Shown here: piece after piece, positions 1 through 64,000 of the stretch
Layout of the letters: each line of letters opens with the position of its first letter
Position numbering within the stretch: the stretch's first letter is position 1
Source: Candidatus Omnitrophota bacterium
GTDB taxonomy: Bacteria > Omnitrophota > Gorgyraeia > Gygaellales > Profunditerraquicolaceae
NCBI GenBank assembly: GCA_023247825.1
Contig: JAHFFR010000001.1
Span: 23,009-87,008, forward strand
Direction of reading: 5' to 3'
Length of the DNA stretch: 64,000 bases
The notes under the pieces: generated by a model
Databases searched by the model: none
The model's input: the letters and a program-made list of their open reading frames with translations, nothing else
Told to the model about the DNA's origin: nothing
Position numbers and translations under genes: made by a program

Positions 1-901
1 TCCGAACCGATAGAGCCCGCTGCCCCGGTGATTAGAACCTTTTTATCTTTCAGGTATTTAGCTATCTCGCACTCATCAATAGTTACAGTCTCCCTGCCTA
101 AAAGATCTTCAGGCCTTACCTCTCTTAAGCTAATCTTTAACTCTCCGCTTATGATCTTAGCCAAGCCCGGGACAATCTTCAACTTGATATTAGGCACTTT
201 GCAACAGGCGATTAAATCCCTGATTACCTCGCCTTTTGCCGAAGGAATAGCTAAAACAATCTCCTTTACATTATAATCCTTAGTAACCTTAGATATAGCG
301 AGCCTATCCCCTAAAATCCTCACCCCCTGGATAGTCCCATTCTGTTTTGCCTTATCATCATCGATAAAACCAACCACCTCTCCTAATGTGGGATTACGCC
401 TGTATTCTTTCAAAAGCAATATCCCCGCCTCTCCGGCTCCAACGATAAGCACATTAACCTGCTCATTTTTTAAAAGCGCTCCATGATACCTTTCCCTAAT
501 AATACGAGTTAAAAAACGTATTCCCCCTATAAAAAATACACAAATAATAAAATCGTTTATAAATATGAATCTGGGGACAATAGTTGCTCCAAATATAAAA
601 ATAGTGCCGGGAATAAAAACTACTGTAGCAACTATGTTAGCTTTTATTATTTGTTTAAGGTCATAAATACTTACATACCTCCAAAGGCCGTGAAATAAAC
701 CAAAATAATAAAAAACCGAAAGTTTGATAAGAACCAAAAACGGCAAAGTCTTAATAAAAACCTTAAAATAATCAACGGGCAGATTGAAATCAAAACGAAG
801 CACAAAAGACAGATAGTAAGATAAGGACACCAAAAATAAATTAATAAACAAGATAAGCGGGCGACGGTATTTTAACATAAACGCTTTATAAACTTTTTCC
901 A
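1..901 (-). CDS. CapD/PglF/WbpM-like membrane-bound NDP-sugar 4,6-dehydratase, N-terminal part (the gene runs off the window start)
   Basis: My own minus-strand translation starts at the ATG at 901-899, 8 bp after the stop of the upstream gene. It reads MEKVYKAFMLKYRRPLILFINLFLVSLSYYLSF... with about four TM helices, a VLIVGAGEAG segment, then VLITGAAGSIGS (Rossmann motif) at the window edge. The gene is missing from the ORF track because it has no in-window stop. Confidence 0.7.
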
Positions 902-908
902 TGGTTTT

Positions 909-1472
909 CTAGTGCGCTACCCCTTCTCTCTTTACGACCTTAAGCACTGTGACCATTATAATTTTTGCATCCAGAAGTAAACTCTTATTTTTTAAATAAT
1001 ACTCATCAAATTCAACCTTAACCGGGATAGGCAATTCATCCCGACCGTTAATCTGGGCCCATCCGGTAACTCCCGGGGTAAGAGTATGCACATTCTTTTT
1101 AGCCCTTAATTCTACCAAATCATCCTGGTTGAACAACGCCGGCCTGGGGCCTACAAATGTCATATCACCTGACACTATGTTAAATAATTGCGGCAGTTCG
1201 TCTAAACTGAATTTACGCAAAAAATAACCGACGGGCGTAATATACCGATCCGCGTCTTTAAAAAGATGCGTGGCAACTGCCGGGGTATCCGCACGCATCG
1301 TGCGAAATTTGCACATTTTAAATATCTTATTATTCTTTCCAACGCGGTCTGACCAGTATAACACCTGGCCGGGAGAGGTCAATTTAATAATTACCGCAAG
1401 CACAATTAACGGTAAGCTTAAGCAAACCAATAGCAAAACTGCAACAATTAAATCAAGAATACGCTTTATCAA
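909..1472 (-). CDS. Small PglC/WbaP-C-terminal-type initiating sugar phosphotransferase (polyprenyl-phosphate hexose-1-P transferase)
   Basis: 187 aa with one N-terminal TM helix. Carries the bacterial sugar transferase motifs KFRTMR and DELPQLFNIVSGDMTFVGPRP. Uses a TTG start. Confidence 0.85.
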   Translation of the reverse strand: MIKRILDLIVAVLLLVCLSLPLIVLAVIIKLTSPGQVLYWSDRVGKNNKIFKMCKFRTMRADTPAVATHLFKDADRYITPVGYFLRKFSLDELPQLFNIVSGDMTFVGPRPALFNQDDLVELRAKKNVHTLTPGVTGWAQINGRDELPIPVKVEFDEYYLKNKSLLLDAKIIMVTVLKVVKREGVAH

Positions 1473-1535
1473 ATATAACAGGCCTCCTTAAATGTACGCC
1501 TTATTATAATAATATGTCAAAAACTGATATCAAGG

Positions 1536-2987
1536 CTAATCTTTCCCTTCCATCTTGCTTAAAATTCCGGTTACGTAGCCGAAGGCCCTTTTGGGATTAT
1601 CGGGGGCTTTCTGCCCGACTATTTTAAAAGCCTCATCCACTTTAGCCGCGCCATAAATGTTAATAAACTTAGCGGTTTGCTCAATCACGCTTAAATCATA
1701 ACCTTTAAAAACCACAAAAGAATAGTCCCTGCTCTTGGTTATTAATTCTCTGCCATAACTATCCTCAAGGCGTCTTAAACCATGCTCAAATTCGCGCATA
1801 TCATATAACCCTAAGAAAACTATTGTTGGCGGCATCCTATCCTCGTACCCTTGATCAATCGAGCCATACCTGACATTAATTATATTGAAATCCCTCAACG
1901 CTTTCATTCCCGCGTAAAGCGCGTTTCTGTTTACTCCATATTTTTCGCTAATCTGGGGGCGAGAAAGCATCCATTCCGGAGGATACAGTTTAGGCCCTAT
2001 TTCGGCTAAATTAACCAAAAGACAGGCCTTAGCAGCCATATTCAATCTATTTGCCCAGCCATAATCCCAATAGGACAGAGGAATATTAAAGCTTTCCCCT
2101 TCTGCATTTTTTAACAACTTTATTTTAATTGGCTGATTGAATTGAGTATCTATTTCAACTAATTTGTATAGCCTGCTTAAACCCCGAAGCTGGCGGTTTA
2201 TCTCCTTGCGGTAAATCAGCCGATCCATATCTTTTAGCAATCCTAAACTATCAGCCAATGCTTCGTAATTTGTATCAACCGCGCCTTTGGCATTACCGTC
2301 ATAATCCCTTAAAAGTAAAAGCCAGATGTCAAAACCTCTTTCATTGTGCCTGCGGAGCATTTCTGGAACAACCCCGTTTTTTCCCATTGCCCAACAGGGA
2401 ATTTTAACACTTAAGCCCTCCTCTAATTCAGGCCCTGAGAGTTTAATCTTCGAAAAATCATCCAAAAGCCGCCTGGCGAGATCAAAAGAGTTAATTAAAA
2501 ACGATACTTCATTATTTAAGGAGAGCGAGGCATCAGACCAGTTGTGGCTGCCGGAAATAATAATCCTTTGATCAATCACAATGGCTTTAGTATGGGTGTA
2601 GGCCTGGACGCTGTCAAAACAAACGTCAATCCCCTTTTCTTTAAGAAATTTAAAGGCTTCAAAATTGGGCGCGCCGGAAGCAAGGCCGGAACCACTCCTT
2701 TGGTAGTCCAAGATAACCTTAACGTTTACACCGCGAAGCTTAGCTTTGACAAGTTCGTCGATTAGTTGAGAAACTTTTGAATTTTTATCTTCTTTGTTGA
2801 AGCTGATCAAATACATCACTATAAAGATGGATTTCTTAGCCTGAGAAATTGCCTCTTGCGCGGCGGGGAAATACTCTTGGTTGTTAAGGCGAACAACATC
2901 GGCCGGGAGACAAAATGCTTGGGTTGCAACCAGAAGGAGGAAAAGGCAAATTAGAGCTTTATGTATTTTGTTTTTTCTGATGGACAA
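1536..2987 (-). CDS. Secreted phospholipase-D-superfamily protein with a single HKD motif plus a ~280-aa C-terminal domain of unknown function
   Basis: N-terminal signal peptide (MSIRKNKIHKALICLFLLLVATQAFC). One HxK(x4)D(x6)GSxN motif (YTHTKAIVIDQRIIISGSHNWS). No second HKD motif seen. The C-terminal half has no recognisable motif. Confidence 0.6.
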   Translation of the reverse strand: MSIRKNKIHKALICLFLLLVATQAFCLPADVVRLNNQEYFPAAQEAISQAKKSIFIVMYLISFNKEDKNSKVSQLIDELVKAKLRGVNVKVILDYQRSGSGLASGAPNFEAFKFLKEKGIDVCFDSVQAYTHTKAIVIDQRIIISGSHNWSDASLSLNNEVSFLINSFDLARRLLDDFSKIKLSGPELEEGLSVKIPCWAMGKNGVVPEMLRRHNERGFDIWLLLLRDYDGNAKGAVDTNYEALADSLGLLKDMDRLIYRKEINRQLRGLSRLYKLVEIDTQFNQPIKIKLLKNAEGESFNIPLSYWDYGWANRLNMAAKACLLVNLAEIGPKLYPPEWMLSRPQISEKYGVNRNALYAGMKALRDFNIINVRYGSIDQGYEDRMPPTIVFLGLYDMREFEHGLRRLEDSYGRELITKSRDYSFVVFKGYDLSVIEQTAKFINIYGAAKVDEAFKIVGQKAPDNPKRAFGYVTGILSKMEGKD

Positions 2988-3099
2988 TTTTAATTAGTCC
3001 TCTAGCTTAATGGTTATGCTTTTTAAACCGACAGGGAATTCTTTCTTCCTTCTGCCATGTGGAACCTCCTGTTTATGAGAATCTTATATCTAAATTTAG

Positions 3100-3414
3100 T
3101 TAATACGCTTTAACCGTCTCTCTTATTCCTTCCTCCATGGTAAAAGGCGGTTTCCAGCCCAATAAATTGTGGATTTTACTGCTATCAACAAGCAGAGTCC
3201 CTGTTAATTTTTCCACCTCTTCGCCCTTGCCTGCAATCTTACACAGCACCTTTAGAATGCCAGGATGTAAAGAAAATAGAAACGCCTTCTTCTTCATTGC
3301 AGAAGCGATCATCCTTATCAAATCTGGAGTAGAAATATCCTGCCCATCACTTACTAAGAAAGTCTCCCCTGCCGCTTTTGGGTGCTGGACGCAAGTTATA
3401 ATAGCATCAACCAA
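3100..3414 (-). pseudogene. Duplicated 3' fragment of the NAD-dependent epimerase gene at 4800..5738 (orphan C-terminal 104 codons)
   Basis: The nucleotide sequence 3112..3414 is identical to 4812..5114. The translation VDAIITCVQHPKAAGETFLV... matches the C-terminus of the 312-aa epimerase except for the last three residues. Confidence 0.7.
3112..3414. repeat. Left copy of a 303-bp perfect direct repeat
   Basis: Identical to 4812..5114 by direct comparison. Identity breaks at 3111/4811 and at 3415/5115. Confidence 0.85.
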
Positions 3415-4723
3415 CTTCGGCCAAAAGCCATTTCCAGAGAGGCACTATTTTCACCGTATGACCGTTCAACTTTTCTTCGCCTTCCGTTGCGTCCGTGACG
3501 ATAGTCGCATCTGTAATGTTCAAATCTTTCATGCCTTTATGAAGGCTGCGCAACTCTCGATTCCTTGTCTTTTCATCCTGCATATTCCAGCAGACTTGAA
3601 TTAAGCTCGTTACTTTCAAGCCTTCCTTGATAACGAAATCAACCTCGCTGTGATGGATATCTTTCCAATAAAACAGCTCAATATTCGGATTTAAATTTTG
3701 TTTCCGTTTGAGCGCCACAAAAACAACATTCTCGGCGAGTCTCCCATAATTCTCCGAAAATCTAAAACCAACAGCATTGCATAAACCGGTATCAATCGCG
3801 TAAATTTTGCGCGGACTTTTTTCCTGTTCTTTAACCTTGAATGAAAATCGTTTTAATGAAAAAACTAGATACGCCTGCTCAAGATATCCGGTATAGCTCT
3901 TGACGCTGGTTATCGACATATCAAGTGAACGTTCTATTGATTTAAATGTAGAAGGCGCGGAGATATTAGAAAGGTAATACTTCACAATGGTTCTTAAGTC
4001 CTGAGCTTTCTTTATCTTGAATCTTCGTAAAAGATCTTTAGTTATTACATCCTCAAAATAGCTTAATAAAATCTCTTTTTTCTGCTCTGACAGAACGACT
4101 TCGGGGAATGAACCATATTCAATGTATTTTCGTAAAGCTCCTTTTATTTCCGATTCCCTTCCGATTAACCCCAGCTTGCCGGTCAACGAGATATTATTAA
4201 AAGAAAGAAATTCCCCGAACGATAACGGAAAGACCTCCATATCAAGATGCCTGCCGGTAAGCAATGTTCCAAGTTCCCGGCTTAAGAGGAGCGCGTTTGA
4301 ACCAGATATAATTATTTTTGCCTTTGAAAGCTCATGCATCATCCTAACCCATTTCTCGAAGCCTTCTATTTCCTGTATTTCATCAATGAATAAGATCGGA
4401 GTGTTTTGGGCAGATATGTATTCGCGGTAAGTCTCAAAAATCTTGCTTAAAAGCGAAACTCCCGACTCAGTAAACCGCGGATCCTCAAAATTGACATGCA
4501 TTATATCCTTTGAATTATACCCACTATTGATCAGCCTCTTTATCATTTGACGTATGATAAATGATTTGCCTGCGCGCCTCGGGCCCATTATAGTAATAAC
4601 TTGGTTAGACGAAAAAAGGGATTCAAGTTTCGAAATATAGATAGGCCTTGAAACGCCTATTTTCTGGTCTCGATTCCAAAAATTCCAATCATCAAGTATC
4701 TGAATTATCTCATTTTTTGTCAT
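3407..4723 (-). CDS. AAA+ ATPase of the AAA_14/DUF4143 (COG1373-like) family, the only gene between the two repeat copies
   Basis: Walker A (IMGPRRAGKSF) and Walker B (ILFIDEIQEI) motifs. The C-terminal region is typical of DUF4143. The last 8 bp including the stop codon lie inside the left repeat copy. Confidence 0.8.
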   Translation of the reverse strand: MTKNEIIQILDDWNFWNRDQKIGVSRPIYISKLESLFSSNQVITIMGPRRAGKSFIIRQMIKRLINSGYNSKDIMHVNFEDPRFTESGVSLLSKIFETYREYISAQNTPILFIDEIQEIEGFEKWVRMMHELSKAKIIISGSNALLLSRELGTLLTGRHLDMEVFPLSFGEFLSFNNISLTGKLGLIGRESEIKGALRKYIEYGSFPEVVLSEQKKEILLSYFEDVITKDLLRRFKIKKAQDLRTIVKYYLSNISAPSTFKSIERSLDMSITSVKSYTGYLEQAYLVFSLKRFSFKVKEQEKSPRKIYAIDTGLCNAVGFRFSENYGRLAENVVFVALKRKQNLNPNIELFYWKDIHHSEVDFVIKEGLKVTSLIQVCWNMQDEKTRNRELRSLHKGMKDLNITDATIVTDATEGEEKLNGHTVKIVPLWKWLLAEVG

Positions 4724-4799
4724 TTATCACCTCACTATGTAACAAGATTTCTAAATCCTATTATTTACATAGTAAATATACACCAAAATTACCGTTTTG

Positions 4800-5738
4800 T
4801 CAATCATATACAACCGTCTCTCTTATTCCTTCCTCCATGGTAAAAGGCGGTTTCCAGCCCAATAAATTGTGGATTTTACTGCTATCAACAAGCAGAGTCC
4901 CTGTTAATTTTTCCACCTCTTCGCCCTTGCCTGCAATCTTACACAGCACCTTTAGAATGCCAGGATGTAAAGAAAATAGAAACGCCTTCTTCTTCATTGC
5001 AGAAGCGATCATCCTTATCAAATCTGGAGTAGAAATATCCTGCCCATCACTTACTAAGAAAGTCTCCCCTGCCGCTTTTGGGTGCTGGACGCAAGTTATA
5101 ATAGCATCAACCAAATTACCAAGATAAATAAAACTGCGCCGATTATTAATATCCTTGAACGGCAAAGGCAAGCCAGAACCAACAAGTTTAATCAAACTCT
5201 TAAAATTAGCCTTTACTCCCGGTCCATAAACCAAAGGCAGCCGTAAAATTACTGTCTGAAGGCCGGTTTCGGCAGCTATTCGAGACAATACCCGCTCTGC
5301 CTCCATCTTGCTGATACCATAAACATCCTGAGGTTCAGGAAGATCATCTTCGGTATACGACCAAGAAGCTCCTTCGCCATTTATTTTGACCGAACTGATA
5401 AAAATGAACCTTTTGACTCCTGCTTTTGCGGCCATTTGCGCCAATCGTTCGCTCCCCATAATATTAACTTTCCGGAAAGCATTAAGAGGATTAGACGCTG
5501 AATCATTCATAACATGGACTCGTGCCGCCAAATGAATAACCGTATCAACACCAACTAATGCCTCTTGCCAATCAGTTTGAGGGCCGATATCACCAATTTC
5601 AACTGTTTTGCAATTAATAGGCAATCTAATATCTATATTATGCCGCACCGCTGCGCGCAGATTAAAACCATAATCACTCAAGGTTTCACATAATGCCCTT
5701 CCAATAAAACCTGTCGCACCGGTAATTAATATCTTCAT
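4800..5738 (-). CDS. NAD-dependent epimerase/dehydratase (extended SDR), likely NDP-sugar 4-epimerase/reductase
   Basis: Starts MKILITGATGFIGRAL. Carries a YGISK (YxxxK) catalytic motif. 312 aa. Confidence 0.8.
   Translation of the reverse strand: MKILITGATGFIGRALCETLSDYGFNLRAAVRHNIDIRLPINCKTVEIGDIGPQTDWQEALVGVDTVIHLAARVHVMNDSASNPLNAFRKVNIMGSERLAQMAAKAGVKRFIFISSVKINGEGASWSYTEDDLPEPQDVYGISKMEAERVLSRIAAETGLQTVILRLPLVYGPGVKANFKSLIKLVGSGLPLPFKDINNRRSFIYLGNLVDAIITCVQHPKAAGETFLVSDGQDISTPDLIRMIASAMKKKAFLFSLHPGILKVLCKIAGKGEEVEKLTGTLLVDSSKIHNLLGWKPPFTMEEGIRETVVYD
4812..5114. repeat. Right copy of the 303-bp perfect direct repeat
   Basis: Identical to 3112..3414. Lies inside the 3' end of the epimerase CDS at 4800..5738. 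Confidence 0.85.
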
Positions 5739-5805
5739 AATCTGTATTTAACGTCCAGCGTTTTGACAATTAGGTTTTTCAGCGGATTGGTTGGCGGCTT
5801 GGCCG

Positions 5806-6987
5806 TCAGCGCAACCATGTATATATATCAGAGGCATTATTCGGTGGCTGTTTGATAACCTTATCCCAGAGTTCCCTATCCAATACCGCCCACATTTTTT
5901 TAAATTCTTCGTTTAACATATCCAATGTTTCCGGAATCACGGTAATCTGTTGTACTGGGCTCGAGAAAAGCGCCCGGGCAAAATTGCCATTTTGAATAAA
6001 GCCCATTGTAAGCAATGGTTCGGATAAAGAATTAAGGAGAAGAAATGGTTTGGAACCGAAAAGCGCCATGCTGCCGGGCCCGGAAGCCGCTCCCATATGT
6101 ATGGCCGCGCCATTGATCAGGGCCAGATCCTGTTCAACGCCCGCGCGAAAGTCTTTTGTCATGAGCACATTTGAGCAGCGCTTGAAACGTTCGTCCATTT
6201 CGGATTCCGCTCCGATGATGATGAATTTAACCGGATATTGCTCTTTGCATACGGTAAAGAATTCAAGCCAGACATCATAATTAGAATTACGGCCTGGGTT
6301 AACTTTATTCTTTCGCAATTGAACTGTTACCGGAAGAAAAGGAAAGACATGTTTGTGCATAAAATCAGAGGCCCAAGAAAGCATATTGGGCCTTGGATTC
6401 AAAGCGGGGAGCCGGTTATTTTTTTGGTAATACTCAGCAAGGAGTTCGTGATAAATACGATAGATCAGGTACTCCCGGGAAAAATACGTTCCTGCCGACG
6501 GCCAAACCAGATATCGGTCCATATTGTCCGCCACAAAACGTTCCAGATGGTCATGGCTATTAAACAGGAATAGAGAGCCAAGGCGCGAGTTCATCTGCGC
6601 TACGGGAAGAATCAAAGCCAGGTGAAAAAGGTAATTATCTTCGGTGATACCGGACAGGACAGGATCAGGAGCGGCGGGGCGAGCAGGGTTGTAGACCAAC
6701 GCAAAATCGACGGCCGCACAATTATTTTTCTCGAGCAAAACAAGGCCGGCTTCCTGAAAAGTAAGAATGTCGCCGACACTATAGGGCTGGCTTGTCAGGT
6801 CATAAATCATCAGGACACGCCGATCTTCTTTCCGGACGACACAAAAAATACTATGCGGTAAGGCAAAAAACCAGGCAAATATGCCTATAATTCTGTATAT
6901 GGGACTTCTAACCGCGCGAAATACGGCCGCACACGGAGGAGAAGTATTTCTTAATCTTTTAGCGATATTCCACAAACGCCGCCACAT
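5806..6987 (-). CDS. Hypothetical protein, possibly a GT9 (heptosyltransferase-like) glycosyltransferase
   Basis: Weak resemblance to GT9 motifs (VLMIYDLTSQPYSVGDILT; HMGAASGPGSMALFG compared with D(T/S)GPMHLAAA..LFG). No firm family call. Confidence 0.4.
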   Translation of the reverse strand: MWRRLWNIAKRLRNTSPPCAAVFRAVRSPIYRIIGIFAWFFALPHSIFCVVRKEDRRVLMIYDLTSQPYSVGDILTFQEAGLVLLEKNNCAAVDFALVYNPARPAAPDPVLSGITEDNYLFHLALILPVAQMNSRLGSLFLFNSHDHLERFVADNMDRYLVWPSAGTYFSREYLIYRIYHELLAEYYQKNNRLPALNPRPNMLSWASDFMHKHVFPFLPVTVQLRKNKVNPGRNSNYDVWLEFFTVCKEQYPVKFIIIGAESEMDERFKRCSNVLMTKDFRAGVEQDLALINGAAIHMGAASGPGSMALFGSKPFLLLNSLSEPLLTMGFIQNGNFARALFSSPVQQITVIPETLDMLNEEFKKMWAVLDRELWDKVIKQPPNNASDIYTWLR

Positions 6988-7048
6988 AAATCCCCCTCAT
7001 TATTTTAAAATATTATAATATATTCTACCATCACCTTTATAATACTAT
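6988..7048 (-). promoter_or_regulatory. AT-rich intergenic leader with a strong SD (GAGGGGG) 7 bp upstream of the ATG of the 5806..6987 gene; possible internal promoter (TAGAAT / TATAAT-like hexamers)
   Basis: The reverse complement reads ...ggtgatggTAGAATatatTATAATattttaaaataatGAGGGGGatttATG. This is one of the few >50-bp gaps in the operon. Confidence 0.25.
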
Positions 7049-8419
7049 CTACCCTTTTAAATTACTGTGCCAGCTTATTCTGCAGTATTGCCAAGTTACA
7101 AATACCAGAGGAATTATTATAATGTTTACAATCAAATATCCCATGGCGACCCCGGCAGCTGAATAATATTTTCCCAGAATAATTGTTAACCCTCCGATAA
7201 GCGCTCCTGCCATAACCGATAAGAATACGAGTGGTTCTTTTTTATGCGCACGCAAATATCCTGACGCGGGAAGCGATACGCTTACAATAATCTGCGCCAA
7301 TAAAAAAATAGCTACCGTTAATGGTGGTAGAAACCTTACGGCAAATTTACTATGAAAATTATATAGCAAAAAAATACCAAACCAAATCGATAAACCTAAA
7401 ATTACAGAAACAATTAAAACAACCCTTGTCATCTTAAAGAATAGCTTATCCAGTGTTTCGTAATCTTTCTTAGCGATAAGCATTCCGAATCTAGGAATTT
7501 TTGGCGCAAGCCAGGCACTCGATATCCAAATAACAATCCCTACCAAATTCCATGTCATTCCCATTTGCCCTGCGACGACTGACCCGTGGAATTTGAATAA
7601 TACCGGCGTAAATAACGAAAAAACAAAATATCCACCAACCCAAGAGACAGCTATCCTCCATTGCATTGGGAAGATATCCTTATACCATTTAATCCGCGGC
7701 CCTTTCGCATTAAGAAAAAACAGGCTTCTGAAAAAATACCAATATTTGTATTTTATGAAGAATAGGCCGCACGCCAGAAACATTATACTTGAAACAGAAA
7801 GCGCAAAAAGCCCTGCCCCGGATAAGATTGCAATCCAAATAGATAAGTTTACCAGTAATCCTTGCCAAAACTTAAAAAAATATAATTCTGCAAGTTGATT
7901 GCACCCTTCCAGCAGCGACCATATCGGGGCCAGGCAAAGATTTATACCAGTTAAAAAACATAAGCTAAACCATGGAAATACCCAACTGATACCGGATTTT
8001 TGTGATTCTAAAAAGAATACATACCCGCCTATTCCTAAAAAAAGAATTAGGAAGGCCGCGCCGACTGCATACCATCTTAAAGACAACCGTGCTAAACTAC
8101 CCAGCCTTGACAGCGCTTCTTCACTGCCCGCTATAAAACCTTTTTCTGTAATACTAAGGCGCGACCATTCATGGCTTGCAAATTGAATGATTACAACTCC
8201 AAGGCCTAGCTCCACAAAAACCTGTAGCGCAAGAAGCGTGCTGAAGGTATAGTAATACCCCTGTAATTCAGGCGAAAATTTGATAATGATAAGTATAATC
8301 GTAATGGGGCCTGTGATGATCAACCATGCTTTCGATAAGATACTAAAAAATGCGGGCCGATCAACTTCAATCTTCCGCAAATTATTCTTAATAAAATTTC
8401 TCGCCTCGGATATTTTCAT
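7049..8419 (-). CDS. Polytopic membrane protein, Wzx-like (MOP/polysaccharide biosynthesis flippase family) candidate
   Basis: 456 aa with about 12 predicted TM helices and a Wzx-like N-terminal region (IIIKFSPELQGYYYTFSTLLALQVFVELGLG). Confidence 0.55.
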   Translation of the reverse strand: MKISEARNFIKNNLRKIEVDRPAFFSILSKAWLIITGPITIILIIIKFSPELQGYYYTFSTLLALQVFVELGLGVVIIQFASHEWSRLSITEKGFIAGSEEALSRLGSLARLSLRWYAVGAAFLILFLGIGGYVFFLESQKSGISWVFPWFSLCFLTGINLCLAPIWSLLEGCNQLAELYFFKFWQGLLVNLSIWIAILSGAGLFALSVSSIMFLACGLFFIKYKYWYFFRSLFFLNAKGPRIKWYKDIFPMQWRIAVSWVGGYFVFSLFTPVLFKFHGSVVAGQMGMTWNLVGIVIWISSAWLAPKIPRFGMLIAKKDYETLDKLFFKMTRVVLIVSVILGLSIWFGIFLLYNFHSKFAVRFLPPLTVAIFLLAQIIVSVSLPASGYLRAHKKEPLVFLSVMAGALIGGLTIILGKYYSAAGVAMGYLIVNIIIIPLVFVTWQYCRISWHSNLKG

Positions 8420-9477
8420 TTCTTAAACCTTTGACTTGGGCCCATATTTATTAATATGCGGCCCCCTGTTCCCTTCTTTAGCTTATTCAGCGCCTTATTG
8501 ATATTTGACAAACTACACATATCGCCGATAAGCTCGCCGATTTTTAATTTTCCGGATAAATATAAATCCGCATACATCGGTATATCAATATCGGGGTTTG
8601 TTCCGCCACCCCAAGCGCCTACGATCCCTTTACCTTTTATCAAATTAAAGGGGTCAATCGATATTTTATCTCCCTGCGGCAAATTACCCGTTATTATACA
8701 AAGCCCGCCTTTATCGCGGACTGACTGAAAAGCGGCTTCCATCATCGCCCTACTTCCCGAACATTCAACCGCATAATCAACGCCCTTACCTGCCGTAATT
8801 TCCATTATACAAGATAAAACGCCGCCTTTCTTAGCGTTTATTATATCTGTAGCACCAAGTTGCCGGGCCTTTTCAAGTTTATACTCAAACTTATCAACCC
8901 CGATAATACTGGGAACACCTATCATCCGCGCAGCCAATAAAGCGCTCAACCCAATACCACCCAATCCAAAAATAGCTATACTGTTGGCATATCCTTTTTT
9001 TATTGCTTTAATCACAATACCTGCGCCGGTTGGAATAGCGCATCCGAACAATGCGGCTTCCTTTAAAGGTATGCCGTCAGGAATTCTGACTACGCGATTT
9101 TCAGAAACTACCGCTTTCGTCAAAAATGTTGAGATAGCTCCTGAATTAACAATGCCACCATTGCCTTTTAAGTATTGGCAGGATGGGACATCTATTCCGG
9201 AGCCTTTTAACCATGTTAATACCACAAGATCGCCAACTTTAACTTTTTTTACACTTTCGCCAATCGCCGCTACTACACCCGACCCCTCATGCCCAAGAGT
9301 ATGCGGCAAAAACCTATCCTCCCCTTTCAATCCACCGATTTCATTCAACTGTGAATGACAAATGCCGCTATAAGCTATTTTTACCAATACCTGGCCATGT
9401 TTCAGCTCTGGAACTGTCAGCTCCTCGATGCGTAAAGGATTATTTATTTTCTCTAATACAGCCGCTAAAGTTTTCAT
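8416..9477 (-). CDS. Zinc-dependent medium-chain alcohol dehydrogenase/reductase
   Basis: GHEGSGVV zinc-ligand motif, a GLGGIGLSA Rossmann motif and a GICHSQ motif. 353 aa. Confidence 0.8.
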   Translation of the reverse strand: MKTLAAVLEKINNPLRIEELTVPELKHGQVLVKIAYSGICHSQLNEIGGLKGEDRFLPHTLGHEGSGVVAAIGESVKKVKVGDLVVLTWLKGSGIDVPSCQYLKGNGGIVNSGAISTFLTKAVVSENRVVRIPDGIPLKEAALFGCAIPTGAGIVIKAIKKGYANSIAIFGLGGIGLSALLAARMIGVPSIIGVDKFEYKLEKARQLGATDIINAKKGGVLSCIMEITAGKGVDYAVECSGSRAMMEAAFQSVRDKGGLCIITGNLPQGDKISIDPFNLIKGKGIVGAWGGGTNPDIDIPMYADLYLSGKLKIGELIGDMCSLSNINKALNKLKKGTGGRILINMGPSQRFKK

Positions 9478-9492
9478 TTCATTTACCTATCT

Positions 9493-10164
9493 CTAATCCG
9501 CGATAAACCACCAATAATCCCCGCTATAGCCGACTTCAGCGAACAGCTTCTTCCATTCGTCAACATGCATCATTGTTTCAGCAGTAAGTACCCACTTAAA
9601 GAGGTTAACGCGCTCCTGCTCGTTGCGCCAGGCGTCAATGGTAATATAGCTATTCCCGCGGCAGACACGCTGAATTTCCCGCAGGGATATTTTAAGACGC
9701 TCAAGAGAAAGATTGTGGATCGAATTAATAGAAATCACTAAATCAAAAGATTTATCGGGATAAGGCAATTTTTCAGCGCTGGCGATTTTCAGAAACGGTT
9801 TTACGGAAGCCATGGCGTTCTCGATCGCGTATTCACTGACGTCTATGCCGGCAACGGTTGCCTGCGGCATCAACTCCTTAAAATCATGAAGCATAAAACC
9901 TTTAGCGCAGCCGATATCAAGAATCGCGGCATTATCCGGCAGATGATAAAAATTCTTTATCAGCTTTACGACCGTCCTCCAGCGGCCATCATATTTATAA
10001 CCACCATAGCCACATCTCCTATCACCATCGAAGAAATCCCGACTGAATTGCTTGGCTAACTTAATAATTTCCTGTGTCTTTTCACGTGCACGCTTATCAT
10101 AATCACGCGCGGTTTTTGGATAGCTATCCAATAAATTTATTTCACTCATAATTTTAATTTTCAA
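9493..10164 (-). CDS. Class I SAM-dependent methyltransferase
   Basis: Motif I is ILDIGCAKGFML. 223 aa. Confidence 0.7.
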   Translation of the reverse strand: MKIKIMSEINLLDSYPKTARDYDKRAREKTQEIIKLAKQFSRDFFDGDRRCGYGGYKYDGRWRTVVKLIKNFYHLPDNAAILDIGCAKGFMLHDFKELMPQATVAGIDVSEYAIENAMASVKPFLKIASAEKLPYPDKSFDLVISINSIHNLSLERLKISLREIQRVCRGNSYITIDAWRNEQERVNLFKWVLTAETMMHVDEWKKLFAEVGYSGDYWWFIAD

Positions 10165-10172
10165 TTAAATCT

Positions 10173-11093
10173 CTAAAATAATTCAGACTTTACCTTTTGT
10201 ACAATATTATCCACGGTAAACCCAAGAAGTTCACAAATATCTGCATAAGAGCCATAATCCCTGACAAAGATATCAGGTATAGCAATAAATGAATATTTTA
10301 TACCAGCCAGATCTTTAGTAATTCTGAGGACTTCATCGCCCATTCCTCCATACATACTATGCTCTTCTATAACAATAACTTTCTTGGTATTTTTAACACT
10401 TTCCAGTATCAATTTCTGATCAAAAGGTTTAATGGTGTGCATATAAATTATCTCTGCATCAAAACCAAACTTCTTCAATAACTCAGAGGCATCCAACGCA
10501 GTTTTTAACTGAGGGCCAGTGACTACAATAGTTAGATCGTTACCCTTCGTAACCTTTATCCCCTTTCCTGATATAAGCTGCTCTTTGCTAAAAATAAAAT
10601 CATGGGATAACCTAGGGATACGAAAATAGGATACCTTTCCATTGTTATACGTTTGTTTAAAAAGGGTAATAAGTTCTATTGGGGAAGCGGGAAAAAATAT
10701 CTGAGTATCGGGTAGCGGTTTTAACAAAGCGAAATCAACGTAACAATGATGAGTACATCCAAGAGTTGAATAATCAAAAGCGCTGCCGACAGTAATAATA
10801 TTAACTCCCAGCTCTTGATAACAAAAATCTAGCTTTATCTGCTCATACGACCTTTCTACAATAAACGGAGCGATGGTATGTACAACTGGATAAAAACCCA
10901 ACATCGATAAACCAGCTGCCATATTTACAATGGTTGGCTCGCAAATACCAATATTATAATATCTACCCTGGCATGCCTTAGCAAAATCCAGAAGCCTAAA
11001 ATGGCTTATGTCACCAACCATAACCACAAGGTTTTCATCCTTCTTACCTACCTCAAGGAGCGTATCAGCAAACTCCTCACGCATATCCTTCAT
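10173..11093 (-). CDS. Transketolase, C-terminal (pyrimidine-binding) subunit of a split transketolase
   Basis: Transketolase pyrimidine-binding/C-terminal domain pattern. Its start overlaps the stop of the N-terminal subunit gene by 4 bp. Confidence 0.85.
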   Translation of the reverse strand: MKDMREEFADTLLEVGKKDENLVVMVGDISHFRLLDFAKACQGRYYNIGICEPTIVNMAAGLSMLGFYPVVHTIAPFIVERSYEQIKLDFCYQELGVNIITVGSAFDYSTLGCTHHCYVDFALLKPLPDTQIFFPASPIELITLFKQTYNNGKVSYFRIPRLSHDFIFSKEQLISGKGIKVTKGNDLTIVVTGPQLKTALDASELLKKFGFDAEIIYMHTIKPFDQKLILESVKNTKKVIVIEEHSMYGGMGDEVLRITKDLAGIKYSFIAIPDIFVRDYGSYADICELLGFTVDNIVQKVKSELF

Positions 11094-11878
11094 AAGGCAA
11101 GCTCCTTATAGATTAATTCTAATTCTTCTTTATTGGGAACTTTATAATGCCACGGCCCATGCGTTTCCATAAACTTAACCCCTTTACCTTTTACAGTATC
11201 AGCGATTATAACTTTGGGCTTTGCATTAAAGTCAAACTTTGTTTCTTTGAATACTCTCTCAATCTCTTCCTCTTTATGACCATTAATTCTATGCACTTCC
11301 CAACCAAAAGAGCTCCATTTATCAGAAAGATTTGAAACAGGCAAGACCTGAGTCGTGGAACCATTGTTATCTATTATACAACAAAAGTTACCCAATTTTA
11401 AATTTGCTGCTACTAAAGCTGTTTCCCAGACGGTTCCTTCATTGCATTCTCCATCTCCAACAAGCGCTATGACTTTATTTCTTTTATTCCTTATCTTAAG
11501 ACCCAAAGCAATACCCATTGCTGTAACAATGCCATGCCCTAAGGAACCAGTACACGCCTCAACCCCCGGAACTTTTGTCCTATCAGGGTGCCCTCCCAAA
11601 ATTGCGCCTTTTTTGCTCTTATTATCTAAATCATCCTGAAGAATAAAGCCATGTTTTTCCAAAACTACATAAAGAGCTGCGCAACCGTGCCCTTTACTTA
11701 AAATGAAATAATCTCTCCCATCCCAAAGTGGATTTTTAGGGTTAAACTTAATGACCTTATCATATAAGTATGCGATTATATCAATTATTGAGAAAGCGCT
11801 TGGAATATGCCCCTCTCCAGCCTTATAAACCATATCTACTATCTTTTTGCGCAATTCTTTATTCATCATGTTATTCAT
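11090..11878 (-). CDS. Transketolase, N-terminal (ThDP-binding) subunit
   Basis: GHPDRTKVPGVEACTGSLGHG and GDGECNEG ThDP-binding motifs. Confidence 0.85.
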   Translation of the reverse strand: MNNMMNKELRKKIVDMVYKAGEGHIPSAFSIIDIIAYLYDKVIKFNPKNPLWDGRDYFILSKGHGCAALYVVLEKHGFILQDDLDNKSKKGAILGGHPDRTKVPGVEACTGSLGHGIVTAMGIALGLKIRNKRNKVIALVGDGECNEGTVWETALVAANLKLGNFCCIIDNNGSTTQVLPVSNLSDKWSSFGWEVHRINGHKEEEIERVFKETKFDFNAKPKVIIADTVKGKGVKFMETHGPWHYKVPNKEELELIYKELAL

Positions 11879-11901
11879 TTAATCTTCTTAAATTTTTAAT
11901 A

Positions 11902-12678
11902 CTACTGTCCAAAATATCCTCTTCCTTGCCCGCCATCAACAGGAATAATACTTCCAGTATTAAAAGAAGCTAATTCTGAACAAAGAAAAACCACAAAATT
12001 ACCAATTTCCTCTGGGCTTCCGAAACGGCCTATTCTTTGCCTCTCAGCTAAAAATCTCTTTACGTGTTTGGGATTACTTTTAGAAACTTGATCCCAATAG
12101 CCACCTTTTGTAAAAACAGCTCCCGGTAAAACAGCAGAAACAACTACACCATCAGGAGCAACTACTCCCCCAAAGCTCCTAGTATAAGCGGTCAAAGCGG
12201 CTTTCATGGCGCAATAAGTTACCGGGCCATGATTTTCCATAGCTGAGATAGAAGAGATATGAATTACCCTACCCCATTTATTTTTCTGAAGATAAGGAAC
12301 AATTAGGCTATTAATCTCAACTGCTACTTCAAAATTAAAACGATATACTCTTCTCCATTGCTGTATAGAACAAAACGGATCTTTAATGTCAAGGGTTCCT
12401 CCTAAATTATGCACAATGATCTCAGGAATCCCAAAACTTTTTCTTAATTTATTAAAAAGCAACCGCGGGGATTTTTCTTTCTCAAGATCAAGAACTACAG
12501 CAATATGGTTCTTGCTCCCGCCAGGCATTTTAGCGATTAAACTATTGAGATCGGCCTTAGACCTGGAAACAACAGCAATACGCGCGCCTTCATTTGCTAA
12601 ACCAAGCGCAATAACGTTTCCAATCCCCCTACCACTACCTGTTACTAAAGCTAACTTGCCCTTAATTCCAAGCTCCAT
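11902..12678 (-). CDS. Classical short-chain dehydrogenase/reductase (SDR)
   Basis: TGSGRGIGNVIA glycine-rich motif. 258 aa. Confidence 0.8.
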   Translation of the reverse strand: MELGIKGKLALVTGSGRGIGNVIALGLANEGARIAVVSRSKADLNSLIAKMPGGSKNHIAVVLDLEKEKSPRLLFNKLRKSFGIPEIIVHNLGGTLDIKDPFCSIQQWRRVYRFNFEVAVEINSLIVPYLQKNKWGRVIHISSISAMENHGPVTYCAMKAALTAYTRSFGGVVAPDGVVVSAVLPGAVFTKGGYWDQVSKSNPKHVKRFLAERQRIGRFGSPEEIGNFVVFLCSELASFNTGSIIPVDGGQGRGYFGQ

Positions 12679-12694
12679 CCCGCACCTCTTTTCA

Positions 12695-13897
12695 TTAAAT
12701 GTTGTGAAAAGGATAGATAATATTCTTCGGCCTAATAGATAAAAGTTTAGTCATAATTGGTTTCACATTGTCCACTGCAGTTATAAAAACATTTGAATTA
12801 CTTAGCACATCATTTTTGATTTTACCGGAATAACAAATTTGCACGGGCAAATTAACGTAATACTTTCCGTCTTTTTTTACATCATCATCCAATAGCGCTT
12901 TTAAAAAAGTAAAATCTGTTCCCAAATGGTAACCTAAAATCGGCAGCATCATTGCCGCCCCATATCCGTAAATGCCAGAATTGGATAGTTTCTTTAATAA
13001 CTGCATTACATTGTCCATCTGTTTATGAAAAATAGATACTCGTTCTCTAATTTCATTTTTCTGGTAATTAAATTTAAATATTCTTTTTTTGGACCTGCTC
13101 TTTTTAAAAGCCACTACCATCGCCCCCCAGTTATGATAATTTTTAGTCCAGGAAATTATTTCTGCTCCACTCATACTCAAAATACACTCAAAAGAAGCAA
13201 GACTAAAATACTGCAGATGCTCATGAAAAACCTGATCAAAACGATATCTTTCAATTAAAGTTTCAAAACAAGGTGTTTCAAAAATAAAAATGGTGTCCTC
13301 ATCTGCAAACTCCATTAATTTTCTAATAACAATTTCTGGTTCAAAGATGTGTTCGATTGCATGCCTGCAGAATACAATATCCGGCTTAGAAATTATATCT
13401 TTCTCAAATTCGACATCTTCAATCGTCTTACCTAAAACCCTTGTTCCATCAGATAAATTACCGGTGTTTTTTTGATTCCAGATAGGATCTATGCCTAAAC
13501 GCTTTCTTATAAAAGACGCTGCCTCATTCAACAAATACAGATCATTACATCCAACATCGATGCCATAATTCAAAATCTTTTTACCAATTAATGATTTTAA
13601 AAAATTCAATAAGAAGTTTGTTCCTTCTTTTGCGCTAGCACTTGCCGAGGTCCTAAAAGTATATTTATCAGAATCATACAATATAACCGGATTAACCTGA
13701 TGCAATAACTGGCCCTGTCCGCATTTCGGACACCATAATAATTTCTGATTAACCCCTTGAACAGGCAAACTTTGTTTTTTATTTGAAAAAAAACCTGTTA
13801 AAGGCAGATTTGGTAAATCTAAGATACTAACAAGATTACCATAACCGCAAATACTACAACCTTCCCTTGTTTTAACTATAATATTATTAAATTTCAT
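12695..13897 (-). CDS. C-methyltransferase-family protein (Zn-ribbon plus class I MTase plus C-MTase C-terminal domain), a TylC3-like NDP-sugar C-methyltransferase candidate
   Basis: N-terminal CxxC...CxxC motif (CSICGYGN...CPKCGQG) and motif I (IDVGCNDLYLL). A paralogue of 27383..28633. Confidence 0.6.
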   Translation of the reverse strand: MKFNNIIVKTREGCSICGYGNLVSILDLPNLPLTGFFSNKKQSLPVQGVNQKLLWCPKCGQGQLLHQVNPVILYDSDKYTFRTSASASAKEGTNFLLNFLKSLIGKKILNYGIDVGCNDLYLLNEAASFIRKRLGIDPIWNQKNTGNLSDGTRVLGKTIEDVEFEKDIISKPDIVFCRHAIEHIFEPEIVIRKLMEFADEDTIFIFETPCFETLIERYRFDQVFHEHLQYFSLASFECILSMSGAEIISWTKNYHNWGAMVVAFKKSRSKKRIFKFNYQKNEIRERVSIFHKQMDNVMQLLKKLSNSGIYGYGAAMMLPILGYHLGTDFTFLKALLDDDVKKDGKYYVNLPVQICYSGKIKNDVLSNSNVFITAVDNVKPIMTKLLSIRPKNIIYPFHNI

Positions 13898-13928
13898 AAA
13901 TGTTGTTTAGGTTTATTTAATTTCTAAA

Positions 13929-14126
13929 TTAAAATGGCCCCTTAAACCAGCCTCCCGGCACATCACTACCGTTACTAGAATCAGTGACGGCTTCCACGGG
14001 GACCCGAAACATAGCCGCGGCTATCCGAGTGATATCCACGGCTCGGGGATAATAGTGTTTCGCCAGCTCCCAGCTTGCTGGCGTCGGTAGATCCGGAAAC
14101 GCGACTCGTCGTGGAGCGCATTTCAA
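13929..14126 (-). pseudogene. Remnant encoding only the C-terminal ~65 aa of an E1-beta (ThDP enzyme) subunit
   Basis: VAFPDLPTPASWELAKHYYPRAVDI aligns with the C-terminus of the intact E1-beta at 15724..16779 (ITFPDVPTPTSPALAKYYYPRAVDI). The fragment is visibly more GC-rich than its surroundings. Confidence 0.6.
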
Positions 14127-14233
14127 GCTGTCGAGGCATTTTTCCGCTGCCAGCGCTTTCCTATATCGCTACCTATACCAAGAATACCAAGAATAAAAAC
14201 ATTTTTTGTGACTGTCTTCTTTCCGACCATATT

Positions 14234-15724
14234 CTATTTTCCTGAAGAAGGCATAATATTTTTGACCATGCTGTTTACGCCCAGATTTCGCCTGGTGTTC
14301 ATTCGCCAATCTTCTAATTCTGCCATCGTGATGCCGTTTATTCTAGCAACAGCCTTTTTTCTTTCTGGAGAAGAAAAATTTATCCTATCCCATTCGAACG
14401 AACGCAAAACCTCAAGCTCAAACGTTGTAAATTCTTTTGTTGATATAAGCCCTTTTCCATAACCTGAATATCTTGACATATTCTTAATGTAATCTTTTGG
14501 CAATAGGCCTTTGCGCACACATATATCCATCAACTCTGTTTTAGGCAACGGTGTCGCTATGTGAAAATTTACTATGTCTACGTCCAATTTTTCAGCAAAG
14601 GCAAATGTTTCGCGAATCTCATGCCAGGTTTCACCTGGAAAGCCTACGACGAAATTAGCAAGTATATTGAAACCCATGGACTTGGCAAGCTTAAGCGTCG
14701 AGGGGACGCTTTCCAGCTTTATAGGTTTTTTTATAATATTTTTAAGAACACGCTGATTGCCTGATTCTATTGAGACGGTTATAAAATTACATCCACTTTT
14801 ATACATAAGCTTCAGAATCTCTTCGTCAAGCATCCAGACGGTAACATTAACGCATTTCCAGGTCAGATCCTTATGGTTTCCCAAGATGCCTTTCATTATT
14901 TTTATAGCCCGGTCCCTGTCCACCAGGAAATGGTCATCCAAGAAAACCACCTCTCTGATACCCTGTTTATAGAGGCTATCGATTTCATTAAGTACGTTCT
15001 CCGCGCTCCTGAATCGCATTTTCTCGCCGCTCACCGTCTTACCGGCACAGAATATGCATCTGTAGGGGCAGCCCCTGGAAGTAATGGTAACAGCCGATGG
15101 ATAATTTCGCGCCAGTAGCCCCGGGGCATACTTGAATTTAATATTGCCGTAATCGCGCAGGGCGGTCTCGATAATAGACGAATAATCCGGAAATGGGACC
15201 TCGTCGAGATCGCTTACAAATTCCATTTTGTTTATAACCGGCTCAGCGCCCTGCCAATAAGCCAAGCCGCTGATATCGAAAGAATCTTTTGAGCCTCTGC
15301 GCAATTTTTCTATAAGAAGCGGGAAAGAACGTTCCCCTTCGCCCATGATCCAGTAGTCAACAGACTTATCCTTCATGGCCTCTTCTATCATTACCGTAGG
15401 GATCACGCCGCCAAAAACAATCACCGTTTTCGGAAGGTATTTCCGGATAAGCGCTATCATATGCCGGGTAACGCTAAAATATTCCGTGGAAACAGAGCTA
15501 ACCCCGACTAAATCGGGGTTGATCTTCTTTAGAAACTTTGCGGTCTCTCCCTCGGACAAGTTCTTAAAATTCGGGTCAAGCACTATAACTTCCTCCGCAA
15601 GGTCTTTAATTACGGCTTTTAACAAACATAGAGTATAGGGCGGAAATAGCCACGTCCTTTTGGAAAGCCATGCGTAATTAGGTTGCGTTAAAAGTATTTT
15701 TTCGATTTTTCTTCGTCGTATCAT
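14234..15724 (-). CDS. Cobalamin-binding radical SAM enzyme (class B)
   Basis: An N-terminal B12-binding-like domain followed by CPYRCIFCAG (CxxxCxxC). 496 aa. Confidence 0.85.
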   Translation of the reverse strand: MIRRRKIEKILLTQPNYAWLSKRTWLFPPYTLCLLKAVIKDLAEEVIVLDPNFKNLSEGETAKFLKKINPDLVGVSSVSTEYFSVTRHMIALIRKYLPKTVIVFGGVIPTVMIEEAMKDKSVDYWIMGEGERSFPLLIEKLRRGSKDSFDISGLAYWQGAEPVINKMEFVSDLDEVPFPDYSSIIETALRDYGNIKFKYAPGLLARNYPSAVTITSRGCPYRCIFCAGKTVSGEKMRFRSAENVLNEIDSLYKQGIREVVFLDDHFLVDRDRAIKIMKGILGNHKDLTWKCVNVTVWMLDEEILKLMYKSGCNFITVSIESGNQRVLKNIIKKPIKLESVPSTLKLAKSMGFNILANFVVGFPGETWHEIRETFAFAEKLDVDIVNFHIATPLPKTELMDICVRKGLLPKDYIKNMSRYSGYGKGLISTKEFTTFELEVLRSFEWDRINFSSPERKKAVARINGITMAELEDWRMNTRRNLGVNSMVKNIMPSSGK

Positions 15725-16779
15725 TAAAAAGGACCTGTGAATGTTTTATCAGGTATATCCAGCGGAACATTAGTAGTCATTTCTCCTTCTTCCTCTAATT
15801 TTCTAAAGAGATTAAACATAGGTCTTATGCTATTAACAATATCTACTGCTCTAGGATAATAATATTTTGCCAAAGCCGGGCTTGTAGGTGTCGGTACATC
15901 GGGAAATGTAATACGTTGAGGTTTAGCCTTAAATATCCCATGTCCTTTTTCTGCCACCAAAGCGATAACCTCTGCGGCAATGCTACAACTACGCCAAACC
16001 CCATCCACTACAACCAAGCGACCAGTTTTTGTTACTGATTTTACTATGGATTCCTCATCTAAAGGCCTGATTGTGCGCAGGTCTATAACTTCTGCATCTA
16101 TATCGTCTTCCCTTAGCATCTCTGATGCGCGCATTGCCTCCAAAACCATGTATGACGAAGAAATAATAGTAATATCCTTGCCTTCCCTGGTTATTTTGGC
16201 TTTATGCAAAGGCTCTCTATACATCTTTTCAGGAACATAGTCTGATATGCCATAAAGCCAACGATGTTCGATGAAAATCACAGGATTATCATCTTCAACC
16301 GCCGAAATCAATAGTCCTTTAGCATCATAAGCGGTAACAGGCATAACCACCTTAAGGCCGGGAATATGAGCGAATAATGACTGCAGGCTTTGTGAATGCT
16401 GAGGCCCCTGTCCCCATCCACGTCCGATAAGCATACGGATTACCAACGGAACTTTCATTTTTCCACCGAACATATAATGCCATTTAGCGGCATTATTGAT
16501 GATTTGATCTAAAGACAAGATCATAAAATCAACACGCTGATGCGTTAAGATCGGACGCATTCCCATTAAGCAGGAGCCTATTGCTACTCCGGTCATAGCA
16601 TTTTCAGCAACAGGCATATCCATAAGTCTATTGCCATATTTTTTTTCAAGCCCAAGAGTAGTCCCGAATACTCCTTTCGGGTCGGTTACGCCTAATCCCA
16701 TGATATAAACCGACTTGTCCTTAGCCAAACATTGATCGGTTGCTTCTAAAATAGCCTGTGCGTAAGTGAGTTTTCTCAT
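15724..16779 (-). CDS. ThDP-dependent dehydrogenase E1 component, beta subunit-like
   Basis: Transketolase-like pyrimidine-binding and C-terminal domains. 351 aa. Forms a pair with the alpha subunit upstream. Confidence 0.85.
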   Translation of the reverse strand: MRKLTYAQAILEATDQCLAKDKSVYIMGLGVTDPKGVFGTTLGLEKKYGNRLMDMPVAENAMTGVAIGSCLMGMRPILTHQRVDFMILSLDQIINNAAKWHYMFGGKMKVPLVIRMLIGRGWGQGPQHSQSLQSLFAHIPGLKVVMPVTAYDAKGLLISAVEDDNPVIFIEHRWLYGISDYVPEKMYREPLHKAKITREGKDITIISSSYMVLEAMRASEMLREDDIDAEVIDLRTIRPLDEESIVKSVTKTGRLVVVDGVWRSCSIAAEVIALVAEKGHGIFKAKPQRITFPDVPTPTSPALAKYYYPRAVDIVNSIRPMFNLFRKLEEEGEMTTNVPLDIPDKTFTGPF

Positions 16780-16790
16780 TTTATCGGTTA

Positions 16791-17762
16791 TTAAGCGTAA
16801 AGGTCAGAAAAAATCTCTTTCCTCGCGGGAAAGGGAGAATCTTTCGCAAAATTTACTGCTTCATTTATTTCCTTCTCGATTGTTTTCTTAATACACTCGG
16901 TCTGCTCCGTATTAAGTATTTTCTGCCGGAACAACTTTTTCTCAAAATTATCCAACGGGCACCTCTTATACCAATGTCTGAATTCATTTTCGCTTCTATA
17001 GCCAAGATCATTGTCGAAATTATGCCCGCAGTGTTCACGGTATCTGTAGGTATCGAACTGTAAAAATGAAGGCCCTTGGCCTTGCCTTGCGAGTTTGATT
17101 GCCCTTTCTGCTTTCTGGTAAACAGCGGCTACGTTATTGCCGTCGCACTTTTCAGCACGCATTCCGTAGCCATTGGCAATTTTCAAATTATCTCTTTTTT
17201 TCGGCTGACGCACTAATAACGGTGAATATACCGAATACAGGTTATTTTCGCATACAAAAACTACCGGCAATTTTTTTAATGAAGCGAAGTTTAAACTTTC
17301 AGAGAATACGCCTTCTTCAGTAGCGGCATCCCCGAAAAAAGCAGCAGTTACTTTTTTCTCTTTCTTCATAGCCGCTCCAAACGCAACACCTACGGCTACC
17401 GGAATCACTCCAGCTACTATGGGCGTAGAACCAAGAAAATTAACGCTTAAATCCACTAAATGCATAGAACCGCCCTTACCCTTTGAGCACCCCGAAGCCT
17501 TACCATAGATTTCAGCCATCATTGCCTTTAAATCTCCACCCTTGGCTAAAAAATGCCCATGGCTTCTATGATTACTTAATACATAGTCATCCTTCTTCAG
17601 GTTCGCGCATACCCCTGCAGCTACCCCCTCCTGCCCTATGCAAATGTGCACCGGACAGCGCATCTCCTGTTCAGGATATAATTCACAAATTTTTTCCTCT
17701 ACCATACGAATCCGCAACATTTGATAATATAATGAAAGGTATACTTTTTTATTTATTTTCAT
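16791..17762 (-). CDS. ThDP-dependent dehydrogenase E1 component, alpha subunit-like
   Basis: GKGGSMHL motif and the E1-alpha ThDP-binding fold. 323 aa. Confidence 0.85.
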   Translation of the reverse strand: MKINKKVYLSLYYQMLRIRMVEEKICELYPEQEMRCPVHICIGQEGVAAGVCANLKKDDYVLSNHRSHGHFLAKGGDLKAMMAEIYGKASGCSKGKGGSMHLVDLSVNFLGSTPIVAGVIPVAVGVAFGAAMKKEKKVTAAFFGDAATEEGVFSESLNFASLKKLPVVFVCENNLYSVYSPLLVRQPKKRDNLKIANGYGMRAEKCDGNNVAAVYQKAERAIKLARQGQGPSFLQFDTYRYREHCGHNFDNDLGYRSENEFRHWYKRCPLDNFEKKLFRQKILNTEQTECIKKTIEKEINEAVNFAKDSPFPARKEIFSDLYA

Positions 17763-17767
17763 AGATA

Positions 17768-18706
17768 TTAAAGCTTAAGCGTCTTCATTGTTTTTATATT
17801 ATACCATCGGTCTTCATCCTTTAGATGGCCTGCTTGGAATTCATTAACAAGTTCTTTTATCGCATCGTCAACGCTGTACTTCTGCCTAAACCCCGCGGCA
17901 CGCAACTTATCTGAACAAAGCCTGTAAGAACGAGGGTCATTTGATTCGCTAATAATAATTTCTGCCGGCACTTGAGTAACGATCTTCTTTGCTATATCTA
18001 AGATAGATATATTCTCAAAACCAGCGTTATAGATACCTTCTATTTTATCTCCCATTTTGAGAAGATATGAATATACCGCAACCATATCTTTAATATGTAT
18101 ATTTGGACGTACCTGGCTCCCTCCTAAAACCGTAATTTTACGGTTAGCTAAAGCCTGAACGGTCAGCATATTTACCGAGAGGTCAAGCCTCATCCTTGGA
18201 GAATAACCACAAACCGTGGCCGGCCTGACACATTGAATTAAAATTTTATCCCGGTAGCTTATAAGCACTCTTTCGCTTATCATTTTAGTTTTGTTATAGT
18301 CGGAAATCGGAACCAGAGAAAGTTCTTCCGTCACATCCGATTCTTCTTTGACCCCATATACACTTCCTGAGCTTGCATATATAAACTGCTTCACCTTGTT
18401 ACTGATAGCGCGCTCAACCAAGCGCATAGTTGCTAAAACATTAACATCCCAGCTAAGTTGAGAATCCAATTCACTACAAGGATCGTTAGCCACGTTGGCC
18501 AAATGTATAACGACGTCTATCGCCTGCATGGGTATTTTTTCAACATTACGCACATCTTCCCGGATAACTCTCAGGTTCTTGTGTTCCTTGAGAAAATTAC
18601 CAAACCACATTATATCGACTACGGTAACATGATGCCCATCACCCAGAAGAGTCTCAGTAAGAATAGTCCCGATATAACCACAGCCGCCCAGCACAAGTAT
18701 CTTCAT
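17768..18706 (-). CDS. NAD-dependent epimerase/dehydratase (extended SDR)
   Basis: MKILVLGGCGYIG and YNKTK (YxxxK) motifs. Confidence 0.8.
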   Translation of the reverse strand: MKILVLGGCGYIGTILTETLLGDGHHVTVVDIMWFGNFLKEHKNLRVIREDVRNVEKIPMQAIDVVIHLANVANDPCSELDSQLSWDVNVLATMRLVERAISNKVKQFIYASSGSVYGVKEESDVTEELSLVPISDYNKTKMISERVLISYRDKILIQCVRPATVCGYSPRMRLDLSVNMLTVQALANRKITVLGGSQVRPNIHIKDMVAVYSYLLKMGDKIEGIYNAGFENISILDIAKKIVTQVPAEIIISESNDPRSYRLCSDKLRAAGFRQKYSVDDAIKELVNEFQAGHLKDEDRWYNIKTMKTLKL

Positions 18707-18723
18707 ATGTTTACCATGTCTAC

Positions 18724-20265
18724 TTAGAAACTAAGCAGAGCCATCCCGCCTTTTAATAACTTATTCTTTTTAATGGAATCGGCATTGCCGATAATGCGAA
18801 CTGCTTGTGCCCCTGCCAATTGCCCCATAAAAGTAACCAGGTCTATCGGCAGGCCTTTTGCAGCCGCCAAAGAAGTCACAGAGCAAAAGGCGTCCCCTGC
18901 ACCCACGGTATCAACTACAGATTGCTCAAAAGGCATACACTCACATTCAGGTTCGCCGGATTTTACGCCGATTGTATCCGTGGCGCCGCGAGTTAGCCAG
19001 CCATAACGTGCGAACAACTTGTGTTGTAACTTTTTTAATTCTTCGGAAAAATTTATATTTCGTCTGCCGCAAGCCAAAGTTAGCTCTGTTTCATCTAAAG
19101 AAAATGAATCCGCGCGATGATATTTTTTATCGATTATATTAAAACCATAGTTATAACTGTTGGTCTGGCAATTAAGAGCTAGAAACGGCGACTTTTTCTG
19201 GACAAGTTCGCGAACTTTCTCCTGCATAAGGCCATGGCCAAAATCCATCACCATAACCAAATCATAATCTTTTATGCAACTATTTATAACACCGCAAAGC
19301 GAGGTTTGAATCTTTTCGTCTAAATACTGCTCTTTTATTATGTTAATAGCGAATAGCTTGGATAATTCTTTCCCTTCAGAAGGCGGCTCAACAAAACGCT
19401 GTTTGATAATAGTAGTAAAATCAGGGCTGCGGATTATTCCATCTTCATTAGGGCTTACATATTTAGCTAAAGCCGGACCTACCCATTCCTCCGTACCTAC
19501 CAAACTAACAAGTTTAACATTAGAGGTGAACTGTTTTACGTGGCGAAAAACCGCCAAGGCGCCGCCTGCCTGCGTTTCTTCGGCCAAAAATCTTGTGGAA
19601 ATAATGCGGTTTTTAGACGTAAGACCCTGCACTTTAACCGAAGAATATCGATCAAAAATGACATCCCCAATAATTAAAACTTTTAAATTCCTAAAACTAT
19701 CCACTATCTCCCTGAATTGGTTCGGCGTGTATTTTGCCGCCAGTTTCTTACAGAATTCTTTCATTGGTTTAGGGTGAACTTCAAAATGATTATTAAGTAG
19801 CTTTGTTGAACTAAAAACAACTGAACCTACATAATGCACCCGGCCGCCTAAGCGCTCCACAGCTTGAATATCATCGTGAATATTACCGGTTACGTCAACC
19901 TGAGGGTCTTCATACTCTTTTCCTTTACAATATATATGCGGACGGATACACTCTATCGCTTCGCGGGCGGCAGGGAAAGGTACTACTACCACATAATCGA
20001 CATATTCTAAAGATGACAGATATTTAACTCTGATCTCATCATTAAAATACGGCCGGCCCGGGCCTTTATTCACATATTCCTCTGCGGTAATAGTTACTAC
20101 TAAGATATCGCCCATAGCCTTAGCTTCTTCAAAATGAACAATGTGGCCGGGGTGAAGAAGATCAAATGTTCCGTGGCATTGAACGATTTTTTTGCCCTCG
20201 TTTTTAAGTTTAGCGAAAACACGCGGAGCATCCTGAAAAGAAAGGCCCTTCTTAGAACTAAGCAT
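18724..20265 (-). CDS. Bifunctional sugar-1-phosphate nucleotidyltransferase (cytidylyltransferase-like, N-terminal) / PfkB-family sugar kinase (C-terminal); HldE/RfaE-like but with inverted domain order
   Basis: N-terminal CHGTFDLLHPGHIVHF (HxGH motif). C-terminal DTVGAGDAFCS (ribokinase/PfkB GAGD motif). 513 aa. Confidence 0.75.
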   Translation of the reverse strand: MLSSKKGLSFQDAPRVFAKLKNEGKKIVQCHGTFDLLHPGHIVHFEEAKAMGDILVVTITAEEYVNKGPGRPYFNDEIRVKYLSSLEYVDYVVVVPFPAAREAIECIRPHIYCKGKEYEDPQVDVTGNIHDDIQAVERLGGRVHYVGSVVFSSTKLLNNHFEVHPKPMKEFCKKLAAKYTPNQFREIVDSFRNLKVLIIGDVIFDRYSSVKVQGLTSKNRIISTRFLAEETQAGGALAVFRHVKQFTSNVKLVSLVGTEEWVGPALAKYVSPNEDGIIRSPDFTTIIKQRFVEPPSEGKELSKLFAINIIKEQYLDEKIQTSLCGVINSCIKDYDLVMVMDFGHGLMQEKVRELVQKKSPFLALNCQTNSYNYGFNIIDKKYHRADSFSLDETELTLACGRRNINFSEELKKLQHKLFARYGWLTRGATDTIGVKSGEPECECMPFEQSVVDTVGAGDAFCSVTSLAAAKGLPIDLVTFMGQLAGAQAVRIIGNADSIKKNKLLKGGMALLSF

Positions 20266-20277
20266 TGCTACTTACTC

Positions 20278-21288
20278 CTATTCTTTATGAACATATTCAA
20301 ACGGCTGCTTTTTTAACTCTTTGAGATTATCATCTACCCAATTTATTGTTTCCCGTATGCCATCTTCCAGCTTGATACGATCTGTCCAACCTAATTCATC
20401 GCGCAACTTACTGCTATCCAATAAATATGCCGCATCCTTACCCGGATTCTCACCCACTATTTCAACAAGTTTTGTAAAATTTGCTTGCATCATTTTGCAA
20501 ATCGATTCTACTAAGACCTTTATAGAGATATATGAATCTGTAGATATATGATATATTTCCCCCACAGTCCCTTTTTGCGCGATTTTTAGAGTAGCTGCCG
20601 CCATATCCCGAATATGAATAAAAGAACGCACTGAATGCCCCCCGCCACGTAATTGCAGTTTCTTGCCAAGTTTTATATAAAGAATAGTTCGAGGTATTAC
20701 CCTATAGAGTTGTTGTCCTGGGCCATAGACATTGGCTGCGCGCGTAAAAACTACTGGAAATTTATAACGATTAAAGAATGTCTTCAGGTGCAGATCACAA
20801 GCTGCTCTTGAAGCAGCATAAGGAGTGCTGGGATTAAATAACATTGACTCGGTTACTTTCCCGGCACAATTACCATATACCTCCGGAGTTGACACATGGA
20901 CATATTTTTTCAGAAAATTGAACTTTCTTATTTTATCATGAAGCTTTACGTTACCGACGACATTAGTCTGATACCAATGTTCCGGATGCTCCCAGCTTTG
21001 AGCTACCATAGCCTGCGCGGCAAAATTTACAATGTAATCCGGGCAGAACTTCTTAATGCTACCGGCTATCCTATCTGTATCACAATTTATATCAAGCTTT
21101 TCAAACCTGAATGAGCCTGATTTATTTATATCATTCCACTTATACGGCAAAAACATGGCAGGCGACTCATGAGAACGACTTATACCTAATATTTCCATTC
21201 CTAAAGCAAGGCAATGTGCCGCAAAACTTGCCCCGGAAAAAGAATTGCTTCCTATTACAGCTATCTTCTCGCGCAGCTTAATCATCAA
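20278..21288 (-). CDS. NDP-sugar 4,6-dehydratase/epimerase-family extended SDR
   Basis: 336 aa. The usual YxxxK motif reads PYAASRAACD, with Arg at the Lys position. Confidence 0.65.
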   Translation of the reverse strand: MMIKLREKIAVIGSNSFSGASFAAHCLALGMEILGISRSHESPAMFLPYKWNDINKSGSFRFEKLDINCDTDRIAGSIKKFCPDYIVNFAAQAMVAQSWEHPEHWYQTNVVGNVKLHDKIRKFNFLKKYVHVSTPEVYGNCAGKVTESMLFNPSTPYAASRAACDLHLKTFFNRYKFPVVFTRAANVYGPGQQLYRVIPRTILYIKLGKKLQLRGGGHSVRSFIHIRDMAAATLKIAQKGTVGEIYHISTDSYISIKVLVESICKMMQANFTKLVEIVGENPGKDAAYLLDSSKLRDELGWTDRIKLEDGIRETINWVDDNLKELKKQPFEYVHKE

Positions 21289-21847
21289 GCATTCCTTTCT
21301 TAAGCCACTGCACCAACATATGCCCGACTATAAGCTGCAGATCCTCCGCTATTTGCATATCATTAACAGAAAAATGTATAGGGATATCCACCAAGCTTAA
21401 ACATTTACCTCCGTCAAATCCTAGGATCGCGCAAGTTAAAATACCATTATTTTTGGCACTATCTATTGCCTTCAAAATATTTGGAGAATTACCGCTTCCG
21501 GAAAGAACAATAAGAAGATCGCCTTTCCTCCCCAATCGTTCCAATTGGAATGAAAAAATATTCTCATATCCGGCATCATTAGATAAGCAGGTCAAAACAG
21601 CCTGATTGGCCGGCAATGCTGTAACTTTTATCCCATTGCCTTTCCATTTTAACTGAAGACACAGTAGGTCATTAGCTATATGCATCGCATTGGTAGCACT
21701 CCCACCGTTACCGCACAAAAATACATGCCGATCTTCTTTCTGAAAAGACAGGATCTTTTGGGCAAGCTGCGCTACCGGCGACCAGTCAAAAGATTGCATA
21801 CAATTAATTAGACGGTCCTGGTAATTTTTAATGGTTTCTTTTGGCAT
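21278..21847 (-). CDS. gmhA: Sedoheptulose-7-phosphate isomerase (SIS domain)
   Basis: SIS motif FLCGNGGSATNAMHIANDL. 189 aa. Confidence 0.8.
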   Translation of the reverse strand: MPKETIKNYQDRLINCMQSFDWSPVAQLAQKILSFQKEDRHVFLCGNGGSATNAMHIANDLLCLQLKWKGNGIKVTALPANQAVLTCLSNDAGYENIFSFQLERLGRKGDLLIVLSGSGNSPNILKAIDSAKNNGILTCAILGFDGGKCLSLVDIPIHFSVNDMQIAEDLQLIVGHMLVQWLKKGMLDD

Positions 21848-23012
21848 ATATTATCCTCTTTTTAAAAAAATCCTCCATAATTTTCTTCAAAAACCTTAAT
21901 TTCTCCATATTTACAAATTGGTTATTCCCAATATAAAAAGCATTGTTATGAAGAAAATCCGCATTTTTAAAGTTTTCAGGGTCATAATAAGTTTTTAGAA
22001 ACGGTTGCAACAATAAATTGCCGCTAATAAGAGGCCTAGATTCTATCCCATGCTTTGTAATAAACTTTTGAAATTTCCTCTTTTTTATCTGATCCTTGAA
22101 AAAAAATGGCAGGCTAAAGGATGAAACACCTTTTGACTTTAACAAAATTAACTCATCGTATTTCCTGCACATTTCCATAAAATCAGCATAGTTTGAATTT
22201 CGAATTCCTATATAATTATCTATTCTTTCTAACTGGCTCAGGCCTATTTCGGCGTGTAATTCGGTATTGCGCATGTTAAATCCATCCGTTAAAAATAAGA
22301 ACCTGAAATCGATGTTTTTATTTCTTTTTCTTATCTCTCTATGGTACTTAAGGGGTAACTCGCGGGCCAATCCATGAGAACGTTTTAATAGTAAAATTTT
22401 ATAAAGCTCCTCATCATCGGTACAAATCATACCTCCCTCAACCGTAGTCATATGATGGCCCCAATAAAAACTGAACGTGCTGCCGATTCCAAAGCTCCCC
22501 ACTTTTTGGCTACCTATCGTTGCCCCCTGAGATTCACAACAATCTTCCAAAATAGCAATAGAACGATTACCAACAATTTTATTTATTAAAAGCATGTTTG
22601 CAGGTATTCCAATAAGGTGAGTCACAAAAATGGCCCGCGTATTTTTGGTTATTGATTTTCCCAATCTTTTGTAATCAAAGGATAAATCTTTAAGATTCAC
22701 ATCTACAAATACAGGTTTAAGTCCATTTTGAATTACGGGACCAATATTCGTAGGCCAGGTAACGGCAGGCACGATGATTTCATCATCTGCTGTCCATTTA
22801 TTTAATTCTTTCAACGCGTTAATTAAAAGGAAATTTGCTGAACTGCCTGAATTGACATAGACGCAATTTTTGCATTTCTGCCATTGGGAGAATTTCTTCT
22901 CAAACCTGCTTACAGTCTTAAACTGAGTAAAACGCGATGTGCTTTTAATAAATGCAATCAGCAAGTCTAAATCGCGTCTATTTAACACATCTTCTTGTAA
23001 TTTCCAAAACAT
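21828..23012 (-). CDS. DegT/DnrJ/EryC1-family PLP enzyme with His in place of the Schiff-base Lys; ColD/E1-type sugar 3-dehydratase candidate
   Basis: FSFYWGHHMTTVEGGMICT where canonical aminotransferases have ...SFHxxKxxTxGEGG. 394 aa. Confidence 0.65.
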   Translation of the reverse strand: MFWKLQEDVLNRRDLDLLIAFIKSTSRFTQFKTVSRFEKKFSQWQKCKNCVYVNSGSSANFLLINALKELNKWTADDEIIVPAVTWPTNIGPVIQNGLKPVFVDVNLKDLSFDYKRLGKSITKNTRAIFVTHLIGIPANMLLINKIVGNRSIAILEDCCESQGATIGSQKVGSFGIGSTFSFYWGHHMTTVEGGMICTDDEELYKILLLKRSHGLARELPLKYHREIRKRNKNIDFRFLFLTDGFNMRNTELHAEIGLSQLERIDNYIGIRNSNYADFMEMCRKYDELILLKSKGVSSFSLPFFFKDQIKKRKFQKFITKHGIESRPLISGNLLLQPFLKTYYDPENFKNADFLHNNAFYIGNNQFVNMEKLRFLKKIMEDFFKKRIIYAKRNH

Positions 23013-23832
23013 TCAATCTCCTTATTGCCTCGTTATTTACATATTTTCTCTCATTATCAAAAAACCATCCCCATTTATTGAAATATTTAACCCCGGAAAA
23101 AATAAGATATTTAAAAAGTTCTATGTTCTTATTAGAGCCTCTTTCATAATCATGATAAACAACTGCCTCTGGATAATATACAGTATGGTATAGCTTGTGT
23201 ATCCTTCTGGATAAATCAACATCTTCAAAATAGACAAAAAACCGTTCATCGAATACGCCTATCTTTTCAAAGACATCGGTTCTCACAAACATAAAACATC
23301 CCGATAAATACGGCACATCCATTGTCTTTGTGTAATTGGCAAATCTGAGTTCATACTTACTTATTAAATTAACACAAAGGCTTAAAACCTTGACATTAAA
23401 TTTTCTGAGTAATAAATCAGCGGGATTGGGTAGTAAACGGCATAGATATTGTAATGAGCCATCAGGATACAACACCCTCGGCATAACAGAGCCAAGCTTC
23501 TCGTTTTTCTCCATAAAACTAAATAACTTCTCAAGCGTTCCATTATTAAAATAAACATCCGGATTAAAAATCAAAGAATATTTCGTTATGCCCATCATCT
23601 TCCGTATAGCAATATTATGACCGGCGCCAAAGCCCAAATTATTATTGTTAAAAATATATTCCACATTCTTCCTATCGCAGATATCCCTCAAATCATCAGT
23701 TGGGGAATTGTCTATTATGCAAAGATGTGTATTTAGCGCGGTATTCAAAAAACTCGTAACCGCTCTTTCTAAAACATCTCTGTCATTTTTAAATACTACT
23801 ATTGAACCGGAGATATCGTACGTCTTATTCAT
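22978..23832 (-). CDS. Glycosyltransferase family 2
   Basis: GT-A N-terminal region (SIVVFKNDRDVLERAVTSFLN ... IIDNSPTDD). 284 aa. Confidence 0.75.
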   Translation of the reverse strand: MNKTYDISGSIVVFKNDRDVLERAVTSFLNTALNTHLCIIDNSPTDDLRDICDRKNVEYIFNNNNLGFGAGHNIAIRKMMGITKYSLIFNPDVYFNNGTLEKLFSFMEKNEKLGSVMPRVLYPDGSLQYLCRLLPNPADLLLRKFNVKVLSLCVNLISKYELRFANYTKTMDVPYLSGCFMFVRTDVFEKIGVFDERFFVYFEDVDLSRRIHKLYHTVYYPEAVVYHDYERGSNKNIELFKYLIFSGVKYFNKWGWFFDNERKYVNNEAIRRLNVLEITRRCVK

Positions 23833-25069
23833 AGTGCCGTATCCTGTTTAACCTAATAGCTTCTTCGTAATTTAAGATCAACTCTTTAATATGTTGAGAT
23901 GCTTCGTACCGCTTTACACAATTTTTGGCATTATTACCAAGTCTTGCCAAAGCTTCCGGATTTTTTATAATGTTTTCTAACACTTGCTTTAATTTATCGA
24001 CATCTCCGGGGTCAAACAAAAAACCATTATAATTATTTTTTACTACCTCGGTAATACCGCCAATACGAGACGCAACTACTGGAATCCCAGCTCTAAAGGC
24101 TTCTAAAATAACGATCCCAAAGACCTCATTCCATATTGAAGGAACAACCAAAATATCAGATTTATTATAACAGCCCCCTATGTCGTCATTGCTGATTTCC
24201 CCGTAAAATGTTATTCTTTTGTCTGAGTTAGCCATATTCTCCAGTTTATTTTTATACTTGCCGGAGCCAACGATTGCTAATCTCAAATTATCATTTTTTA
24301 TCCGCTTTACCGCCTCTATCAAAATTTGAATTCCTTTGTGCCTGGTCAGACTGCCAACATATAAAATATTTAAATTCGGCTTATTGATACCGACACTATC
24401 TGTACCAAAATTAGTATTGTTTAATTGTATCGGATACGGCAATATGACTTTTTTTGTTTTTTTGAAAAATCCGTTATCTCGGAATATGCGGGAGATAAAC
24501 TCCGATGGAAAAATAACGACATCCGCCTTGTTATCAATGATCTTTTTGGTTAATATTCTGTAGAGTTTGCAAAATTTACTTATATTCTTATCTGCGCAAA
24601 TCTCTCCTGATTTGTGCAAAAGAACTACCCGTCGGCATAATAAAAGGTAGTCATGCGCTGTGAATACTAAAGGTAACTTCATCTTTTTTACCGCATCAAA
24701 TGCGGACAGCGTAATATCTAAAGGAGTATGGAGATGGACAACATCGGGACTTTCCTTCCTAAGTATCGCAACGATTTTCGCATATGAATATCGATTATAG
24801 ATATCTAAAACTGTCCATAACCCTTGCAATAAAATTGACTTTTTACCGATTTCAGAACACGTGGAAATATTAAAAGGATGGAAGCAATAAATTTTTATTG
24901 CGCCATGAATTTTTATCGAGTCTTTTCTGTCTGGACTCGCAGTAATTACGACAACCTCATAATTTCTTTCCTGCAATTCTTTAACAATAGTATTTGTATA
25001 TACATTTGACCCGCCTATTAAATCCGGAGAATACGTATTAGTTATTATACAAACTTTCATAATTATCAA
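23825..25069 (-). CDS. Glycosyltransferase family 4 (GT-B)
   Basis: E(x7)E-like C-terminal motif EVFGIVILEAFRAGIPVVASRIGG. 414 aa. Confidence 0.8.
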   Translation of the reverse strand: MIIMKVCIITNTYSPDLIGGSNVYTNTIVKELQERNYEVVVITASPDRKDSIKIHGAIKIYCFHPFNISTCSEIGKKSILLQGLWTVLDIYNRYSYAKIVAILRKESPDVVHLHTPLDITLSAFDAVKKMKLPLVFTAHDYLLLCRRVVLLHKSGEICADKNISKFCKLYRILTKKIIDNKADVVIFPSEFISRIFRDNGFFKKTKKVILPYPIQLNNTNFGTDSVGINKPNLNILYVGSLTRHKGIQILIEAVKRIKNDNLRLAIVGSGKYKNKLENMANSDKRITFYGEISNDDIGGCYNKSDILVVPSIWNEVFGIVILEAFRAGIPVVASRIGGITEVVKNNYNGFLFDPGDVDKLKQVLENIIKNPEALARLGNNAKNCVKRYEASQHIKELILNYEEAIRLNRIRHYE

Positions 25070-25074
25070 ACTAC

Positions 25075-26319
25075 TTAGTGATCGTGTCCTACTTTAAGGG
25101 ACATATTCTTATTCACAAAATAATACATGAAAACAAAAAATATAAGACCGCCGTAAAAATAATTCCCCTGCCGCAATAGACTTAAGATAAATAAACAAAC
25201 AATTGAATTACTGATAGCCCATAAATGATTGTCTTTTTTTCTCGAAACATAAAATTTAATAATAAAATAAAGAAACAAGAAAGTCCCTAGCAAACCAGTT
25301 TCCGAAATAAGCCTAAAAAATAACCCTGAGGCATCATCTCTGTTCAAAGTGCACCAAATTTCCGCTGGATTTATTATTTGCGCAATGTATCGATCATAGG
25401 ATGTGGGATGACTTCCTAACCCCGAACCAAATAAAGGATTGCGCATAAAGCTTTTGTACGCGATGAAACCATTGCTACAAAAAGCAAATGTACTTAAATT
25501 CACGCTATTGAGCGGTTTCTTACCGCTAATAACAGCAACTGTTTCACTAACTTTCATTTTGACTATGGGTAAATATCTATACGATATAAACATCGTAGCA
25601 ACCAGTATAACCGCACACGCGACTATTAATCTTACATTTCTGTAATTTAACATGATTAAAATGAAAGCGGCAACTATACCAACATAGACCACAAGCGAGA
25701 AAGTTAACAGGGTGCTTATAATTATTAAAAAACTTGCTTTTTTGCTAATAAAGTCGCTTCTCCGTTCTAAAATATTTAGAACTGAAATAAAGAATGCGGG
25801 GATCATTGCTGTGCCAAAATGGGTAGGCTCTTGCATAATCGATGTGACTCTCAACATCCCGGATTGTATCTGGGGGTTCACAATCCTCGGGATAAAATAT
25901 CTAAAATCATAGCCGTACTCAAACCCGATAAAAAAACTAATTTCTTGAAAAATTCCGATAAGCGCAACAACAAAAGCAAGTTGTAAATATACTCTAAAGA
26001 GCTTCTCTACGTTATAGTTATTTATACGTACAAGCAAATAATACACTATGCCATAAAAGATAAAGCCAATTGTTGGTTTCACTAGGGAAGAAATAGGATT
26101 ACTTAAATAAAGGGTATTTAAAAAAGAGGAAATAATAAACAATATTAAAACATAAGCAAAAGTTCTATTAATATTTATAGTTCTGTAATGAAAAATATAA
26201 AACAATAAGAAAAAGGCCATGAAGATATAGTTTATATAAAAATCGAATAAACCCGTTGGTAAGATAAAGCTACCGGTAAAAATATTACTAATCAATAAAT
26301 AATTGAATAAATTTATCAT
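25075..26319 (-). CDS. Wzy/O-antigen-ligase-like polytopic membrane protein
   Basis: More than 10 TM helices plus a periplasmic loop with an SIMQEPTHFG-type motif. Confidence 0.55.
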   Translation of the reverse strand: MINLFNYLLISNIFTGSFILPTGLFDFYINYIFMAFFLLFYIFHYRTININRTFAYVLILFIISSFLNTLYLSNPISSLVKPTIGFIFYGIVYYLLVRINNYNVEKLFRVYLQLAFVVALIGIFQEISFFIGFEYGYDFRYFIPRIVNPQIQSGMLRVTSIMQEPTHFGTAMIPAFFISVLNILERRSDFISKKASFLIIISTLLTFSLVVYVGIVAAFILIMLNYRNVRLIVACAVILVATMFISYRYLPIVKMKVSETVAVISGKKPLNSVNLSTFAFCSNGFIAYKSFMRNPLFGSGLGSHPTSYDRYIAQIINPAEIWCTLNRDDASGLFFRLISETGLLGTFLFLYFIIKFYVSRKKDNHLWAISNSIVCLFILSLLRQGNYFYGGLIFFVFMYYFVNKNMSLKVGHDH

Positions 26320-27368
26320 GCGTAACTATTACTTTCTATAGCCTTTTCGCTACGTTTTTGTCTATAAAAAATACCACTACGGATTATTTCACGTTTTATT
26401 TTTACAGCAACAGACACAAGTTTTCTATTCTTGCTTAACAACCGGCAAAACGTAACTATTCTGTGATTATATCCGAAGGCAAACAATTTATTTTTAAATT
26501 TCTCCCATGACTCAGGATCTTTAATATATGAGGAAACATTGATGATTGTATACCAAGGATGCTCACGCGTCATAACCTTCAAAAATGAATTTCTCACACC
26601 GAGATCATCCGAGAGATATTTATCCGCCAATCGCAAATAACCATCAAAATCAAGCAGGAATCTTTTTACTAATCCGTGCGCGTCCTGAAAGCTTACATTA
26701 TCATTACGCCATAGCACAAGAGAATCTCTGATATATTTTAGTCTGCATTTTTGTTTGATGAAAGAAAGAAGCGATGAAGCGAGAGCGTATGCTGTTCCAT
26801 CAAAATCATGATTATATCCCGCCTTAGCCCATTCTTCGCGACGTAACACGATTGAACTCATATAACTAAAGAGCGCGCAGATCGAATTTGCCTCATTGCA
26901 ATATTTTATTAATTCATTTTTGTCGTGAAGATTAAATACCTTATCCTTAATTTTCATGGAAAGAAAAATACGGTCCGATAGAGGCTTCATGAATAAATCG
27001 CATGCTGTCACGTTACACAGGTATATCTCGTATCCGGATTCGATCTCTTTTAAAATCCTATTTATTGCTCCGGGTTTAAGCAGGTCGTCGTCTGAAAGCA
27101 TCCAGCAATATTTCCCGCGCGAAAGCTCGATAGTTTTTGCCATATCCCTGTCAACACCCATCTTTTTTTCACCGCGATGGTAAACTAAGTTTTTAAATTT
27201 TTGCTGATAACTTTGCACCAATTCTTTTGTATTATCCGTAGATGCGCCATCTACGATAACGATTTCAACGTTATCGCTGGCCTGGGAAATAACATTCTCA
27301 AGGATCTCGCTGATAAAACTAGCGCGATTGTATGTAGGTATACATATAGAAAGTTTTATGTCCGCCAT
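26316..27368 (-). CDS. Glycosyltransferase family 2
   Basis: LSICIPTYNRASFI...VDGASTDNT. 350 aa. Confidence 0.8.
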   Translation of the reverse strand: MADIKLSICIPTYNRASFISEILENVISQASDNVEIVIVDGASTDNTKELVQSYQQKFKNLVYHRGEKKMGVDRDMAKTIELSRGKYCWMLSDDDLLKPGAINRILKEIESGYEIYLCNVTACDLFMKPLSDRIFLSMKIKDKVFNLHDKNELIKYCNEANSICALFSYMSSIVLRREEWAKAGYNHDFDGTAYALASSLLSFIKQKCRLKYIRDSLVLWRNDNVSFQDAHGLVKRFLLDFDGYLRLADKYLSDDLGVRNSFLKVMTREHPWYTIINVSSYIKDPESWEKFKNKLFAFGYNHRIVTFCRLLSKNRKLVSVAVKIKREIIRSGIFYRQKRSEKAIESNSYA

Positions 27369-27382
27369 ATGATTTTTGCGTA

Positions 27383-28633
27383 CTATGATTCTTTGCCCGC
27401 CTTTACAACTTCCAGATTAGGCAGCGGAAAAACCAAGCTGAATCGCCTGTACCTCTCTTGCGCTAAGAAGAACTTCCTGAAATGCCAGGGTAAAACAATA
27501 AGATAATCCGGCTTCCCGGCAAGCAATTCGTCCTCCGGGATGATTGGTATCCACGACCCCGGGGTATAACACCCATATTTCTCGACGTTGATCTCGCCAA
27601 TAAACGGCACATCTTTGCCTGTTAAACCGCAATATTGTAACAGTACATTTCCTTTTGTAGAGGCTCCGAGCGCCGCCACCGTTTTGCCTTCAGAACGAAC
27701 GGCTTTGAGAAACTTAAGCAAATCATTTTTTGCTTTTTCCGCTGTTTTGGCGAAATCCTGATAAGGCTTAAGCCCACTTAAGCCTCTCTCTTGTTCCAAA
27801 GAAAGAATTTTTTGTACTGAAGGGGCGATAGTTAAATCGTCATTTGCCTTTGAAACCATAACCGAAAAACTGCCTCCATTAACATCGTTAAACTCAACAT
27901 CTATAATTCGCAAGCCCACCTTATCCGCCATCCATTTAATCTGGCGCAGAGCATAGAATTCAAGATGTTCATGACAGACGGTGTCGTAGGAATTAGCCTC
28001 AAGCATAGCCGGCATATAGCTTTGTTCAAAAACCCAAACCCCGTTGTCTGCGAGCACATCATACACTTGCCTCATAAAATCTATTGGGTCTTCCAAATCG
28101 TAGAACATAGAGAACGAAGTTATTATTTTCGCCTTTTGCCCGGGAAAACGTTCTTTTAACAATGTGGAAGAAAATAATTCCGGGATCAATTGAATGTGCG
28201 GAGGATAATAGTTATGAAATTTGGCACCTGTGGGATCGATTCCGACAAGCATTAAACCGGAAGGCGGATAGGCCCGCAGTGTAGTGCTGTCATTGCTGCC
28301 GATATCGATAACGAGATCGCCTTTACGCAATTCGACCTGCCCAAGGATTTTTTTTACCTTGCCATGCAAATGTTCCACCATGCTCGCGTTAAGTCCGGAG
28401 CGATAGCCATAGTTTTCGCTGTACATCTCCCCCAAATCGTAGGAATGCTCAAGCTGCAACAGTCCGCAAACCTCATCGCCCCCCATGCATTTTACAAGAC
28501 ACAGAGGCCCAATCGTAACCTTCGTTCCTTTTTCACACGGGAATACGCCGGTCAACATCTGCTCTCCCAAATCGAGCACTCGCTCCAAATTCGCATTATT
28601 GCATATCCTGCATTTATCGACTTTTCTATACAT
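27383..28633 (-). CDS. TylC3-type NDP-hexose C-methyltransferase. The likely true start is the internal Met (MYRKVDKC...), forming a TAATG junction with the upstream gene
   Basis: Zn-ribbon CRICNN...C, motif I VIDIGSNDSTTL, and a C-MTase C-terminal domain. The annotated ORF 27383..28705 carries a 24-codon N-terminal extension that overlaps the upstream gene. Confidence 0.75.
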   Translation of the reverse strand: MYRKVDKCRICNNANLERVLDLGEQMLTGVFPCEKGTKVTIGPLCLVKCMGGDEVCGLLQLEHSYDLGEMYSENYGYRSGLNASMVEHLHGKVKKILGQVELRKGDLVIDIGSNDSTTLRAYPPSGLMLVGIDPTGAKFHNYYPPHIQLIPELFSSTLLKERFPGQKAKIITSFSMFYDLEDPIDFMRQVYDVLADNGVWVFEQSYMPAMLEANSYDTVCHEHLEFYALRQIKWMADKVGLRIIDVEFNDVNGGSFSVMVSKANDDLTIAPSVQKILSLEQERGLSGLKPYQDFAKTAEKAKNDLLKFLKAVRSEGKTVAALGASTKGNVLLQYCGLTGKDVPFIGEINVEKYGCYTPGSWIPIIPEDELLAGKPDYLIVLPWHFRKFFLAQERYRRFSLVFPLPNLEVVKAGKES

Positions 28634-29589
28634 TATCTTAATTTCTGAAGTTCGGCATCCACCATCATCTTCACCATCTCGTCGAATTTTACCTCTGGCG
28701 CCCAATCCAGCTGCTTTATCGTCTTCTCTGGATTTCCCACCAGTTCTACCGGCTCAGCCGGACGGTACGCATTAGCGTCTTCCCGCACGTAATCGCGATA
28801 ATCCAAACCCAGATGCTTAAAAGCGATCTCACACAGATCCCTTACCGAATGAGTCTTACCGGTAGCCACCACATAATCTTCCGCATGCGGCTGCTGCAGC
28901 ATAAGCCACATAGCCCGCACATAATCCCCCGCAAATCCCCAATCCCTTCGCGCATCAAGATTACCAAGACGAAGCTCATTGGCCAGCCCCAGCTTGATCT
29001 TCGCTGACTGATAGGCGATCTTTCTCGTAACGAAATTTAATCCACGGCGCGGGCTCTCGTGATTAAACAAGATTGCCGAACACACAAACAGCCCGTAATA
29101 CTGACGGTAAATTCGAATCATTGAGTGCGCATAAAGTTTGGCAGCGCCATAGGGACTGCGCGGCTTAAATGGCGTTTCTACCGACTGCGGACTTCCAACT
29201 GCATCGCCAAACATTTCGCTGCTCGACGCCTGACAGAAATGAATACCGGAATCGACCTCGCTGATCGCCTTCAGCATGCGCGCGACTGCGAGCCCATTTA
29301 TCTCACCGATTCCAACAGGGTCATCGAACATACCTTCCCCAGATGAACAAGCTGCATAGTTGTATACTTCTACAGGCTTATTGCGCAAAAAAATATCCAC
29401 TATCTCTTTCTGATCCAACATGTCCCACTCAATCAACTCAACCCTGCTCATAAGTGAAGCAGACATGTTATCAGAAGTTTTATGTACATCCCTCACGGTA
29501 CCAACAACACGATATCCCTTAGCAAGCAAAAGCTCTGCCAGATACGAACCATCCTGACCGGCAATACCGGTGACTAAAGCCGTCTTCAT
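28633..29589 (-). CDS. Short Gmd-family enzyme (GDP-4-keto-6-deoxy-sugar reductase, Rmd/DmhB-like, or dehydratase)
   Basis: MKTALVTGIAGQDGSYLAELLLAKGY, YGAAK and FNHESPRRG motifs. At 318 aa it is shorter than a canonical Gmd. Confidence 0.75.
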   Translation of the reverse strand: MKTALVTGIAGQDGSYLAELLLAKGYRVVGTVRDVHKTSDNMSASLMSRVELIEWDMLDQKEIVDIFLRNKPVEVYNYAACSSGEGMFDDPVGIGEINGLAVARMLKAISEVDSGIHFCQASSSEMFGDAVGSPQSVETPFKPRSPYGAAKLYAHSMIRIYRQYYGLFVCSAILFNHESPRRGLNFVTRKIAYQSAKIKLGLANELRLGNLDARRDWGFAGDYVRAMWLMLQQPHAEDYVVATGKTHSVRDLCEIAFKHLGLDYRDYVREDANAYRPAEPVELVGNPEKTIKQLDWAPEVKFDEMVKMMVDAELQKLR

Positions 29590-29624
29590 CGGTTATCAGC
29601 CCTCCGGCATAAGTTTATCTTTCA

Positions 29625-30722
29625 TTAAGCAAAAAAACTTTCATATAACGAATAGTGTTCATCCGCGATTTGCTGCCATTCATCCCGATCAATATCAGCA
29701 TCATATCCACGCCGTGTCCCCGCATACACTGCAAGAGCCGACTTCATCTCTTGGATATCATCAACTTTCGCAAAGTAGATATTACGTTTTTTATCATAAC
29801 CATTTTGGGTCATCGATGTCGTTATTACAAACGCCCCATTCAATACCGCCCCATGGATTGAGCTGTTCCATTCGCCTCCGCCGTCGCGGAAAGGCAGGAT
29901 CACGGCATCCGTTACTGCCAGTAACGCCGCAGCATCGGCAGCGGAAAGAAAACCGGTGACCGTCATTTTTTCTATCCATGGCTCAGTAGAAGCGCGCTGG
30001 GCTATCTTACGGAAATAATCCCCTTTTTCATCAACCTCCCCGGCTATGATGATCTGGTCTGTGGCAGATTCGGCAATATCAAATAAAAATTCTACCCCCT
30101 TATGGGGATATACGAAACCAAAGAAAACGATCAACCGTTTCTGTTTTCTTAAATATTGTTTTTTTAACATCTCCTTTTCATGCTCTCCCAGATCAACGCG
30201 GGGAACACACGATGCGTTTCGTATGAGTAGAACTTTTTTTCCCCATAAAGCCCACCGCAGCAAAGGATGCAGGATCCTTTCTCTATATTGAGGACGAACA
30301 ACCACCAATTTACCGGGAATAATAGATATCAAAAAAAGCATCGGCGCGTTTCGCCTGCTGTATCCTTCGTGCCAGGTCTGCACAACTTTTTTTCTCATCA
30401 GAAAGGAGACAATCGGCAACAACCACGGCAACAGTCCATCTCCATAACCTTGCGTCGGATATTGTATATGCACAATATCGGGTAACCATTGCCGGATGGT
30501 CTTTACGATCTTCAACACTTCAACAAAATTCCACTTTTTTACAACAGGAAAAATTTCGACCCCGTCAGCATTATCAACCTTTGCTTTGGCAATACTTGTA
30601 AGCACGCCAACGCGAATACCCCTATCAATAGCAAGCGCTTTCGCCAAGCTATAACTATAGTCGCCAATCCCGCATCTCATCGGCGGATAGGAACCTGTGA
30701 TTAACAATACCCGTATAATCAT
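29625..30722 (-). CDS. Glycosyltransferase family 4
   Basis: Starts MIIRVLLITGSYPPMRCGIGDYS. Shows the C-terminal GT-B pattern. 365 aa. Confidence 0.75.
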   Translation of the reverse strand: MIIRVLLITGSYPPMRCGIGDYSYSLAKALAIDRGIRVGVLTSIAKAKVDNADGVEIFPVVKKWNFVEVLKIVKTIRQWLPDIVHIQYPTQGYGDGLLPWLLPIVSFLMRKKVVQTWHEGYSRRNAPMLFLISIIPGKLVVVRPQYRERILHPLLRWALWGKKVLLIRNASCVPRVDLGEHEKEMLKKQYLRKQKRLIVFFGFVYPHKGVEFLFDIAESATDQIIIAGEVDEKGDYFRKIAQRASTEPWIEKMTVTGFLSAADAAALLAVTDAVILPFRDGGGEWNSSIHGAVLNGAFVITTSMTQNGYDKKRNIYFAKVDDIQEMKSALAVYAGTRRGYDADIDRDEWQQIADEHYSLYESFFA

Positions 30723-31627
30723 ACAGACTTTCTAAGCGCCAACCATGCGAAGGTATATTGCTTTCCCCAAAAATTAATCGGTTTATTTTTACCGTCATAC
30801 ATCATCTCACCTACGGGAAATAAGCTATATCCTGCTGCTTCAGCAATAAACCCGATAATTTCATCTCTGGAAAAAATCTTCCAATCCATTCCAAAAAAAT
30901 CGATGCCTGCTGTATTGATCTTCTCCGACCAGTAATCGAACGACGCTATAAAGTAGCCGCCCGGCTTTAAAAGGCGCGACATCTCTTTCAGCAACGAATG
31001 ACCGCAAAAACCATGCTCAATTACGGAGATCGCTGTAATCGCCTGGAAGGATGCGTCGTTAAACTTTGTGCGCATAAAATCAGCGACTACATACCGTATA
31101 AAATCTTGATGCGGCATTTCCCGCAGATTTGGATTCAAGTCCACCCCGGTTAAATTTGAATAGCCCAATGCATGCAACGCTACAATCATTTCAGAAGCAT
31201 AAGAACCAATATCAAGTATAGGTTCCTTCCTTTGTACGTACCTCTCAAGAAAATTCAAGGTAGAAAGCACATCCCAGCTCTTTAACATATCTCCTATCGC
31301 CATTCCGCGCGTAAAGCCTGATCTTCTCATTAAAGAGCATAAAGGAGATTCGACAAAAGAGATCCCCCTTTTTACCATCTCTTGACGAGACTTACTTATT
31401 TGTAATTTATTCTGCAAAACTTTCATGGCCATTGTATTTAAAAAGCATATCCTGATACTCAAAACCAACCCGTCATCTCCAACTGCAGTGACTTTGGGGG
31501 TTTTAGCATGTACCACAAAATTCATATCCTTAATTATTTTTAAAAGTCCATCGCAACTCGACCCATTAGACTCAAGCCATCCGGAGTTAAACTCGCACAT
31601 AAGGTATTTAACATGCCTCTTTTGCAA
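30719..31627 (-). CDS. Class I SAM-dependent methyltransferase (Methyltransf_11-like). The annotated start overlaps the upstream gene by 88 bp; the true start is probably an internal Met
   Basis: LDIGSYASEM...VDLNP motifs. 302 aa as drawn. Confidence 0.6.
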   Translation of the reverse strand: MQKRHVKYLMCEFNSGWLESNGSSCDGLLKIIKDMNFVVHAKTPKVTAVGDDGLVLSIRICFLNTMAMKVLQNKLQISKSRQEMVKRGISFVESPLCSLMRRSGFTRGMAIGDMLKSWDVLSTLNFLERYVQRKEPILDIGSYASEMIVALHALGYSNLTGVDLNPNLREMPHQDFIRYVVADFMRTKFNDASFQAITAISVIEHGFCGHSLLKEMSRLLKPGGYFIASFDYWSEKINTAGIDFFGMDWKIFSRDEIIGFIAEAAGYSLFPVGEMMYDGKNKPINFWGKQYTFAWLALRKSV

Positions 31628-32232
31628 ATATTTAGATATACCTCGAAAAACATTCGGCTCAAAACTTCAACATCTACTTTCATGAGATTAATTACAGACA
31701 GAGATTGCACGGACGGATGTGAATCTAAGCGGCAAACCTGGACATTAACCGGAATTAATGATTTGTTGCTTGGAACCAAAGACGGAGAATGTAAATGAGC
31801 CTGATTTGGCAGGTGCAGATCCAGCCACTCTTCTTTATCCCCGGCCGCGCATTGAAAAGCATCAACATGGGTGATACGATTGCTCTTAAGGACAGTAACA
31901 AGTTTTTTGTACGCATATGGACTTGGCTCAAATGCCAGTACATGCCCCTTACTACCAACCAAACTCGCTGCCAGAGTTGTATAATACTCAACGTTTGCAC
32001 CCACATCCAAAAAATTACCGCCTGGTTTAAGTATTTCCTTAACCCAGCGGGATTGGACAGGTTCATATCTGCCAAGATATATTTGCCTTTGTATGGATTC
32101 GCCAACATCAAACTCCATCCGATAGCCGTTACATAACCCGTAGATTGATTTCGGCCTTAATCGGACGAAGAACAATAAAACGCTCTGTGGAAATTTCTGG
32201 AAAAGCTTCTGGAAAAATATATACATATTCAT
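31540..32232 (-). CDS. FkbM-family methyltransferase
   Basis: FLDVGANVEYYT...LAFEPSP, typical of Methyltransf_21. 230 aa. Confidence 0.65.
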   Translation of the reverse strand: MNMYIFFQKLFQKFPQSVLLFFVRLRPKSIYGLCNGYRMEFDVGESIQRQIYLGRYEPVQSRWVKEILKPGGNFLDVGANVEYYTTLAASLVGSKGHVLAFEPSPYAYKKLVTVLKSNRITHVDAFQCAAGDKEEWLDLHLPNQAHLHSPSLVPSNKSLIPVNVQVCRLDSHPSVQSLSVINLMKVDVEVLSRMFFEVYLNICKRGMLNTLCASLTPDGLSLMGRVAMDF

Positions 32233-32260
32233 TCGTACACCTTGCTATGTATTCACTTTT

Positions 32261-33349
32261 TTATAGCCCCTTATCATGTTTTTTGATCAGTTCCTGCTGT
32301 TTGGCATTTTTTAAATCATGGTGTATCATTTCAGCAACAAGTTCACGAAAGCCGGTCTTAGGAACCCATCCCAGTATGGCCTTTGCCTTGCTCGCATCGC
32401 CAAGGAGCGATTCAACTTCTGTTGACCGGAAATAGCGATGATCCACAGCGATAATATTACAGCCTTCTTGGGTATAGCCCTTTTCGTCTAGCCCATCCCC
32501 TTTCCACGTTAATTGAATACCGAGTTCGGCTGCCGCCAATTCAACGAATTCGCGCACACTGTGTTGTTCTCCGGTAGCAATCACAAGGTCTTGCGGCTCC
32601 GGCTGCTGCAGCATTAGCCATTGCGCCTCAACGTAATCTCTGGCGTGGCCCCAGTCACGTTTTGCGTTCAGATTACCCAGATATAGACACTCCTGTAAAC
32701 CAAGCTTGATACGAGTCAACGCCTGAGTAATCTTGCGACTAACAAAGAGTTCGCCTCGTATCGGAGATTCGTGGTTAAACAAGATACCGTTACAGGCGAA
32801 TATACCGTACGCTTCACGATAGTTAATCGTAATCCAATAGGCGTAAAGTTTCGCTACTGCATATGGCGAGCGGGGATAAAATGCGGTTGTTTCCTTCTGA
32901 GGAAATTCTTGCGCAAGACCAAAAAGCTCGGAAGTAGAAGCCTGGTAATAGCGCGTTTTTTTCTCAAGCCCAAGTATCCGTATCGCCTCAAGTACTCGTA
33001 AAGCCCCTAAAGCATCAGAATTAGCGGTATATTCGGGTTCTTCAAATGACACAGCAACGTGGCTCTGCGCCGCCAGGTTATATATTTCATCGGGTTGCGT
33101 CTGATGTATAATCCTGATAAGGCTGGATGAATCAGTCATGTCACCATGATGAAGAAAAAGACGGACATTTTTTTCATGAATATCGTGCAAAAGATGATCT
33201 ATCCGGCCAGTATTAAAAAGAGAGGTGCGCCTTCTTATACCATGAACTATATAACCTTTATCCAAAAGAAATTCAGCAAGATATGCCCCATCTTGACCTG
33301 TAATACCTGTAATTAAAGCAACCTTTGGTTTTGTCATCATTTTCTCCAT
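32261..33349 (-). CDS. gmd: GDP-mannose-type 4,6-dehydratase
   Basis: [40 protein letters not shown] and FNHESPIRG motifs. 362 aa. Confidence 0.85.
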
Positions 33350-33352
33350 AAG

Positions 33353-34252
33353 CTAACCACCGTGCACAACACGCCTAAGCTTTTTATAGATAACCGCTGG
33401 CAGAAATAATTTAACGAGATGTCCCGCTCCCCTACGTACTAAGTAATACAAATAAGTAGCCATGGCTTTGGTTTTCGGCAATCCATATTGTCTCAATAAC
33501 CTTAAATGTTCTTTCATGCTCTGAACAAGGTAACTTTCTCCAATGCCCCCGACTCCTCTATGAATCATAAGAGAACTGTTGTAAAAACCATTTCCACCGT
33601 TTAGATATAACCTCAAGAACCATTCATAGTCTGCGACAAATTTATATGTCATATCCATTAACCCCACTCTTTGGAAACATTCTCTTTTTATTACCATAGT
33701 TGGAAAATTACAACGCGGGTATCCGGATATTAGTGATTTCGCATAGTTTTTTTCACCTTTGCATATCGCGACTTGATCTCCATTCTTGTACATCACCATA
33801 TCTCCAAAAACAAAATCAGCACCTGACTCCAAAAGCGATCCGACTGCCATTCCAATAAAATCAGGATCAATCCAGTCATCTGACGACAACCAGAATATAA
33901 AGTCGCCTTTGGACATACTTACTGCTTTATTAAATGCATCGGATGTCCCGCAATCCGGCTCACTAATCCACAAATCGATTTTATCGTTAAATTTTTTGAT
34001 TACCTCTAAAGTGCCATCTGTAGATGCACCATCAACAACAATGTATTCGATGTTCGGATAGCTTTGATTCAATACAGACATTATTGTCTGCGGCAATGTT
34101 TCCTTCCGGTTCCATACGATTGTTATAACGGTTATAAGAGGCCGCTCCGGATCGCCTTGCCGTTTGCTAGCCGAACGACCCCCTATCTGACGAAGAAGAT
34201 GGGCAGTCTTCTTTAAATAATCGTCAATAGTAGGAACATTCTTCACTATCAT
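33353..34252 (-). CDS. Glycosyltransferase family 2
   Basis: ITVITIVWNRKETLPQTIMSVLNQSYPNIEYIVVDGASTDGT. 299 aa. Confidence 0.8.
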   Translation of the reverse strand: MIVKNVPTIDDYLKKTAHLLRQIGGRSASKRQGDPERPLITVITIVWNRKETLPQTIMSVLNQSYPNIEYIVVDGASTDGTLEVIKKFNDKIDLWISEPDCGTSDAFNKAVSMSKGDFIFWLSSDDWIDPDFIGMAVGSLLESGADFVFGDMVMYKNGDQVAICKGEKNYAKSLISGYPRCNFPTMVIKRECFQRVGLMDMTYKFVADYEWFLRLYLNGGNGFYNSSLMIHRGVGGIGESYLVQSMKEHLRLLRQYGLPKTKAMATYLYYLVRRGAGHLVKLFLPAVIYKKLRRVVHGG

Positions 34253-35616
34253 AATTTAAATATTCTATTCGAAATATAATAATTATATAAGCAATTGTGG
34301 ATTTTCTTGAAGAACTTATTAGGCGGAACGACTTTTATCAACCAGATAGCTATCTTATTAAGAGGAAAATGGAGTTTTGCAATCAACGCTCCAAGTAAAT
34401 ATATATTATACCGTATATCTTTTTCCTTTTCAGTAAAACACGGCATAGTGGGCCTTAAACTGCATCCGGTCATATCACCCTGATGCGAAGATGGATCAAT
34501 CAAACCCCTTTCCGCACAATACAGATATAGCTCAGTTCCTTTCATAGGCACGGTTATTGAATAGCTTGGATAGGCCACTTTCCCCTTTCTACACAACCCG
34601 ATTGTATCTAAATCATCTTGTAATGTGGATTCTGGGGCAGCGAGCATAAAATTGACCCAAGTGTTAATTCCGTGGTCTCTTATCATTTTCAATTTTTCCG
34701 CTATATCCACCTTTCTCATCTGTCTTTTCAAGATTTTCTCCCGGACATACTCCGAGGTGCTATCCACAGAAAGATGGACGGAAAAACAACCGGCCTTCTT
34801 AAGTAATTTTAATAGGCCGTCATCGACCAGATCAAATCTTAAATAACAGTTGAAGGGAACACCGATTCGTTTCAAATATTTGTCGGTAAATTCATCGAGC
34901 CAGGCATCGGCTTTCATAGCAAATAGATCATCGCCAAATTTAACAAAATCCATGCGGTATTTACTTTTTACCGACTCAATCTCCTGTATAAGCCTTTCTA
35001 CAGAAAATCGCCTCACTATGGGCCCTTTACCCTTATAGAGTTCATTGTAGTAATTATTGCAACAATAGGCGCACCTGTAGGGGCATCCACGAGTAGCATA
35101 AAAAGTTTTTTTAGGTACATTTTTAAGGAAGGAATTTGAAATTACCAGATCCCTGTCAGCAGTAGGTAATTCATCCAGATTTTTGATTAACGGTCTTACG
35201 GCATTCTTCTTATCTTTAGTGATTAAATTGGGTACCTCATCGAATGATTTGCCGCTCTCAACTTTAGTCAAGAAATCCTTGAACGCATATTCACCCTCCC
35301 CCACGCAATAAGCATTCATCTCACTCTGATCAAAGGTTTCAGGCGAAAATGTAGCCTGGGGGCCTCCCATAATCGAAACAAAACGGTGCTTTTGTTTTGC
35401 CTTTTTGTGATTCTCAACAATCTGCTTGAATCCCACTATGTTAGCGGAATAAGCAATAACATCGGGCTTTATCCTGCTTACTTCTCCCAGGAAGTCGTTG
35501 TCCTTTAGAGTGCAAAAATACGTAGAATGAGCCATATTTTTAGCTATTGCGGATAAATAAGCGATAGCAATATGGTCGGCAAAATCCAATTGAGATATTG
35601 AAAATAAAATCTTCAA
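34249..35616 (-). CDS. Cobalamin-binding radical SAM enzyme (class B), second copy
   Basis: B12-binding-like N-terminus plus RGCPYRCAYCCNN. 455 aa. Confidence 0.8.
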   Translation of the reverse strand: MKILFSISQLDFADHIAIAYLSAIAKNMAHSTYFCTLKDNDFLGEVSRIKPDVIAYSANIVGFKQIVENHKKAKQKHRFVSIMGGPQATFSPETFDQSEMNAYCVGEGEYAFKDFLTKVESGKSFDEVPNLITKDKKNAVRPLIKNLDELPTADRDLVISNSFLKNVPKKTFYATRGCPYRCAYCCNNYYNELYKGKGPIVRRFSVERLIQEIESVKSKYRMDFVKFGDDLFAMKADAWLDEFTDKYLKRIGVPFNCYLRFDLVDDGLLKLLKKAGCFSVHLSVDSTSEYVREKILKRQMRKVDIAEKLKMIRDHGINTWVNFMLAAPESTLQDDLDTIGLCRKGKVAYPSYSITVPMKGTELYLYCAERGLIDPSSHQGDMTGCSLRPTMPCFTEKEKDIRYNIYLLGALIAKLHFPLNKIAIWLIKVVPPNKFFKKIHNCLYNYYISNRIFKL

Positions 35617-35619
35617 TGA

Positions 35620-36501
35620 TTATGGTTTCCCTTTAAGCCACAGTGCTATCCTTTTGACATACTTAAGATACATAGATGGTTTTCTGATCCCTCGATTTAT
35701 CCTTCTAAAAATTAACCTATATCTTTCCATACTGTTCTCTATTTTTTCAATAAATATATTACCCTTGCCACGCCAACGTCCTCGTGGCCCCTGGGATGCC
35801 TTAAGGATTTCTACGTCAGAAAACGACTCAACCGGTATTGGTCTCCTTGATTGAACTTTTCCGTTGATTGTCCATAGACTTTCAAGCAACCCCCTATCAT
35901 GTTCCCAAAACTCATTGCATAAATTACTACTGGCGCTTTTATTTCTATCTTCATTTATGTATACATCACTCATCACAACTCTGCCTCCTGCTTCGTAGGC
36001 TCTCATTGTTAGATCTAAAGACCACATAACAGCTATAAAATTCTTGTCTATTCCACCTATATCACGATAAAACTTCTTTGACATTAGACCGCAAATCGGC
36101 ATCAAAGGAGTGTTCTCATCTCCGGCGAAGAAACGATGCGCAAAATGAGATTGATCTTCGCCATTCGTCATTATCTTTGACGACACAATTATTTTATCGG
36201 AATTACATAATTTGTAAATGGCATAAAGTTTATCCAGAGGCTGCGGGGTATTAAATTCACAGTCATCAGCTATATCCATCATAAGATCGGCAGTAGTATT
36301 CCTCACCGCTATCTCGACACACTGCGTTGGCTTTACAAACGACCTAATGAAACGAAAATTCTTTGGCAGTTCATAATCGGGTGGATTGGGCCCTACGAAG
36401 ACCAACTCAAATTCAACATCATTATCACCGATGCTCTTGTATAAAGCCATCCAATTCTGCGGCCTGTGAGCAGAAGCAACAATTCCAATCCTAGGACTCA
36501 T
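35620..36501 (-). CDS. Hypothetical protein, putative GT-A-fold glycosyltransferase (tandem paralogue A)
   Basis: DIADDCEF (DxD-like) and YRDIGGIDKNF (GGxD.xF-like) motifs. It has a near-identical 5' DNA tract with the next gene. Confidence 0.4.
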   Translation of the reverse strand: MSPRIGIVASAHRPQNWMALYKSIGDNDVEFELVFVGPNPPDYELPKNFRFIRSFVKPTQCVEIAVRNTTADLMMDIADDCEFNTPQPLDKLYAIYKLCNSDKIIVSSKIMTNGEDQSHFAHRFFAGDENTPLMPICGLMSKKFYRDIGGIDKNFIAVMWSLDLTMRAYEAGGRVVMSDVYINEDRNKSASSNLCNEFWEHDRGLLESLWTINGKVQSRRPIPVESFSDVEILKASQGPRGRWRGKGNIFIEKIENSMERYRLIFRRINRGIRKPSMYLKYVKRIALWLKGKP

Positions 36502-37364
36502 GGATTACCTCTTTTAGCCATTATTTTTGCGGCCATTCTCTTTGCATAATTAAGATACATAGATGGTTTTCTAATGCCACGCATTACCCTGGGAAGATTG
36601 GTTTCTATTTTTTCAAAAAGTATAAAACCATTGCCGCGCCATCGCCCTCGAGGCCCCTGAGATGCCTTGAGTATATTTATGTCAGAAAAAGGTTCCACCG
36701 GTTTCATTCGACAAAAATGAACCTTCCCGTTCTTTGTCCACAGACTATCAAGCAGTCCTCTATCGTGCTCCCAAAACTCAGTACATAAACTACTTCCTGC
36801 CCTTTTACTTTTATCCTCATTGAGGTATACATCGCTTATTACAACTTTGCCCCCTAAGGCGTAAACTCTCATGGCGATGTCTAAATCCCCAAAAATAGCT
36901 TGAAAATTCCTATCTATACCCCCAATATCACGATAAAGCTTTCTTGACATCAAAGCAGCTAACGGCACTATCGGCGAACTAGAATCGGAAAAGTGATGCG
37001 CCGAAGAGGATAGGTCTATGCCGTCCATCATATACCTGCATGACAATATTATTTTGTCATTGTTATAGCTTTTATATGTTTGGTAAAGCCTGCCCAGCGG
37101 TCTGGACCCCTGAAATTCGCAATCATCAGTAAAATTAAGCATTATAAGATCGGCAGTAGTATTCCTCACCGCTATCTCTAAACACTGCTGTGGTTTTACT
37201 ATCGATCTGATAAAACGAAAATTCTTTGGCAGCTCATAATCGGGCGGATTGGGCCCTACGAAGACCAACTCAAATTCAACATCATTATCACCGATGCTCT
37301 TGTATAAAGCCATCCAATTCTGCGGCCTGTGTGCGGATGAACAAATAGCTATTTTCGGATCCAT
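36498..37364 (-). CDS. Hypothetical protein, putative GT-A-fold glycosyltransferase (tandem paralogue B)
   Basis: A paralogue of 35620..36501. Residues ~11-48 are encoded by a DNA tract >98% identical to the paralogue; the rest has diverged. Confidence 0.4.
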   Translation of the reverse strand: MDPKIAICSSAHRPQNWMALYKSIGDNDVEFELVFVGPNPPDYELPKNFRFIRSIVKPQQCLEIAVRNTTADLIMLNFTDDCEFQGSRPLGRLYQTYKSYNNDKIILSCRYMMDGIDLSSSAHHFSDSSSPIVPLAALMSRKLYRDIGGIDRNFQAIFGDLDIAMRVYALGGKVVISDVYLNEDKSKRAGSSLCTEFWEHDRGLLDSLWTKNGKVHFCRMKPVEPFSDINILKASQGPRGRWRGNGFILFEKIETNLPRVMRGIRKPSMYLNYAKRMAAKIMAKRGNP

Positions 37365-37400
37365 ACATTACCTTTCTTAATCATTATTTTCTATATCATT

Positions 37401-38399
37401 CTAATAAAAATCCTGTGTTGAATACATAATCACCTGGCTTCCCAGTTTTTCAAAAGAAAAAGGGACATAGAGGATCTTACTTAATTTCTCCTTTATTTTA
37501 GGCTGAACTTGCGGCTCAGCGAACATAAGAATAAATCCTCCGCCTCCGGCGCCTAATAGTTTCCCCCCAAGCGCTCCAGCCCTGCGCGCAGTTTCATAAA
37601 TAGCGTCGATTTGGCTAGTAGAAATCATCTGAGTAAGGCTACGCTTAATTTGCCAGGATTCGTGCAGCAATTTACCAAAATCCCGAATATCGCAAGAATT
37701 ATCATTGAGGATGTCTACTGCCTTATCTACCATTCCCTGCATACTCTGCAATTGGCTCTTCAACGCCGGGGTCTTCTTAATCTGTTCTCCCGCAATATCC
37801 GAAGCATTTCGGGAAAACCCAGTAAAGAACAACATTAAGTAACTCTGCAATAACTCAATTTTTTCTTTGGGAATAGTTATAGGATGAACATAGAATTCAT
37901 CTTCGCCGCCGAACTCAATTTTATTTAGGCCGCCAAAGGTAACAGCCACCTGATCCTGGGCGCCGACGTTTTCTTTGATCAAATTATGCTCCACGTTAAT
38001 TGCATCACGCGCTAATTGCCGCTTGGTTACCATTCTACCCTTAAGAGCGTTTAAAGCATGTAAAAAACCTACGGTAAAAGCTGAGCTTGAACCAACTCCG
38101 GATCGGGCCGGGATATCGCTGGAATGGACCATCTCAATCCCATGTTCAATATTTATAAATTTTAAACATTCCCGCACGGAGGGATGCTTAATCTGAGAGA
38201 TATCCTGCGTTTCTTCGCGTTCAACATAACGAATACGATACTTATGGTCAAAAAAAGGAGGAAGATACCGACAATTAATATAACAGTACTTGTTAATCGT
38301 GGTACTCAGGACGGCTCCGCCATTTTCCTTATACCAGAGAGGATAATCTGTTCCTCCCCCAAAGAAAGAAATCCTTAACGGGGTACGCGTAATAATCAT
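37401..38399 (-). CDS. GHMP-family sugar kinase, D-glycero-D-manno-heptose 7-phosphate kinase (HddA)-like
   Basis: PLRISFFGGGTD and PARSGVGSSSAF motifs. 332 aa. Confidence 0.7.
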   Translation of the reverse strand: MIITRTPLRISFFGGGTDYPLWYKENGGAVLSTTINKYCYINCRYLPPFFDHKYRIRYVEREETQDISQIKHPSVRECLKFINIEHGIEMVHSSDIPARSGVGSSSAFTVGFLHALNALKGRMVTKRQLARDAINVEHNLIKENVGAQDQVAVTFGGLNKIEFGGEDEFYVHPITIPKEKIELLQSYLMLFFTGFSRNASDIAGEQIKKTPALKSQLQSMQGMVDKAVDILNDNSCDIRDFGKLLHESWQIKRSLTQMISTSQIDAIYETARRAGALGGKLLGAGGGGFILMFAEPQVQPKIKEKLSKILYVPFSFEKLGSQVIMYSTQDFY

Positions 38400-39394
38400 G
38401 CCTTTTCCTTCTTATCTTTACTCTCAGGCAAATAAACCTGCTTATACCAAGAGATTGTTTTAGCTATGCCGTCATAAATATCGGTTTTGGGGGTGAACCC
38501 AAGCAACTCTTGAGCTTTTTTGATGTCAATTAAGCGCATCGGAATCATTGAAGGCTTGCTTGAGTCATAGGTTATTTTGGCATTCTTGTATCCTTCAATC
38601 TCAAGAGCCATCCGCAGAATTTCTTTTAAACTATAGGCTTTGCCGCAAGCGATATTCACCGCATCAAAAGTAGAAAGTTTTTCCGCAGCCAAAATCAAAC
38701 CATCTATAAAATCATCAATGTAGATTAAATCTCTGATGTCCTGGCCCGTACCCCAAATTTTAATCGGATCATGCCGCTCAATTACCTTCCTTAAGGTAGC
38801 CGCCATCATATGAGAAGTGGCAAAATCAAAATCATCGTATGGGCCATAGATATTAGACGGCCGCACCACTACGGCAGCCATAGGGTTTTTAAGCTTCTGA
38901 GAATACAGACGACAGAGAATCTCAGTAAACCTCTTCATCCATCCCACACCAAAATAAATATCATACGGATCAGCATCAAACATTTCTTTCTCAGTTACCG
39001 GCTTATCCCCGCTAGGAGGATAAGCGGCATTACTGCTCAGAAAAATAAACTTTTTTATCTGCGCAAAATAAGCAGCTTCCAGTATCTGGGAATTCATAAT
39101 GATATTCGAAGTAACATGCACCAACGGGGTCGAAGCAATCACCGCCGCTCCCGACGTGTTTGCGGCACACATAAGAACATAATCCATACCCGCAACAGTC
39201 TTCCTGCAATCTTCCATGCTCATCAAATCACACCTGATATATTCAATCCGATCATCAATAATCACCGGTTCTCTTTTATGAATAGTGGCTCGGACATTAG
39301 CTCCCAACGAAAGAAGCCTGTTTACCAAGTTTGACCCTATAAAACCAGCTCCCCCCGCAACTAAAACCTTTTTAGTATTAAAAAAACTTGTCAT
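38396..39394 (-). CDS. GDP-L-fucose-synthase (Fcl/WcaG)-like NDP-4-keto-sugar epimerase/reductase, copy 1
   Basis: VLVAGGAGFIGSNL motif. An Fcl-like extended SDR of 332 aa. Confidence 0.7.
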   Translation of the reverse strand: MTSFFNTKKVLVAGGAGFIGSNLVNRLLSLGANVRATIHKREPVIIDDRIEYIRCDLMSMEDCRKTVAGMDYVLMCAANTSGAAVIASTPLVHVTSNIIMNSQILEAAYFAQIKKFIFLSSNAAYPPSGDKPVTEKEMFDADPYDIYFGVGWMKRFTEILCRLYSQKLKNPMAAVVVRPSNIYGPYDDFDFATSHMMAATLRKVIERHDPIKIWGTGQDIRDLIYIDDFIDGLILAAEKLSTFDAVNIACGKAYSLKEILRMALEIEGYKNAKITYDSSKPSMIPMRLIDIKKAQELLGFTPKTDIYDGIAKTISWYKQVYLPESKDKKEKA

Positions 39395-39433
39395 TATGCA
39401 GTTCTCCGTAATTCTATTAGTAAAGGCTTGATA

Positions 39434-40300
39434 TTAATTTAATACGTCCTCGATTATCTTAAAATGTTCATATGTCTGCTTGCTGGCAGCATCATGCCAT
39501 TCAAACACAATAGGGACATTACTAAAAATCTTTCTATACTTCATTAAATATTTTATTTGCCAAGAATCAACTGGCAGCACTCTGTGTGAATCTATATGAC
39601 CGTTATTCTCAGAGAGATGAAAGGCAAATATCTTTTTGCCGTAGTTATCGACGATTCTATCCAGGAATAAATCTCTATCAAAACGTAATATCTGCGAAGC
39701 CACATTCAAATGCCCAAGGTCAAGTAGAAGTCCCACTCTTTCATTATTTCTAAAATAAATTAAAAACTGCTCTACATCATCACTGCCACACAAAAACGAA
39801 AATTTATCATTTGCTGTTTTAAGCCCTAAATTCTCTACCCCTATCCTAAAATTTATCGGAATAACTTCTTCTGATAAAGACTCCACTGCCTTATAAAAAT
39901 CTTCTTTTAAATTAATTGTCCTGCCGTCCTTTATAAAAAACTTATCTTTAAGCTCTGGCAGCAATTCGCTTATAAATCCTGGATGCATGGTATATAAATT
40001 TTTGCCGAATTTCCGTGCAAACCTTAAAGCTTCTTTCACTAGAGCTATTGTCCTCTTTTTAATATCGAATTTGCGCGAGGCAATATTTATAACAAAATCT
40101 TTTTTCGGTGGTGGAAAATAATTATGAATCAAATAATCCAGCTTATACTCTTTCTGCAAGCTGATCAAATCGCTCTCAAAGTTATTATAAAATATAGTGC
40201 CTCCGGTGAGTTCTATATTCTTAAATCCTAACTCTGCTAATTGGCAAACCGCATTACCGATCTTATTCTTTTTAGAACACAAAGACGATATATAGAGCAT
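39434..40300 (-). CDS. Xylose-isomerase-like TIM-barrel sugar(-phosphate) isomerase/epimerase (tentative)
   Basis: 288 aa. I see no signature strong enough for a firm call. Confidence 0.4.
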   Translation of the reverse strand: MLYISSLCSKKNKIGNAVCQLAELGFKNIELTGGTIFYNNFESDLISLQKEYKLDYLIHNYFPPPKKDFVINIASRKFDIKKRTIALVKEALRFARKFGKNLYTMHPGFISELLPELKDKFFIKDGRTINLKEDFYKAVESLSEEVIPINFRIGVENLGLKTANDKFSFLCGSDDVEQFLIYFRNNERVGLLLDLGHLNVASQILRFDRDLFLDRIVDNYGKKIFAFHLSENNGHIDSHRVLPVDSWQIKYLMKYRKIFSNVPIVFEWHDAASKQTYEHFKIIEDVLN

Positions 40301-40314
40301 AAAAGTTTAAACTT

Positions 40315-40830
40315 TCAAAGACCCGGCACCAACGCGTCTCTCTCTGATAAAATCGGGTCTTTTATAGGCCAAAATATCTTAAATTTCGGATCATTCCATA
40401 ATATGGTAAATTGTTTTGACGATCCATAATAAGACGACTGTTTATAATGAAAAATTGACTTCTCAGTTAAGCATAAATGTCCATTGCCATGTTTCGGTGG
40501 AACTAATACCTGGTGTTTATTGGTCTGCGATAAAACAAAACTCTGCCATTTACCAAAATCCTTTGACTCTTCATCATAATTAATTACAACCAGGTAAAAT
40601 TCTCCATGCAAGCATGATATCAGCTTCCAAGTTGAGCTATCACCATGAATCCCTTTGATCACACCTTTGGTTGCTATAGATATGTCATCTTCTACGAAAT
40701 CAATATCGATGCCTTTCTCTTTATATAATTTCTTGTTATAGGTCTCTAGATAATACCCCCTATGATCTTCAAAATAAGTTGGTTTAATCAATAAAACTCC
40801 TTCGAGATTAGTTTGTATGACTTCTATCAC
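40315..40830 (-). CDS. RmlC-like cupin NDP-4-keto-sugar 3,5-epimerase
   Basis: GVLLIKPTYFEDHRGYYLETYN. 171 aa. Confidence 0.7.
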   Translation of the reverse strand: MIEVIQTNLEGVLLIKPTYFEDHRGYYLETYNKKLYKEKGIDIDFVEDDISIATKGVIKGIHGDSSTWKLISCLHGEFYLVVINYDEESKDFGKWQSFVLSQTNKHQVLVPPKHGNGHLCLTEKSIFHYKQSSYYGSSKQFTILWNDPKFKIFWPIKDPILSERDALVPGL

Positions 40831-40847
40831 GATACCCCCCGTTATAA

Positions 40848-41831
40848 TTATTTAAAATAATTCTTTTTCTCCAAGTATTCCTTTTGATTATTCATAAACC
40901 ATTCCCAAGTTTCTTTCAATCCGTCTAACAAACTTGTAGAAGGATCATACCCTATTGATTCCCTTGCCTTAGAAATATCCATAACTCTTTTAGGAAAACC
41001 TGAAGGCTTCGATGTATCAAACACATAATTGAAATCTAAAAATTCTCTTAAAGTTTCAACAAGCTCTTTTATTGAATATCCAATTCCACTCCCCAGATTA
41101 ACAAAACCACTTCCTGTACCATAATATAAAGCTAAAATTACTCCTTCCGCAACATCTCTGCTGTACGCAAAATCACGTATAGCCAAACCATCCCCCCAAA
41201 CAACCACGGGATCCTCTTTTTTAGCGATTCTATGCATCAAAGTAGGAATAACCATAGCATTATTAGGATCAAAATTATCTCCGGGACCATAAACATTACA
41301 AGGCCTGACAATTGCAAAATTATTTAAACCATACTGTATTTTATAAGCTTGGATTTGAAACTCTGCCATTCTTTTTGCCCATCCCGGAAACAGATCCATA
41401 GGCGACCCAAGTTGATCATCGCTTTCGCAAAAAACTTCAGCGCTGGAATATGCGCCTATAGAGCTGGTATAAACAACTTTCTGGACATTATTTATACGAC
41501 AAGCTTCAAGCACATTAGTATTAAACATTATAAGTGGGACAAAAAAACTAGCAGGTTTTTTCTTAGTGACATCAATAGAGCCTTTTATTCCAGCTATATG
41601 AAAAACGAAATCCATATCTTTTGTAAGCTGTTTGCACAAAATAAAATCTGTTAAATCCCCTAAAACATGTTCAACCCTATTATCAACTTTTATCTTATCT
41701 AGTGAAACAACCTTTACGTTGGCTCCGGTATCGCATAGAATCTTAACAACCTGCCTGCCAATAAGGCCAGTGCCACCCGTAACCAATACATTCTTCTTAT
41801 TAAAACTTTTCAAAATACCTGTTTTAATCAT
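40848..41831 (-). CDS. Fcl-like NDP-4-keto-sugar epimerase/reductase, copy 2
   Basis: VLVTGGTGLIGRQV motif. 327 aa. Confidence 0.7.
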   Translation of the reverse strand: MIKTGILKSFNKKNVLVTGGTGLIGRQVVKILCDTGANVKVVSLDKIKVDNRVEHVLGDLTDFILCKQLTKDMDFVFHIAGIKGSIDVTKKKPASFFVPLIMFNTNVLEACRINNVQKVVYTSSIGAYSSAEVFCESDDQLGSPMDLFPGWAKRMAEFQIQAYKIQYGLNNFAIVRPCNVYGPGDNFDPNNAMVIPTLMHRIAKKEDPVVVWGDGLAIRDFAYSRDVAEGVILALYYGTGSGFVNLGSGIGYSIKELVETLREFLDFNYVFDTSKPSGFPKRVMDISKARESIGYDPSTSLLDGLKETWEWFMNNQKEYLEKKNYFK

Positions 41832-41834
41832 TTA

Positions 41835-42635
41835 TTAGAAACTTCTTCCTTCGGAACCGTCTACTGCTATAGAAGCACCGTTAATTAAACTTGCCTGCTC
41901 TGAACAGATAAAAACAACTACATTTGCCACCTCTTCCGGATTCCCCAACCTTCCTAAAGGAAATTTCTCATCCAGCATAGCCTTAAATACAGCAGGATCT
42001 TTTTTCTGCTCCTCTCGCCATCCCGTATTAGGAATCATAATGCTACCCGGAGCAATACTATTAAAAGTTACCCCATCCCTAACTATTTCCTTCTTCAATG
42101 AAAGGTTTTTTATCAGGACTGTTTGCGCGGTCTTGGCGATATTAAACCACGGTCTGCCACCGGCTTCTCTGCCATATAAAGAGGTAATATTGATAATCCT
42201 GCCCCACTTCTGTTTACGCATATACGGAATAGCCAGCTTGATGAACCGGAGAGAGCTCATAACATTCTTATTATAAACCTCCTGCCACACCCTTTCATCT
42301 GTATCTATAATATCTTCCTGCCCCCATCTACCTCCTCCGCCCACGTTATTTATCAGAATATGCAAGGTGCCCCATTTCTTAATGATCTTATTAAATACCC
42401 GGTTAATATCTTCCCTGATTGTGACATCCGCCTGGATAGCCAGACAATCAACGCCCTTGGCTTTTAACTGTTTCTGTGTCTCTTGGATACGGGAAGGCGT
42501 CCGTGAGCATACCGCGACATTGCATCCTTCATTCGCTAAAGTAAGTGCAATTGCCCTGCCAATCCCATGAGTGCCTCCGGTAACTAACGCATATTTGTTC
42601 TTTATCCCTAAGTCCATTATTTTATTGGCCTCCAT
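41835..42635 (-). CDS. Classical SDR oxidoreductase
   Basis: ALVTGGTHGIGRAIA motif. 266 aa. Confidence 0.8.
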   Translation of the reverse strand: MEANKIMDLGIKNKYALVTGGTHGIGRAIALTLANEGCNVAVCSRTPSRIQETQKQLKAKGVDCLAIQADVTIREDINRVFNKIIKKWGTLHILINNVGGGGRWGQEDIIDTDERVWQEVYNKNVMSSLRFIKLAIPYMRKQKWGRIINITSLYGREAGGRPWFNIAKTAQTVLIKNLSLKKEIVRDGVTFNSIAPGSIMIPNTGWREEQKKDPAVFKAMLDEKFPLGRLGNPEEVANVVVFICSEQASLINGASIAVDGSEGRSF

Positions 42636-43603
42636 ATAATAAGGTTATACCCTTCCATAAACAAGCTTCCGAAGAATAACCGTTTTACTTTCAAAATCTT
42701 GGTTTTCCCTTCTTTTTCCAGCTCCTGTAGTCTCGGCAAAAAACCTTGAGTATATCCCCGTTTTTTATGGAATTCTATAGCAAGATAGTCAACTAAATTA
42801 TCCTTTTCGTATAATTCAACTGTAGGCTCGACATGTACACACAATTCGGGGCTATTATCTAAAAGATACTGCAAAAAATTCTCAAATTTACTTGCTAATT
42901 GCTCAATTGAGCCAATCGTAAAGATCAAACTGTTCTCTTTGAGCCGAAAGCTTTGATCGGGATTGATCATATCAAAAATAGCACCCTTTAATTTTATATT
43001 ATACGCCTTAGCTATCGCATTAACTAAATCTACTGATGATTTTACAAAATCTGTGCCGTATAAATTTTTGTCCGGATACAGCTGAGAAAGAGCAACGAGA
43101 TTAAAACCCGTACCGCAGCCGAATTCATAAATATTGCTGAATTCTTTAAAATATCTGGCGAAAAGCCATTTTCTGAACACCAAATAATAATCCAGTTCAA
43201 AATTAGGATTGGCCGAACAGATGTAATTTTGTTTATAGCGGATTATTTTATTGGGCCGGATAAACTTAGGCACTAATTTTTGCAGATCATAATTACTATT
43301 AATAAAATCCTGCAAATTCTCGTTCCAGCCATTACTCCAGATGTCCTGACGCTCTTTAGCACCGATAATCTGCCTGTCGCTTTCCAACTTCTTTAAAACT
43401 TCCAGTATGACCTCGTCTCTCTTGCTGCCTTCCAAAATCTCATAAGTAAAATCTTTTCGGGTAATCAAATCAATGCATTCCTGCGATATACTGTTTTCAT
43501 CAGCACCGAATGATTCAATAAAATCATGAAGAGTAACCTTCGGCATTTTCATTGCTCCGTCTTTTTTATTAAAATTAAAATGGTCCCTTAAATTTCTTCT
43601 CAT
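42617..43603 (-). CDS. Class I SAM-dependent methyltransferase (a paralogue of 49805..50740)
   Basis: YEFGCGTGFNL motif I. About 45% aa identity to 49805..50740 over the C-terminal 200 aa. Confidence 0.6.
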   Translation of the reverse strand: MRRNLRDHFNFNKKDGAMKMPKVTLHDFIESFGADENSISQECIDLITRKDFTYEILEGSKRDEVILEVLKKLESDRQIIGAKERQDIWSNGWNENLQDFINSNYDLQKLVPKFIRPNKIIRYKQNYICSANPNFELDYYLVFRKWLFARYFKEFSNIYEFGCGTGFNLVALSQLYPDKNLYGTDFVKSSVDLVNAIAKAYNIKLKGAIFDMINPDQSFRLKENSLIFTIGSIEQLASKFENFLQYLLDNSPELCVHVEPTVELYEKDNLVDYLAIEFHKKRGYTQGFLPRLQELEKEGKTKILKVKRLFFGSLFMEGYNLIIWRPIK

Positions 43604-44615
43604 GGCTATAAAACTCTATGCCATCAAAACTCATCGGCTTTAATTTAAGCATATCCTCAACTTCTCTTATTATATTTTTTGCGTTAGGAAAAAATTCGTT
43701 CTCTAAATGCCTGGCAGTGGGACACGGTGTATGCGCGAAACCTATTCTTCTTACCGGGCTTTTGAGCTTTCCAAAGCACCTTGATGATACGCGCGCCGCT
43801 ACTTCAGCGCTAAAACCACAAAACAACCAATCATTATCAACAATAATACATCTACCCGTCTTCTCAACTGACGCCACAATACTTTCTTCATCTAAAGGGA
43901 CTATTGTTCTTGGATCAATTATTTCAACGTTAACACCTTCCTTCATTAGTAGCTCTGCCGCAAAAACCGCCTCTACGTTCATCCATGAAGTCGCGACTAT
44001 GGTAATGTCCCTGCCTTTACGTAAAATATTTGCCTTACCAAACGGCAAAGCATAAGAGGACTTAGGAACTCCTCCCTTTTGCCAATATAACCAGCGGTGT
44101 TCAATAAAAATTACAGGATTATCATCCCGAATCGCGGAGATAAGAAGCCCTTTAGCATCATAAGCCATCGTGGGTATAACAACTTTAATGCCTGGGATAT
44201 GAGCAAATACTGAATACATGCTTTTACTATGTTGAAAACCCTGTCCCCAGCCGCGACCTATAATTCCCCTTATCACCATAGGCACTTTAAGCTTTCCGCA
44301 AGATGAATAATTACTACATGAAAGCATATTAGCGATTTGGTTAAACGCTAAAAGCATAAAATCAATCCTAATATGGATATGTATCGGGCGCATGCCATTT
44401 AATGCTGCTCCTAAACCAAATCCGGTCATAGCATCTTCGGATAAAGGCGTGTCAAAACACCTCGTTTTGCCAAAACGCTTTACGAGCCCGGCAGTAGAAC
44501 CAAATATTGCCTTATGGTCAGGAACACCTATCCCATACACAAAAACTTTACCATCCCTTTCCATCTCCTGAATCATGGCCTCACGCAATGCTTCGCAATA
44601 TGTAATCTGTCTCAT
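43575..44615 (-). CDS. ThDP-dependent E1 beta subunit-like, second pair
   Basis: Homologous to 15724..16779. 346 aa. Confidence 0.8.
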   Translation of the reverse strand: MRQITYCEALREAMIQEMERDGKVFVYGIGVPDHKAIFGSTAGLVKRFGKTRCFDTPLSEDAMTGFGLGAALNGMRPIHIHIRIDFMLLAFNQIANMLSCSNYSSCGKLKVPMVIRGIIGRGWGQGFQHSKSMYSVFAHIPGIKVVIPTMAYDAKGLLISAIRDDNPVIFIEHRWLYWQKGGVPKSSYALPFGKANILRKGRDITIVATSWMNVEAVFAAELLMKEGVNVEIIDPRTIVPLDEESIVASVEKTGRCIIVDNDWLFCGFSAEVAARVSSRCFGKLKSPVRRIGFAHTPCPTARHLENEFFPNAKNIIREVEDMLKLKPMSFDGIEFYSHEKKFKGPF

Positions 44616-45571
44616 TGAAAAACTCCCTTATGCAATTCATCCGTACTGCTTAACTTAGCATTTTTTACGTTCTTTATAGTAAACACAACTTCATTCAATA
44701 TCTCTTTTTCTATTTTTTTAATCTCACCGTTAACATACCCGGATTTCATAAGTCTGATCCGCTGAAGACTGACAGGGTCTCTTTTAAGCCACTTTTTGAA
44801 TTCATCTTTCTTCCTGTATCCTGCATCAAAATCATAATTAATCCCCACATGTTCGAGATAACGGTAATATTTAAAATTCATGAAATATGGCTCTGGCTTT
44901 TTGCGCAGCACATCTATGGCCTTAGAAGTAAGATTATAAATTTCCTCCGCATCAGTAGAATCAATTTCAAGAGTCTGGCAACGGAATTTCTTAACGATTT
45001 CCGTTATAGAATTATATCCACGGCGCTCTTTTATATGACTATGAACAGCAAGCTCGTTGTCTTCACACACAAAAATTACCGGCAGCTGCATTAAACTGGC
45101 GATGTTTAAACTCTCCCAAAAAACACCCTCATCCACAGCGCCATCTCCAAAAAACGCAACAACAATTTTTCTGTTTTTATTTATCTTGTTTGCCCACGCA
45201 CACCCTACTGCGACAGGAATATGTGCAGAAACTATCGCTGATGTCCCCATAAATCCCTTTTTAGGCAGACATAAATGCATTGAACCACCTTTTCCTTTTA
45301 AGGAAGACGTCTCTTTTGCGTACATTTCAGCAAAAAATTCGTTTACATCGCCTGTTTTGGCAAGAAAAATAGAATGAGTCCGATATGTAGTAAATATCTG
45401 ATCGCTTTCGGTCAAAGCATGACAAACCCCGGCTGCAATAGCTTCATTCCCCATAGACATATGCATAGGAGTCTTCATCTCATCCTCATGATAATATTTC
45501 TGTATCTGTTTCTCTGCGCATCGAATCAGATACATCTTTTTATACAATTCTATACTAAGTTTTTTATTCAT
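44612..45571 (-). CDS. ThDP-dependent E1 alpha subunit-like, second pair
   Basis: GKGGSMHL motif. 319 aa. Confidence 0.8.
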   Translation of the reverse strand: MNKKLSIELYKKMYLIRCAEKQIQKYYHEDEMKTPMHMSMGNEAIAAGVCHALTESDQIFTTYRTHSIFLAKTGDVNEFFAEMYAKETSSLKGKGGSMHLCLPKKGFMGTSAIVSAHIPVAVGCAWANKINKNRKIVVAFFGDGAVDEGVFWESLNIASLMQLPVIFVCEDNELAVHSHIKERRGYNSITEIVKKFRCQTLEIDSTDAEEIYNLTSKAIDVLRKKPEPYFMNFKYYRYLEHVGINYDFDAGYRKKDEFKKWLKRDPVSLQRIRLMKSGYVNGEIKKIEKEILNEVVFTIKNVKNAKLSSTDELHKGVFQ

Positions 45572-45578
45572 TTGTCCT

Positions 45579-46190
45579 CTATTTCTCTACGGTTAATGCT
45601 TTCCAAGGGGAACGCTTGAGTTCAAATCTCCAATAATTTAAAACATCCTCTAAAGTCTGCTCCAAAGGAATAACTGGTTCCCACCCTGTTTCATTACGAA
45701 ACTTATCTATACACGGTATCTGTAAGGTTACGTCAGACGGCCGGAAGAGCTCAGGATCGACTTTTATCTCCGGCTTGACTTCGGAAAAAGAAATCAAAAT
45801 ATCCAGGGCCTCGCCGATAGTCATCGTCCGATTACCGCCGATATTATAGACTTCGCCCGGTTTACATTTACTGATCATAATCCAATACGCTTTCACTGCA
45901 TCAGGCACATCACAAAAGGTCCTCACGGATTTAAGATTTCCAACCCTGACAATCGGTTTACTTAGTTTCAATTCCGCGGCAGCAATCTGCTTTGCGAAAA
46001 ACATACTGCAAAAACATCTCCTCTCCTAGGTCCGGTATGAGTAAACATTCTAGTACGAATAGTCTTAATCCCATGCGACAACCAATATTGATATGTTACC
46101 ATATCTTCTCCAACCTTACTTACCGCATAAGGCGATACCGGCCTTAAGGGACAGTTTTCTCTAATGGGACTATTGCGAAATACCTCTTTT
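45579..46190 (-). pseudogene. 5'-truncated, frameshifted paralogue of the Gmd/Rmd-like gene at 56501..57514
   Basis: My own translation of 46190..46010 gives EVFRNSPIRENCPLRPVSPYAVSK...TIRTRMFTHTGPRRGDVF. A frameshift follows near 46005, then the ORF 45579..46004. Homology stops exactly at the inverted-repeat element at 46192. Confidence 0.6.
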
Positions 46191-46191
46191 T

Positions 46192-46282
46192 GTCATTCTG
46201 AGCACATTCGTTTCGCTCAGTGTAAACTCCGCGAAGAATCTATTTATCGTCGAGATTCTTCGGCCTTCGGCCTCAGAATGAC
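46192..46282. mobile_element. 91-bp MITE-like structured element with 11-bp terminal inverted repeats (GTCATTCTGAG ... CTCAGAATGAC) and nested internal palindromes
   Basis: Inner pairs are CGAAGAATCT/AGATTCTTCG and GGCCTTCGGCC. It sits exactly at the truncation point of the Gmd/Rmd pseudogene. There is no flanking T-run, so it is not a typical terminator. Confidence 0.45.
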
Positions 46283-46311
46283 GTAAAATTGGGAGTTTCG
46301 CAACAGCCCCC

Positions 46312-47646
46312 TCATGACACTTTCCACAATATCTTGTCTATTATCAATTTCAAACATGGCTTTAAACTTTCTTTTAAACGCTCTCCAAGTCTTTTAGGAA
46401 GAATCGGCCTTGCGGCTTTAAAACAAACATATGAGCATTTAAATAATAGCCAACGCCAATCCGTTATTCGCTGATACCAGAGATAGAAACAATACGATAA
46501 TTTATGAGAAAGAAACCAATCAGTGATTTTTAGCGATAACGCCTGAAAAAAAGGCAAGCTTCTCAGCCGCGGCCATGGGAACTCAATCGTTTTCCTTCCC
46601 CAGTTAGCTAAGATCGATTGATCATCTGCTTGATCCAACTGATAAGGATAATCTCTTTTAAAGAGCTTGCCAGGTGTTGCGGATGAAATTAATTCTTCTG
46701 TTTTATCCAAAACAATCTTCCAGAAACGGCGGGCCGAATAATACTGTTTTGTTTTGACATAACCATTATGAGCTATCCTGACCCTTTCGGCCTCGTTTTT
46801 CAGGTAATACCTGGCTTTTTTCAATAGGTCCGCATTTGAAAAATAAGGAACATAGTCAACATTAGGGATGAATAATTTGGCAGTTTCCGGAGCTGCTTCC
46901 TCCAGAAGCATAGCCCCGCAATTCGTAACTTCAAATGCCCGGGCATTAGTGACCGGAATATAACCGGGGCAGGAAAAACTCAAAACAATTTTAGAGCGCT
47001 GAAAAATTTCTGCAAATTCAGCAATAGGCAGGTGCTCTTCGTGTTCGCCTCCGGCACGATAAACTTTTAAACCATGTTTTTCAAGATACTTTATCCTCCG
47101 CAATCTAGCCAGTTTTGTCGAGCCGGGATAGCTAAGGTCAATATCTCTTTCTCTGCCAGGATCATAAAAATATTCGGGATTCTTCGGAACCCAAAAATAA
47201 GAAAATTTCTGCGGATCTTTCATACGCCGAAAAACTACGCTGGTAGCGGTAAACATATTGAAATCGATAAATGGCTGGAATACGTCCGATATTTTTACCA
47301 GTATTTCACATTCGAAATCCCCCCAAATAGCGAAGAACGGAATCGAAAAACGCTTTTTTATTGTTTCTAATGTCTTAAGGGACGGAGTATTAACAGCATC
47401 AGGAAAATTATAGATCACCAGACAGATTAGTTGAGGCCGGAATTCGGCTATTTTACTCAAAAGGGCCTCATCGCCTTTAGTCCCGGTTGTCCGGTAATAT
47501 TCGTCAAAATGGAAGACTTCCACTTCGGCCAAATTGACGGCTTGGAGAGACTGCCATAAATTGCCCTCCCAGGCCGATAGGCCCCAATCAATATTGCCGG
47601 AACACCACTTGTCCGCAACGAATAGTATCCTGGGTTTATTTATCAT
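46312..47646 (-). CDS. CgeB-like (Glyco_trans_1_2 / DUF3880-type) GT-B glycosyltransferase, tandem paralogue A
   Basis: C-terminal region AEFAEIFQRSKIVLSFS...NARAFEVTNCGAMLLEE. 444 aa. Confidence 0.55.
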   Translation of the reverse strand: MINKPRILFVADKWCSGNIDWGLSAWEGNLWQSLQAVNLAEVEVFHFDEYYRTTGTKGDEALLSKIAEFRPQLICLVIYNFPDAVNTPSLKTLETIKKRFSIPFFAIWGDFECEILVKISDVFQPFIDFNMFTATSVVFRRMKDPQKFSYFWVPKNPEYFYDPGRERDIDLSYPGSTKLARLRRIKYLEKHGLKVYRAGGEHEEHLPIAEFAEIFQRSKIVLSFSCPGYIPVTNARAFEVTNCGAMLLEEAAPETAKLFIPNVDYVPYFSNADLLKKARYYLKNEAERVRIAHNGYVKTKQYYSARRFWKIVLDKTEELISSATPGKLFKRDYPYQLDQADDQSILANWGRKTIEFPWPRLRSLPFFQALSLKITDWFLSHKLSYCFYLWYQRITDWRWLLFKCSYVCFKAARPILPKRLGERLKESLKPCLKLIIDKILWKVS

Positions 47647-47647
47647 G

Positions 47648-49036
47648 TTAATTTATCTTCTCTTTTTTGTCGCTATTTACAATCCAGGAACTCAATCCAC
47701 AACCCTTGTATTCGCATGCCAGCCATTTTACCATAAATGCGGCGCATGGTTTTAAATATTCTTTTAAGCTATCCCCCAGCCCCTTGGGTAGAATATACCT
47801 TATGGCTTTAAAGAACCCGTATGAGCAGTTGAACATAAACCGGCGCCAATCCTTTATTCGCTGATAACGAAGATAGAAAAAATACAATAATTCATAAGAA
47901 CAGAACCAGTCGGTAACTTTCAGCACCACCGCCTGAACACGTGATAACTTTCTTAGACGAAACCAGGGAAGATCGATAGTTTTTCTTCCCCAGTTAGCCA
48001 GGATCAATTGGTCATCGGCCTGATCCAGCTGATAAGGTTGGCCCCTATCGTAAATTACATCGTCCGATCTGCCCGAAATAACTTCGTCAGTTTTAGCTAA
48101 AATTATTTTCCAAAAACGATAAGCTGAATAATATTGCTGTGTTTTTAGCTTACCTGAATTTGCTATTTTCACTCTTTCGGTTTCATTTTGTAAATAATGC
48201 AGGGCTTTATTTAACATATCTTTATTCGAAAAATAAGGCGCGTAATCCACATAGGGTATGAATAATTTTGCGGTTTCGGGGTTAGTTTCGTCCAGAAGCA
48301 TGGCCCCGCAATTCATAACTTCAAATGTTCGCGCGCAGATAATCTGCGTATAGCCGCTTTGGGAAAAACCAATAATAATTTTAGCACGCTGAAAAATCTC
48401 GGCAAATTCCGCAAGCGGTAAATTCCCTTGACGTTCGCCTCCGGCACAATAAACTTTTAAACCATGTTTTTCCAGATATTTTATTCTTCGTAATCTGTGC
48501 GGGTTCATGCCTCCGGCAAAGCCTATATCTATATCTCTTGAACGTCCGGGATCATAAAAATACTTGGGATTTTTCGGCACCCAGAAATAAGAGAACTTTT
48601 TCGGATTTTTCCAACGCCTAAAAGGCGCGTTCGTGGCGGTAAAGGCATTGAAATCAATGAAAGGCCCAACTATATCTGATACACTCATCAGGCTTTCCGA
48701 TTGTGGATCCCCCCAGATGGCAAAGAGCGGAATGGAAAAACGTTTTTTTATCATTTCCAGCGTTTGCAGGGATGGCATATCAATAGTACCGAGAAAATTA
48801 TTAGCCACCAGGCAAATCGCGCTAGGCTGAAATTCTGCTATTTTCTCTAAAACGGCCTCATCGCCCCTGATTCCATTTACGCGATAATACTCGTCAAAGT
48901 GAAAGACTTCCACTTCAGCCAAATTGACAGCTTGAAGAGACTGCCATAAATTGCCCTCCCAGGCCGAGAGGCCCCATTCAATGCGGCCGGAACACCACTT
49001 GTCGGCAATAAATAAGATTCTGGGCTTGTTAATCAT
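47648..49036 (-). CDS. CgeB-like GT-B glycosyltransferase, tandem paralogue B
   Basis: About 70% aa identity to 46312..47646. The 5' ends are about 90% identical at the DNA level. Confidence 0.55.
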   Translation of the reverse strand: MINKPRILFIADKWCSGRIEWGLSAWEGNLWQSLQAVNLAEVEVFHFDEYYRVNGIRGDEAVLEKIAEFQPSAICLVANNFLGTIDMPSLQTLEMIKKRFSIPLFAIWGDPQSESLMSVSDIVGPFIDFNAFTATNAPFRRWKNPKKFSYFWVPKNPKYFYDPGRSRDIDIGFAGGMNPHRLRRIKYLEKHGLKVYCAGGERQGNLPLAEFAEIFQRAKIIIGFSQSGYTQIICARTFEVMNCGAMLLDETNPETAKLFIPYVDYAPYFSNKDMLNKALHYLQNETERVKIANSGKLKTQQYYSAYRFWKIILAKTDEVISGRSDDVIYDRGQPYQLDQADDQLILANWGRKTIDLPWFRLRKLSRVQAVVLKVTDWFCSYELLYFFYLRYQRIKDWRRFMFNCSYGFFKAIRYILPKGLGDSLKEYLKPCAAFMVKWLACEYKGCGLSSWIVNSDKKEKIN

Positions 49037-49040
49037 AATA

Positions 49041-49757
49041 TCATCCTTTCTTAATAATCATAGCTTGATCAGAATAATAAAATCTATTGATAACTTTATT
49101 AGCCAGATTAAATCCAGTAATCGCCTTTCCTTGCAATACAATTATTTCTTCCGGCTTGTCTTTTAAAAATTCACTCACCGCCTTTTTAGCTCCCGGCAAA
49201 TATCTGTTATAATAATCGTGAATCAGAATAACTCCGTTTTTCACCATCAGAGGATAAAAGAATTTTAACCCATCAAGCGTCGACTCATAAATATCCGCAT
49301 CCAAATGCACAAAGGAAAACCTGAGTGATTTTTTTCCCAATTCAACAACGCTATCCGGAAATATCCCTTCATAGAAAAAAATATTATCATACTTAGCCAA
49401 ATAATCTTTTACCTCGCTCAAAGACCCACCTCTGATTTCTCCTCTGTTTATTTTATTAATCGAAAACTCATTGGGCGGCAAGCCGGAAAAAGTGTCAAAT
49501 AAATGCAGCGATCGCCTACCCTTAATCTCACAGATCAATTTTGCGCTTCCCCCAGAAAAAACTCCAAGCTCAGCGATATCCCCGGGGAGCATTGCTGTAT
49601 TTTTAACTCTGTAATAAATATTCCACATCTCCCCGAAACCTAATAATATCTTTTTTTCACCCGAGAGCTGTCTGACCAGTCTTTTAAATTTTATTTCAAA
49701 AGCAATGATAAATCTCGCAAAAACTCTCCCCATGTTTATAATGATAATGTTCTTCAT
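49041..49757 (-). CDS. TylF/MycF (macrocin-O-methyltransferase)-family sugar O-methyltransferase
   Basis: FVHLDADIYESTLDGLKFFYPLMVKNGVILIHDY. 238 aa. Confidence 0.65.
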   Translation of the reverse strand: MKNIIIINMGRVFARFIIAFEIKFKRLVRQLSGEKKILLGFGEMWNIYYRVKNTAMLPGDIAELGVFSGGSAKLICEIKGRRSLHLFDTFSGLPPNEFSINKINRGEIRGGSLSEVKDYLAKYDNIFFYEGIFPDSVVELGKKSLRFSFVHLDADIYESTLDGLKFFYPLMVKNGVILIHDYYNRYLPGAKKAVSEFLKDKPEEIIVLQGKAITGFNLANKVINRFYYSDQAMIIKKG

Positions 49758-49804
49758 CAGCGGCTCCTCATAAAATTATTGGCTTCTAAATAATTTTAAT
49801 ACAT

Positions 49805-50740
49805 TTATGCTATGGGAGTCCAAATAATAACAGAATAGCCTTCAATAAAAAAACTGCCCACGTAATTCCTTTGGGCTTTAATGATTTTTACTTTCCCTTT
49901 TGATTCAAGATCTTTAAGGTAGGTCAAGTAACCGCTAAGGTAGTTTCTTTTCTTAAAATAACGTATTGAAAGATAGTCCAAAAGATTTCCTTGATCCAAT
50001 AATTCTTCTACAGGTTCGGCATGAATACAAATACTCGGCTTATTTTTAAGGAGATAATCTATAAATGAATGATATTTTGATCCTATTTGTTCAAGGGAGG
50101 CAACAGTATATATGGCTGAGCCCTGCTTTAGTTTCAAGCTAAAATCCGGATTAAAATAATCGAATTTTTTGGCGAATAGCTTTTTATCAGAGTTAACAAG
50201 CGCATATTTATTAATCATGTCCTGCGACGACTTAGCCCAATCAAGCCCCCAAAGGTTAGCTTTGGGATTAAACGATCTTAATCTGACTAAATTGTGTCCG
50301 GTTCCACAACCAAATTCATAAATATTTTCATAATCTTTAAGATATTTATCAAACAACCAATCTAGGATAACTCCGAGCATATTATACTCAAAATTCGGGG
50401 AAACAGGCCTGATAAACTTTTGCTTCAATCTGTTTATCTCGTGCTTTCCAAAGTAACGAGGTATCATCGCGTCACTAGCGTTTCCTTTCAATAACTCATC
50501 TAAATTCTGTCTCCATCCTTTTTCCCATTGTTCATACCTATGCTCTCCGGAATACATAAAATCTCCACTTTGCAAAACTGATATGATTTTACTGAAGCAA
50601 CTATCGCGCTCTTCAGGAGTAAGATTCCTGTATCTTAAATTATATTTCTTTATTCGGTTTTTGACGCACGAGCTAAGCGATTCCCCAAACAACGATTCAA
50701 AATCACCTGGAGTTAAAATGTGTTCACGCGACTCCGTCAT
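49805..50740 (-). CDS. Class I SAM-dependent methyltransferase (a paralogue of 42617..43603)
   Basis: YEFGCGTGHNL motif I. 311 aa. Confidence 0.6.
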   Translation of the reverse strand: MTESREHILTPGDFESLFGESLSSCVKNRIKKYNLRYRNLTPEERDSCFSKIISVLQSGDFMYSGEHRYEQWEKGWRQNLDELLKGNASDAMIPRYFGKHEINRLKQKFIRPVSPNFEYNMLGVILDWLFDKYLKDYENIYEFGCGTGHNLVRLRSFNPKANLWGLDWAKSSQDMINKYALVNSDKKLFAKKFDYFNPDFSLKLKQGSAIYTVASLEQIGSKYHSFIDYLLKNKPSICIHAEPVEELLDQGNLLDYLSIRYFKKRNYLSGYLTYLKDLESKGKVKIIKAQRNYVGSFFIEGYSVIIWTPIA

Positions 50741-50746
50741 TTTCTA

Positions 50747-51685
50747 CTATTTCCTTATTTTCGGATAATTAGAAACAAACCACTTTACTGTTTCTTCAAT
50801 TCCTTTTTCTATGGATGTAAATTCAAACTTCGGCAAATATTTTCTTAATTTTGTAGTGTCTGACGGTTTTCTAAACTGCCCTTCGGGTTTTGTCGTATCA
50901 AATATTACCCTACCTTCAAATCCAATTTTCCTAACAATAACATCGACAATGTCCATTATTGATGTTTCTATGCCGTGCGACAAAATAATGGAATACTCTT
51001 CGCTATAATTTTCTAAAGCCCATATCGCCAATTCCGCGATATCCTTTGAATACACCATTTCTCTTAGCGGCTTCCCGCTACCCCAGAGCACAAGGTCTGT
51101 GTTATTTTTCATTGCCAAATAGCATTTGTGTATCAAAGAAGGGATAACATGGCCGTCTTCTAAATTGAAATTATCATTAGGACCATAAGCATTTGTCGGT
51201 ATAGCTACAATATAATCGCATCCCCATTCTTTTCTATAAGCGACGCTCTGAACTTCAAGCATTCTTTTTGCATAAGCATACCCAAAATTTGACGGGTGAG
51301 GCGGGCCATTATGAATATCCTTTTCATTAAGCGGATATTGACAAGCTTCAGGAAAAACACATGTAGACATAAAAGAAACGAGCTTCTTAACACCACATAA
51401 ACGCGCTGCCTCAAGGACATTGATGTTTATCATTATGTTATTGCAAAAATATTCCCCGGAATGTATCATATTACCGCCTAATCCCCCTACTTGAGCGGCA
51501 AGATGAATTACCTTATCCGGCTTGATTACATTAAAAACATCTTTTGTTGCTGTGAAATCTGTAAGATCCGCGTCTTTTCTTGTCAAATAGGCCATTTCGG
51601 GTAAACCAAGACTCGTGATGGCATGTCCGATAAGACCCCCGGCACCGGTAACCAGTATCTTAGGCATTATCATCCTCTCCCACAC
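50747..51685 (-). CDS. GDP-L-fucose synthase (Fcl)-like epimerase/reductase, copy 3 (most canonical)
   Basis: ILVTGAGGLIGHAI, GYAYAKRM (YxxxK) and GPNDNF motifs. 312 aa. Confidence 0.8.
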   Translation of the reverse strand: MWERMIMPKILVTGAGGLIGHAITSLGLPEMAYLTRKDADLTDFTATKDVFNVIKPDKVIHLAAQVGGLGGNMIHSGEYFCNNIMININVLEAARLCGVKKLVSFMSTCVFPEACQYPLNEKDIHNGPPHPSNFGYAYAKRMLEVQSVAYRKEWGCDYIVAIPTNAYGPNDNFNLEDGHVIPSLIHKCYLAMKNNTDLVLWGSGKPLREMVYSKDIAELAIWALENYSEEYSIILSHGIETSIMDIVDVIVRKIGFEGRVIFDTTKPEGQFRKPSDTTKLRKYLPKFEFTSIEKGIEETVKWFVSNYPKIRK

Positions 51686-52722
51686 GGTACATTATCATGC
51701 GCATAAAGCAGCTTCTGCCATTCTATGGTCTTCTTGAGCCCTTCAGTAAAGTCAACATATTCTTTTTTGTTAAATTCATGTTCAGCCTTCGACATGTCTA
51801 AAAAAACATCTTCCGGGGCACCGGCCAAGCCTTCAGGTAAATTGTCCGGGCAGGTAACTGGTACTTTTAGATAGTCGCCGATCTTGCGCGCAAGATCCAT
51901 TATCGTAACGCTCGAATGGCCGCCTACGTTGTAAATCGCTTCGGAGCCCTTAAAAAGTATATTCCACATTATATCGACTGCATCGCTTACATAACAATAT
52001 GTCCTCTTTGCCCGTCCATGATCCAGCAAGGATATCCCGCCTTTCAAACCTTTTCGTATAAATTCGTTGATCACTCGCTTGTCTCCATCTTTTGTTCCGG
52101 GTCCGTATGCAAGCGATAACCTTGCGGACTTCGCCTTAACTCCCTTCTGCCTGTAGGCGTTACAAATTGCTTCCCCACACCTCTTCGCCTCAATATAACA
52201 AGCTCTTGGATGGTCCGTATTAGTCGAACCGACGTCGGTTTCTACATGCGGAATGCGCTTCTGCCCGGTATAGATTTCACTTGTACTTAAAAACAACAAC
52301 TTACCATTGGCGGCAAGTTTATCAAAAAGTTCGAACAACACAACGGTATTCAATTTGATGGTCTTTACAGGATCCTGCAAAAATCTGCCGGGCTGGCCAT
52401 ATCCCGCCGCATGTATGATATAGTCGGCCTTAGGCAAGCCGCGGCAAACATCGACACCCGTTAAATCCCCCCGGACTATCTCCGACCCATCGAATCCGGC
52501 TATATCTTTAAAATATTCCGCCGGCTCACTATTAACGGTACTGTAAACTTTGAAAGGCAGCCTTTTTTTTGTCTTTAAATAATTAAGGCTGGCCAGGAAA
52601 TGCGTTCCGACTAAACCGGACGCGCCTGTTATGATTATGCTTTTATCTTTTATCTCCTCAAAATCTACCCATTCGCAGACCGTTCGCGCGTCTTCTAGTA
52701 TCAATTCAGCAAGTCTATTCAT
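51670..52722 (-). CDS. NAD-dependent epimerase/dehydratase (extended SDR)
   Basis: IIITGASGLVG and YIEAK motifs. 350 aa. Confidence 0.7.
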   Translation of the reverse strand: MNRLAELILEDARTVCEWVDFEEIKDKSIIITGASGLVGTHFLASLNYLKTKKRLPFKVYSTVNSEPAEYFKDIAGFDGSEIVRGDLTGVDVCRGLPKADYIIHAAGYGQPGRFLQDPVKTIKLNTVVLFELFDKLAANGKLLFLSTSEIYTGQKRIPHVETDVGSTNTDHPRACYIEAKRCGEAICNAYRQKGVKAKSARLSLAYGPGTKDGDKRVINEFIRKGLKGGISLLDHGRAKRTYCYVSDAVDIMWNILFKGSEAIYNVGGHSSVTIMDLARKIGDYLKVPVTCPDNLPEGLAGAPEDVFLDMSKAEHEFNKKEYVDFTEGLKKTIEWQKLLYAHDNVPCGRG

Positions 52723-53596
52723 TTATGAGGCTCCCCAGCTTCAAACGAATATTTTGCGGCGTCAAACCAATACATTGATTATGATCTTGGGCTTTTCCAT
52801 ATTGAGTTAAAAAGACATGCGGAACTCCTATATGCTCAATCTTAACGCTATTAATGCCAACTGATTTTATAACATCATAATCCAAGGCACCTGAATAATA
52901 TGGTTCGCATATGAGTATCTTTGAGGATGCGCAGTTTTGCCTTAAAGTTTCCACGTCAAATGGTTCTAACGAAGTATAATATAAAATTGTAATATCAATA
53001 TCAACACAAGCAGACATTACATCTTCCAAAACAGGGCCTACCGCAATTATGGTAGCCTTGGCCCCCCTTTTTAATACTGCAGCCTTACCAAATTCAACAC
53101 TGTTAGGTAATGAATTACCCTTTTCGGTCAATCTGAAATATGTAGCTCTTCCGTTAGTGTAAGACTGCTGAAACAGCCTATCAAACTCTTCGGGGTGACC
53201 AGGGACAACAATTTGCATGCCTGGGACATTCTTTAGGATTCCAACATCACCCGGGCAGTGATGCGTACAACCAAGAGCGGCATAGTCGAATGAACTGCCC
53301 ACGCTTATAAAATTACCACCAAGATTTTGGTAGCAAAAGTCGATTTTGATCTGTTCCAAGCTTCTTTCGACAATGAAAGGAGCAATAGTATGCACAACTG
53401 GAATAAATCCCTCTGAAGATAATCCCGCTGCAAGCCCCACAGTAGCCTGTTCTAAAATACCGGCATTATACATCCTATCAGGATATTTTTCGAAAGCACG
53501 CCTAAAACCAAAAACCCCAATGTCTCCGAGCAATACAATCAATCTACTATCCTGTTCAAGAACCGACTCAATAGTTTTAACAAATTGTTGTCTCAT
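52715..53596 (-). CDS. Transketolase C-terminal subunit, second split pair
   Basis: A paralogue of 10173..11093. 293 aa. Confidence 0.85.
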   Translation of the reverse strand: MRQQFVKTIESVLEQDSRLIVLLGDIGVFGFRRAFEKYPDRMYNAGILEQATVGLAAGLSSEGFIPVVHTIAPFIVERSLEQIKIDFCYQNLGGNFISVGSSFDYAALGCTHHCPGDVGILKNVPGMQIVVPGHPEEFDRLFQQSYTNGRATYFRLTEKGNSLPNSVEFGKAAVLKRGAKATIIAVGPVLEDVMSACVDIDITILYYTSLEPFDVETLRQNCASSKILICEPYYSGALDYDVIKSVGINSVKIEHIGVPHVFLTQYGKAQDHNQCIGLTPQNIRLKLGSLINE

Positions 53597-53598
53597 TA

Positions 53599-54360
53599 TC
53601 AGTCCAAGCTCTTAAGAATTTCTATCAACTCATCTTTTGTGGGTGACCTGTGATGCCATGCAGGATTATTTTCCATCACTTTACATCCTCTTCCTTTTAT
53701 CGTATTGGCAATAACAGCTACGGGTTTATCTTTAGGAGTATCCCTCAAGGCATTATATATTTGTTCGTGATCATGCCCATCAATCTCACAGCTCCTCCAT
53801 CCAAAAGCTTCGAATTTCATCGCAAGATCGCCAACGTTCAAAGCTCTGTCGGTCGAATGATTGTAATCAATTATGCATATGAGATTGTTCAATTTATGAT
53901 GCGCCGCCAAAAGCACCGCCTCCCAAACAGAGCCTTCGTTGCATTCACCGTCTCCGATTATTGTAAATACCTTTGAAAACGATTTTTTTATCTTCAGAGC
54001 TAGGGCAATCCCAACAGCCATAGGGAATCCATGGCCTAAAGAACCTGTTGAAGCTTCCACGCCAGGAATTTTATTCCGGTCAGGATGGCCTCCTAAAATA
54101 GAATCATATTTTGCAAAATTATCTATTAGCGATTTGTCAAAAAACCCTTTTTCAGATAAAACAACATAAAGGCCAAGCGAAGCATGGCCTTTGCTTAAAA
54201 TAAATCTATCACGGCCGGGGTGAATAGGATCATGAGGATATACATTCAGGATTCTGTCATATAATACCCACAATATATCCAGCACGGACAAGGCACTCGG
54301 GATATGCCCTTCTCCCATATTTGCCGCTATCGTAATTATTTTCTCAACAAATCTTTTCAT
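53599..54360 (-). CDS. Transketolase N-terminal (ThDP-binding) subunit, second split pair
   Basis: GHPDRNKIPGVEASTGSLGHG and GDGECNEG motifs. About 50% identity to 11090..11878. Confidence 0.85.
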   Translation of the reverse strand: MKRFVEKIITIAANMGEGHIPSALSVLDILWVLYDRILNVYPHDPIHPGRDRFILSKGHASLGLYVVLSEKGFFDKSLIDNFAKYDSILGGHPDRNKIPGVEASTGSLGHGFPMAVGIALALKIKKSFSKVFTIIGDGECNEGSVWEAVLLAAHHKLNNLICIIDYNHSTDRALNVGDLAMKFEAFGWRSCEIDGHDHEQIYNALRDTPKDKPVAVIANTIKGRGCKVMENNPAWHHRSPTKDELIEILKSLD

Positions 54361-54374
54361 ATTTAAACTTTGCC

Positions 54375-55682
54375 CTACTTTTTATTAAGCTCCCATTTGG
54401 TGCCGCCCAGCACACAACACCAATTATTAGCTCCCTGTCCATACCGCAGCATCGTCGAACCTGTTTCAACAACATTAAACCGCAAAGCATCTTCACGCGC
54501 ATCTATAACGTACGTATTAGGATGATGCGCATACAACCGAACAACATATCTGTCGGGTACGAGAAAGTTAGCTTTAAGCCACACCGACGTTTTGCGTAAA
54601 CCGGGCTTAAGTTCCGCAAACTCCTTATTGTTGCCGTCAGATAAACTGGAGAATAATACCTTAACGCCAAGCGAATTTTCTAATACAACGGTGACTTCCG
54701 TATTTGCGGTCAGGCTTATTACCTGAAATTCAAGACCAATCATAAACGGTTTCAATACGTCTACATTCACGGTTAAATTACCCTGATCGTCGGTTATCCA
54801 TGCCCGAGTGAAAGACACATTAGCGCCCGGACGCGGAATAAACTCAACAGCAGCGCTTGCTATCTCGTTCTTATCCGAAAGGTATTGTTCTATAACAGAC
54901 GCTGCCTCGCCCTGAGCCGCCAATTTACCCCTATCGAGTAAAATTGCTTGCGGGCATAATGTTCGCACCATCGGAATATTGTGGCTCACGAATAATAATG
55001 TTCGCCCATCCTTAGTCAAGTCGCTCATCTTACCCAGGCACTTCTTCTGAAAGACAATGTCTCCCACTGCCAGAACTTCGTCTACCAGTAGAATCTCTGA
55101 CTCCAGATGAGCGGCTACCGCGAAAGCCAGCCGCACGTACATGCCGCTTGAGTAACGTTTCACCGGCGTATCAAGAAAACGCTCCACCTCGGCAAACGCC
55201 ACTATTTCATCAAATTTCTTTTTTATTTCAACTCGGCTCATGCCAAGAATAGCGCCGTTAAGATATATATTTTCACTTCCGGTAAGCTCAGGATGAAATC
55301 CGGTCCCTACTTCAAGCAGACTTGCCACGCGCCCCTTGCTGGAGACCCTACCTTTAGACGGCTCCGTAATACGGCTCAAGATCTTCAAGAGGGTGGTTTT
55401 ACCCGCGCCATTACGCCCAATGATCCCGATACGATCCCCCTGACATATATCAAATGAGACATTCTTGAGCGCCCAGAATTCTTCAACTGTTGAATCTTTG
55501 TTTTTTACAGCACCCCTCTTAAAAAGCCTCCTTCCCGCTTCTTTGACTGAATTCATAATTACATCGCGAAGGGCTGTGTAGCGCCGCTCCTGATGCTCGT
55601 GACGCAGCATATATTTTTTACCCAGATTTTCGATTTTAATAACAGTTTTCATAATAACATTAGATAAAGTCCGCGAAAACAC
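54375..55682 (-). CDS. wzt: ABC polysaccharide exporter ATPase with a C-terminal ~180-aa extension (putative glycan-terminus-binding domain)
   Basis: Walker A GRNGAGKTT, signature YSSGMYVRLAF, Walker B ILLVDEVLAVGD, followed by a beta-rich C-terminal domain. 435 aa. Confidence 0.85.
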   Translation of the reverse strand: MFSRTLSNVIMKTVIKIENLGKKYMLRHEHQERRYTALRDVIMNSVKEAGRRLFKRGAVKNKDSTVEEFWALKNVSFDICQGDRIGIIGRNGAGKTTLLKILSRITEPSKGRVSSKGRVASLLEVGTGFHPELTGSENIYLNGAILGMSRVEIKKKFDEIVAFAEVERFLDTPVKRYSSGMYVRLAFAVAAHLESEILLVDEVLAVGDIVFQKKCLGKMSDLTKDGRTLLFVSHNIPMVRTLCPQAILLDRGKLAAQGEAASVIEQYLSDKNEIASAAVEFIPRPGANVSFTRAWITDDQGNLTVNVDVLKPFMIGLEFQVISLTANTEVTVVLENSLGVKVLFSSLSDGNNKEFAELKPGLRKTSVWLKANFLVPDRYVVRLYAHHPNTYVIDAREDALRFNVVETGSTMLRYGQGANNWCCVLGGTKWELNKK

Positions 55683-56499
55683 GCTCCGTTTTTCTGAAGT
55701 ACCATAATCCCGCCAACAATAGTAAAGCCATGACCAATGAAGAAGCTATAAAACCGGGCCAGTAAATCTGCTCGTTCCCGCCTAAGATCGCCCACCGGAA
55801 ACCGTCTATTACGCCCACCATCGGATTGAGGGAATAAAGCAAGCGCCATTTTTCGGGAATAATACTGCTAGAAAATCCGACCGGCGAGATGTATAGCCCC
55901 AATTGAAGAACGAAAGGGACGATATAACGAAAATCGCGATATTTAACGTTTAATGTCGCCAGCACGAGCCCGGAACCAAACGAAACCATAAAGGCCAAGA
56001 ACAGAAAAAGCGGAAGGATAATAATATGCCAGCTGGGGGTAAAACGGTAGCAGATCATGAGAACTATGAGGATAGCAAAAGAAATGGCAAAGTCAACCAG
56101 GCTTACAATCACCGTACTTGCAGGGATCACTAGCCGCGGAAAATACACCTTAGTGAGCATATTGGCATTAGATATTAAAGAGCCGCTGCTGTCACTCAGT
56201 CCATTTGCGAAAAATTGCCAGGGGAGCATAGCGGCGAATACTAATACCGGATAAGGCACATGGCCGGAGGGTAGCTTCGCAAGTTTACCAAAAATAATAG
56301 TAAAAACAACCATAGTCAGCAGAGGACGAATAACACTCCAGGCAATACCAATGACTGTCTGCTTATAGCGCACGAGCACATCGCGCCAGGCAAGAAATAA
56401 GAATAATTCTCTATAACGCCACAGATCCTTCCAGTAATGGAGCTCTGTTCGTCCTGCTTCAATTATCAAATCATAATCTGAATTAGTATTTGGATTCAT
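55660..56499 (-). CDS. wzm: ABC-2 polysaccharide exporter permease
   Basis: Six TM helices. Its stop overlaps the wzt start. 279 aa. Confidence 0.8.
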   Translation of the reverse strand: MNPNTNSDYDLIIEAGRTELHYWKDLWRYRELFLFLAWRDVLVRYKQTVIGIAWSVIRPLLTMVVFTIIFGKLAKLPSGHVPYPVLVFAAMLPWQFFANGLSDSSGSLISNANMLTKVYFPRLVIPASTVIVSLVDFAISFAILIVLMICYRFTPSWHIIILPLFLFLAFMVSFGSGLVLATLNVKYRDFRYIVPFVLQLGLYISPVGFSSSIIPEKWRLLYSLNPMVGVIDGFRWAILGGNEQIYWPGFIASSLVMALLLLAGLWYFRKTERVFADFI

Positions 56500-56500
56500 T

Positions 56501-57514
56501 TTAGCGTGTCAGGAAATGTCTCCCTGGTTTTACCCTGTCTCTCCAGTAATCAAGCAAATCTTTCATTGTTTTTTCAAAAGGTATCTCGGGTTTCCAACCT
56601 GTATGAGCTTTGAATTTTTTTGTATCAGGGACCTGCAGGTCGGCATCAAGGGGGCGCAGCCTGCTTTTTTCTGTTTCAACTTTTATATTCTTAGCAGTGG
56701 AGATGGAAAGCAAGTAGTTAAGCATTTCCCTTACCGTACAAGTGTAAGTGCCGCCTATATTGTAATATTCGCCCGCTATCGGATTGATAGTTACCAGCAT
56801 AAAATATGCTCTTACCGCATCCCGGACATCTGCCCATGTACGCAGAGAATCTAAATTGCCGGTTTTTACTATAGGCGGTATCATCTTATATTCTATCATA
56901 GCGATCTGTTTCGCAAAGGTGGATTCGGCAAAGACATCGCCGCGGCGGGGCCCGGTATGAGTAAACATCCGGGTAACAATAACTTTTTGTCCATACGCTT
57001 CGGCATGGAACCTGCCTGACAGATCAGTGCCTGTTTTTGAAATTGCGTAGGGCGAGGCTGGATGAAAAGAGCAGTTTTCGTTTATCGGCAATTTTTCTTT
57101 AGCGACTCTTCCGAAAATCTCAGACGAAGAACATACATGGATAATAGGATCAATGTCGTGGCACCTTCTCAATGCCTCAAGCAATCTCTCGGTTCCAAGA
57201 ATATTCGTGTCCAGGGTATGAATGGGGGAACTAAAACTTATAGTCGGATAACTCTGCGCAGCGAGGTGAAAGACGTAATCCGGACGGCTTTCCTCAACAA
57301 CATTCTGCAACGAAATATAGTCGCATAGATCGCCATATACGAAATAAACGCGATCTTTCCTGTTAGCTCGATCAAGAAGATGTTGAACATTATCTAAAGG
57401 GCTGCGCCATCGGCACATGCCGTAAATATCCCACCCGGTATTTCCCAATAAGAAATCGGCCAAATGGGAACCGACCATACCGCTAATTCCGGTAATAAGG
57501 GCTCGTTTTTTCAT
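56501..57514 (-). CDS. Gmd-family NDP-sugar 4,6-dehydratase or 4-reductase (Gmd/Rmd-like)
   Basis: ALITGISGMVGSHL, YAISK and FTHTGPRRG motifs. 337 aa. Confidence 0.8.
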   Translation of the reverse strand: MKKRALITGISGMVGSHLADFLLGNTGWDIYGMCRWRSPLDNVQHLLDRANRKDRVYFVYGDLCDYISLQNVVEESRPDYVFHLAAQSYPTISFSSPIHTLDTNILGTERLLEALRRCHDIDPIIHVCSSSEIFGRVAKEKLPINENCSFHPASPYAISKTGTDLSGRFHAEAYGQKVIVTRMFTHTGPRRGDVFAESTFAKQIAMIEYKMIPPIVKTGNLDSLRTWADVRDAVRAYFMLVTINPIAGEYYNIGGTYTCTVREMLNYLLSISTAKNIKVETEKSRLRPLDADLQVPDTKKFKAHTGWKPEIPFEKTMKDLLDYWRDRVKPGRHFLTR

Positions 57515-58263
57515 TATTTATCACCCCTAGATTTTTCAGTCTCGACAGATCTTTTAACCTTATTAAAAAAAGATTCTGCTTCCTTATACGAGCTTGATGT
57601 GCCAATATCGATAAATTTCGCATCTTGCGGAAATGCAAATAATCCGCTACCAATCATCTCCGGAAAAAAATTATTTTCGAGTGAGATATTTTCCTTTTCC
57701 CTTATTAACGCCACCGATCCGCGGTTTATGCAATATATTCCGGCGTTGATCCACCCGCTTTTGATATCCGCGCTTTTTTCATCAAAGGAAGTAACCATGT
57801 AATTTGAGTCAAAATTGACGCAGCCGTATCTGCTTACATCCGGTACGCGAACCAGGGCCAGTGTGCATGACGATTTTCTTAAAAGATGCCATTCTAATAA
57901 ATTCTGCGGATTAATCCCGCAGTAGGAGTCTCCGTTGTAAACCATAACCACATCGGATTTTATCATATCAAACGCATTTCTTATTGCGCCTGCCGTACCT
58001 AAAGGCTCTTGCTCTTTTGAATAACGCAGTGAAAGCGCCTTATACCTACTACCCAATAATTTTTCGATTTGTTCACCCATGAACCCTGTGCATAAAGTTA
58101 CATCCTTACCGCCCGCATTTGAAATTTGTTCGAGAATAAACGTAATGAACGGGCGCCCGGTAACTTCGGCAAGAACTTTTTGCCGGTCAGAAACTATTAA
58201 CCGCAACCTCTTGCCAAGCCCCCCACATAGAATCAATATGCTGATTTGAGACAGGTTATCCAT
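57514..58263 (-). CDS. Sugar-1-phosphate nucleotidyltransferase, HddC (heptose-1-P guanylyltransferase)-like
   Basis: ILCGGLGKRLR (G-x-G-x-R-L) motif. 249 aa. Confidence 0.75.
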   Translation of the reverse strand: MDNLSQISILILCGGLGKRLRLIVSDRQKVLAEVTGRPFITFILEQISNAGGKDVTLCTGFMGEQIEKLLGSRYKALSLRYSKEQEPLGTAGAIRNAFDMIKSDVVMVYNGDSYCGINPQNLLEWHLLRKSSCTLALVRVPDVSRYGCVNFDSNYMVTSFDEKSADIKSGWINAGIYCINRGSVALIREKENISLENNFFPEMIGSGLFAFPQDAKFIDIGTSSSYKEAESFFNKVKRSVETEKSRGDK

Positions 58264-58408
58264 CTAAACTCCGCTTTGCACCAACACAAGTAACATTACT
58301 TTGCTAGAAAATATTGTTAACTTTTTACCCTAACTCCTGCTATTCTACCGCTAAACCAATTACGCCTGCGCCTATAATCAAAATGTCAATTTTTCCATTA
58401 GTTTAGAT

Positions 58409-58439
58409 CGGGGACAGTCCCAAAAAACGGGACAGTCCC
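58409..58439. repeat. REP-like element copy A: GGGGACAGTCCC-AAAAAAC-GGGACAGTCCCC (two 11-13-bp hairpins)
   Basis: Each unit GGGAC-A-GTCCC is a self-complementary hairpin. Copy B is near-identical, down to the 3' flank TCTATT. Confidence 0.8.
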
Positions 58440-58441
58440 CT

Positions 58442-58660
58442 CTATTCGCCACCAATAGACGGCACCTGGAGTAAAACTGAAATTCTGTAGATTCTCGGAG
58501 AGAATAAGATACACCCGAACCCTATGGCACAAATTAATAGGAATACTCCAAAAAAAGTATTTTTGCGTTTAGCAAATAATTTGAAACACTGATACAGATC
58601 TATTTCCGCCTCCTCAAAATTGAACTGAGTTATTTGATCCATGCTACTGGCACCTCTCAA
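58442..58660 (-). pseudogene. Orphan N-terminal fragment (~70 aa) of a Wzz/GumC-type chain-length-determinant protein
   Basis: EIDLYQCFKLFAKRKNTFFGVFLLICAIGFGCILFSPRIYRISVLLQV has the typical Wzz N-terminal TM pattern. The ORF ends at REP copy A and has no downstream continuation. Confidence 0.45.
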
Positions 58661-58915
58661 TTTGCTGCCTACTTATTACTATCATTGATCTTGCCTAAAG
58701 AGATAGCCAGCTTCGTAGAAAGCTCCCGCTGCGTAACAGCAGGCTGAGACTCTATCTCTTTGATAATAATGAGGTTCTCTTCCTTTAAGGAGGATTGTTC
58801 AGGCATTGAACAGATATTTTAACTCGTTAGATAAGAAAGTCAAGTTCTTTAAGGGGATTTTTTTGGATTTAAATAGAAAAGGTGAGGCTTCTAGTTATTT
58901 AGGACGAGATCCCTG

Positions 58916-58946
58916 CACTGAGCGAAGCGAATGTGCTCAGGATGAC
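58916..58946. repeat. Partial inverted copy (29/31 nt identical) of the left arm of the 46192 MITE-like element
   Basis: cactgagcgaagcgaatgtgctcaggatgac matches the reverse complement of 46192..46222 (cactgagcgaaacgaatgtgctcagaatgac). Confidence 0.6.
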
Positions 58947-58982
58947 GATGAAATTCAGGATTCCCCCCCCAGAATAAGTATA

Positions 58983-59459
58983 TTACTCAAGTAACCGCGC
59001 AAAAGTCTTTGATTCAAGGAAATTAACTTCACCTGGCTCTTCAAGAAACCGGCTGACATCATTTCTAACTTTTGCCCAATCTAATCCCTCGGCAACTTTT
59101 CTAATTTCTGATTTCCAGTTTTGCGAATCAATCTTAACTGGCTCTTGCGATGTCTGAGCCATAGCGTTATTGAGCATAATATAATTCGGCTCTAGTTCTT
59201 TAAATTTTGTCAAATACCACAATAAATCATACCAATCCCTTCCCTTAGTATACTTGCGGCACAGAAGTGCATGCACTTTACCTGCAAGTAAAGAAGCTAA
59301 ATCATAATGAAGGACATAGAACATAGATGTTGAATTATACACATCGCTAACCTCCAAACCCCCCTGAGGCGGCTTGGAGTCAATCTCCACTTTGATAAAA
59401 ATCTTTTGTGTTTTTAACGGGCTTAAACCTGTTTCAAAAAGGATGTCGGAGAATGTCAA
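58983..59459 (-). pseudogene. N-terminally truncated AbiEii/AbiGii-family (DUF1814) nucleotidyltransferase toxin, C-terminal ~55% only
   Basis: VHALLCRKYTKGRDWYDLLWYL matches the family C-terminal signature. The N-terminal NTase motif is absent. REP copy B lies immediately upstream. Confidence 0.55.
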
Positions 59460-59474
59460 GGAAAACTTGATGTC

Positions 59475-59505
59475 GGGGACAGTCCCAAAAGGCGGGACAG
59501 TCCCC
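59475..59505. repeat. REP-like element copy B: GGGGACAGTCCC-AAAAGGC-GGGACAGTCCCC
   Basis: Lies between the ORF6N stop and the start of the AbiEii fragment. Confidence 0.8.
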
Positions 59506-59506
59506 T

Positions 59507-59890
59507 CTATTTCCCAGCTACAAGCAATTTTTTAATCGCCTCAAATATAACCTGAATGTCCGTTTCGTGTAATTGATATTTTCGCTCTAATTCTTCAAGT
59601 TTCTCTGCCAGCTCTTTATGTGTTAATAACAACTCACGTAATTTAACGAATGCCCGCATGATGGTAATGTTTACCCAAATGGCCTGCTTAGATTTAAGTA
59701 CACTAGAAAGCATTGCTACGCCTTGTTCTGTAAAGACATACGGCAAGTGCCTTCTTCCTCCCCAACTTGATATTCCTTTTTGGAATATCAAGTTTTTGCA
59801 CTCTTTTTTAGTTAACTGAAACATAAAATCTTCCGGGAAACGATCAATATTCCGTAATTTCTTAAAAAGGAATGGTAATTCCGGCTTCAA
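59507..59890 (-). CDS. ORF6N-domain protein, N-terminally truncated
   Basis: [21 protein letters not shown]...[27 protein letters not shown]...MRAFVKLRE is the canonical ORF6N core. The usual ~35 N-terminal residues are missing. The start overlaps the upstream gene. Confidence 0.6.
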
Positions 59891-60605
59891 TCCCCTGTTG
59901 GCCTTTACGGGATTTTAGCCTTATAAATGCTTCGGCGTCAAGATGTTCCAGGAATTTATGCGTCATGGTAAGGCTGATGCCTAAAGGATGGCCAAGCTCA
60001 TTCCTAAGCGCGAAAATAACTTTATTTCGGCCAAAGGTTACCTCTGCCCCAAATTCCATTGCCCTGATATTCCCCTGGCCATAATCTATCTGAAAATTTA
60101 GCCCTAAATTACGGCCAAACTTCCATTCTCCATATAGAATAAGTAGTTGGCTGGATGCGGCCAAGCGGCTTTGACGCATGCCTACGCCGATACGGTAGCG
60201 GATCTGGCCTTTTTTAGGATAAAGCGTGGGCGATTCAAGTTGGACCTTGAATTCAAAGCGGGAGGTTGAGCTGGCTTCAAAGATATAGACTAGCCGATCC
60301 TCTGAAGGCAATTGCCAATACCCTCTGAAGGTTAATGTGTCACGCCCATCTTCGGATGTATATTCAATCTGCTGATTTTTGTTTAACTTCCAGCTTCCCT
60401 TAAAGGTATAAGTTTGAGGCGGGCCTTTGCGCAAAGCAACCTCAAAGACAAGCTCATTGTATTCATTGGCGCGCCAGGTGCCTTTAAGTTTAAGTATGCG
60501 CAGGCGCTGGCGGTTGGTTTTGGATTCAGTCTGGATGGTTTCGATTACGAGAGAGCCGGATTCAGCGGCGATAAAACGCTTGCGGATATTATCGGTTGGC
60601 TTCAT
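59862..60605 (-). CDS. Hypothetical beta-rich protein, no recognisable family
   Basis: 247 aa. No signal peptide or TM helix. Locally higher GC content. Translationally coupled (17-bp overlap) to the epimerase gene upstream. Confidence 0.35.
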
Positions 60606-61638
60606 AGATCTGCTTAATCATTTCTTCTATGCCGTATTTATAATTCCAGGATGGGTAGTGCGATTTGAATTTGGAGACGTCGCTGATCCACCAGATATGG
60701 TCGCCGATGCGGTTAGAATCAATATAATCATATTCAAATTCCTCGCCCGTCAGCCCCTCGCACAGCTCAATCGCCTCAAGGATGGAAACATTGGCAAACC
60801 TGCCTCCGCCAATATTGTAAACTTCGCCGCAGCGGGGTGCCTGGAAATAATGGTAAAAGGCATTGACCAGGTCGAAAGAATGGATGTTATCCCTGACCTG
60901 TTTGCCTTTATACCCGTAAATCTTATATTTGTATTTTCTTACCGCGCATTTTACCAGGTATGATAAAAATCCGTGAAGCTCTGCCCCGGAATGCGCAGGG
61001 CCGGTCAGGCATCCGCCGCGGAAAATTCCCGTGCGCAGATGGAAATACTTTCCATATTCCTGCACCATGATATCCGCCGCAACTTTTGAGGCGCCGAAAA
61101 CCGAATGCAGGCAATTATCAATGCTCATTGACTCATCAATTCCTTTGAAATACTTGTGGCCATCTGAAATCTCAAAACGTTTTTCTTTTTCAATCAAAGG
61201 AAGCCGGTTAGGAGTATCGCCATAGACTTTGTTGGTAGAGGTAAAAATAAAGACCGCGCGGGGAGAGAATTTACGCAGGGCCTCAAGCATAACAAGGGTT
61301 CCGTCGGCATTGACCCCGAAATCAACCGCAGGATCCTTAGCCGCCCAATCATGGGACGGCTGGGCCGCGGCGTGCACAATTAAGGCGATATCTTTGTTGT
61401 ATTTTCTAAATATTGAATTTATTTTACGCTGATTGCGGATATCTACGGAATAATGGCGGTAGTTTTTATGCAGTTTCTGAAGGCGTTTTTGATTCCAAAG
61501 GATTGAGCCGTCTGCGCCAAAGAAGCTTTTGCGCATATTGTTATCAATGCCGACGATATCAAAGCCCTTTTCGGCAAAGAAACTCACGGTCTCCGAGCCA
61601 ATTAACCCGCAGGAACCTGTGACTAAAACAATGGACAT
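60589..61638 (-). CDS. NAD-dependent epimerase, CDP-paratose/tyvelose 2-epimerase-like
   Basis: [31 protein letters not shown] and NIGGG motifs. 349 aa. A strong SD (AAGGAAAAC) precedes it. Confidence 0.7.
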
Positions 61639-61651
61639 ATGTTTTCCTTTA

Positions 61652-61697
61652 AATTAGGGACAGCGGCTATTTATTTAAATAGTCGCTGTCCCTAATT
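61652..61697. repeat. Intercistronic 46-bp inverted repeat AATTAGGGACAGCG-G-CTATTTATTTAAATAG-T-CGCTGTCCCTAATT
   Basis: A near-perfect hairpin overlapping the last two codons and stop of rmlB and ending ~15 bp before the SD of the next gene. It shares the AATT-GGGACAG core with the REP copies. The T-tract on the transcribed strand is weak. Confidence 0.55.
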
Positions 61698-62729
61698 AAT
61701 ATAAAGCTTATTAATATCTTTTAACTTACTCTTAAGCCAGGCTTGATGCTTGAGCGACCAAGCTACGGTAAGCTTAAGGCCCTGCGCAAGTGAAACGCCC
61801 GGCTTCCAGCCAAGCTCTCTGGTAATTTTTCCTGAATCAAGGCTGTATCTTATATCATGGCCTAAACGGTCTTTAACAAACTCAAATCTATTCCGGCTGG
61901 CTCCAAGAGTTTTTAGTAATAATTTTACCGTATCAATATTCTTACTCTCGCAGGCGCTCCCTAAATTATACGCCTCTCCTATTTTGCCCTTGTTCATAAT
62001 TGCCAGGATGCCGGCCACGCAATCGTCAACATAAAGCCATTCGCGGACATTTAGCCCTTTGCCATAAACCGGGATTTTTCCGCCGCCTAATATTCTAAGG
62101 ATAGCAAGCGGGATCAATTTCTCAGGATACTGCCAGGGGCCGTAATTATTTGAAGGGCGGATAATTATCGCGGGAAATTTGTAAGTCCTGATATATGACT
62201 GCACTAAAAGATCGGCTGCTGCTTTAGAAGCCGCGTAAGGGCTGTTAGGCTTAATCGGAGAATTCTCGTTGAACTTGCCATTGGCAATTTCTCCGTAGAC
62301 TTCGTCTGTAGAAATAAAAATAAATTTCTTTGCATTATATTTACGGCCGGCATCGAGGAGAATTTGTGTTCCTTTAATGTTGGTTTCGATAAACGGAGTG
62401 GCGTCGTTAATGCTGCGGTCGACGTGGCTCTCAGCGGCGAAATGCACCACAATACCCGGATTTTCTTTTTTGAAAATTGAGTCAATCTTCTGCTTATCGC
62501 AAATATCAACTTGATAGAAATTGGGGACAGTCCCCTTCGGGGACAGTCCCCAATTAAGCCTCTTAAGGTCGCCGGCGTAGGTGAGGCTGTCTACTACGAT
62601 AACCTCGAAAGATTGAGATTGCTTCCCCGCCACAGAACTTTGGCGGGTCGCAATGACACGCCTCACAAATGCGCTGCCGATAAAACCCGCGCCGCCGGTA
62701 ACTAGGATTTTAGGTATTCTTTTACGCAT
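61692..62729 (-). CDS. rmlB: dTDP-glucose 4,6-dehydratase with a REP-like palindrome embedded in-frame
   Basis: ILVTGGAGFIGSAFV, SLTYAGDLKRL, PYAASK and ISTDEVYG motifs. 345 aa. Confidence 0.85.
   Translation of the reverse strand: MRKRIPKILVTGGAGFIGSAFVRRVIATRQSSVAGKQSQSFEVIVVDSLTYAGDLKRLNWGLSPKGTVPNFYQVDICDKQKIDSIFKKENPGIVVHFAAESHVDRSINDATPFIETNIKGTQILLDAGRKYNAKKFIFISTDEVYGEIANGKFNENSPIKPNSPYAASKAAADLLVQSYIRTYKFPAIIIRPSNNYGPWQYPEKLIPLAILRILGGGKIPVYGKGLNVREWLYVDDCVAGILAIMNKGKIGEAYNLGSACESKNIDTVKLLLKTLGASRNRFEFVKDRLGHDIRYSLDSGKITRELGWKPGVSLAQGLKLTVAWSLKHQAWLKSKLKDINKLYIN
62523..62551. repeat. REP-like element copy C: GGGGACAGTCCCC-TTC-GGGGACAGTCCCC, inside the rmlB coding sequence
   Basis: Lies within AATT...AATT flanks. 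On the coding strand it reads AAT TGG GGA CTG TCC CCG AAG GGG ACT GTC CCC AAT = NWGLSPKGTVPN. It replaces the variable loop between the LTYAGxLxxL and FxxxDICD segments of RmlB. Confidence 0.85.
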
Positions 62730-63523
62730 TCTTCAAGTACAGAATTAATATTCCTGACTTTGAATCCAGTTTTTTCAAGCTTACTTGTAGACAAAATCAG
62801 ATTAGTCCTGGCTAATCCGAGCTTACGGAAATCAATAACAGTATACTTAAATCCCGGGACATATTTTTGATAAACCTTCATAAGTTCGGGATAACGCAAG
62901 CCGCCCTTATTCACCACGTTATAAATCCCGCGGGCATCAATCTTTATCAAATGCTTAACTGCTTTAATAAAATCAGGAACATAGGTTACGGAATTGGGGA
63001 TATCAATAACCTTCCTGTATTTTATAAGCTTATCTAATACGTTCTTAGGATGCTTGGCATTATGTAAAGGGATCCTGATTCTTGTGATCAAAATATTATA
63101 CTCCTTTGACAGTGCCTCGAGGGCTGTTTCAGAATAAATCTTGCTGCGGCTGTAAAATAATTTAAAGAAATAATCCCGGCTGTCTTCTTTTATCGGCTTA
63201 TCTTTTTTATAATCAAAGTTAAAAATACACCCGCTGCTTATGTGCGCCAGTTTTATATTATTGCGTAAAGCCGCCTCTGCCAGCATCACCGGGATAAAGC
63301 TATTGGCCAGTAATGCCGCATCCTTTTCCAGCTCGCAGTCATCGACATTGCGCCTGCCGGTAATACCGATGCAATTAATGATTATTTTAGGATGGTATTT
63401 TTTAATCAGATTATCGGCATCGCGAAAACAATTTATCCTTGAGCCGTCAACCCTACAGTCAAATTCTTTCTGCAACCTTTCGCCGATAAAACCTTTCCCT
63501 AAAATTAAAATATTCTTATTCAT
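62702..63523 (-). CDS. rmlD: dTDP-4-dehydrorhamnose reductase
   Basis: ILILGKGFIGERL and the RmlD fold pattern. 273 aa. Confidence 0.8.
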   Translation of the reverse strand: MNKNILILGKGFIGERLQKEFDCRVDGSRINCFRDADNLIKKYHPKIIINCIGITGRRNVDDCELEKDAALLANSFIPVMLAEAALRNNIKLAHISSGCIFNFDYKKDKPIKEDSRDYFFKLFYSRSKIYSETALEALSKEYNILITRIRIPLHNAKHPKNVLDKLIKYRKVIDIPNSVTYVPDFIKAVKHLIKIDARGIYNVVNKGGLRYPELMKVYQKYVPGFKYTVIDFRKLGLARTNLILSTSKLEKTGFKVRNINSVLEECVKEYLKS

Positions 63524-64000
63524 CTTTTAAGTAAATCCTTTAAATATTCACCGTAGCTGTTGGGTGTCCGGCTGGCAAGCCTGGTTAATTGTTCCTTATT
63601 AATATAGCCCATACGGTATGCCACCTCTTCAATGCAGCCGATTTTTAAACCCTGCCTATCCTCTATTGTTTTAATAAAAATTGAAGCATCAATTAGAGAT
63701 TCGCTTGTTCCGGTATCAAGCCAGGCATGCCCGCGCCCGAGAAACTCCGCTTTAAGTTTTCCTTTTTTGATATATTCATTATTTACCGCGGTAATCTCAA
63801 GCTCCCCTCTTAGAGAAGGCCTAATACCCTTGGCGATCTCGACCACATTATTATCATAGAAATATAGGCCCGAAACAGCCCAATTAGATTTTGGTTTCTT
63901 GGGCTTTTCTTCGATTGAGATTACTTTACATTTTTTATTAAATTCAAGCACGCCATAGCGGCCGGGGTCTTTTACATAGTAACCGAAAATTACCGCGCCA
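63520..64000 (-). CDS. rmlA: Glucose-1-phosphate thymidylyltransferase, C-terminal part (the gene continues past the window end)
   Basis: Read through the window edge, the translation is ...AVIFGYYVKDPGRYGVLEFNKKCKVISIEEKPKKPKSNWAVSGLYFYD...GRGHAWLDTGT, canonical for RmlA. The M in the ORF track is only an in-frame GTG. Confidence 0.85.
   Translation of the reverse strand, partial: GAVIFGYYVKDPGRYGVLEFNKKCKVISIEEKPKKPKSNWAVSGLYFYDNNVVEIAKGIRPSLRGELEITAVNNEYIKKGKLKAEFLGRGHAWLDTGTSESLIDASIFIKTIEDRQGLKIGCIEEVAYRMGYINKEQLTRLASRTPNSYGEYLKDLLKR

Follow-up and report, generated by a model that had tools for sequence, protein, structure and literature searches.

Between the rml genes and a surface-glycan cluster, the window analyzed here (the entire 64,000-nt stretch of DNA) contains a short region crowded with gene fragments and palindromic repeats, next to a 247-aa ORF of no recognizable family (here UNK). 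The question raised by this locus is whether the fragments and UNK arrived together in a single defense or mobile island, inserted between two glycan modules and since decayed, as an earlier note on this DNA had proposed, or whether they differ in origin. Positions 58264-59861 are most probably a gene-decay scar at a recombination hotspot, situated at the boundary between a conserved nucleotide-sugar block (rmlA-rmlD-rmlB-epimerase-UNK) and a variable surface-glycan cluster, with UNK outside the scar (Table 1).

Table 1. Features of the scar and of the adjoining conserved block, in window coordinates.
Feature	Position	Strand	Evidence and context
REP hairpin, copy 1	58408-58451		Wzz truncation point and junction with the downstream glycan cluster; fold -24.8 kcal/mol, z -3.2
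Wzz remnant, first ~66-70 residues	58442-58660	-	Pfam Wzz (PF02706) E 6e-5, 23.7 bits, cut-off 25.5
MarR-family EPS regulator (MarR_EPS) remnant, first 40 of ~110 residues	58684-58806	-	HTH_24 E 1e-4; TIGR04176 E 3e-7
MITE-like single 31-nt arm (58916-58946), then C8 run (58963-58970)	58916-58970		Full MITE copy at ~46190-46285
AbiEii toxin remnant, aa 110-267 of 268	58983-59459	-	Pfam PF08843 E 2e-13; PADLOC AbiEii E 6e-38
REP hairpin, copy 2	59473-59516		Junction of ORF6N and AbiEii remnants; fold -22.7 kcal/mol, z -2.4
ORF6N (PF10543)/PADLOC PDC-S05 remnant, aa 46-156 of 170	59522-59854	-	Pfam E 3e-19; PDC-S05 E 6e-40
UNK, 247-aa ORF	59862-60605	-	Intact; overlaps the upstream epimerase gene by 17 nt
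NAD-dependent sugar epimerase/dehydratase, 349 aa	60589-61638	-	Pfam Epimerase E 5e-34; stop 17 nt inside UNK
REP hairpin, third copy, in frame inside rmlB	62524-62550		Fold -28.2 kcal/mol, z -5.8

Four gene remnants downstream of UNK

All genes of the region lie on the minus strand, and the epimerase gene is thus upstream of UNK by transcription. The ORF6N remnant, nearest to UNK, begins at a 5' breakpoint 6 nt past the UNK stop codon and has its 3' end replaced by a REP hairpin. It covers profile positions 34-86 of 86 and lacks the first 45 and the last 14 codons of the gene; the missing N terminus had been recognized in the earlier note, to which the missing tail is added here. The 111 homologous codons between these points contain no stop or frameshift and are 84-85% identical to the intact protein of one relative (L002; L numbers denote related loci). 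Set against known proteins (ORF6N, PDC-S05 and the phage anti-repressor-like PHROG 4792), the piece corresponds to the last two thirds of the domain plus the coiled region behind it. According to a preprint, a PDC-S05 representative lowered the plating of T5 and T7 by ~1000-fold in E. coli (10.1101/2024.09.26.614923); this tested protein is described with a RhuM domain and may belong to another subfamily than the window ORF6N.

Upstream of the break in AbiEii lie the REP hairpin and then the ORF6N remnant. The C-terminal half of AbiEii, which had been identified from the letters alone, was recovered with 51.2 bits (cut-off 22.5) over Pfam profile positions 96-229 of 238. Its 158 homologous codons are likewise free of stops and frameshifts and are 71-75% identical to the C termini of intact orthologues (72-81% by pairwise alignment), which are 78-92% identical among themselves. 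The nucleotidyltransferase core of the AbiEii/DUF1814 family lies in the N-terminal half, and a tblastn search with the AbiEi antitoxin of L004 found no match anywhere in the window. Compared with an AbiE system (AbiEi/AbiEii, type IV toxin-antitoxin/abortive infection), the window therefore shares only the C-terminal 158 residues of AbiEii and lacks both its N-terminal half and AbiEi, i.e., it carries a pseudogene remnant and no system.

The 320-bp stretch that follows by transcription (58661-58982) does carry the eight-residue poly-C run and the MITE arm that had been noted there. However, it is not gene-free as had been claimed, since it contains the first 40 residues of MarR_EPS. This remnant shares 54% identity with its intact 110-aa counterpart in L001 and scores 30.3 bits against TIGR04176 (cut-off 88; profile positions 4-36 of 105), as compared to 95.7 bits for the intact L044 orthologue. 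The last piece is the orphan Wzz N terminus ending at a REP copy that the earlier note had described. It includes the first transmembrane segment, is 52-56% identical to the N termini of Wzz in relatives, and ends after ~66 homologous residues at a TAG supplied by the repeat. The intact Wzz+GNVR orthologue has 335 aa (L044, 4981-5988); the remainder, i.e., the periplasmic domain and the C-terminal GNVR/second transmembrane segment, was not found in the window.

Short ORFs, TTG starts and a Wzz match under the Pfam gathering score could suggest that these fragments are artifacts of ORF calling in an unremarkable intergenic region, an alternative that the earlier note had itself raised. This is refuted by the relatives, as each piece is 52-85% identical to the matching part of a full-length gene (E 1e-17 to 1e-81). 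In all likelihood, none of the four remnants keeps what its family needs to work.

The AbiEii and ORF6N frames are kept open, and therefore either the events would be recent or the pieces are still expressed. In the latter case, the truncated ORFs might be functional mini-proteins (an AbiEii C-terminal domain and an ORF6N core) read off the epimerase-UNK transcript and kept by selection. The uninterrupted homologous stretches are compatible with this, and a 127-codon ORF6N ORF with a TTG start at 59890 overlaps the 3' end of UNK by 29 nt, so that coupled reading is possible. However, the ORF6N piece is missing its native start and the first 33 of 86 profile positions, the AbiEii piece lacks residues 1-109 (the nucleotidyltransferase core) and its AbiEi partner, and the TTG starts have no homology support. 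The identity of the AbiEii remnant to intact copies (72-81%, versus 78-92% among the latter) is also compatible with relaxed constraint. Functional mini-proteins appear improbable on these grounds, and decay is the preferred reading of all four pieces.

Gene order in related loci

Comparison of 52 related Omnitrophota loci revealed a shared order of TyrRS-SWEET-RmlA-RmlD-RmlB-Epim349-(Epim345)-(Peptidase_C1)-UNK-(MarR_EPS)-(Wzz), followed by variable glycan genes. L044 is a clean ancestral example, in which UNK (249 aa) is followed by MarR_EPS (110 aa) and Wzz+GNVR (335 aa). MarR_EPS directly follows UNK in at least six loci, and MarR_EPS/Wzz are found after UNK in L013, L014, L019, L042 and L043 as well as in L044. 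By gene order, then, the MarR_EPS and Wzz pieces of the window are decayed native backbone genes. UNK itself is present, co-oriented and syntenic in 52 of 52 loci, whichever cassettes are found there, and by the same comparison is a backbone gene of the rml/epimerase block that lies outside the scar.

The defense-type genes exhibit a different distribution. AbiEi/AbiEii, ORF6N/PDC-S05, AAA_14-DUF4143, Zeta and Fic genes occur singly, at varied positions and, depending on the genome, on either side of UNK. The synteny comparison proposed in the earlier note located intact AbiEi (213 aa, PADLOC E 9e-50) and AbiEii (267-268 aa) ~75 bp downstream of UNK in L004, L005 and L006, an intact ORF6N gene directly after UNK in L028, and a truncated ORF6N 27 nt after UNK in L026. 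Because intact versions directly follow UNK in relatives, the AbiEii and ORF6N pieces are read as decayed cassettes, in agreement with their earlier description as decayed defense or selfish elements. Second copies of UNK, AbiEi, ORF6N, Peptidase_C1 or RAYT were not found within the 64-kb window.

These distributions bear directly on the proposal of a single defense or mobile island that carried the 247-aa gene. Such an island would fit the two defense-type remnants, intact versions of which occupy the same site in relatives, and the presence of REP and MITE pieces. However, Wzz and MarR_EPS are native neighbors of UNK in relatives, the cassettes do not form one block, and UNK, which had been counted as an island member, belongs to the syntenic core of all related loci examined. 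No integrase and no island boundary repeats were seen. Base composition also argues against an island: the rise in GC content reported over the region is confined to UNK (0.462) and the adjacent epimerase (0.458), while the remnants (0.37-0.39) are at or below the window mean of 0.404, and a foreign origin on the basis of GC content was rejected. Insertion and decay of one island is thus quite improbable.

A stepwise history at the boundary of the block is the preferred explanation. The relatives indicate an ancestral order of UNK, the MarR_EPS regulator, Wzz and variable glycan genes, and in this genome the region downstream of UNK would once have housed an ORF6N gene as well as an AbiEi/AbiEii pair. 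Subsequent deletions would have taken both the start and the tail of ORF6N, AbiEi as a whole, AbiEii codons 1-109, the final 70 codons of MarR_EPS, and Wzz beyond approximately codon 66. The 44-nt REP present at two of the breakpoints may either have caused the breaks or filled them later. The break in Wzz would also be the point where another glycan cluster, of the ABC-transporter type (Wzm/Wzt), is joined on, a coincidence to be expected if recombination had replaced the variable cluster. The label "heptose cluster" given to this side was not confirmed: the neighboring NTP-transferase is HddC-like at 145.7 bits, as compared to a cut-off of 300, and beyond it lie a GDP-mannose-dehydratase-like SDR, Wzm/Wzt, a split transketolase, SDRs and methyltransferases.

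This arrangement is reminiscent of polysaccharide-cluster junctions (O-antigen/capsule). In enterobacterial rfb/cps loci, recombination is anchored in the conserved genes on either side, and past cluster swaps can be recognized by gene truncations or mobile pieces. Here, the conserved rml-epimerase-UNK block abuts a variable glycan cluster, with truncated MarR_EPS and Wzz and repeats exactly at the joint. Unlike the enterobacterial junctions, the locus belongs to another phylum and has other anchor genes, and toxin-antitoxin/defense cassettes also colonize the hotspot.

Repeats at the breakpoints and inside genes

The REP core GGGACAGTCCC has 12 matches in the window, versus 0.38 expected, and there are three paired copies. 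Copy 2 has the structure GGGGACAGTCCC-N6-GGGACAGTCCCC with a conserved flank, and copies 1 and 2 are 91% identical over 44 nt. Copy 1 gives the Wzz ORF its TAG stop; copy 2, which the earlier note had correctly placed between AbiEii and ORF6N, does the same for the ORF6N ORF. The 31-nt MITE arm is 94% complementary to 46192-46222. An Rfam scan of 57400-61800 returned nothing, and promoter and terminator scans gave chance-level results only.

A short, multi-copy palindromic hairpin is a feature shared with REP/RAYT systems, and a RAYT-like gene is found in the same block of seven relatives. This gene would encode a Y1 transposase and lies between TyrRS and SWEET/RmlA, a position that in the present genome would fall just beyond the end of the window. 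In contrast to REP/RAYT systems, no RAYT gene is present within the 64-kb window, and the putative enzyme of the relatives scores below the NCBIfam cut-off (65 bits versus 80).

The third paired copy is in frame inside rmlB, where it encodes ...GLSPKGTVPN... in a variable loop. REP copies are also found in frame inside UNK homologues, in the loop after ETIQT. In this respect the repeats resemble Rickettsia palindromic elements (RPEs), which sit in frame inside Rickettsia protein-coding genes. The in-frame REPs provide a natural map of insertion-tolerant loops, and they may be a second instance in which palindromic elements spread within coding genes.

The UNK family

The earlier description of UNK as an intact, functional-looking, beta-rich protein of no recognizable family was upheld. 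No family match was found in Pfam, NCBIfam, PADLOC or PHROGs, and literature searches on the family found nothing. There are 288 UNK homologues, the best 120 of which are 68-81% identical, and 375 at E<=1e-3 among 50%-identity representatives. A precomputed Pfam domain is on none of the homologues listed, and the best 120 of 311 profile matches in a 5.8-billion-protein set carry neither a Pfam domain nor a name from outside Omnitrophota. UNK is a member of an uncharacterized, undescribed protein family known so far from Omnitrophota only. Identity is 62-81% in nearly all homologues and loci, from more than 40 species, as compared to 61-80% for RmlB. A longer form of ~335 aa occurs in other Omnitrophota, where the contigs encoding it show Ugd-SDR-UNK-RmlA-RmlD-RmlB or glycosyltransferase contexts.

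The epimerase gene (349 aa), the most conserved gene of the block, is 72-89% identical over the loci. Its 17-nt overlap with UNK is found here and in 12 other loci (13 genomes), consistent with coupling of the two genes as claimed before, although the epimerase is upstream of UNK on the minus strand and not downstream. UNK is probably co-transcribed with this epimerase/dehydratase gene, and translational coupling is likely.

UNK is predicted to be a soluble and basic protein (pI 9.9) of all-beta structure, composed of G-x-W beta-hairpin repeats. The AF2 model (pLDDT 86.8, pTM 0.81) has ~20 beta-strands, and the repeats follow the pattern h-x-G-x-W-x-h...N-x-L-x-F/Y. In a 134-sequence alignment, only G, W, F, Y and L residues and N50 are invariant or nearly so; at the level of sequence, the family conserves structural residues only. 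Foldseek searches of the models gave no significant match in PDB or BFVD (best in BFVD, E 0.0057, TM 0.13), and a PDB profile search with the same alignment reached chance level only (best ZnuD, E 0.28). Weak Foldseek matches to lipocalin-like, OspA and Rhs chains have E values of 0.007 or more and a TM of at most 0.29. Resemblance to elongated hairpin-repeat proteins (OspA-like single-layer sheets; MORN or YD-type repeats) is therefore resemblance only. The same applies to lipocalin-like G-x-W domains (Lipocalin_4 PF13648, DUF5640), which share the hairpin pattern: sub-threshold Pfam matches (E 0.0025-0.13; Lipocalin_4 at 15.8-19.1 bits, cut-off 22.4) are confined to three distant members and are absent from the window protein.

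The number of predicted strands and the surface-glycan setting could also suggest a beta-barrel that is exported or resides in the outer membrane, or a structural protein of the cell surface involved in, e.g., glycan export or anchoring. The beta-signal of outer-membrane proteins consists of alternating hydrophobic C-terminal residues with a terminal Phe, and the UNK C terminus (...EAGITIPF) resembles it, being hydrophobic at -1, -3, -5, -7 and -9 and ending in Phe. Mean-field covariation (Meff 241) was too noisy for topology; a few ladders and a contact of F247 with P130 and V121 stand out, the latter suggesting closure of the last strand onto a central one. However, in a reading by eye, neither the short nor the long forms, whose N termini are conserved, exhibit a signal peptide or transmembrane segment, and the ORF is not extendable upstream. 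The pI of UNK also speaks against a barrel, and no outer-membrane barrel is among the Foldseek PDB matches (best E 0.018, TM <0.2). A barrel or exported protein is thus unlikely, and a soluble hairpin-repeat protein is preferred.

From gene neighborhood and residue conservation, UNK may tentatively be viewed as an accessory protein of surface-glycan or nucleotide-sugar metabolism, with a role in binding or as a scaffold and not as an enzyme. Together with this guess at function, and with low confidence, the 3' end of UNK may serve as a conserved anchor for the entry of variable DNA by recombination; in L004 and L031, relic copies of this 3' end are found beside inserted cassettes. It is conceivable, if somewhat speculative, that all of these elements belong together: a new family, known so far from Omnitrophota only, with a hairpin-repeat fold lacking a solved counterpart, acting as a non-enzymatic glycan or nucleotide-sugar component, its gene the fixed anchor of a defense-cassette/glycan recombination hotspot, in a locus that also exhibits RPE-like in-frame REP spread (rmlB, UNK) in a second, unrelated phylum.

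For the genome, the scar would represent routine gene decay at a defense/glycan-cluster hotspot. The four pseudogene remnants, two of anti-phage type and two from the native sugar cluster, should not be annotated as genes, and no working defense system is indicated. The by-product of this analysis is a strongly conserved, Omnitrophota-only family with forms of ~250 and ~335 aa, always found in nucleotide-sugar/surface-glycan loci and with confident structural models. For the uncultivated Omnitrophota, a host-dependent or predatory lifestyle has been proposed, and UNK, as a conserved envelope-locus protein of such organisms, would be a reasonable target for structural and biochemical study.

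Gene order and remnants between UNK and the NTP-transferase gene

Between 54 and 64 kb every gene lies on the minus strand, and profile searches place a GDP-mannose-dehydratase-like SDR gene, a Wzm/Wzt ABC exporter, and more glycan genes beyond the NTP-transferase gene. Related loci (8 contigs found by exact-protein look-ups and 44 loci from species-representative genomes; handles beginning with L) were compared by mapping a reference gene set with tblastn. Their recurrent order is TyrRS - SWEET - RmlA - RmlD - RmlB - Epim349 - (Epim345) - (Peptidase_C1) - UNK - MarR_EPS - Wzz - variable glycan genes, in which Epim349 is the 349-aa epimerase, UNK the uncharacterised 247-aa protein and MarR_EPS a MarR-family EPS regulator. 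L044 shows this order cleanly (epimerase, 355 aa; UNK, 249 aa; MarR_EPS, 110 aa, 95.7 bits versus a cut-off of 88; Wzz+GNVR protein, 335 aa; PseB/DegT-type genes). Judged from sequence, the interval 58264-59861 is a decay scar at a hotspot of defence-cassette and glycan-cluster recombination, made up of two dead defence-type genes, two dead backbone genes, and REP hairpins at the joints.

Features of the interval and its surroundings, with REP sites in related loci
Feature	Coordinates	Strand	Remarks
rmlA, partial	from 63520	-	first in transcription order
rmlD	62702-63523	-	
rmlB	61692-62729	-	
NAD-dependent epimerase/dehydratase, 349 aa	60589-61638	-	
UNK, 247-aa ORF	59862-60605	-	next after epimerase in transcription order
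Scar interval, 1.6 kb	58264-59861		between UNK and NTP-transferase gene
ORF6N remnant	59507-59890	-	Pfam profile positions 34-86 of 86
REP copies, 44-nt unit TCGGGGACAGTCCC-N6-GGGACAGTCCCCTCTATT...	58408-58451 and 59473-59516		mutual identity 91%
AbiEii remnant	58983-59459	-	Pfam profile positions 96-229 of 238
C8 run	58963-58970		
MITE-like arm, 31 nt	58916-58946		94% complementary to part of the complete element at ~46190-46285
MarR-family EPS-associated regulator remnant, N-terminal 40 residues	58669-58806	-	HTH_24 E 1e-4; TIGR04176 E 3e-7
Wzz N-terminus remnant	58442-58660	-	Pfam E 6e-5, slightly under cut-off
NTP-transferase, HddC-like or mannose-1-P-guanylyltransferase-like	57514-58263	-	profile searches
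REP sites in relatives	L015, L019, L029 ~7087-7115; L049 ~3110-3140; L001 3545-3670		

Profile searches agree with the earlier note on a Wzz N-terminus, an AbiEii C-terminal half, and an ORF6N protein lacking its N-terminus, and the poly-C run, partial MITE arm, and two REP copies that it described are present. The AbiEii piece (158 codons) stops at the residue where the intact L004, L005, and L006 proteins stop, and its identity to their last 158 residues is 71-75%. In these three loci, whose UNK copies are some of those closest to the window's, intact AbiEi (213 aa; PADLOC E 9e-50) and AbiEii (267-268 aa) start ~75 bp past UNK. The remnant is 72-81% identical to the intact copies, and these are 78-92% identical among themselves, a pattern compatible with, but no proof of, relaxed constraint. 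The ORF6N piece represents residues 46-156, with 84-85% identity to the L002 protein; L028 has an intact 170-aa ORF6N after UNK and L026 a truncated one 27 nt past UNK, so that the synteny comparison suggested in the earlier note is positive for both the AbiEii and ORF6N pieces. PADLOC assigns the ORF6N protein to the candidate defence system PDC-S05 (remnant, E 6e-40; intact relative, E 6e-61). For one PDC-S05 representative, protection of E. coli from T5 and T7 has been reported (10.1101/2024.09.26.614923), but its description included a RhuM domain, which makes its equivalence to the window's ORF6N uncertain. Neither remnant contains internal stops or frameshifts, and the losses are therefore probably recent.

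Relatives' Wzz genes match the Wzz fragment over their first 60-70 residues at 52-56% identity, and homology ends ~66 residues in, where a REP copy cuts. The MarR fragment, which matches the beginning of the L001 regulator at 54% identity, occupies part of what had been taken for a 320-bp gene-free stretch; it stops after "ISLGKIN", and since the Wzz start comes within ~20 nt, ~70 codons are gone. Given these identities and the backbone order of the relatives, both fragments are relics of native backbone genes and not of an island. The Wzz break doubles as the junction to the Wzm/Wzt-type cluster, which would need no Wzz, and thus fits a swap in which the variable glycan cluster would have been replaced by recombination with its joint at this break. 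Of the proposed decayed island, the decay of defence-type genes consequently stands for AbiEii and ORF6N, but Wzz and MarR belong to the backbone, as does UNK, found in all 52 loci. Nor is the local GC rise an island trait: GC is 0.392 in the interval and 0.37-0.39 in the two defence-type remnants versus 0.404 in the window, and rises only in UNK (0.462) and the epimerase gene (0.458), as a trait of conserved genes rather than inserted DNA. The earlier observation was largely right, its interpretation half right.

In the L028 alignment, six bases follow the UNK stop codon before the sequence runs straight into ORF6N codon ~46, and the last 14 ORF6N codons are swapped for a REP and flank, immediately past which the AbiEii remnant begins. 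Stop codons of the truncated ORFs come from both REP flanks (…CTATT…, minus-strand reading TAG). The 11-nt REP core has 12 matches in the window versus 0.38 expected, and the copies form hairpin folds of -23 to -28 kcal/mol; a single sequence cannot show the order of events or a causal role of REP. The complete MITE-like element, in the 45571-46312 intergenic gap, has terminal inverted repeats GTCATTCTGAG...CTCAGAATGAC, and the scar region has one arm only. The 53 nt that separate the rmlB stop from the epimerase start hold a near-perfect 22+22-nt palindrome (61652-61697; RNA fold -28 kcal/mol, z -8.4; containing GGGACAG), possibly a further REP variant or an intercistronic processing/attenuation hairpin.

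Conservation and putative role of UNK

UNK is present, co-oriented, and unchanged in relative position in 52/52 loci, with 62-80% identity to the window copy except in L049 (58%); the ranges for RmlB, RmlD, and the epimerase are 61-79%, 64-84%, and 72-89%. In 12 other loci (L004-L006, L013, L018, L020, L027, L028, L033, L035, L038, L046), the epimerase stop and UNK start overlap by 17 nt as they do in the window. A large protein collection holds 288 homologues, the best 120 of which (68-81% identity, 243-271 aa) are Candidatus Omnitrophota wherever an organism is named, bar one labelled only "bacterium", and 1.84 billion cluster representatives, searched exhaustively, yielded 375 relatives at E<=1e-3. 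Most relatives with less than ~46% identity measure 325-340 aa and carry an additional ~90-residue N-terminal segment of the same hairpin motif, giving two length classes: ~250 aa in the window's clade, without this segment, and ~335 aa in other Omnitrophota lineages (P0122, P0123, P0126, others). The long forms, Omnitrophota wherever named, also sit in nucleotide-sugar/glycan loci (L053, ManC-Ugd-SDR-UNK-RmlA-RmlD; L054, TyrRS-Ugd-SDR-UNK [4-nt overlap]-RmlA-RmlD-RmlB; L055, radical-SAM-UNK-GT2). UNK is thus a conserved, uncharacterised, and apparently phylum-restricted backbone gene.

No family match was obtained in Pfam, NCBIfam, PADLOC, PHROGs, or PDB sequences, in keeping with the earlier description of a protein of no recognisable family. 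The basic sequence (pI 9.9) consists of successive h-x-G-x-W-x-h-(N/D)-x-x-N-x-L-x-(F/Y) hairpins. Invariant or near-invariant residues in 134 diverse members are limited to G, W, F, Y, L, and one Asn, which argues against an enzyme. Its C-terminus (…EAGITIPF) resembles an outer-membrane beta-signal, as an outer-membrane beta-barrel protein would; this alternative is retained but weakened by zero barrel matches and by the absence, on reading the sequence by eye, of a signal peptide, and no transmembrane segment was seen either. Neighbourhood and conservation pattern instead hint, tentatively, at a soluble accessory protein that binds or acts as a scaffold in a nucleotide-sugar or surface-glycan pathway and is produced with the epimerase.

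Variable genes and recombination around UNK

In most loci, tblastn mapping placed small selfish or defence-type genes at differing positions on both sides of UNK, including AbiEi/AbiEii pairs of two types, one to three ORF6N copies, AAA_14/DUF4143 ATPases, Zeta toxin, and Fic. In L004, the inserted AbiEi/AbiEii pair is closely followed by a ~100-nt relic (10249-10374) of the UNK 3' end with its stop codon; L031 carries a ~300-nt relic (7514-7813; ~80-85% identical to the resident UNK in an alignment read by eye) after a ~1.7 kb insert and before MarR_EPS; and L002 (13811-14529; L021, 12808-13526) has a degraded second copy after a DltA/carrier-protein/MBOAT/GDSL cluster. These relics indicate that variable DNA was repeatedly joined inside UNK or at its end, as a conserved flank serving homologous recombination would behave. 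A search of the window found no relic copies.

Elsewhere in the window, a 300-nt direct repeat (3095-3394 and 4795-5094; 97% identical, 1.7 kb apart) flanks an AAA_14/DUF4143-like match (3494-4603), an ATPase type common in the relatives' UNK hotspot. A 260-aa papain-family (Peptidase_C1) gene often adjoins UNK on either side (L007 7214-7996, L013, L018, L034, L041, L053 9457-10248, others), even in a distant long-form locus, and is absent from the whole window.

REP hairpins within coding genes

The REP hairpin (GGGACAGTCCC pair) also occurs in frame in coding genes, rmlB of the window and several relatives encoding ...GLSPKGTVP.... In the window this third REP pair (62524-62550) encodes …GLSPKGTVPN… in a loop of RmlB; the loop is short in L004 and L007, and other REP-derived peptides occupy it in L001 and L002. 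Among short-form UNK homologues, 32/118 have insertions in the loop that follows the conserved ETIQT, and these fall into at least three types (GLSPKGTVP-type, GDTLRSRVSP-type, and SLRGAEGDEAIS-type). Identical hairpin DNA, CAGGGACTGTCCCCGAAGGGGACTGTCCCTG, is in frame in UNK homologues of L015, L019, L029, and L049, and absent from UNK in the window and L004. Rickettsia palindromic elements are a comparison for repeats within coding genes, and the in-frame hairpins of rmlB and UNK homologues resemble them.

Seven relatives (L001 773-1459, L011, L012, L014, L016, L026, L029) have a conserved gene for a RAYT-like Y1 (HUH) transposase between TyrRS and SWEET/RmlA, with 75-93% identity between loci (Pfam Y1_Tnp, 58.8 bits; NCBIfam REP-associated tyrosine transposase, 65 bits versus a cut-off of 80). 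Its position corresponds to just past the window's end, and none lies inside the window; its product is the likely mobiliser of the REPs. In L005 and L006 (4824-6830), rmlB encodes 668 aa with a ~320-aa insertion flagged Intein_splicing, between residues ~106 and ~93-332 of the normal protein, which looks like an intein in dTDP-glucose 4,6-dehydratase.

A decay scar is an ordinary kind of feature, and the in-frame REP hairpins in coding genes deserve separate attention. UNK, with its putative function, is the sole part with real discovery potential.

Follow-up and report, generated by a model that had tools for sequence, protein, structure and literature searches.

The window, the whole 64-kb stretch of Omnitrophota DNA analysed here, contains a polysaccharide cluster in which a short hairpin-forming repeat, GGGGACAGTCCCC, occurs in pairs. 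Exact matches to GGGACAGTCCC number six, all on the + strand, versus 0.02 expected, and none of 100 shuffles gave six. They pair as three doublets (58411/58429, 59476/59494 and 62524/62540), here called A, B and C, and are confined to 4.2 kb, a figure that refers to the 64-kb window; an exact-match scan of the window found no further copies. Because each 13-mer unit is itself palindromic, a doublet can be read as a direct repeat and equally as an inverted one; it forms one long hairpin whose only mismatch is the A·A or T·T pair at the centre. The hairpins of the window fold at −22.6 to −28.2 kcal/mol as RNA (z −2.8 to −8.3) and at −10.7 to −17.7 kcal/mol as single-stranded DNA; no match to them was found in Rfam. 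The element lacks a stop codon in all six frames, and its flanks differ from copy to copy. An earlier note on this DNA had described spaced pairs of a self-complementary unit at three sites, which the six exact units bear out.

Doublets A and B and the adjoining gene remnants

Doublet A (58408–58446, + strand) consists of exact units in the arrangement TCGGGGACAGTCCC-AAAAAAC-GGGACAGTCCCC-TCTATT, with a hairpin of −24.8 kcal/mol as RNA (z −4.3). Doublet B (59473–59511, + strand; −22.6 kcal/mol as RNA) is identical to it at 37 of 39 nt. Their alignment gives the common sequence TCGGGGACAGTCCCAAAA[AA/GG]CGGGACAGTCCCCTCTATT and upholds the TCTATT flank that had been assigned to both. On the − strand, doublet A reads AATAGAGGGGACTGTCCC..., and its TAG at 58442–58444 is the stop codon of a wzz remnant (58442–58660, − strand; 72 aa) that comprises only the N-terminal part of the gene and ends at the doublet. 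The match of its ORF (58445–58660) to Pfam Wzz is limited to model positions 2–53 of 91, and the remnant aligns with residues ~4–68 of the 275-aa Wzz of relative L123. Doublet B is placed between an ORF6N remnant, whose TAG stop (59507–59509) falls within the TCTATT flank, and a 5′-truncated abiEii remnant (58983–59459, − strand; 158 aa) that starts just after the doublet, without the N-terminal ~95 model positions. The match of the latter ORF (58986–59459) to Pfam AbiEii is limited to model positions 96–229 of 238, and a complete 263-aa AbiEii is present in syntenic L121. This partial model coverage agrees with the earlier description of copies A and B as abutting Wzz and AbiEii fragments. 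On the transcribed strand, the head of both copies would read AATAGAGGGGAC, and its TAG would now serve to terminate the truncated ORFs. Both doublets lie at gene-truncation junctions and the TAG of the head ends truncated ORFs; therefore, they would mark a local rearrangement of the polysaccharide cluster, which they probably caused or mediated.

Copy C in rmlB and its counterparts in relatives

The rmlB gene (61692–62729, − strand) encodes a full-length dTDP-glucose 4,6-dehydratase of 345 aa (Pfam GDP_Man_Dehyd, E 4e-71; PDB 1r66, E 4e-89) with conserved STDEVYG and YAASK, and hosts both copy C and a second palindromic insert. Copy C (62519–62555, − strand) reads AATTGGGGACTGTCCCC-GAA-GGGGACTGTCCCCAATT on the sense strand, an inverted repeat with 17-nt arms and a 3-nt loop, and encodes N59–N70, NWGLSPKGTVPN, in frame. 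It exceeds the other copies of the window in length and perfection (RNA −28.2 kcal/mol, z −5.9; single-stranded DNA −17 kcal/mol on either strand). Compared with empty rmlB alleles, it provides 12 codons in place of 8 (EEVKGKFK), a net gain of four. The earlier statement that the insert keeps the reading frame thus holds, but not its length of exactly 36 nt, the palindrome being 37 nt long and its 12 codons replacing 8. An assembly or sequencing artefact at the short palindrome might be suspected, as the source of the window is a metagenome-assembled genome (MAG) and palindromes can yield chimeric joins. It is, however, already contradicted by two independent assemblies (L124 and L125) that are identical through doublet C, by the preserved reading frame and by doublets in dozens of MAGs, in isolates and in long-read genomes, and its probability is negligible.

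Copy C appears to sit in a surface loop, the α2–β3 loop of the RmlB Rossmann domain, passing from helix to strand, away from the NAD site. This position comes from alignment to 1r66 and 6bi4, together with the strand and helix order in a structural model; because the model is poor (mean pLDDT 62.6), the argument rests mainly on the alignment and on general knowledge of the Rossmann fold. Many RmlBs of 75–80% identity have an ordinary loop there, EEVKGKFKFYK, in keeping with the earlier placement of copy C in a loop, and the canonical loop of solved structures is unrelated to the doublet-encoded one.

Two further palindromes are associated with this gene. The variant hairpin at 61652–61697 (− strand), already noted as a related longer hairpin, has 22-nt arms that are 95% complementary and shares its AATT-R-GGGACAG head with copy C (RNA −28.0 kcal/mol, z −8.3). 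It contains the rmlB stop codon (AAT TAG GGACAG...) and takes up the gap that separates rmlB from the following gene (ATG at 61638); at the equivalent position, L208 carries a canonical doublet, AAATAGGGACTGTCCCCGAAGGGGACTGTCCCTATTT. The second insert in rmlB (62617–62655, − strand), at site 1 in the α1–β2 loop, is unrelated: CATTGCGACCCGCCAAAGTTCTGTGGCGGGGAAGCAATC encodes VIATRQSSVAGKQSQ and folds at −22.8 kcal/mol (z −2.9). Its family has members in L041, L072, L084 and L149, and ‘VIARR..KQS’ is found at the same loop in ~20 of 115 RmlBs.

Aligning related RmlBs, as the earlier note had proposed, recovers both filled and empty alleles at 75–82% identity: the same DNA occupies the loop of copy C, another loop, the two together or none. 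Among 115 Omnitrophota RmlBs, G(L/Q)SPxGTVP shows the same four distributions over loop 1 and loop 2, it is read in several registers and in either orientation, and some copies are decayed at the protein level (KALSLKGTVPE, KRLSPQETVSE). The sense-strand sequence GGGACTGTCCC-CGAAG-GGGACTGTCCC occupies two different RmlB loops in relatives and also turns up in further genes and between genes. This 27-nt doublet is shared by L121, L122 and L208, both at these sites and within further genes, with a density of 2–4 per 12–21 kb. A clean 33-nt filled/empty pair is provided by a conserved 247-aa gene (59862–60605). Its empty site in the window (60504–60509, − strand) lies between Q33 and R34, where the L121 homologue has a doublet (GLSPKGTVPVS) and the L122 homologue a different hairpin.

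Collectively, the filled and empty states of this gene and of rmlB indicate that the element came into rmlB and that rmlB is not its source. The converse, in which the loop-coding sequence was copied from rmlB to intergenic sites, had been raised in the earlier note and has the length and perfection of copy C as its only favourable point. It is contradicted by the majority of related RmlBs, which have no doublet at this loop, by the presence of the same DNA at another loop, in other genes and in numerous phyla that lack this particular rmlB, by the unrelated canonical loop and by non-rmlB copies devoid of rmlB flanking sequence, and can be set aside with near certainty. Insertion of copy C into the α2–β3 loop would have preserved the frame, and the copy is probably tolerated because it brings no stop codon and falls in a loop between helix and strand, at a distance from the NAD site. 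The encoded peptide, rich in G, S, P, K and T, would suit a loop, and the predicted location at the N-terminal edge of the β-sheet would keep it clear of NAD and substrate.

Association with RAYT transposases

REP and REPIN elements with RAYT transposases were reportedly described by Nunvar in 2010 and by Bertels and Rainey in 2011. In three Planctomycetota genomes (L086, L052 and L216/L218), doublets lie in inverted orientation on both sides of a gene for such a transposase, of the IS200-like HUH/Y1 type, whose product best matches NF047646, ‘REP-associated tyrosine transposase’; the RAYTs with adjoining doublets are only 26% identical. Among the best 80 metagenomic RAYT loci, GGGG[AT]CAG occurs at 1.64/kb in RAYT flanks versus 0.10/kb elsewhere (~17-fold). 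It is present in 43 of 65 RAYT loci, in 24 of them inverted on both sides. In syntenic Omnitrophota loci, a conserved RAYT between tyrS and rmlA is flanked by GTAGAC(A/T)GT(T/C)TAC, a palindrome of 13 nt that shares its GAC-W-GT centre with the doublet. Tags are sparse: GTAG, which is typical of RAYT-linked REPs, is adjacent to 14 of 159 doublets across phyla. On the − strand of the window, copies A and B have ATAG-A-GGGGAC and the 61652–61697 hairpin has TTAG-GGAC, at best a degenerate GTAG, and no GTAG-like tag was found at copy C. Degenerate tags exist among RAYT-linked REPs (PMC3733652).

These data make it quite likely that the GGGGAC(A/T)GTCCCC doublets are REP-type, non-autonomous repeats, spread by RAYT and tolerated in rmlB. 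Judged from sequence, a RAYT probably mobilized them, acting in trans on the single-stranded hairpin to spread the copies in this genome. It is less probable, although deserving of some weight, that the repeats are real and spread independently of RAYT, by microhomology template switching, hairpin capture at breaks, gene conversion or another transposase. Several observations favour such a route. At the rmlB junctions, 5–8 local codons are replaced instead of a clean insertion being found, which is contrary to the prediction of precise Y1 transposition; at site 2, the new flank complements the old one (AAAAGG...CCTTTT in L122, AATT...AATT in the window). A search of the 64-kb window found neither a RAYT gene nor the RAYT-flank palindrome, and the exact 11-mer occurs in none of the best 80 metagenomic RAYT loci. 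The Omnitrophota RAYT (L122, L123, L206 and L208) has the sibling palindrome GTAGACWGTYTAC, not the doublet, in its flanks, and 21 kb of L123 contain the RAYT without a doublet. The RAYT-independent routes are opposed by the doublets on both sides of RAYT genes in three genomes, by the enrichment of GGGG[AT]CAG in RAYT flanks and by the clean insertion in the 247-aa gene; moreover, sub-families with different outer stems would equally explain the complementary outer flanks.

Known repeat families and spread across phyla

Doublets were found in >120 sampled genome stretches from many phyla, versus <5 expected by our own estimate, with an identical core in >10 phyla. The carriers comprise dozens of independent MAGs, some with several doublet loci each, isolates (Pseudoduganella, Amycolatopsis) and long-read genomes. 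Collectively, overrepresentation, recurrence in relatives and in many phyla, and the RAYT flanks support the initial designation as an REP-like hairpin family. Of 44 doublets in low-GC genomes, 15 are embedded in ORFs at a depth of 50 codons or more, in various frames, and ~20 are intragenic if copies near the ORF N-terminus are included; a predominantly extragenic location, as in REPs, is thus not seen in these genomes.

Doublets kept as RNA or DNA signals (an mRNA stabilizer or terminator inside the operon, or a site for a regulator such as the neighbouring HTH or AbiE proteins) rather than as selfish DNA would account for the strong hairpins, for the many copies in other genomes that are flanked by A-runs and T-runs like bidirectional terminators, and for the position of the 61652–61697 hairpin, precisely in the gap that follows rmlB; REPs are also known as RNA elements (PMC3733652). 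A signal role is nevertheless improbable. In-frame copies lie in unrelated genes at positions that differ among relatives, the unit spacing of 3 to 9 nt is contrary to a fixed protein site, and rmlB copies decay freely at the protein level. Rfam contains no match, and terminator-like sites number 11 versus 8.2 in shuffles, without enrichment. The likeness to intrinsic terminators extends to the G+C-rich hairpin, but this identity was rejected, the copies of the window having no T tract and one lying inside an ORF.

MITEs measure 70–300 bp and have terminal inverted repeats matching a parent IS as well as target-site duplications. The doublets resemble them in lacking autonomy, in occurring in multiple copies and in their ability to fold back, but the whole element is one hairpin of 27–37 nt; MITE identity was rejected, as no parent IS and no consistent target duplication were found and the flanks vary. 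Thus, of the proposed REP/MITE inserted in frame and tolerated as a loop, the insertion stands and the MITE label does not; in the lack of terminal-repeat and target-duplication anatomy, the element is best called REP-type.

Lineage specificity and vertical inheritance are regarded as typical of REP–RAYT systems. The doublets share with REPs and REPINs (surveyed by Di Nocera et al. 2013, PMC3733652) a short palindromic stem–loop, a frequent arrangement as doublets and, in L086, L052 and L216, inverted repeats around single-copy Y1 (RAYT) genes; numerous dispersed copies per genome would be a further common trait. Unlike REPs and REPINs, they have no regular GTAG or CGTC tag, each 13-mer unit is palindromic, a third or more of the low-GC copies are intragenic, and the core is identical across phyla, whereas REPs are usually lineage-specific. 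Intragenic REPs encoding ~10–30 aa in otherwise intact genes are described in the same survey, most commonly in Opitutus terrae of the PVC group. RPE-type insertion offers a second parallel. Rickettsia palindromic elements of the RPE-1 type are ~100–150 bp long. In the part of the survey that recounts them (Ogata et al. 2000, via PMC3733652), RPEs are palindromic and in frame in intact genes, encode a peptide in surface regions and have filled and empty orthologues. The doublets in rmlB and in the 247-aa gene are likewise inserted in frame, with filled and empty orthologues. They differ from RPEs in their 27–37 nt length, in sequence, in their host (Omnitrophota, not Rickettsia) and in the link to RAYT flanks, which is not shown for RPEs in the account cited. 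The in-frame REP in rmlB is a genuine further example of what Opitutus REPs and Rickettsia RPEs already show. What stands out is the identity of the repeat core across phyla, and it prompts one to ask why many phyla have a single REP core in common.

It is tempting, if speculative, to propose that GGGGAC-W-GTCCCC, with its GGGG(A/T)CAG head, might be the recognition determinant of a large cross-phylum RAYT branch, its core kept or re-invented in >10 phyla, and that the coding copies of Omnitrophota (a third to a half) might be frequent enough to supply conserved enzymes such as RmlB regularly with loop variation. If true, this would add a third super-family of REPs to those tagged by GTAG and by CGTC. 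With its filled, empty and decayed sites, RmlB offers a series, natural and well documented, for studying how proteins tolerate insertions of selfish DNA. The inserts also explain length differences of up to ~30 residues at two fixed loops among Omnitrophota RmlB orthologues, as well as odd peptides (GLSPKGTVP, VIARREAPKQS and others) that recur in unrelated environmental proteins and are repeat-derived, not functional motifs.

Palindromic doublets in a polysaccharide-synthesis cluster

The region is a polysaccharide-synthesis cluster, and almost all long ORFs of the 64-kb window lie on the - strand. Three copies of a doublet, A (58408-58446), B (59473-59511) and C (62519-62555), are built on the 13-mer unit GGGGAC(A/T)GTCCCC (doublet unit as an oligonucleotide, GGGGACAGTCCCC). 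The 11-mer GGGACAGTCCC has six exact matches in the window, every one on the + strand, paired at 58411/58429, 59476/59494 and 62524/62540; dinucleotide-preserving shuffles gave a mean of 0.02 and never reached six. No further credible copy with up to three mismatches occurs in the 64 kb. With six units in three doublets, the hairpin family of spaced pairs proposed in an earlier note is confirmed. Copies A and B have in common a 39-nt stretch, TCGGGGACAGTCCCAAAA[AA/GG]CGGGACAGTCCCCTCTATT. Copy C (AATTGGGGACAGTCCCC-TTC-GGGGACAGTCCCCAATT) has 17-nt arms that are 94% complementary; its sense-strand RNA folds at -28.2 kcal/mol (z = -5.9) and, as single-stranded DNA, either strand folds at about -17 kcal/mol. 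The related longer hairpin that the same note had placed at 61652-61697 is borne out by 22-nt arms and a fold of -28.0 kcal/mol (z = -8.3), and the head AATT-R-GGGACAG is common to it and copy C. The 7-mer GGGACAG has 11 occurrences where 3.2 would be expected, eight of them within the three copies and this hairpin. An Rfam scan of the whole window gave zero matches, and a window scan for terminators and promoters showed no enrichment.

Copy C lies in rmlB (61692-62729, - strand), a full-length ORF for dTDP-glucose 4,6-dehydratase (Pfam GDP_Man_Dehyd, E 4e-71; PDB 1r66, E 4e-89) with the catalytic blocks STDEVYG and YAASK intact. It is translated in frame as NWGLSPKGTVPN, RmlB residues 59-70. 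Across copy C, the window sequence is matched exactly by two short contigs of other assemblies (L124 and L125; ERZ27279942 and ERZ27279977), and copy C therefore is no assembly artefact.

As for the wider setting, nearly all ORFs of at least 120 aa with a plausible product are on the - strand, GC skew is below zero in each 2-kb bin of positions 1-64000, and the window appears to be a single very long co-directional gene array. The taxon names on its nearest RmlB matches assign the window to Candidatus Omnitrophota.

Filled and empty loops of RmlB

Among Omnitrophota RmlBs, 40 of which were aligned (75-82% identical) and 115 tabulated, two hypervariable spots interrupt an otherwise rigid protein: site 1, bounded by GFIGSAFVRLL and V(I/V)VD, and site 2, which holds copy C, bounded by YAGDLKRL and FYK. 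Relatives are filled or empty at site 2. It reads EEVKGKFKFYK in most tabulated proteins, NWGLSPKGTVPN in the window RmlB and two homologues (P0002 and P0003), and E(D/E)I(G/D)K(R/T)GLSPKGTVPFY, in a register differing from NWGLSPKGTVPN, in nine others; additional variants occur in P0058, P0011, P0027 and P0028, and the orientation is reversed (GQSP...) in P0033 and P0005. Site 1 carries KGLSPKGTVPE or decayed versions in ∼40 of the 115. The DNA form GGGACTGTCCC-C(G/A)AA(G/C)-GGGACTGTCCC is found at both rmlB sites in the syntenic Omnitrophota loci L121 and L122, other genes of which also hold the GGGACTGTCCC doublet. In L208, a third such locus, it stands at site 2 and at the rmlB stop codon; over the 21 kb of L123, a fourth, there is no doublet.

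A conserved 247-aa gene (59862-60605) gives a second filled/empty comparison: it is empty between Q33 and R34 in the window and in L123, and at this point its L121 homologue has a clean 33-nt insertion (GLSPKGTVPVS) and its L122 homologue a different hairpin. The junction at rmlB site 2 is less tidy, and there the older and new flanks complement each other (AATT...AATT in the window, AAAAGG...CCTTTT in L122). Copy C had been described as an exact 36-nt in-frame unit; the 12 in-frame codons stand, a clean addition does not, as they replace eight codons. The repeat moved into rmlB, not out of it. Of the two readings entertained at the outset, rmlB as the source of the element has the direction reversed, given that most RmlBs have EEVKGKFKFYK and that the doublet resides in other genes; the same facts, with loops now filled and now empty, bear out an in-frame REP insertion tolerated as a loop. 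An NJ tree of the 115 RmlB cores, intended to count independent gains, is too star-like to decide their number. The type-ii site-2 insert is patchy on this tree, and the window RmlB, P0002 and P0003 form one clade with a common site-2 insert, its members differing at site 1.

Tolerance of the in-frame insertion would rest on a stop-free core and on placement in helix-to-strand loops. The 29-nt core is stop-free in all six frames. Alignment to solved RmlB structures assigns site 1 to the alpha1-beta2 connection and site 2 to the alpha2-beta3 connection, where the loop, insert included, is just two residues longer than that of DesIV (1r66). An AlphaFold2 model from the 40-sequence alignment was poor (mean pLDDT 62.6) and was used for secondary-structure order only, which is as expected (strand 42-47, helix 51-62, strand 70-73). 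In Rossmann folds, helix-to-strand connections lie at the sheet edge opposite the dinucleotide site; on this general ground, both loops are probably on the edge away from that site.

Site 1 of the window RmlB contains a second palindromic insert, unrelated to the doublet (62617-62655, - strand, alpha1-beta2 loop; CATTGCGACCCGCCAAAGTTCTGTGGCGGGGAAGCAATC → VIATRQSSVAGKQSQ). Its GTCATTGCGAG...GAAGCAATCTC relatives (peptides VIAS/CHCE/SLRG) occur in four other stretches compared (L041, L072, L084 and L149), and VIARREAPKQS occupies the same loop in ∼20 of 115 Omnitrophota RmlBs. At least five more peptide families recur at site 1 (P0001-P0120; window residues 24-42), namely GQFSFKLRTVP, NKWDRFYFS..NRNGP, GDSSPIGSRNVP, GDCRRGGLNLPYGS and KQDRFPFKGNGP; they are presumably other repeat families in translation, and they account for the RmlB length range of 327-361 aa. 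In P0041 and P0058, peptides derived from repeats (CHCEPRFVCHCEPRRGEAIS and RDSSPRGLSLKRKG, respectively; alignment A2, columns 401-433) replace or extend the C-terminal residues, so that such repeats meet rmlB at a third place, its 3' end.

Gene remnants and repeat-supplied stop codons

Remnants of four genes are found at 58.3-59.9 kb: wzz (N-terminal 72 aa), an HTH_24 gene, abiEii (without its N-terminus) and an ORF6N gene. Intact wzz, HTH_24 and abiEii occur at comparable positions in L123, L122 and L121. REP A is placed exactly at the wzz break-off point, and REP B separates the ORF6N remnant from the truncated abiEii, in agreement with the initial observation that both copies adjoin gene fragments. 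Both copies have the sequence AATAGAGGGGAC on the transcribed strand, and its TAG is the stop of the upstream remnant (58442-58444 for wzz and 59507-59509 for ORF6N, - strand). Similarly, the 61652-61697 hairpin (AAT TAG GGACAG) supplies the TAG stop of rmlB (61692-61694, - strand), and L208 has a canonical doublet at exactly this place. Collectively, the wzz break, the abiEii truncation and the stops within repeats indicate that copies A and B mark rearrangement junctions, and these REPs may well have caused the rearrangements.

In all three cases the stop is a TAG that immediately precedes the repeat head as read on the - strand (AATAGAGGGGAC, AATTAGGGAC), possibly as a degenerate form of the GTAG tag. 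The ORF6N-domain remnant contains a perfect inverted repeat of 13 bp at 59764-59794, with 5 nt between its arms (AACTTGATATTCC / GGAATATCAAGTT).

Distribution, RAYT transposases and known REPs

One genome per GTDB species (596 Gb) was scanned for doublets with 3-9 nt between units. At least 120 stretches contain one; by our estimate, chance would give fewer than about five, even at high G+C. Hosts among the matches listed are Omnitrophota (about 15 stretches), Planctomycetota, Gaiellaceae and other Actinomycetota, Oxalobacteraceae isolates, Myxococcaceae, Aminicenantes, WOR-3, Patescibacteria and others. Spacers resemble hairpin loops (TTCG, CTGC, GTTC, GAA) and outer flanks are often mutually complementary. 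In low-GC genomes, 15 of 44 doublets are at least 50 codons deep inside long ORFs (∼20 with N-terminal sites counted), in several frames, some of the host ORFs encoding giant proteins. Phage carriage as the cause of this spread was rejected, since only seven viral stretches have the doublet.

Mobilization of REPs by RAYTs (REP-associated tyrosine transposases) is well described. In L122, L123 and L208, tyrS and rmlA have a conserved 228-aa Y1_Tnp gene (7309-7995 in L122) between them, at a position corresponding to just beyond the window end; the top NCBIfam match of its product is 'REP-associated tyrosine transposase' (65 bits versus a cut-off of 80). This single-copy gene, with its flanking and dispersed palindromes, is located at L122 7188-8030, L123 6557-7400, 8050 and 11080, and L208 5880, 6711 and 7295. 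Its flanks, GTAGACAGTTTAC upstream and GTAGACTGTCTAC downstream, are 13-nt palindromes centred on GAC-W-GT, as in the doublet unit, and are dispersed too. The palindromes GTAGACAGTTTACGTAAC and GTAGACTGTCTAC flank the syntenic gene and are scattered nearby, with one L123 copy located between rmlB and the gene that follows. Among the matches listed, contigs with the Omnitrophota RAYT are mostly just 0.7-3 kb long, which would be consistent with assemblies breaking at the repeats on either side.

A tblastn search with the 228-aa protein on the 120 motif-selected stretches listed found homologues in L086, L052, L090 and L020. In L086 (Planctomycetota), the sole doublets in 8 kb are on both sides of the RAYT gene, inverted; the gene in L052, of the same phylum, is closely flanked by doublets, and a protein 66% identical to it from a separate sample (L216/L218) has one on each side. 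The GGGGACWGTCCCC repeat is common to the L052 and L086 RAYTs despite an identity of only 26% between these proteins. RAYTs 50% identical to the doublet-flanked one are flanked by other palindromes of the same build, in GAGGTCACCTC and GCACACCTCTGT arrays (L219/L221 2200-2500 and 3110-3170; L222 2330-2400). In the best 80 loci of a metagenome scan with the RAYT alignment, the exact 11-mer GGGACAGTCCC is absent, and flanking inverted repeats very often start with GGGGACAG or GGGGTCAGA. There the link is visible at the level of the head GGGG[AT]CAG only (1.64/kb in RAYT flanks versus 0.10/kb elsewhere; present in 43 of 65 loci, inverted on both sides in 24). The association of doublet and RAYT is shown in Planctomycetota; for the window genome it is plausible but unproven, because the 64-kb window contains neither a RAYT gene nor a RAYT-flank palindrome.

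An operator for the nearby HTH/AbiE proteins, an attC site, a CRISPR-like array and a DNA uptake sequence were dropped as identities because of variable spacing, copies in coding sequences and cross-phylum spread. Intragenic REPs are already known in several species, most commonly Opitutus terrae and Rickettsia conorii (as Rickettsia palindromic elements); they are mostly dimers coding for 20-30 residues and, it is argued, are placed in loops or linkers (Di Nocera et al., PMC3733652). The doublet behaves as these do. It differs in having no regular GTAG/CGTC tag (adjacent in 14 of 159 doublets), a unit that is itself palindromic, a core exact across many phyla and beside RAYTs just 26% identical, and a high intragenic fraction. 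In the literature searched, the 11-mer on either strand is in no bacterial paper, only in unrelated eukaryotic or viral primers, and it is not found in the supplements of PMC3733652. The doublet is not a new kind of system and belongs with known REPs; the REP repeat inside rmlB is real, and the main interpretation of the earlier note is right. What is unusual is the identity of the core across phyla and the repeated colonization of two RmlB loops by the doublet family and at least one other palindromic family.

A repeat of similar build, of the GGGGACACGTACC...GGTACGTGTCCCC type, surrounds the RAYT homologue in the Aminicenantes MAG L090 (1-6500), its peptides GDTYLRYMSPV and RGHVPEVHVPV recurring across many reading frames.
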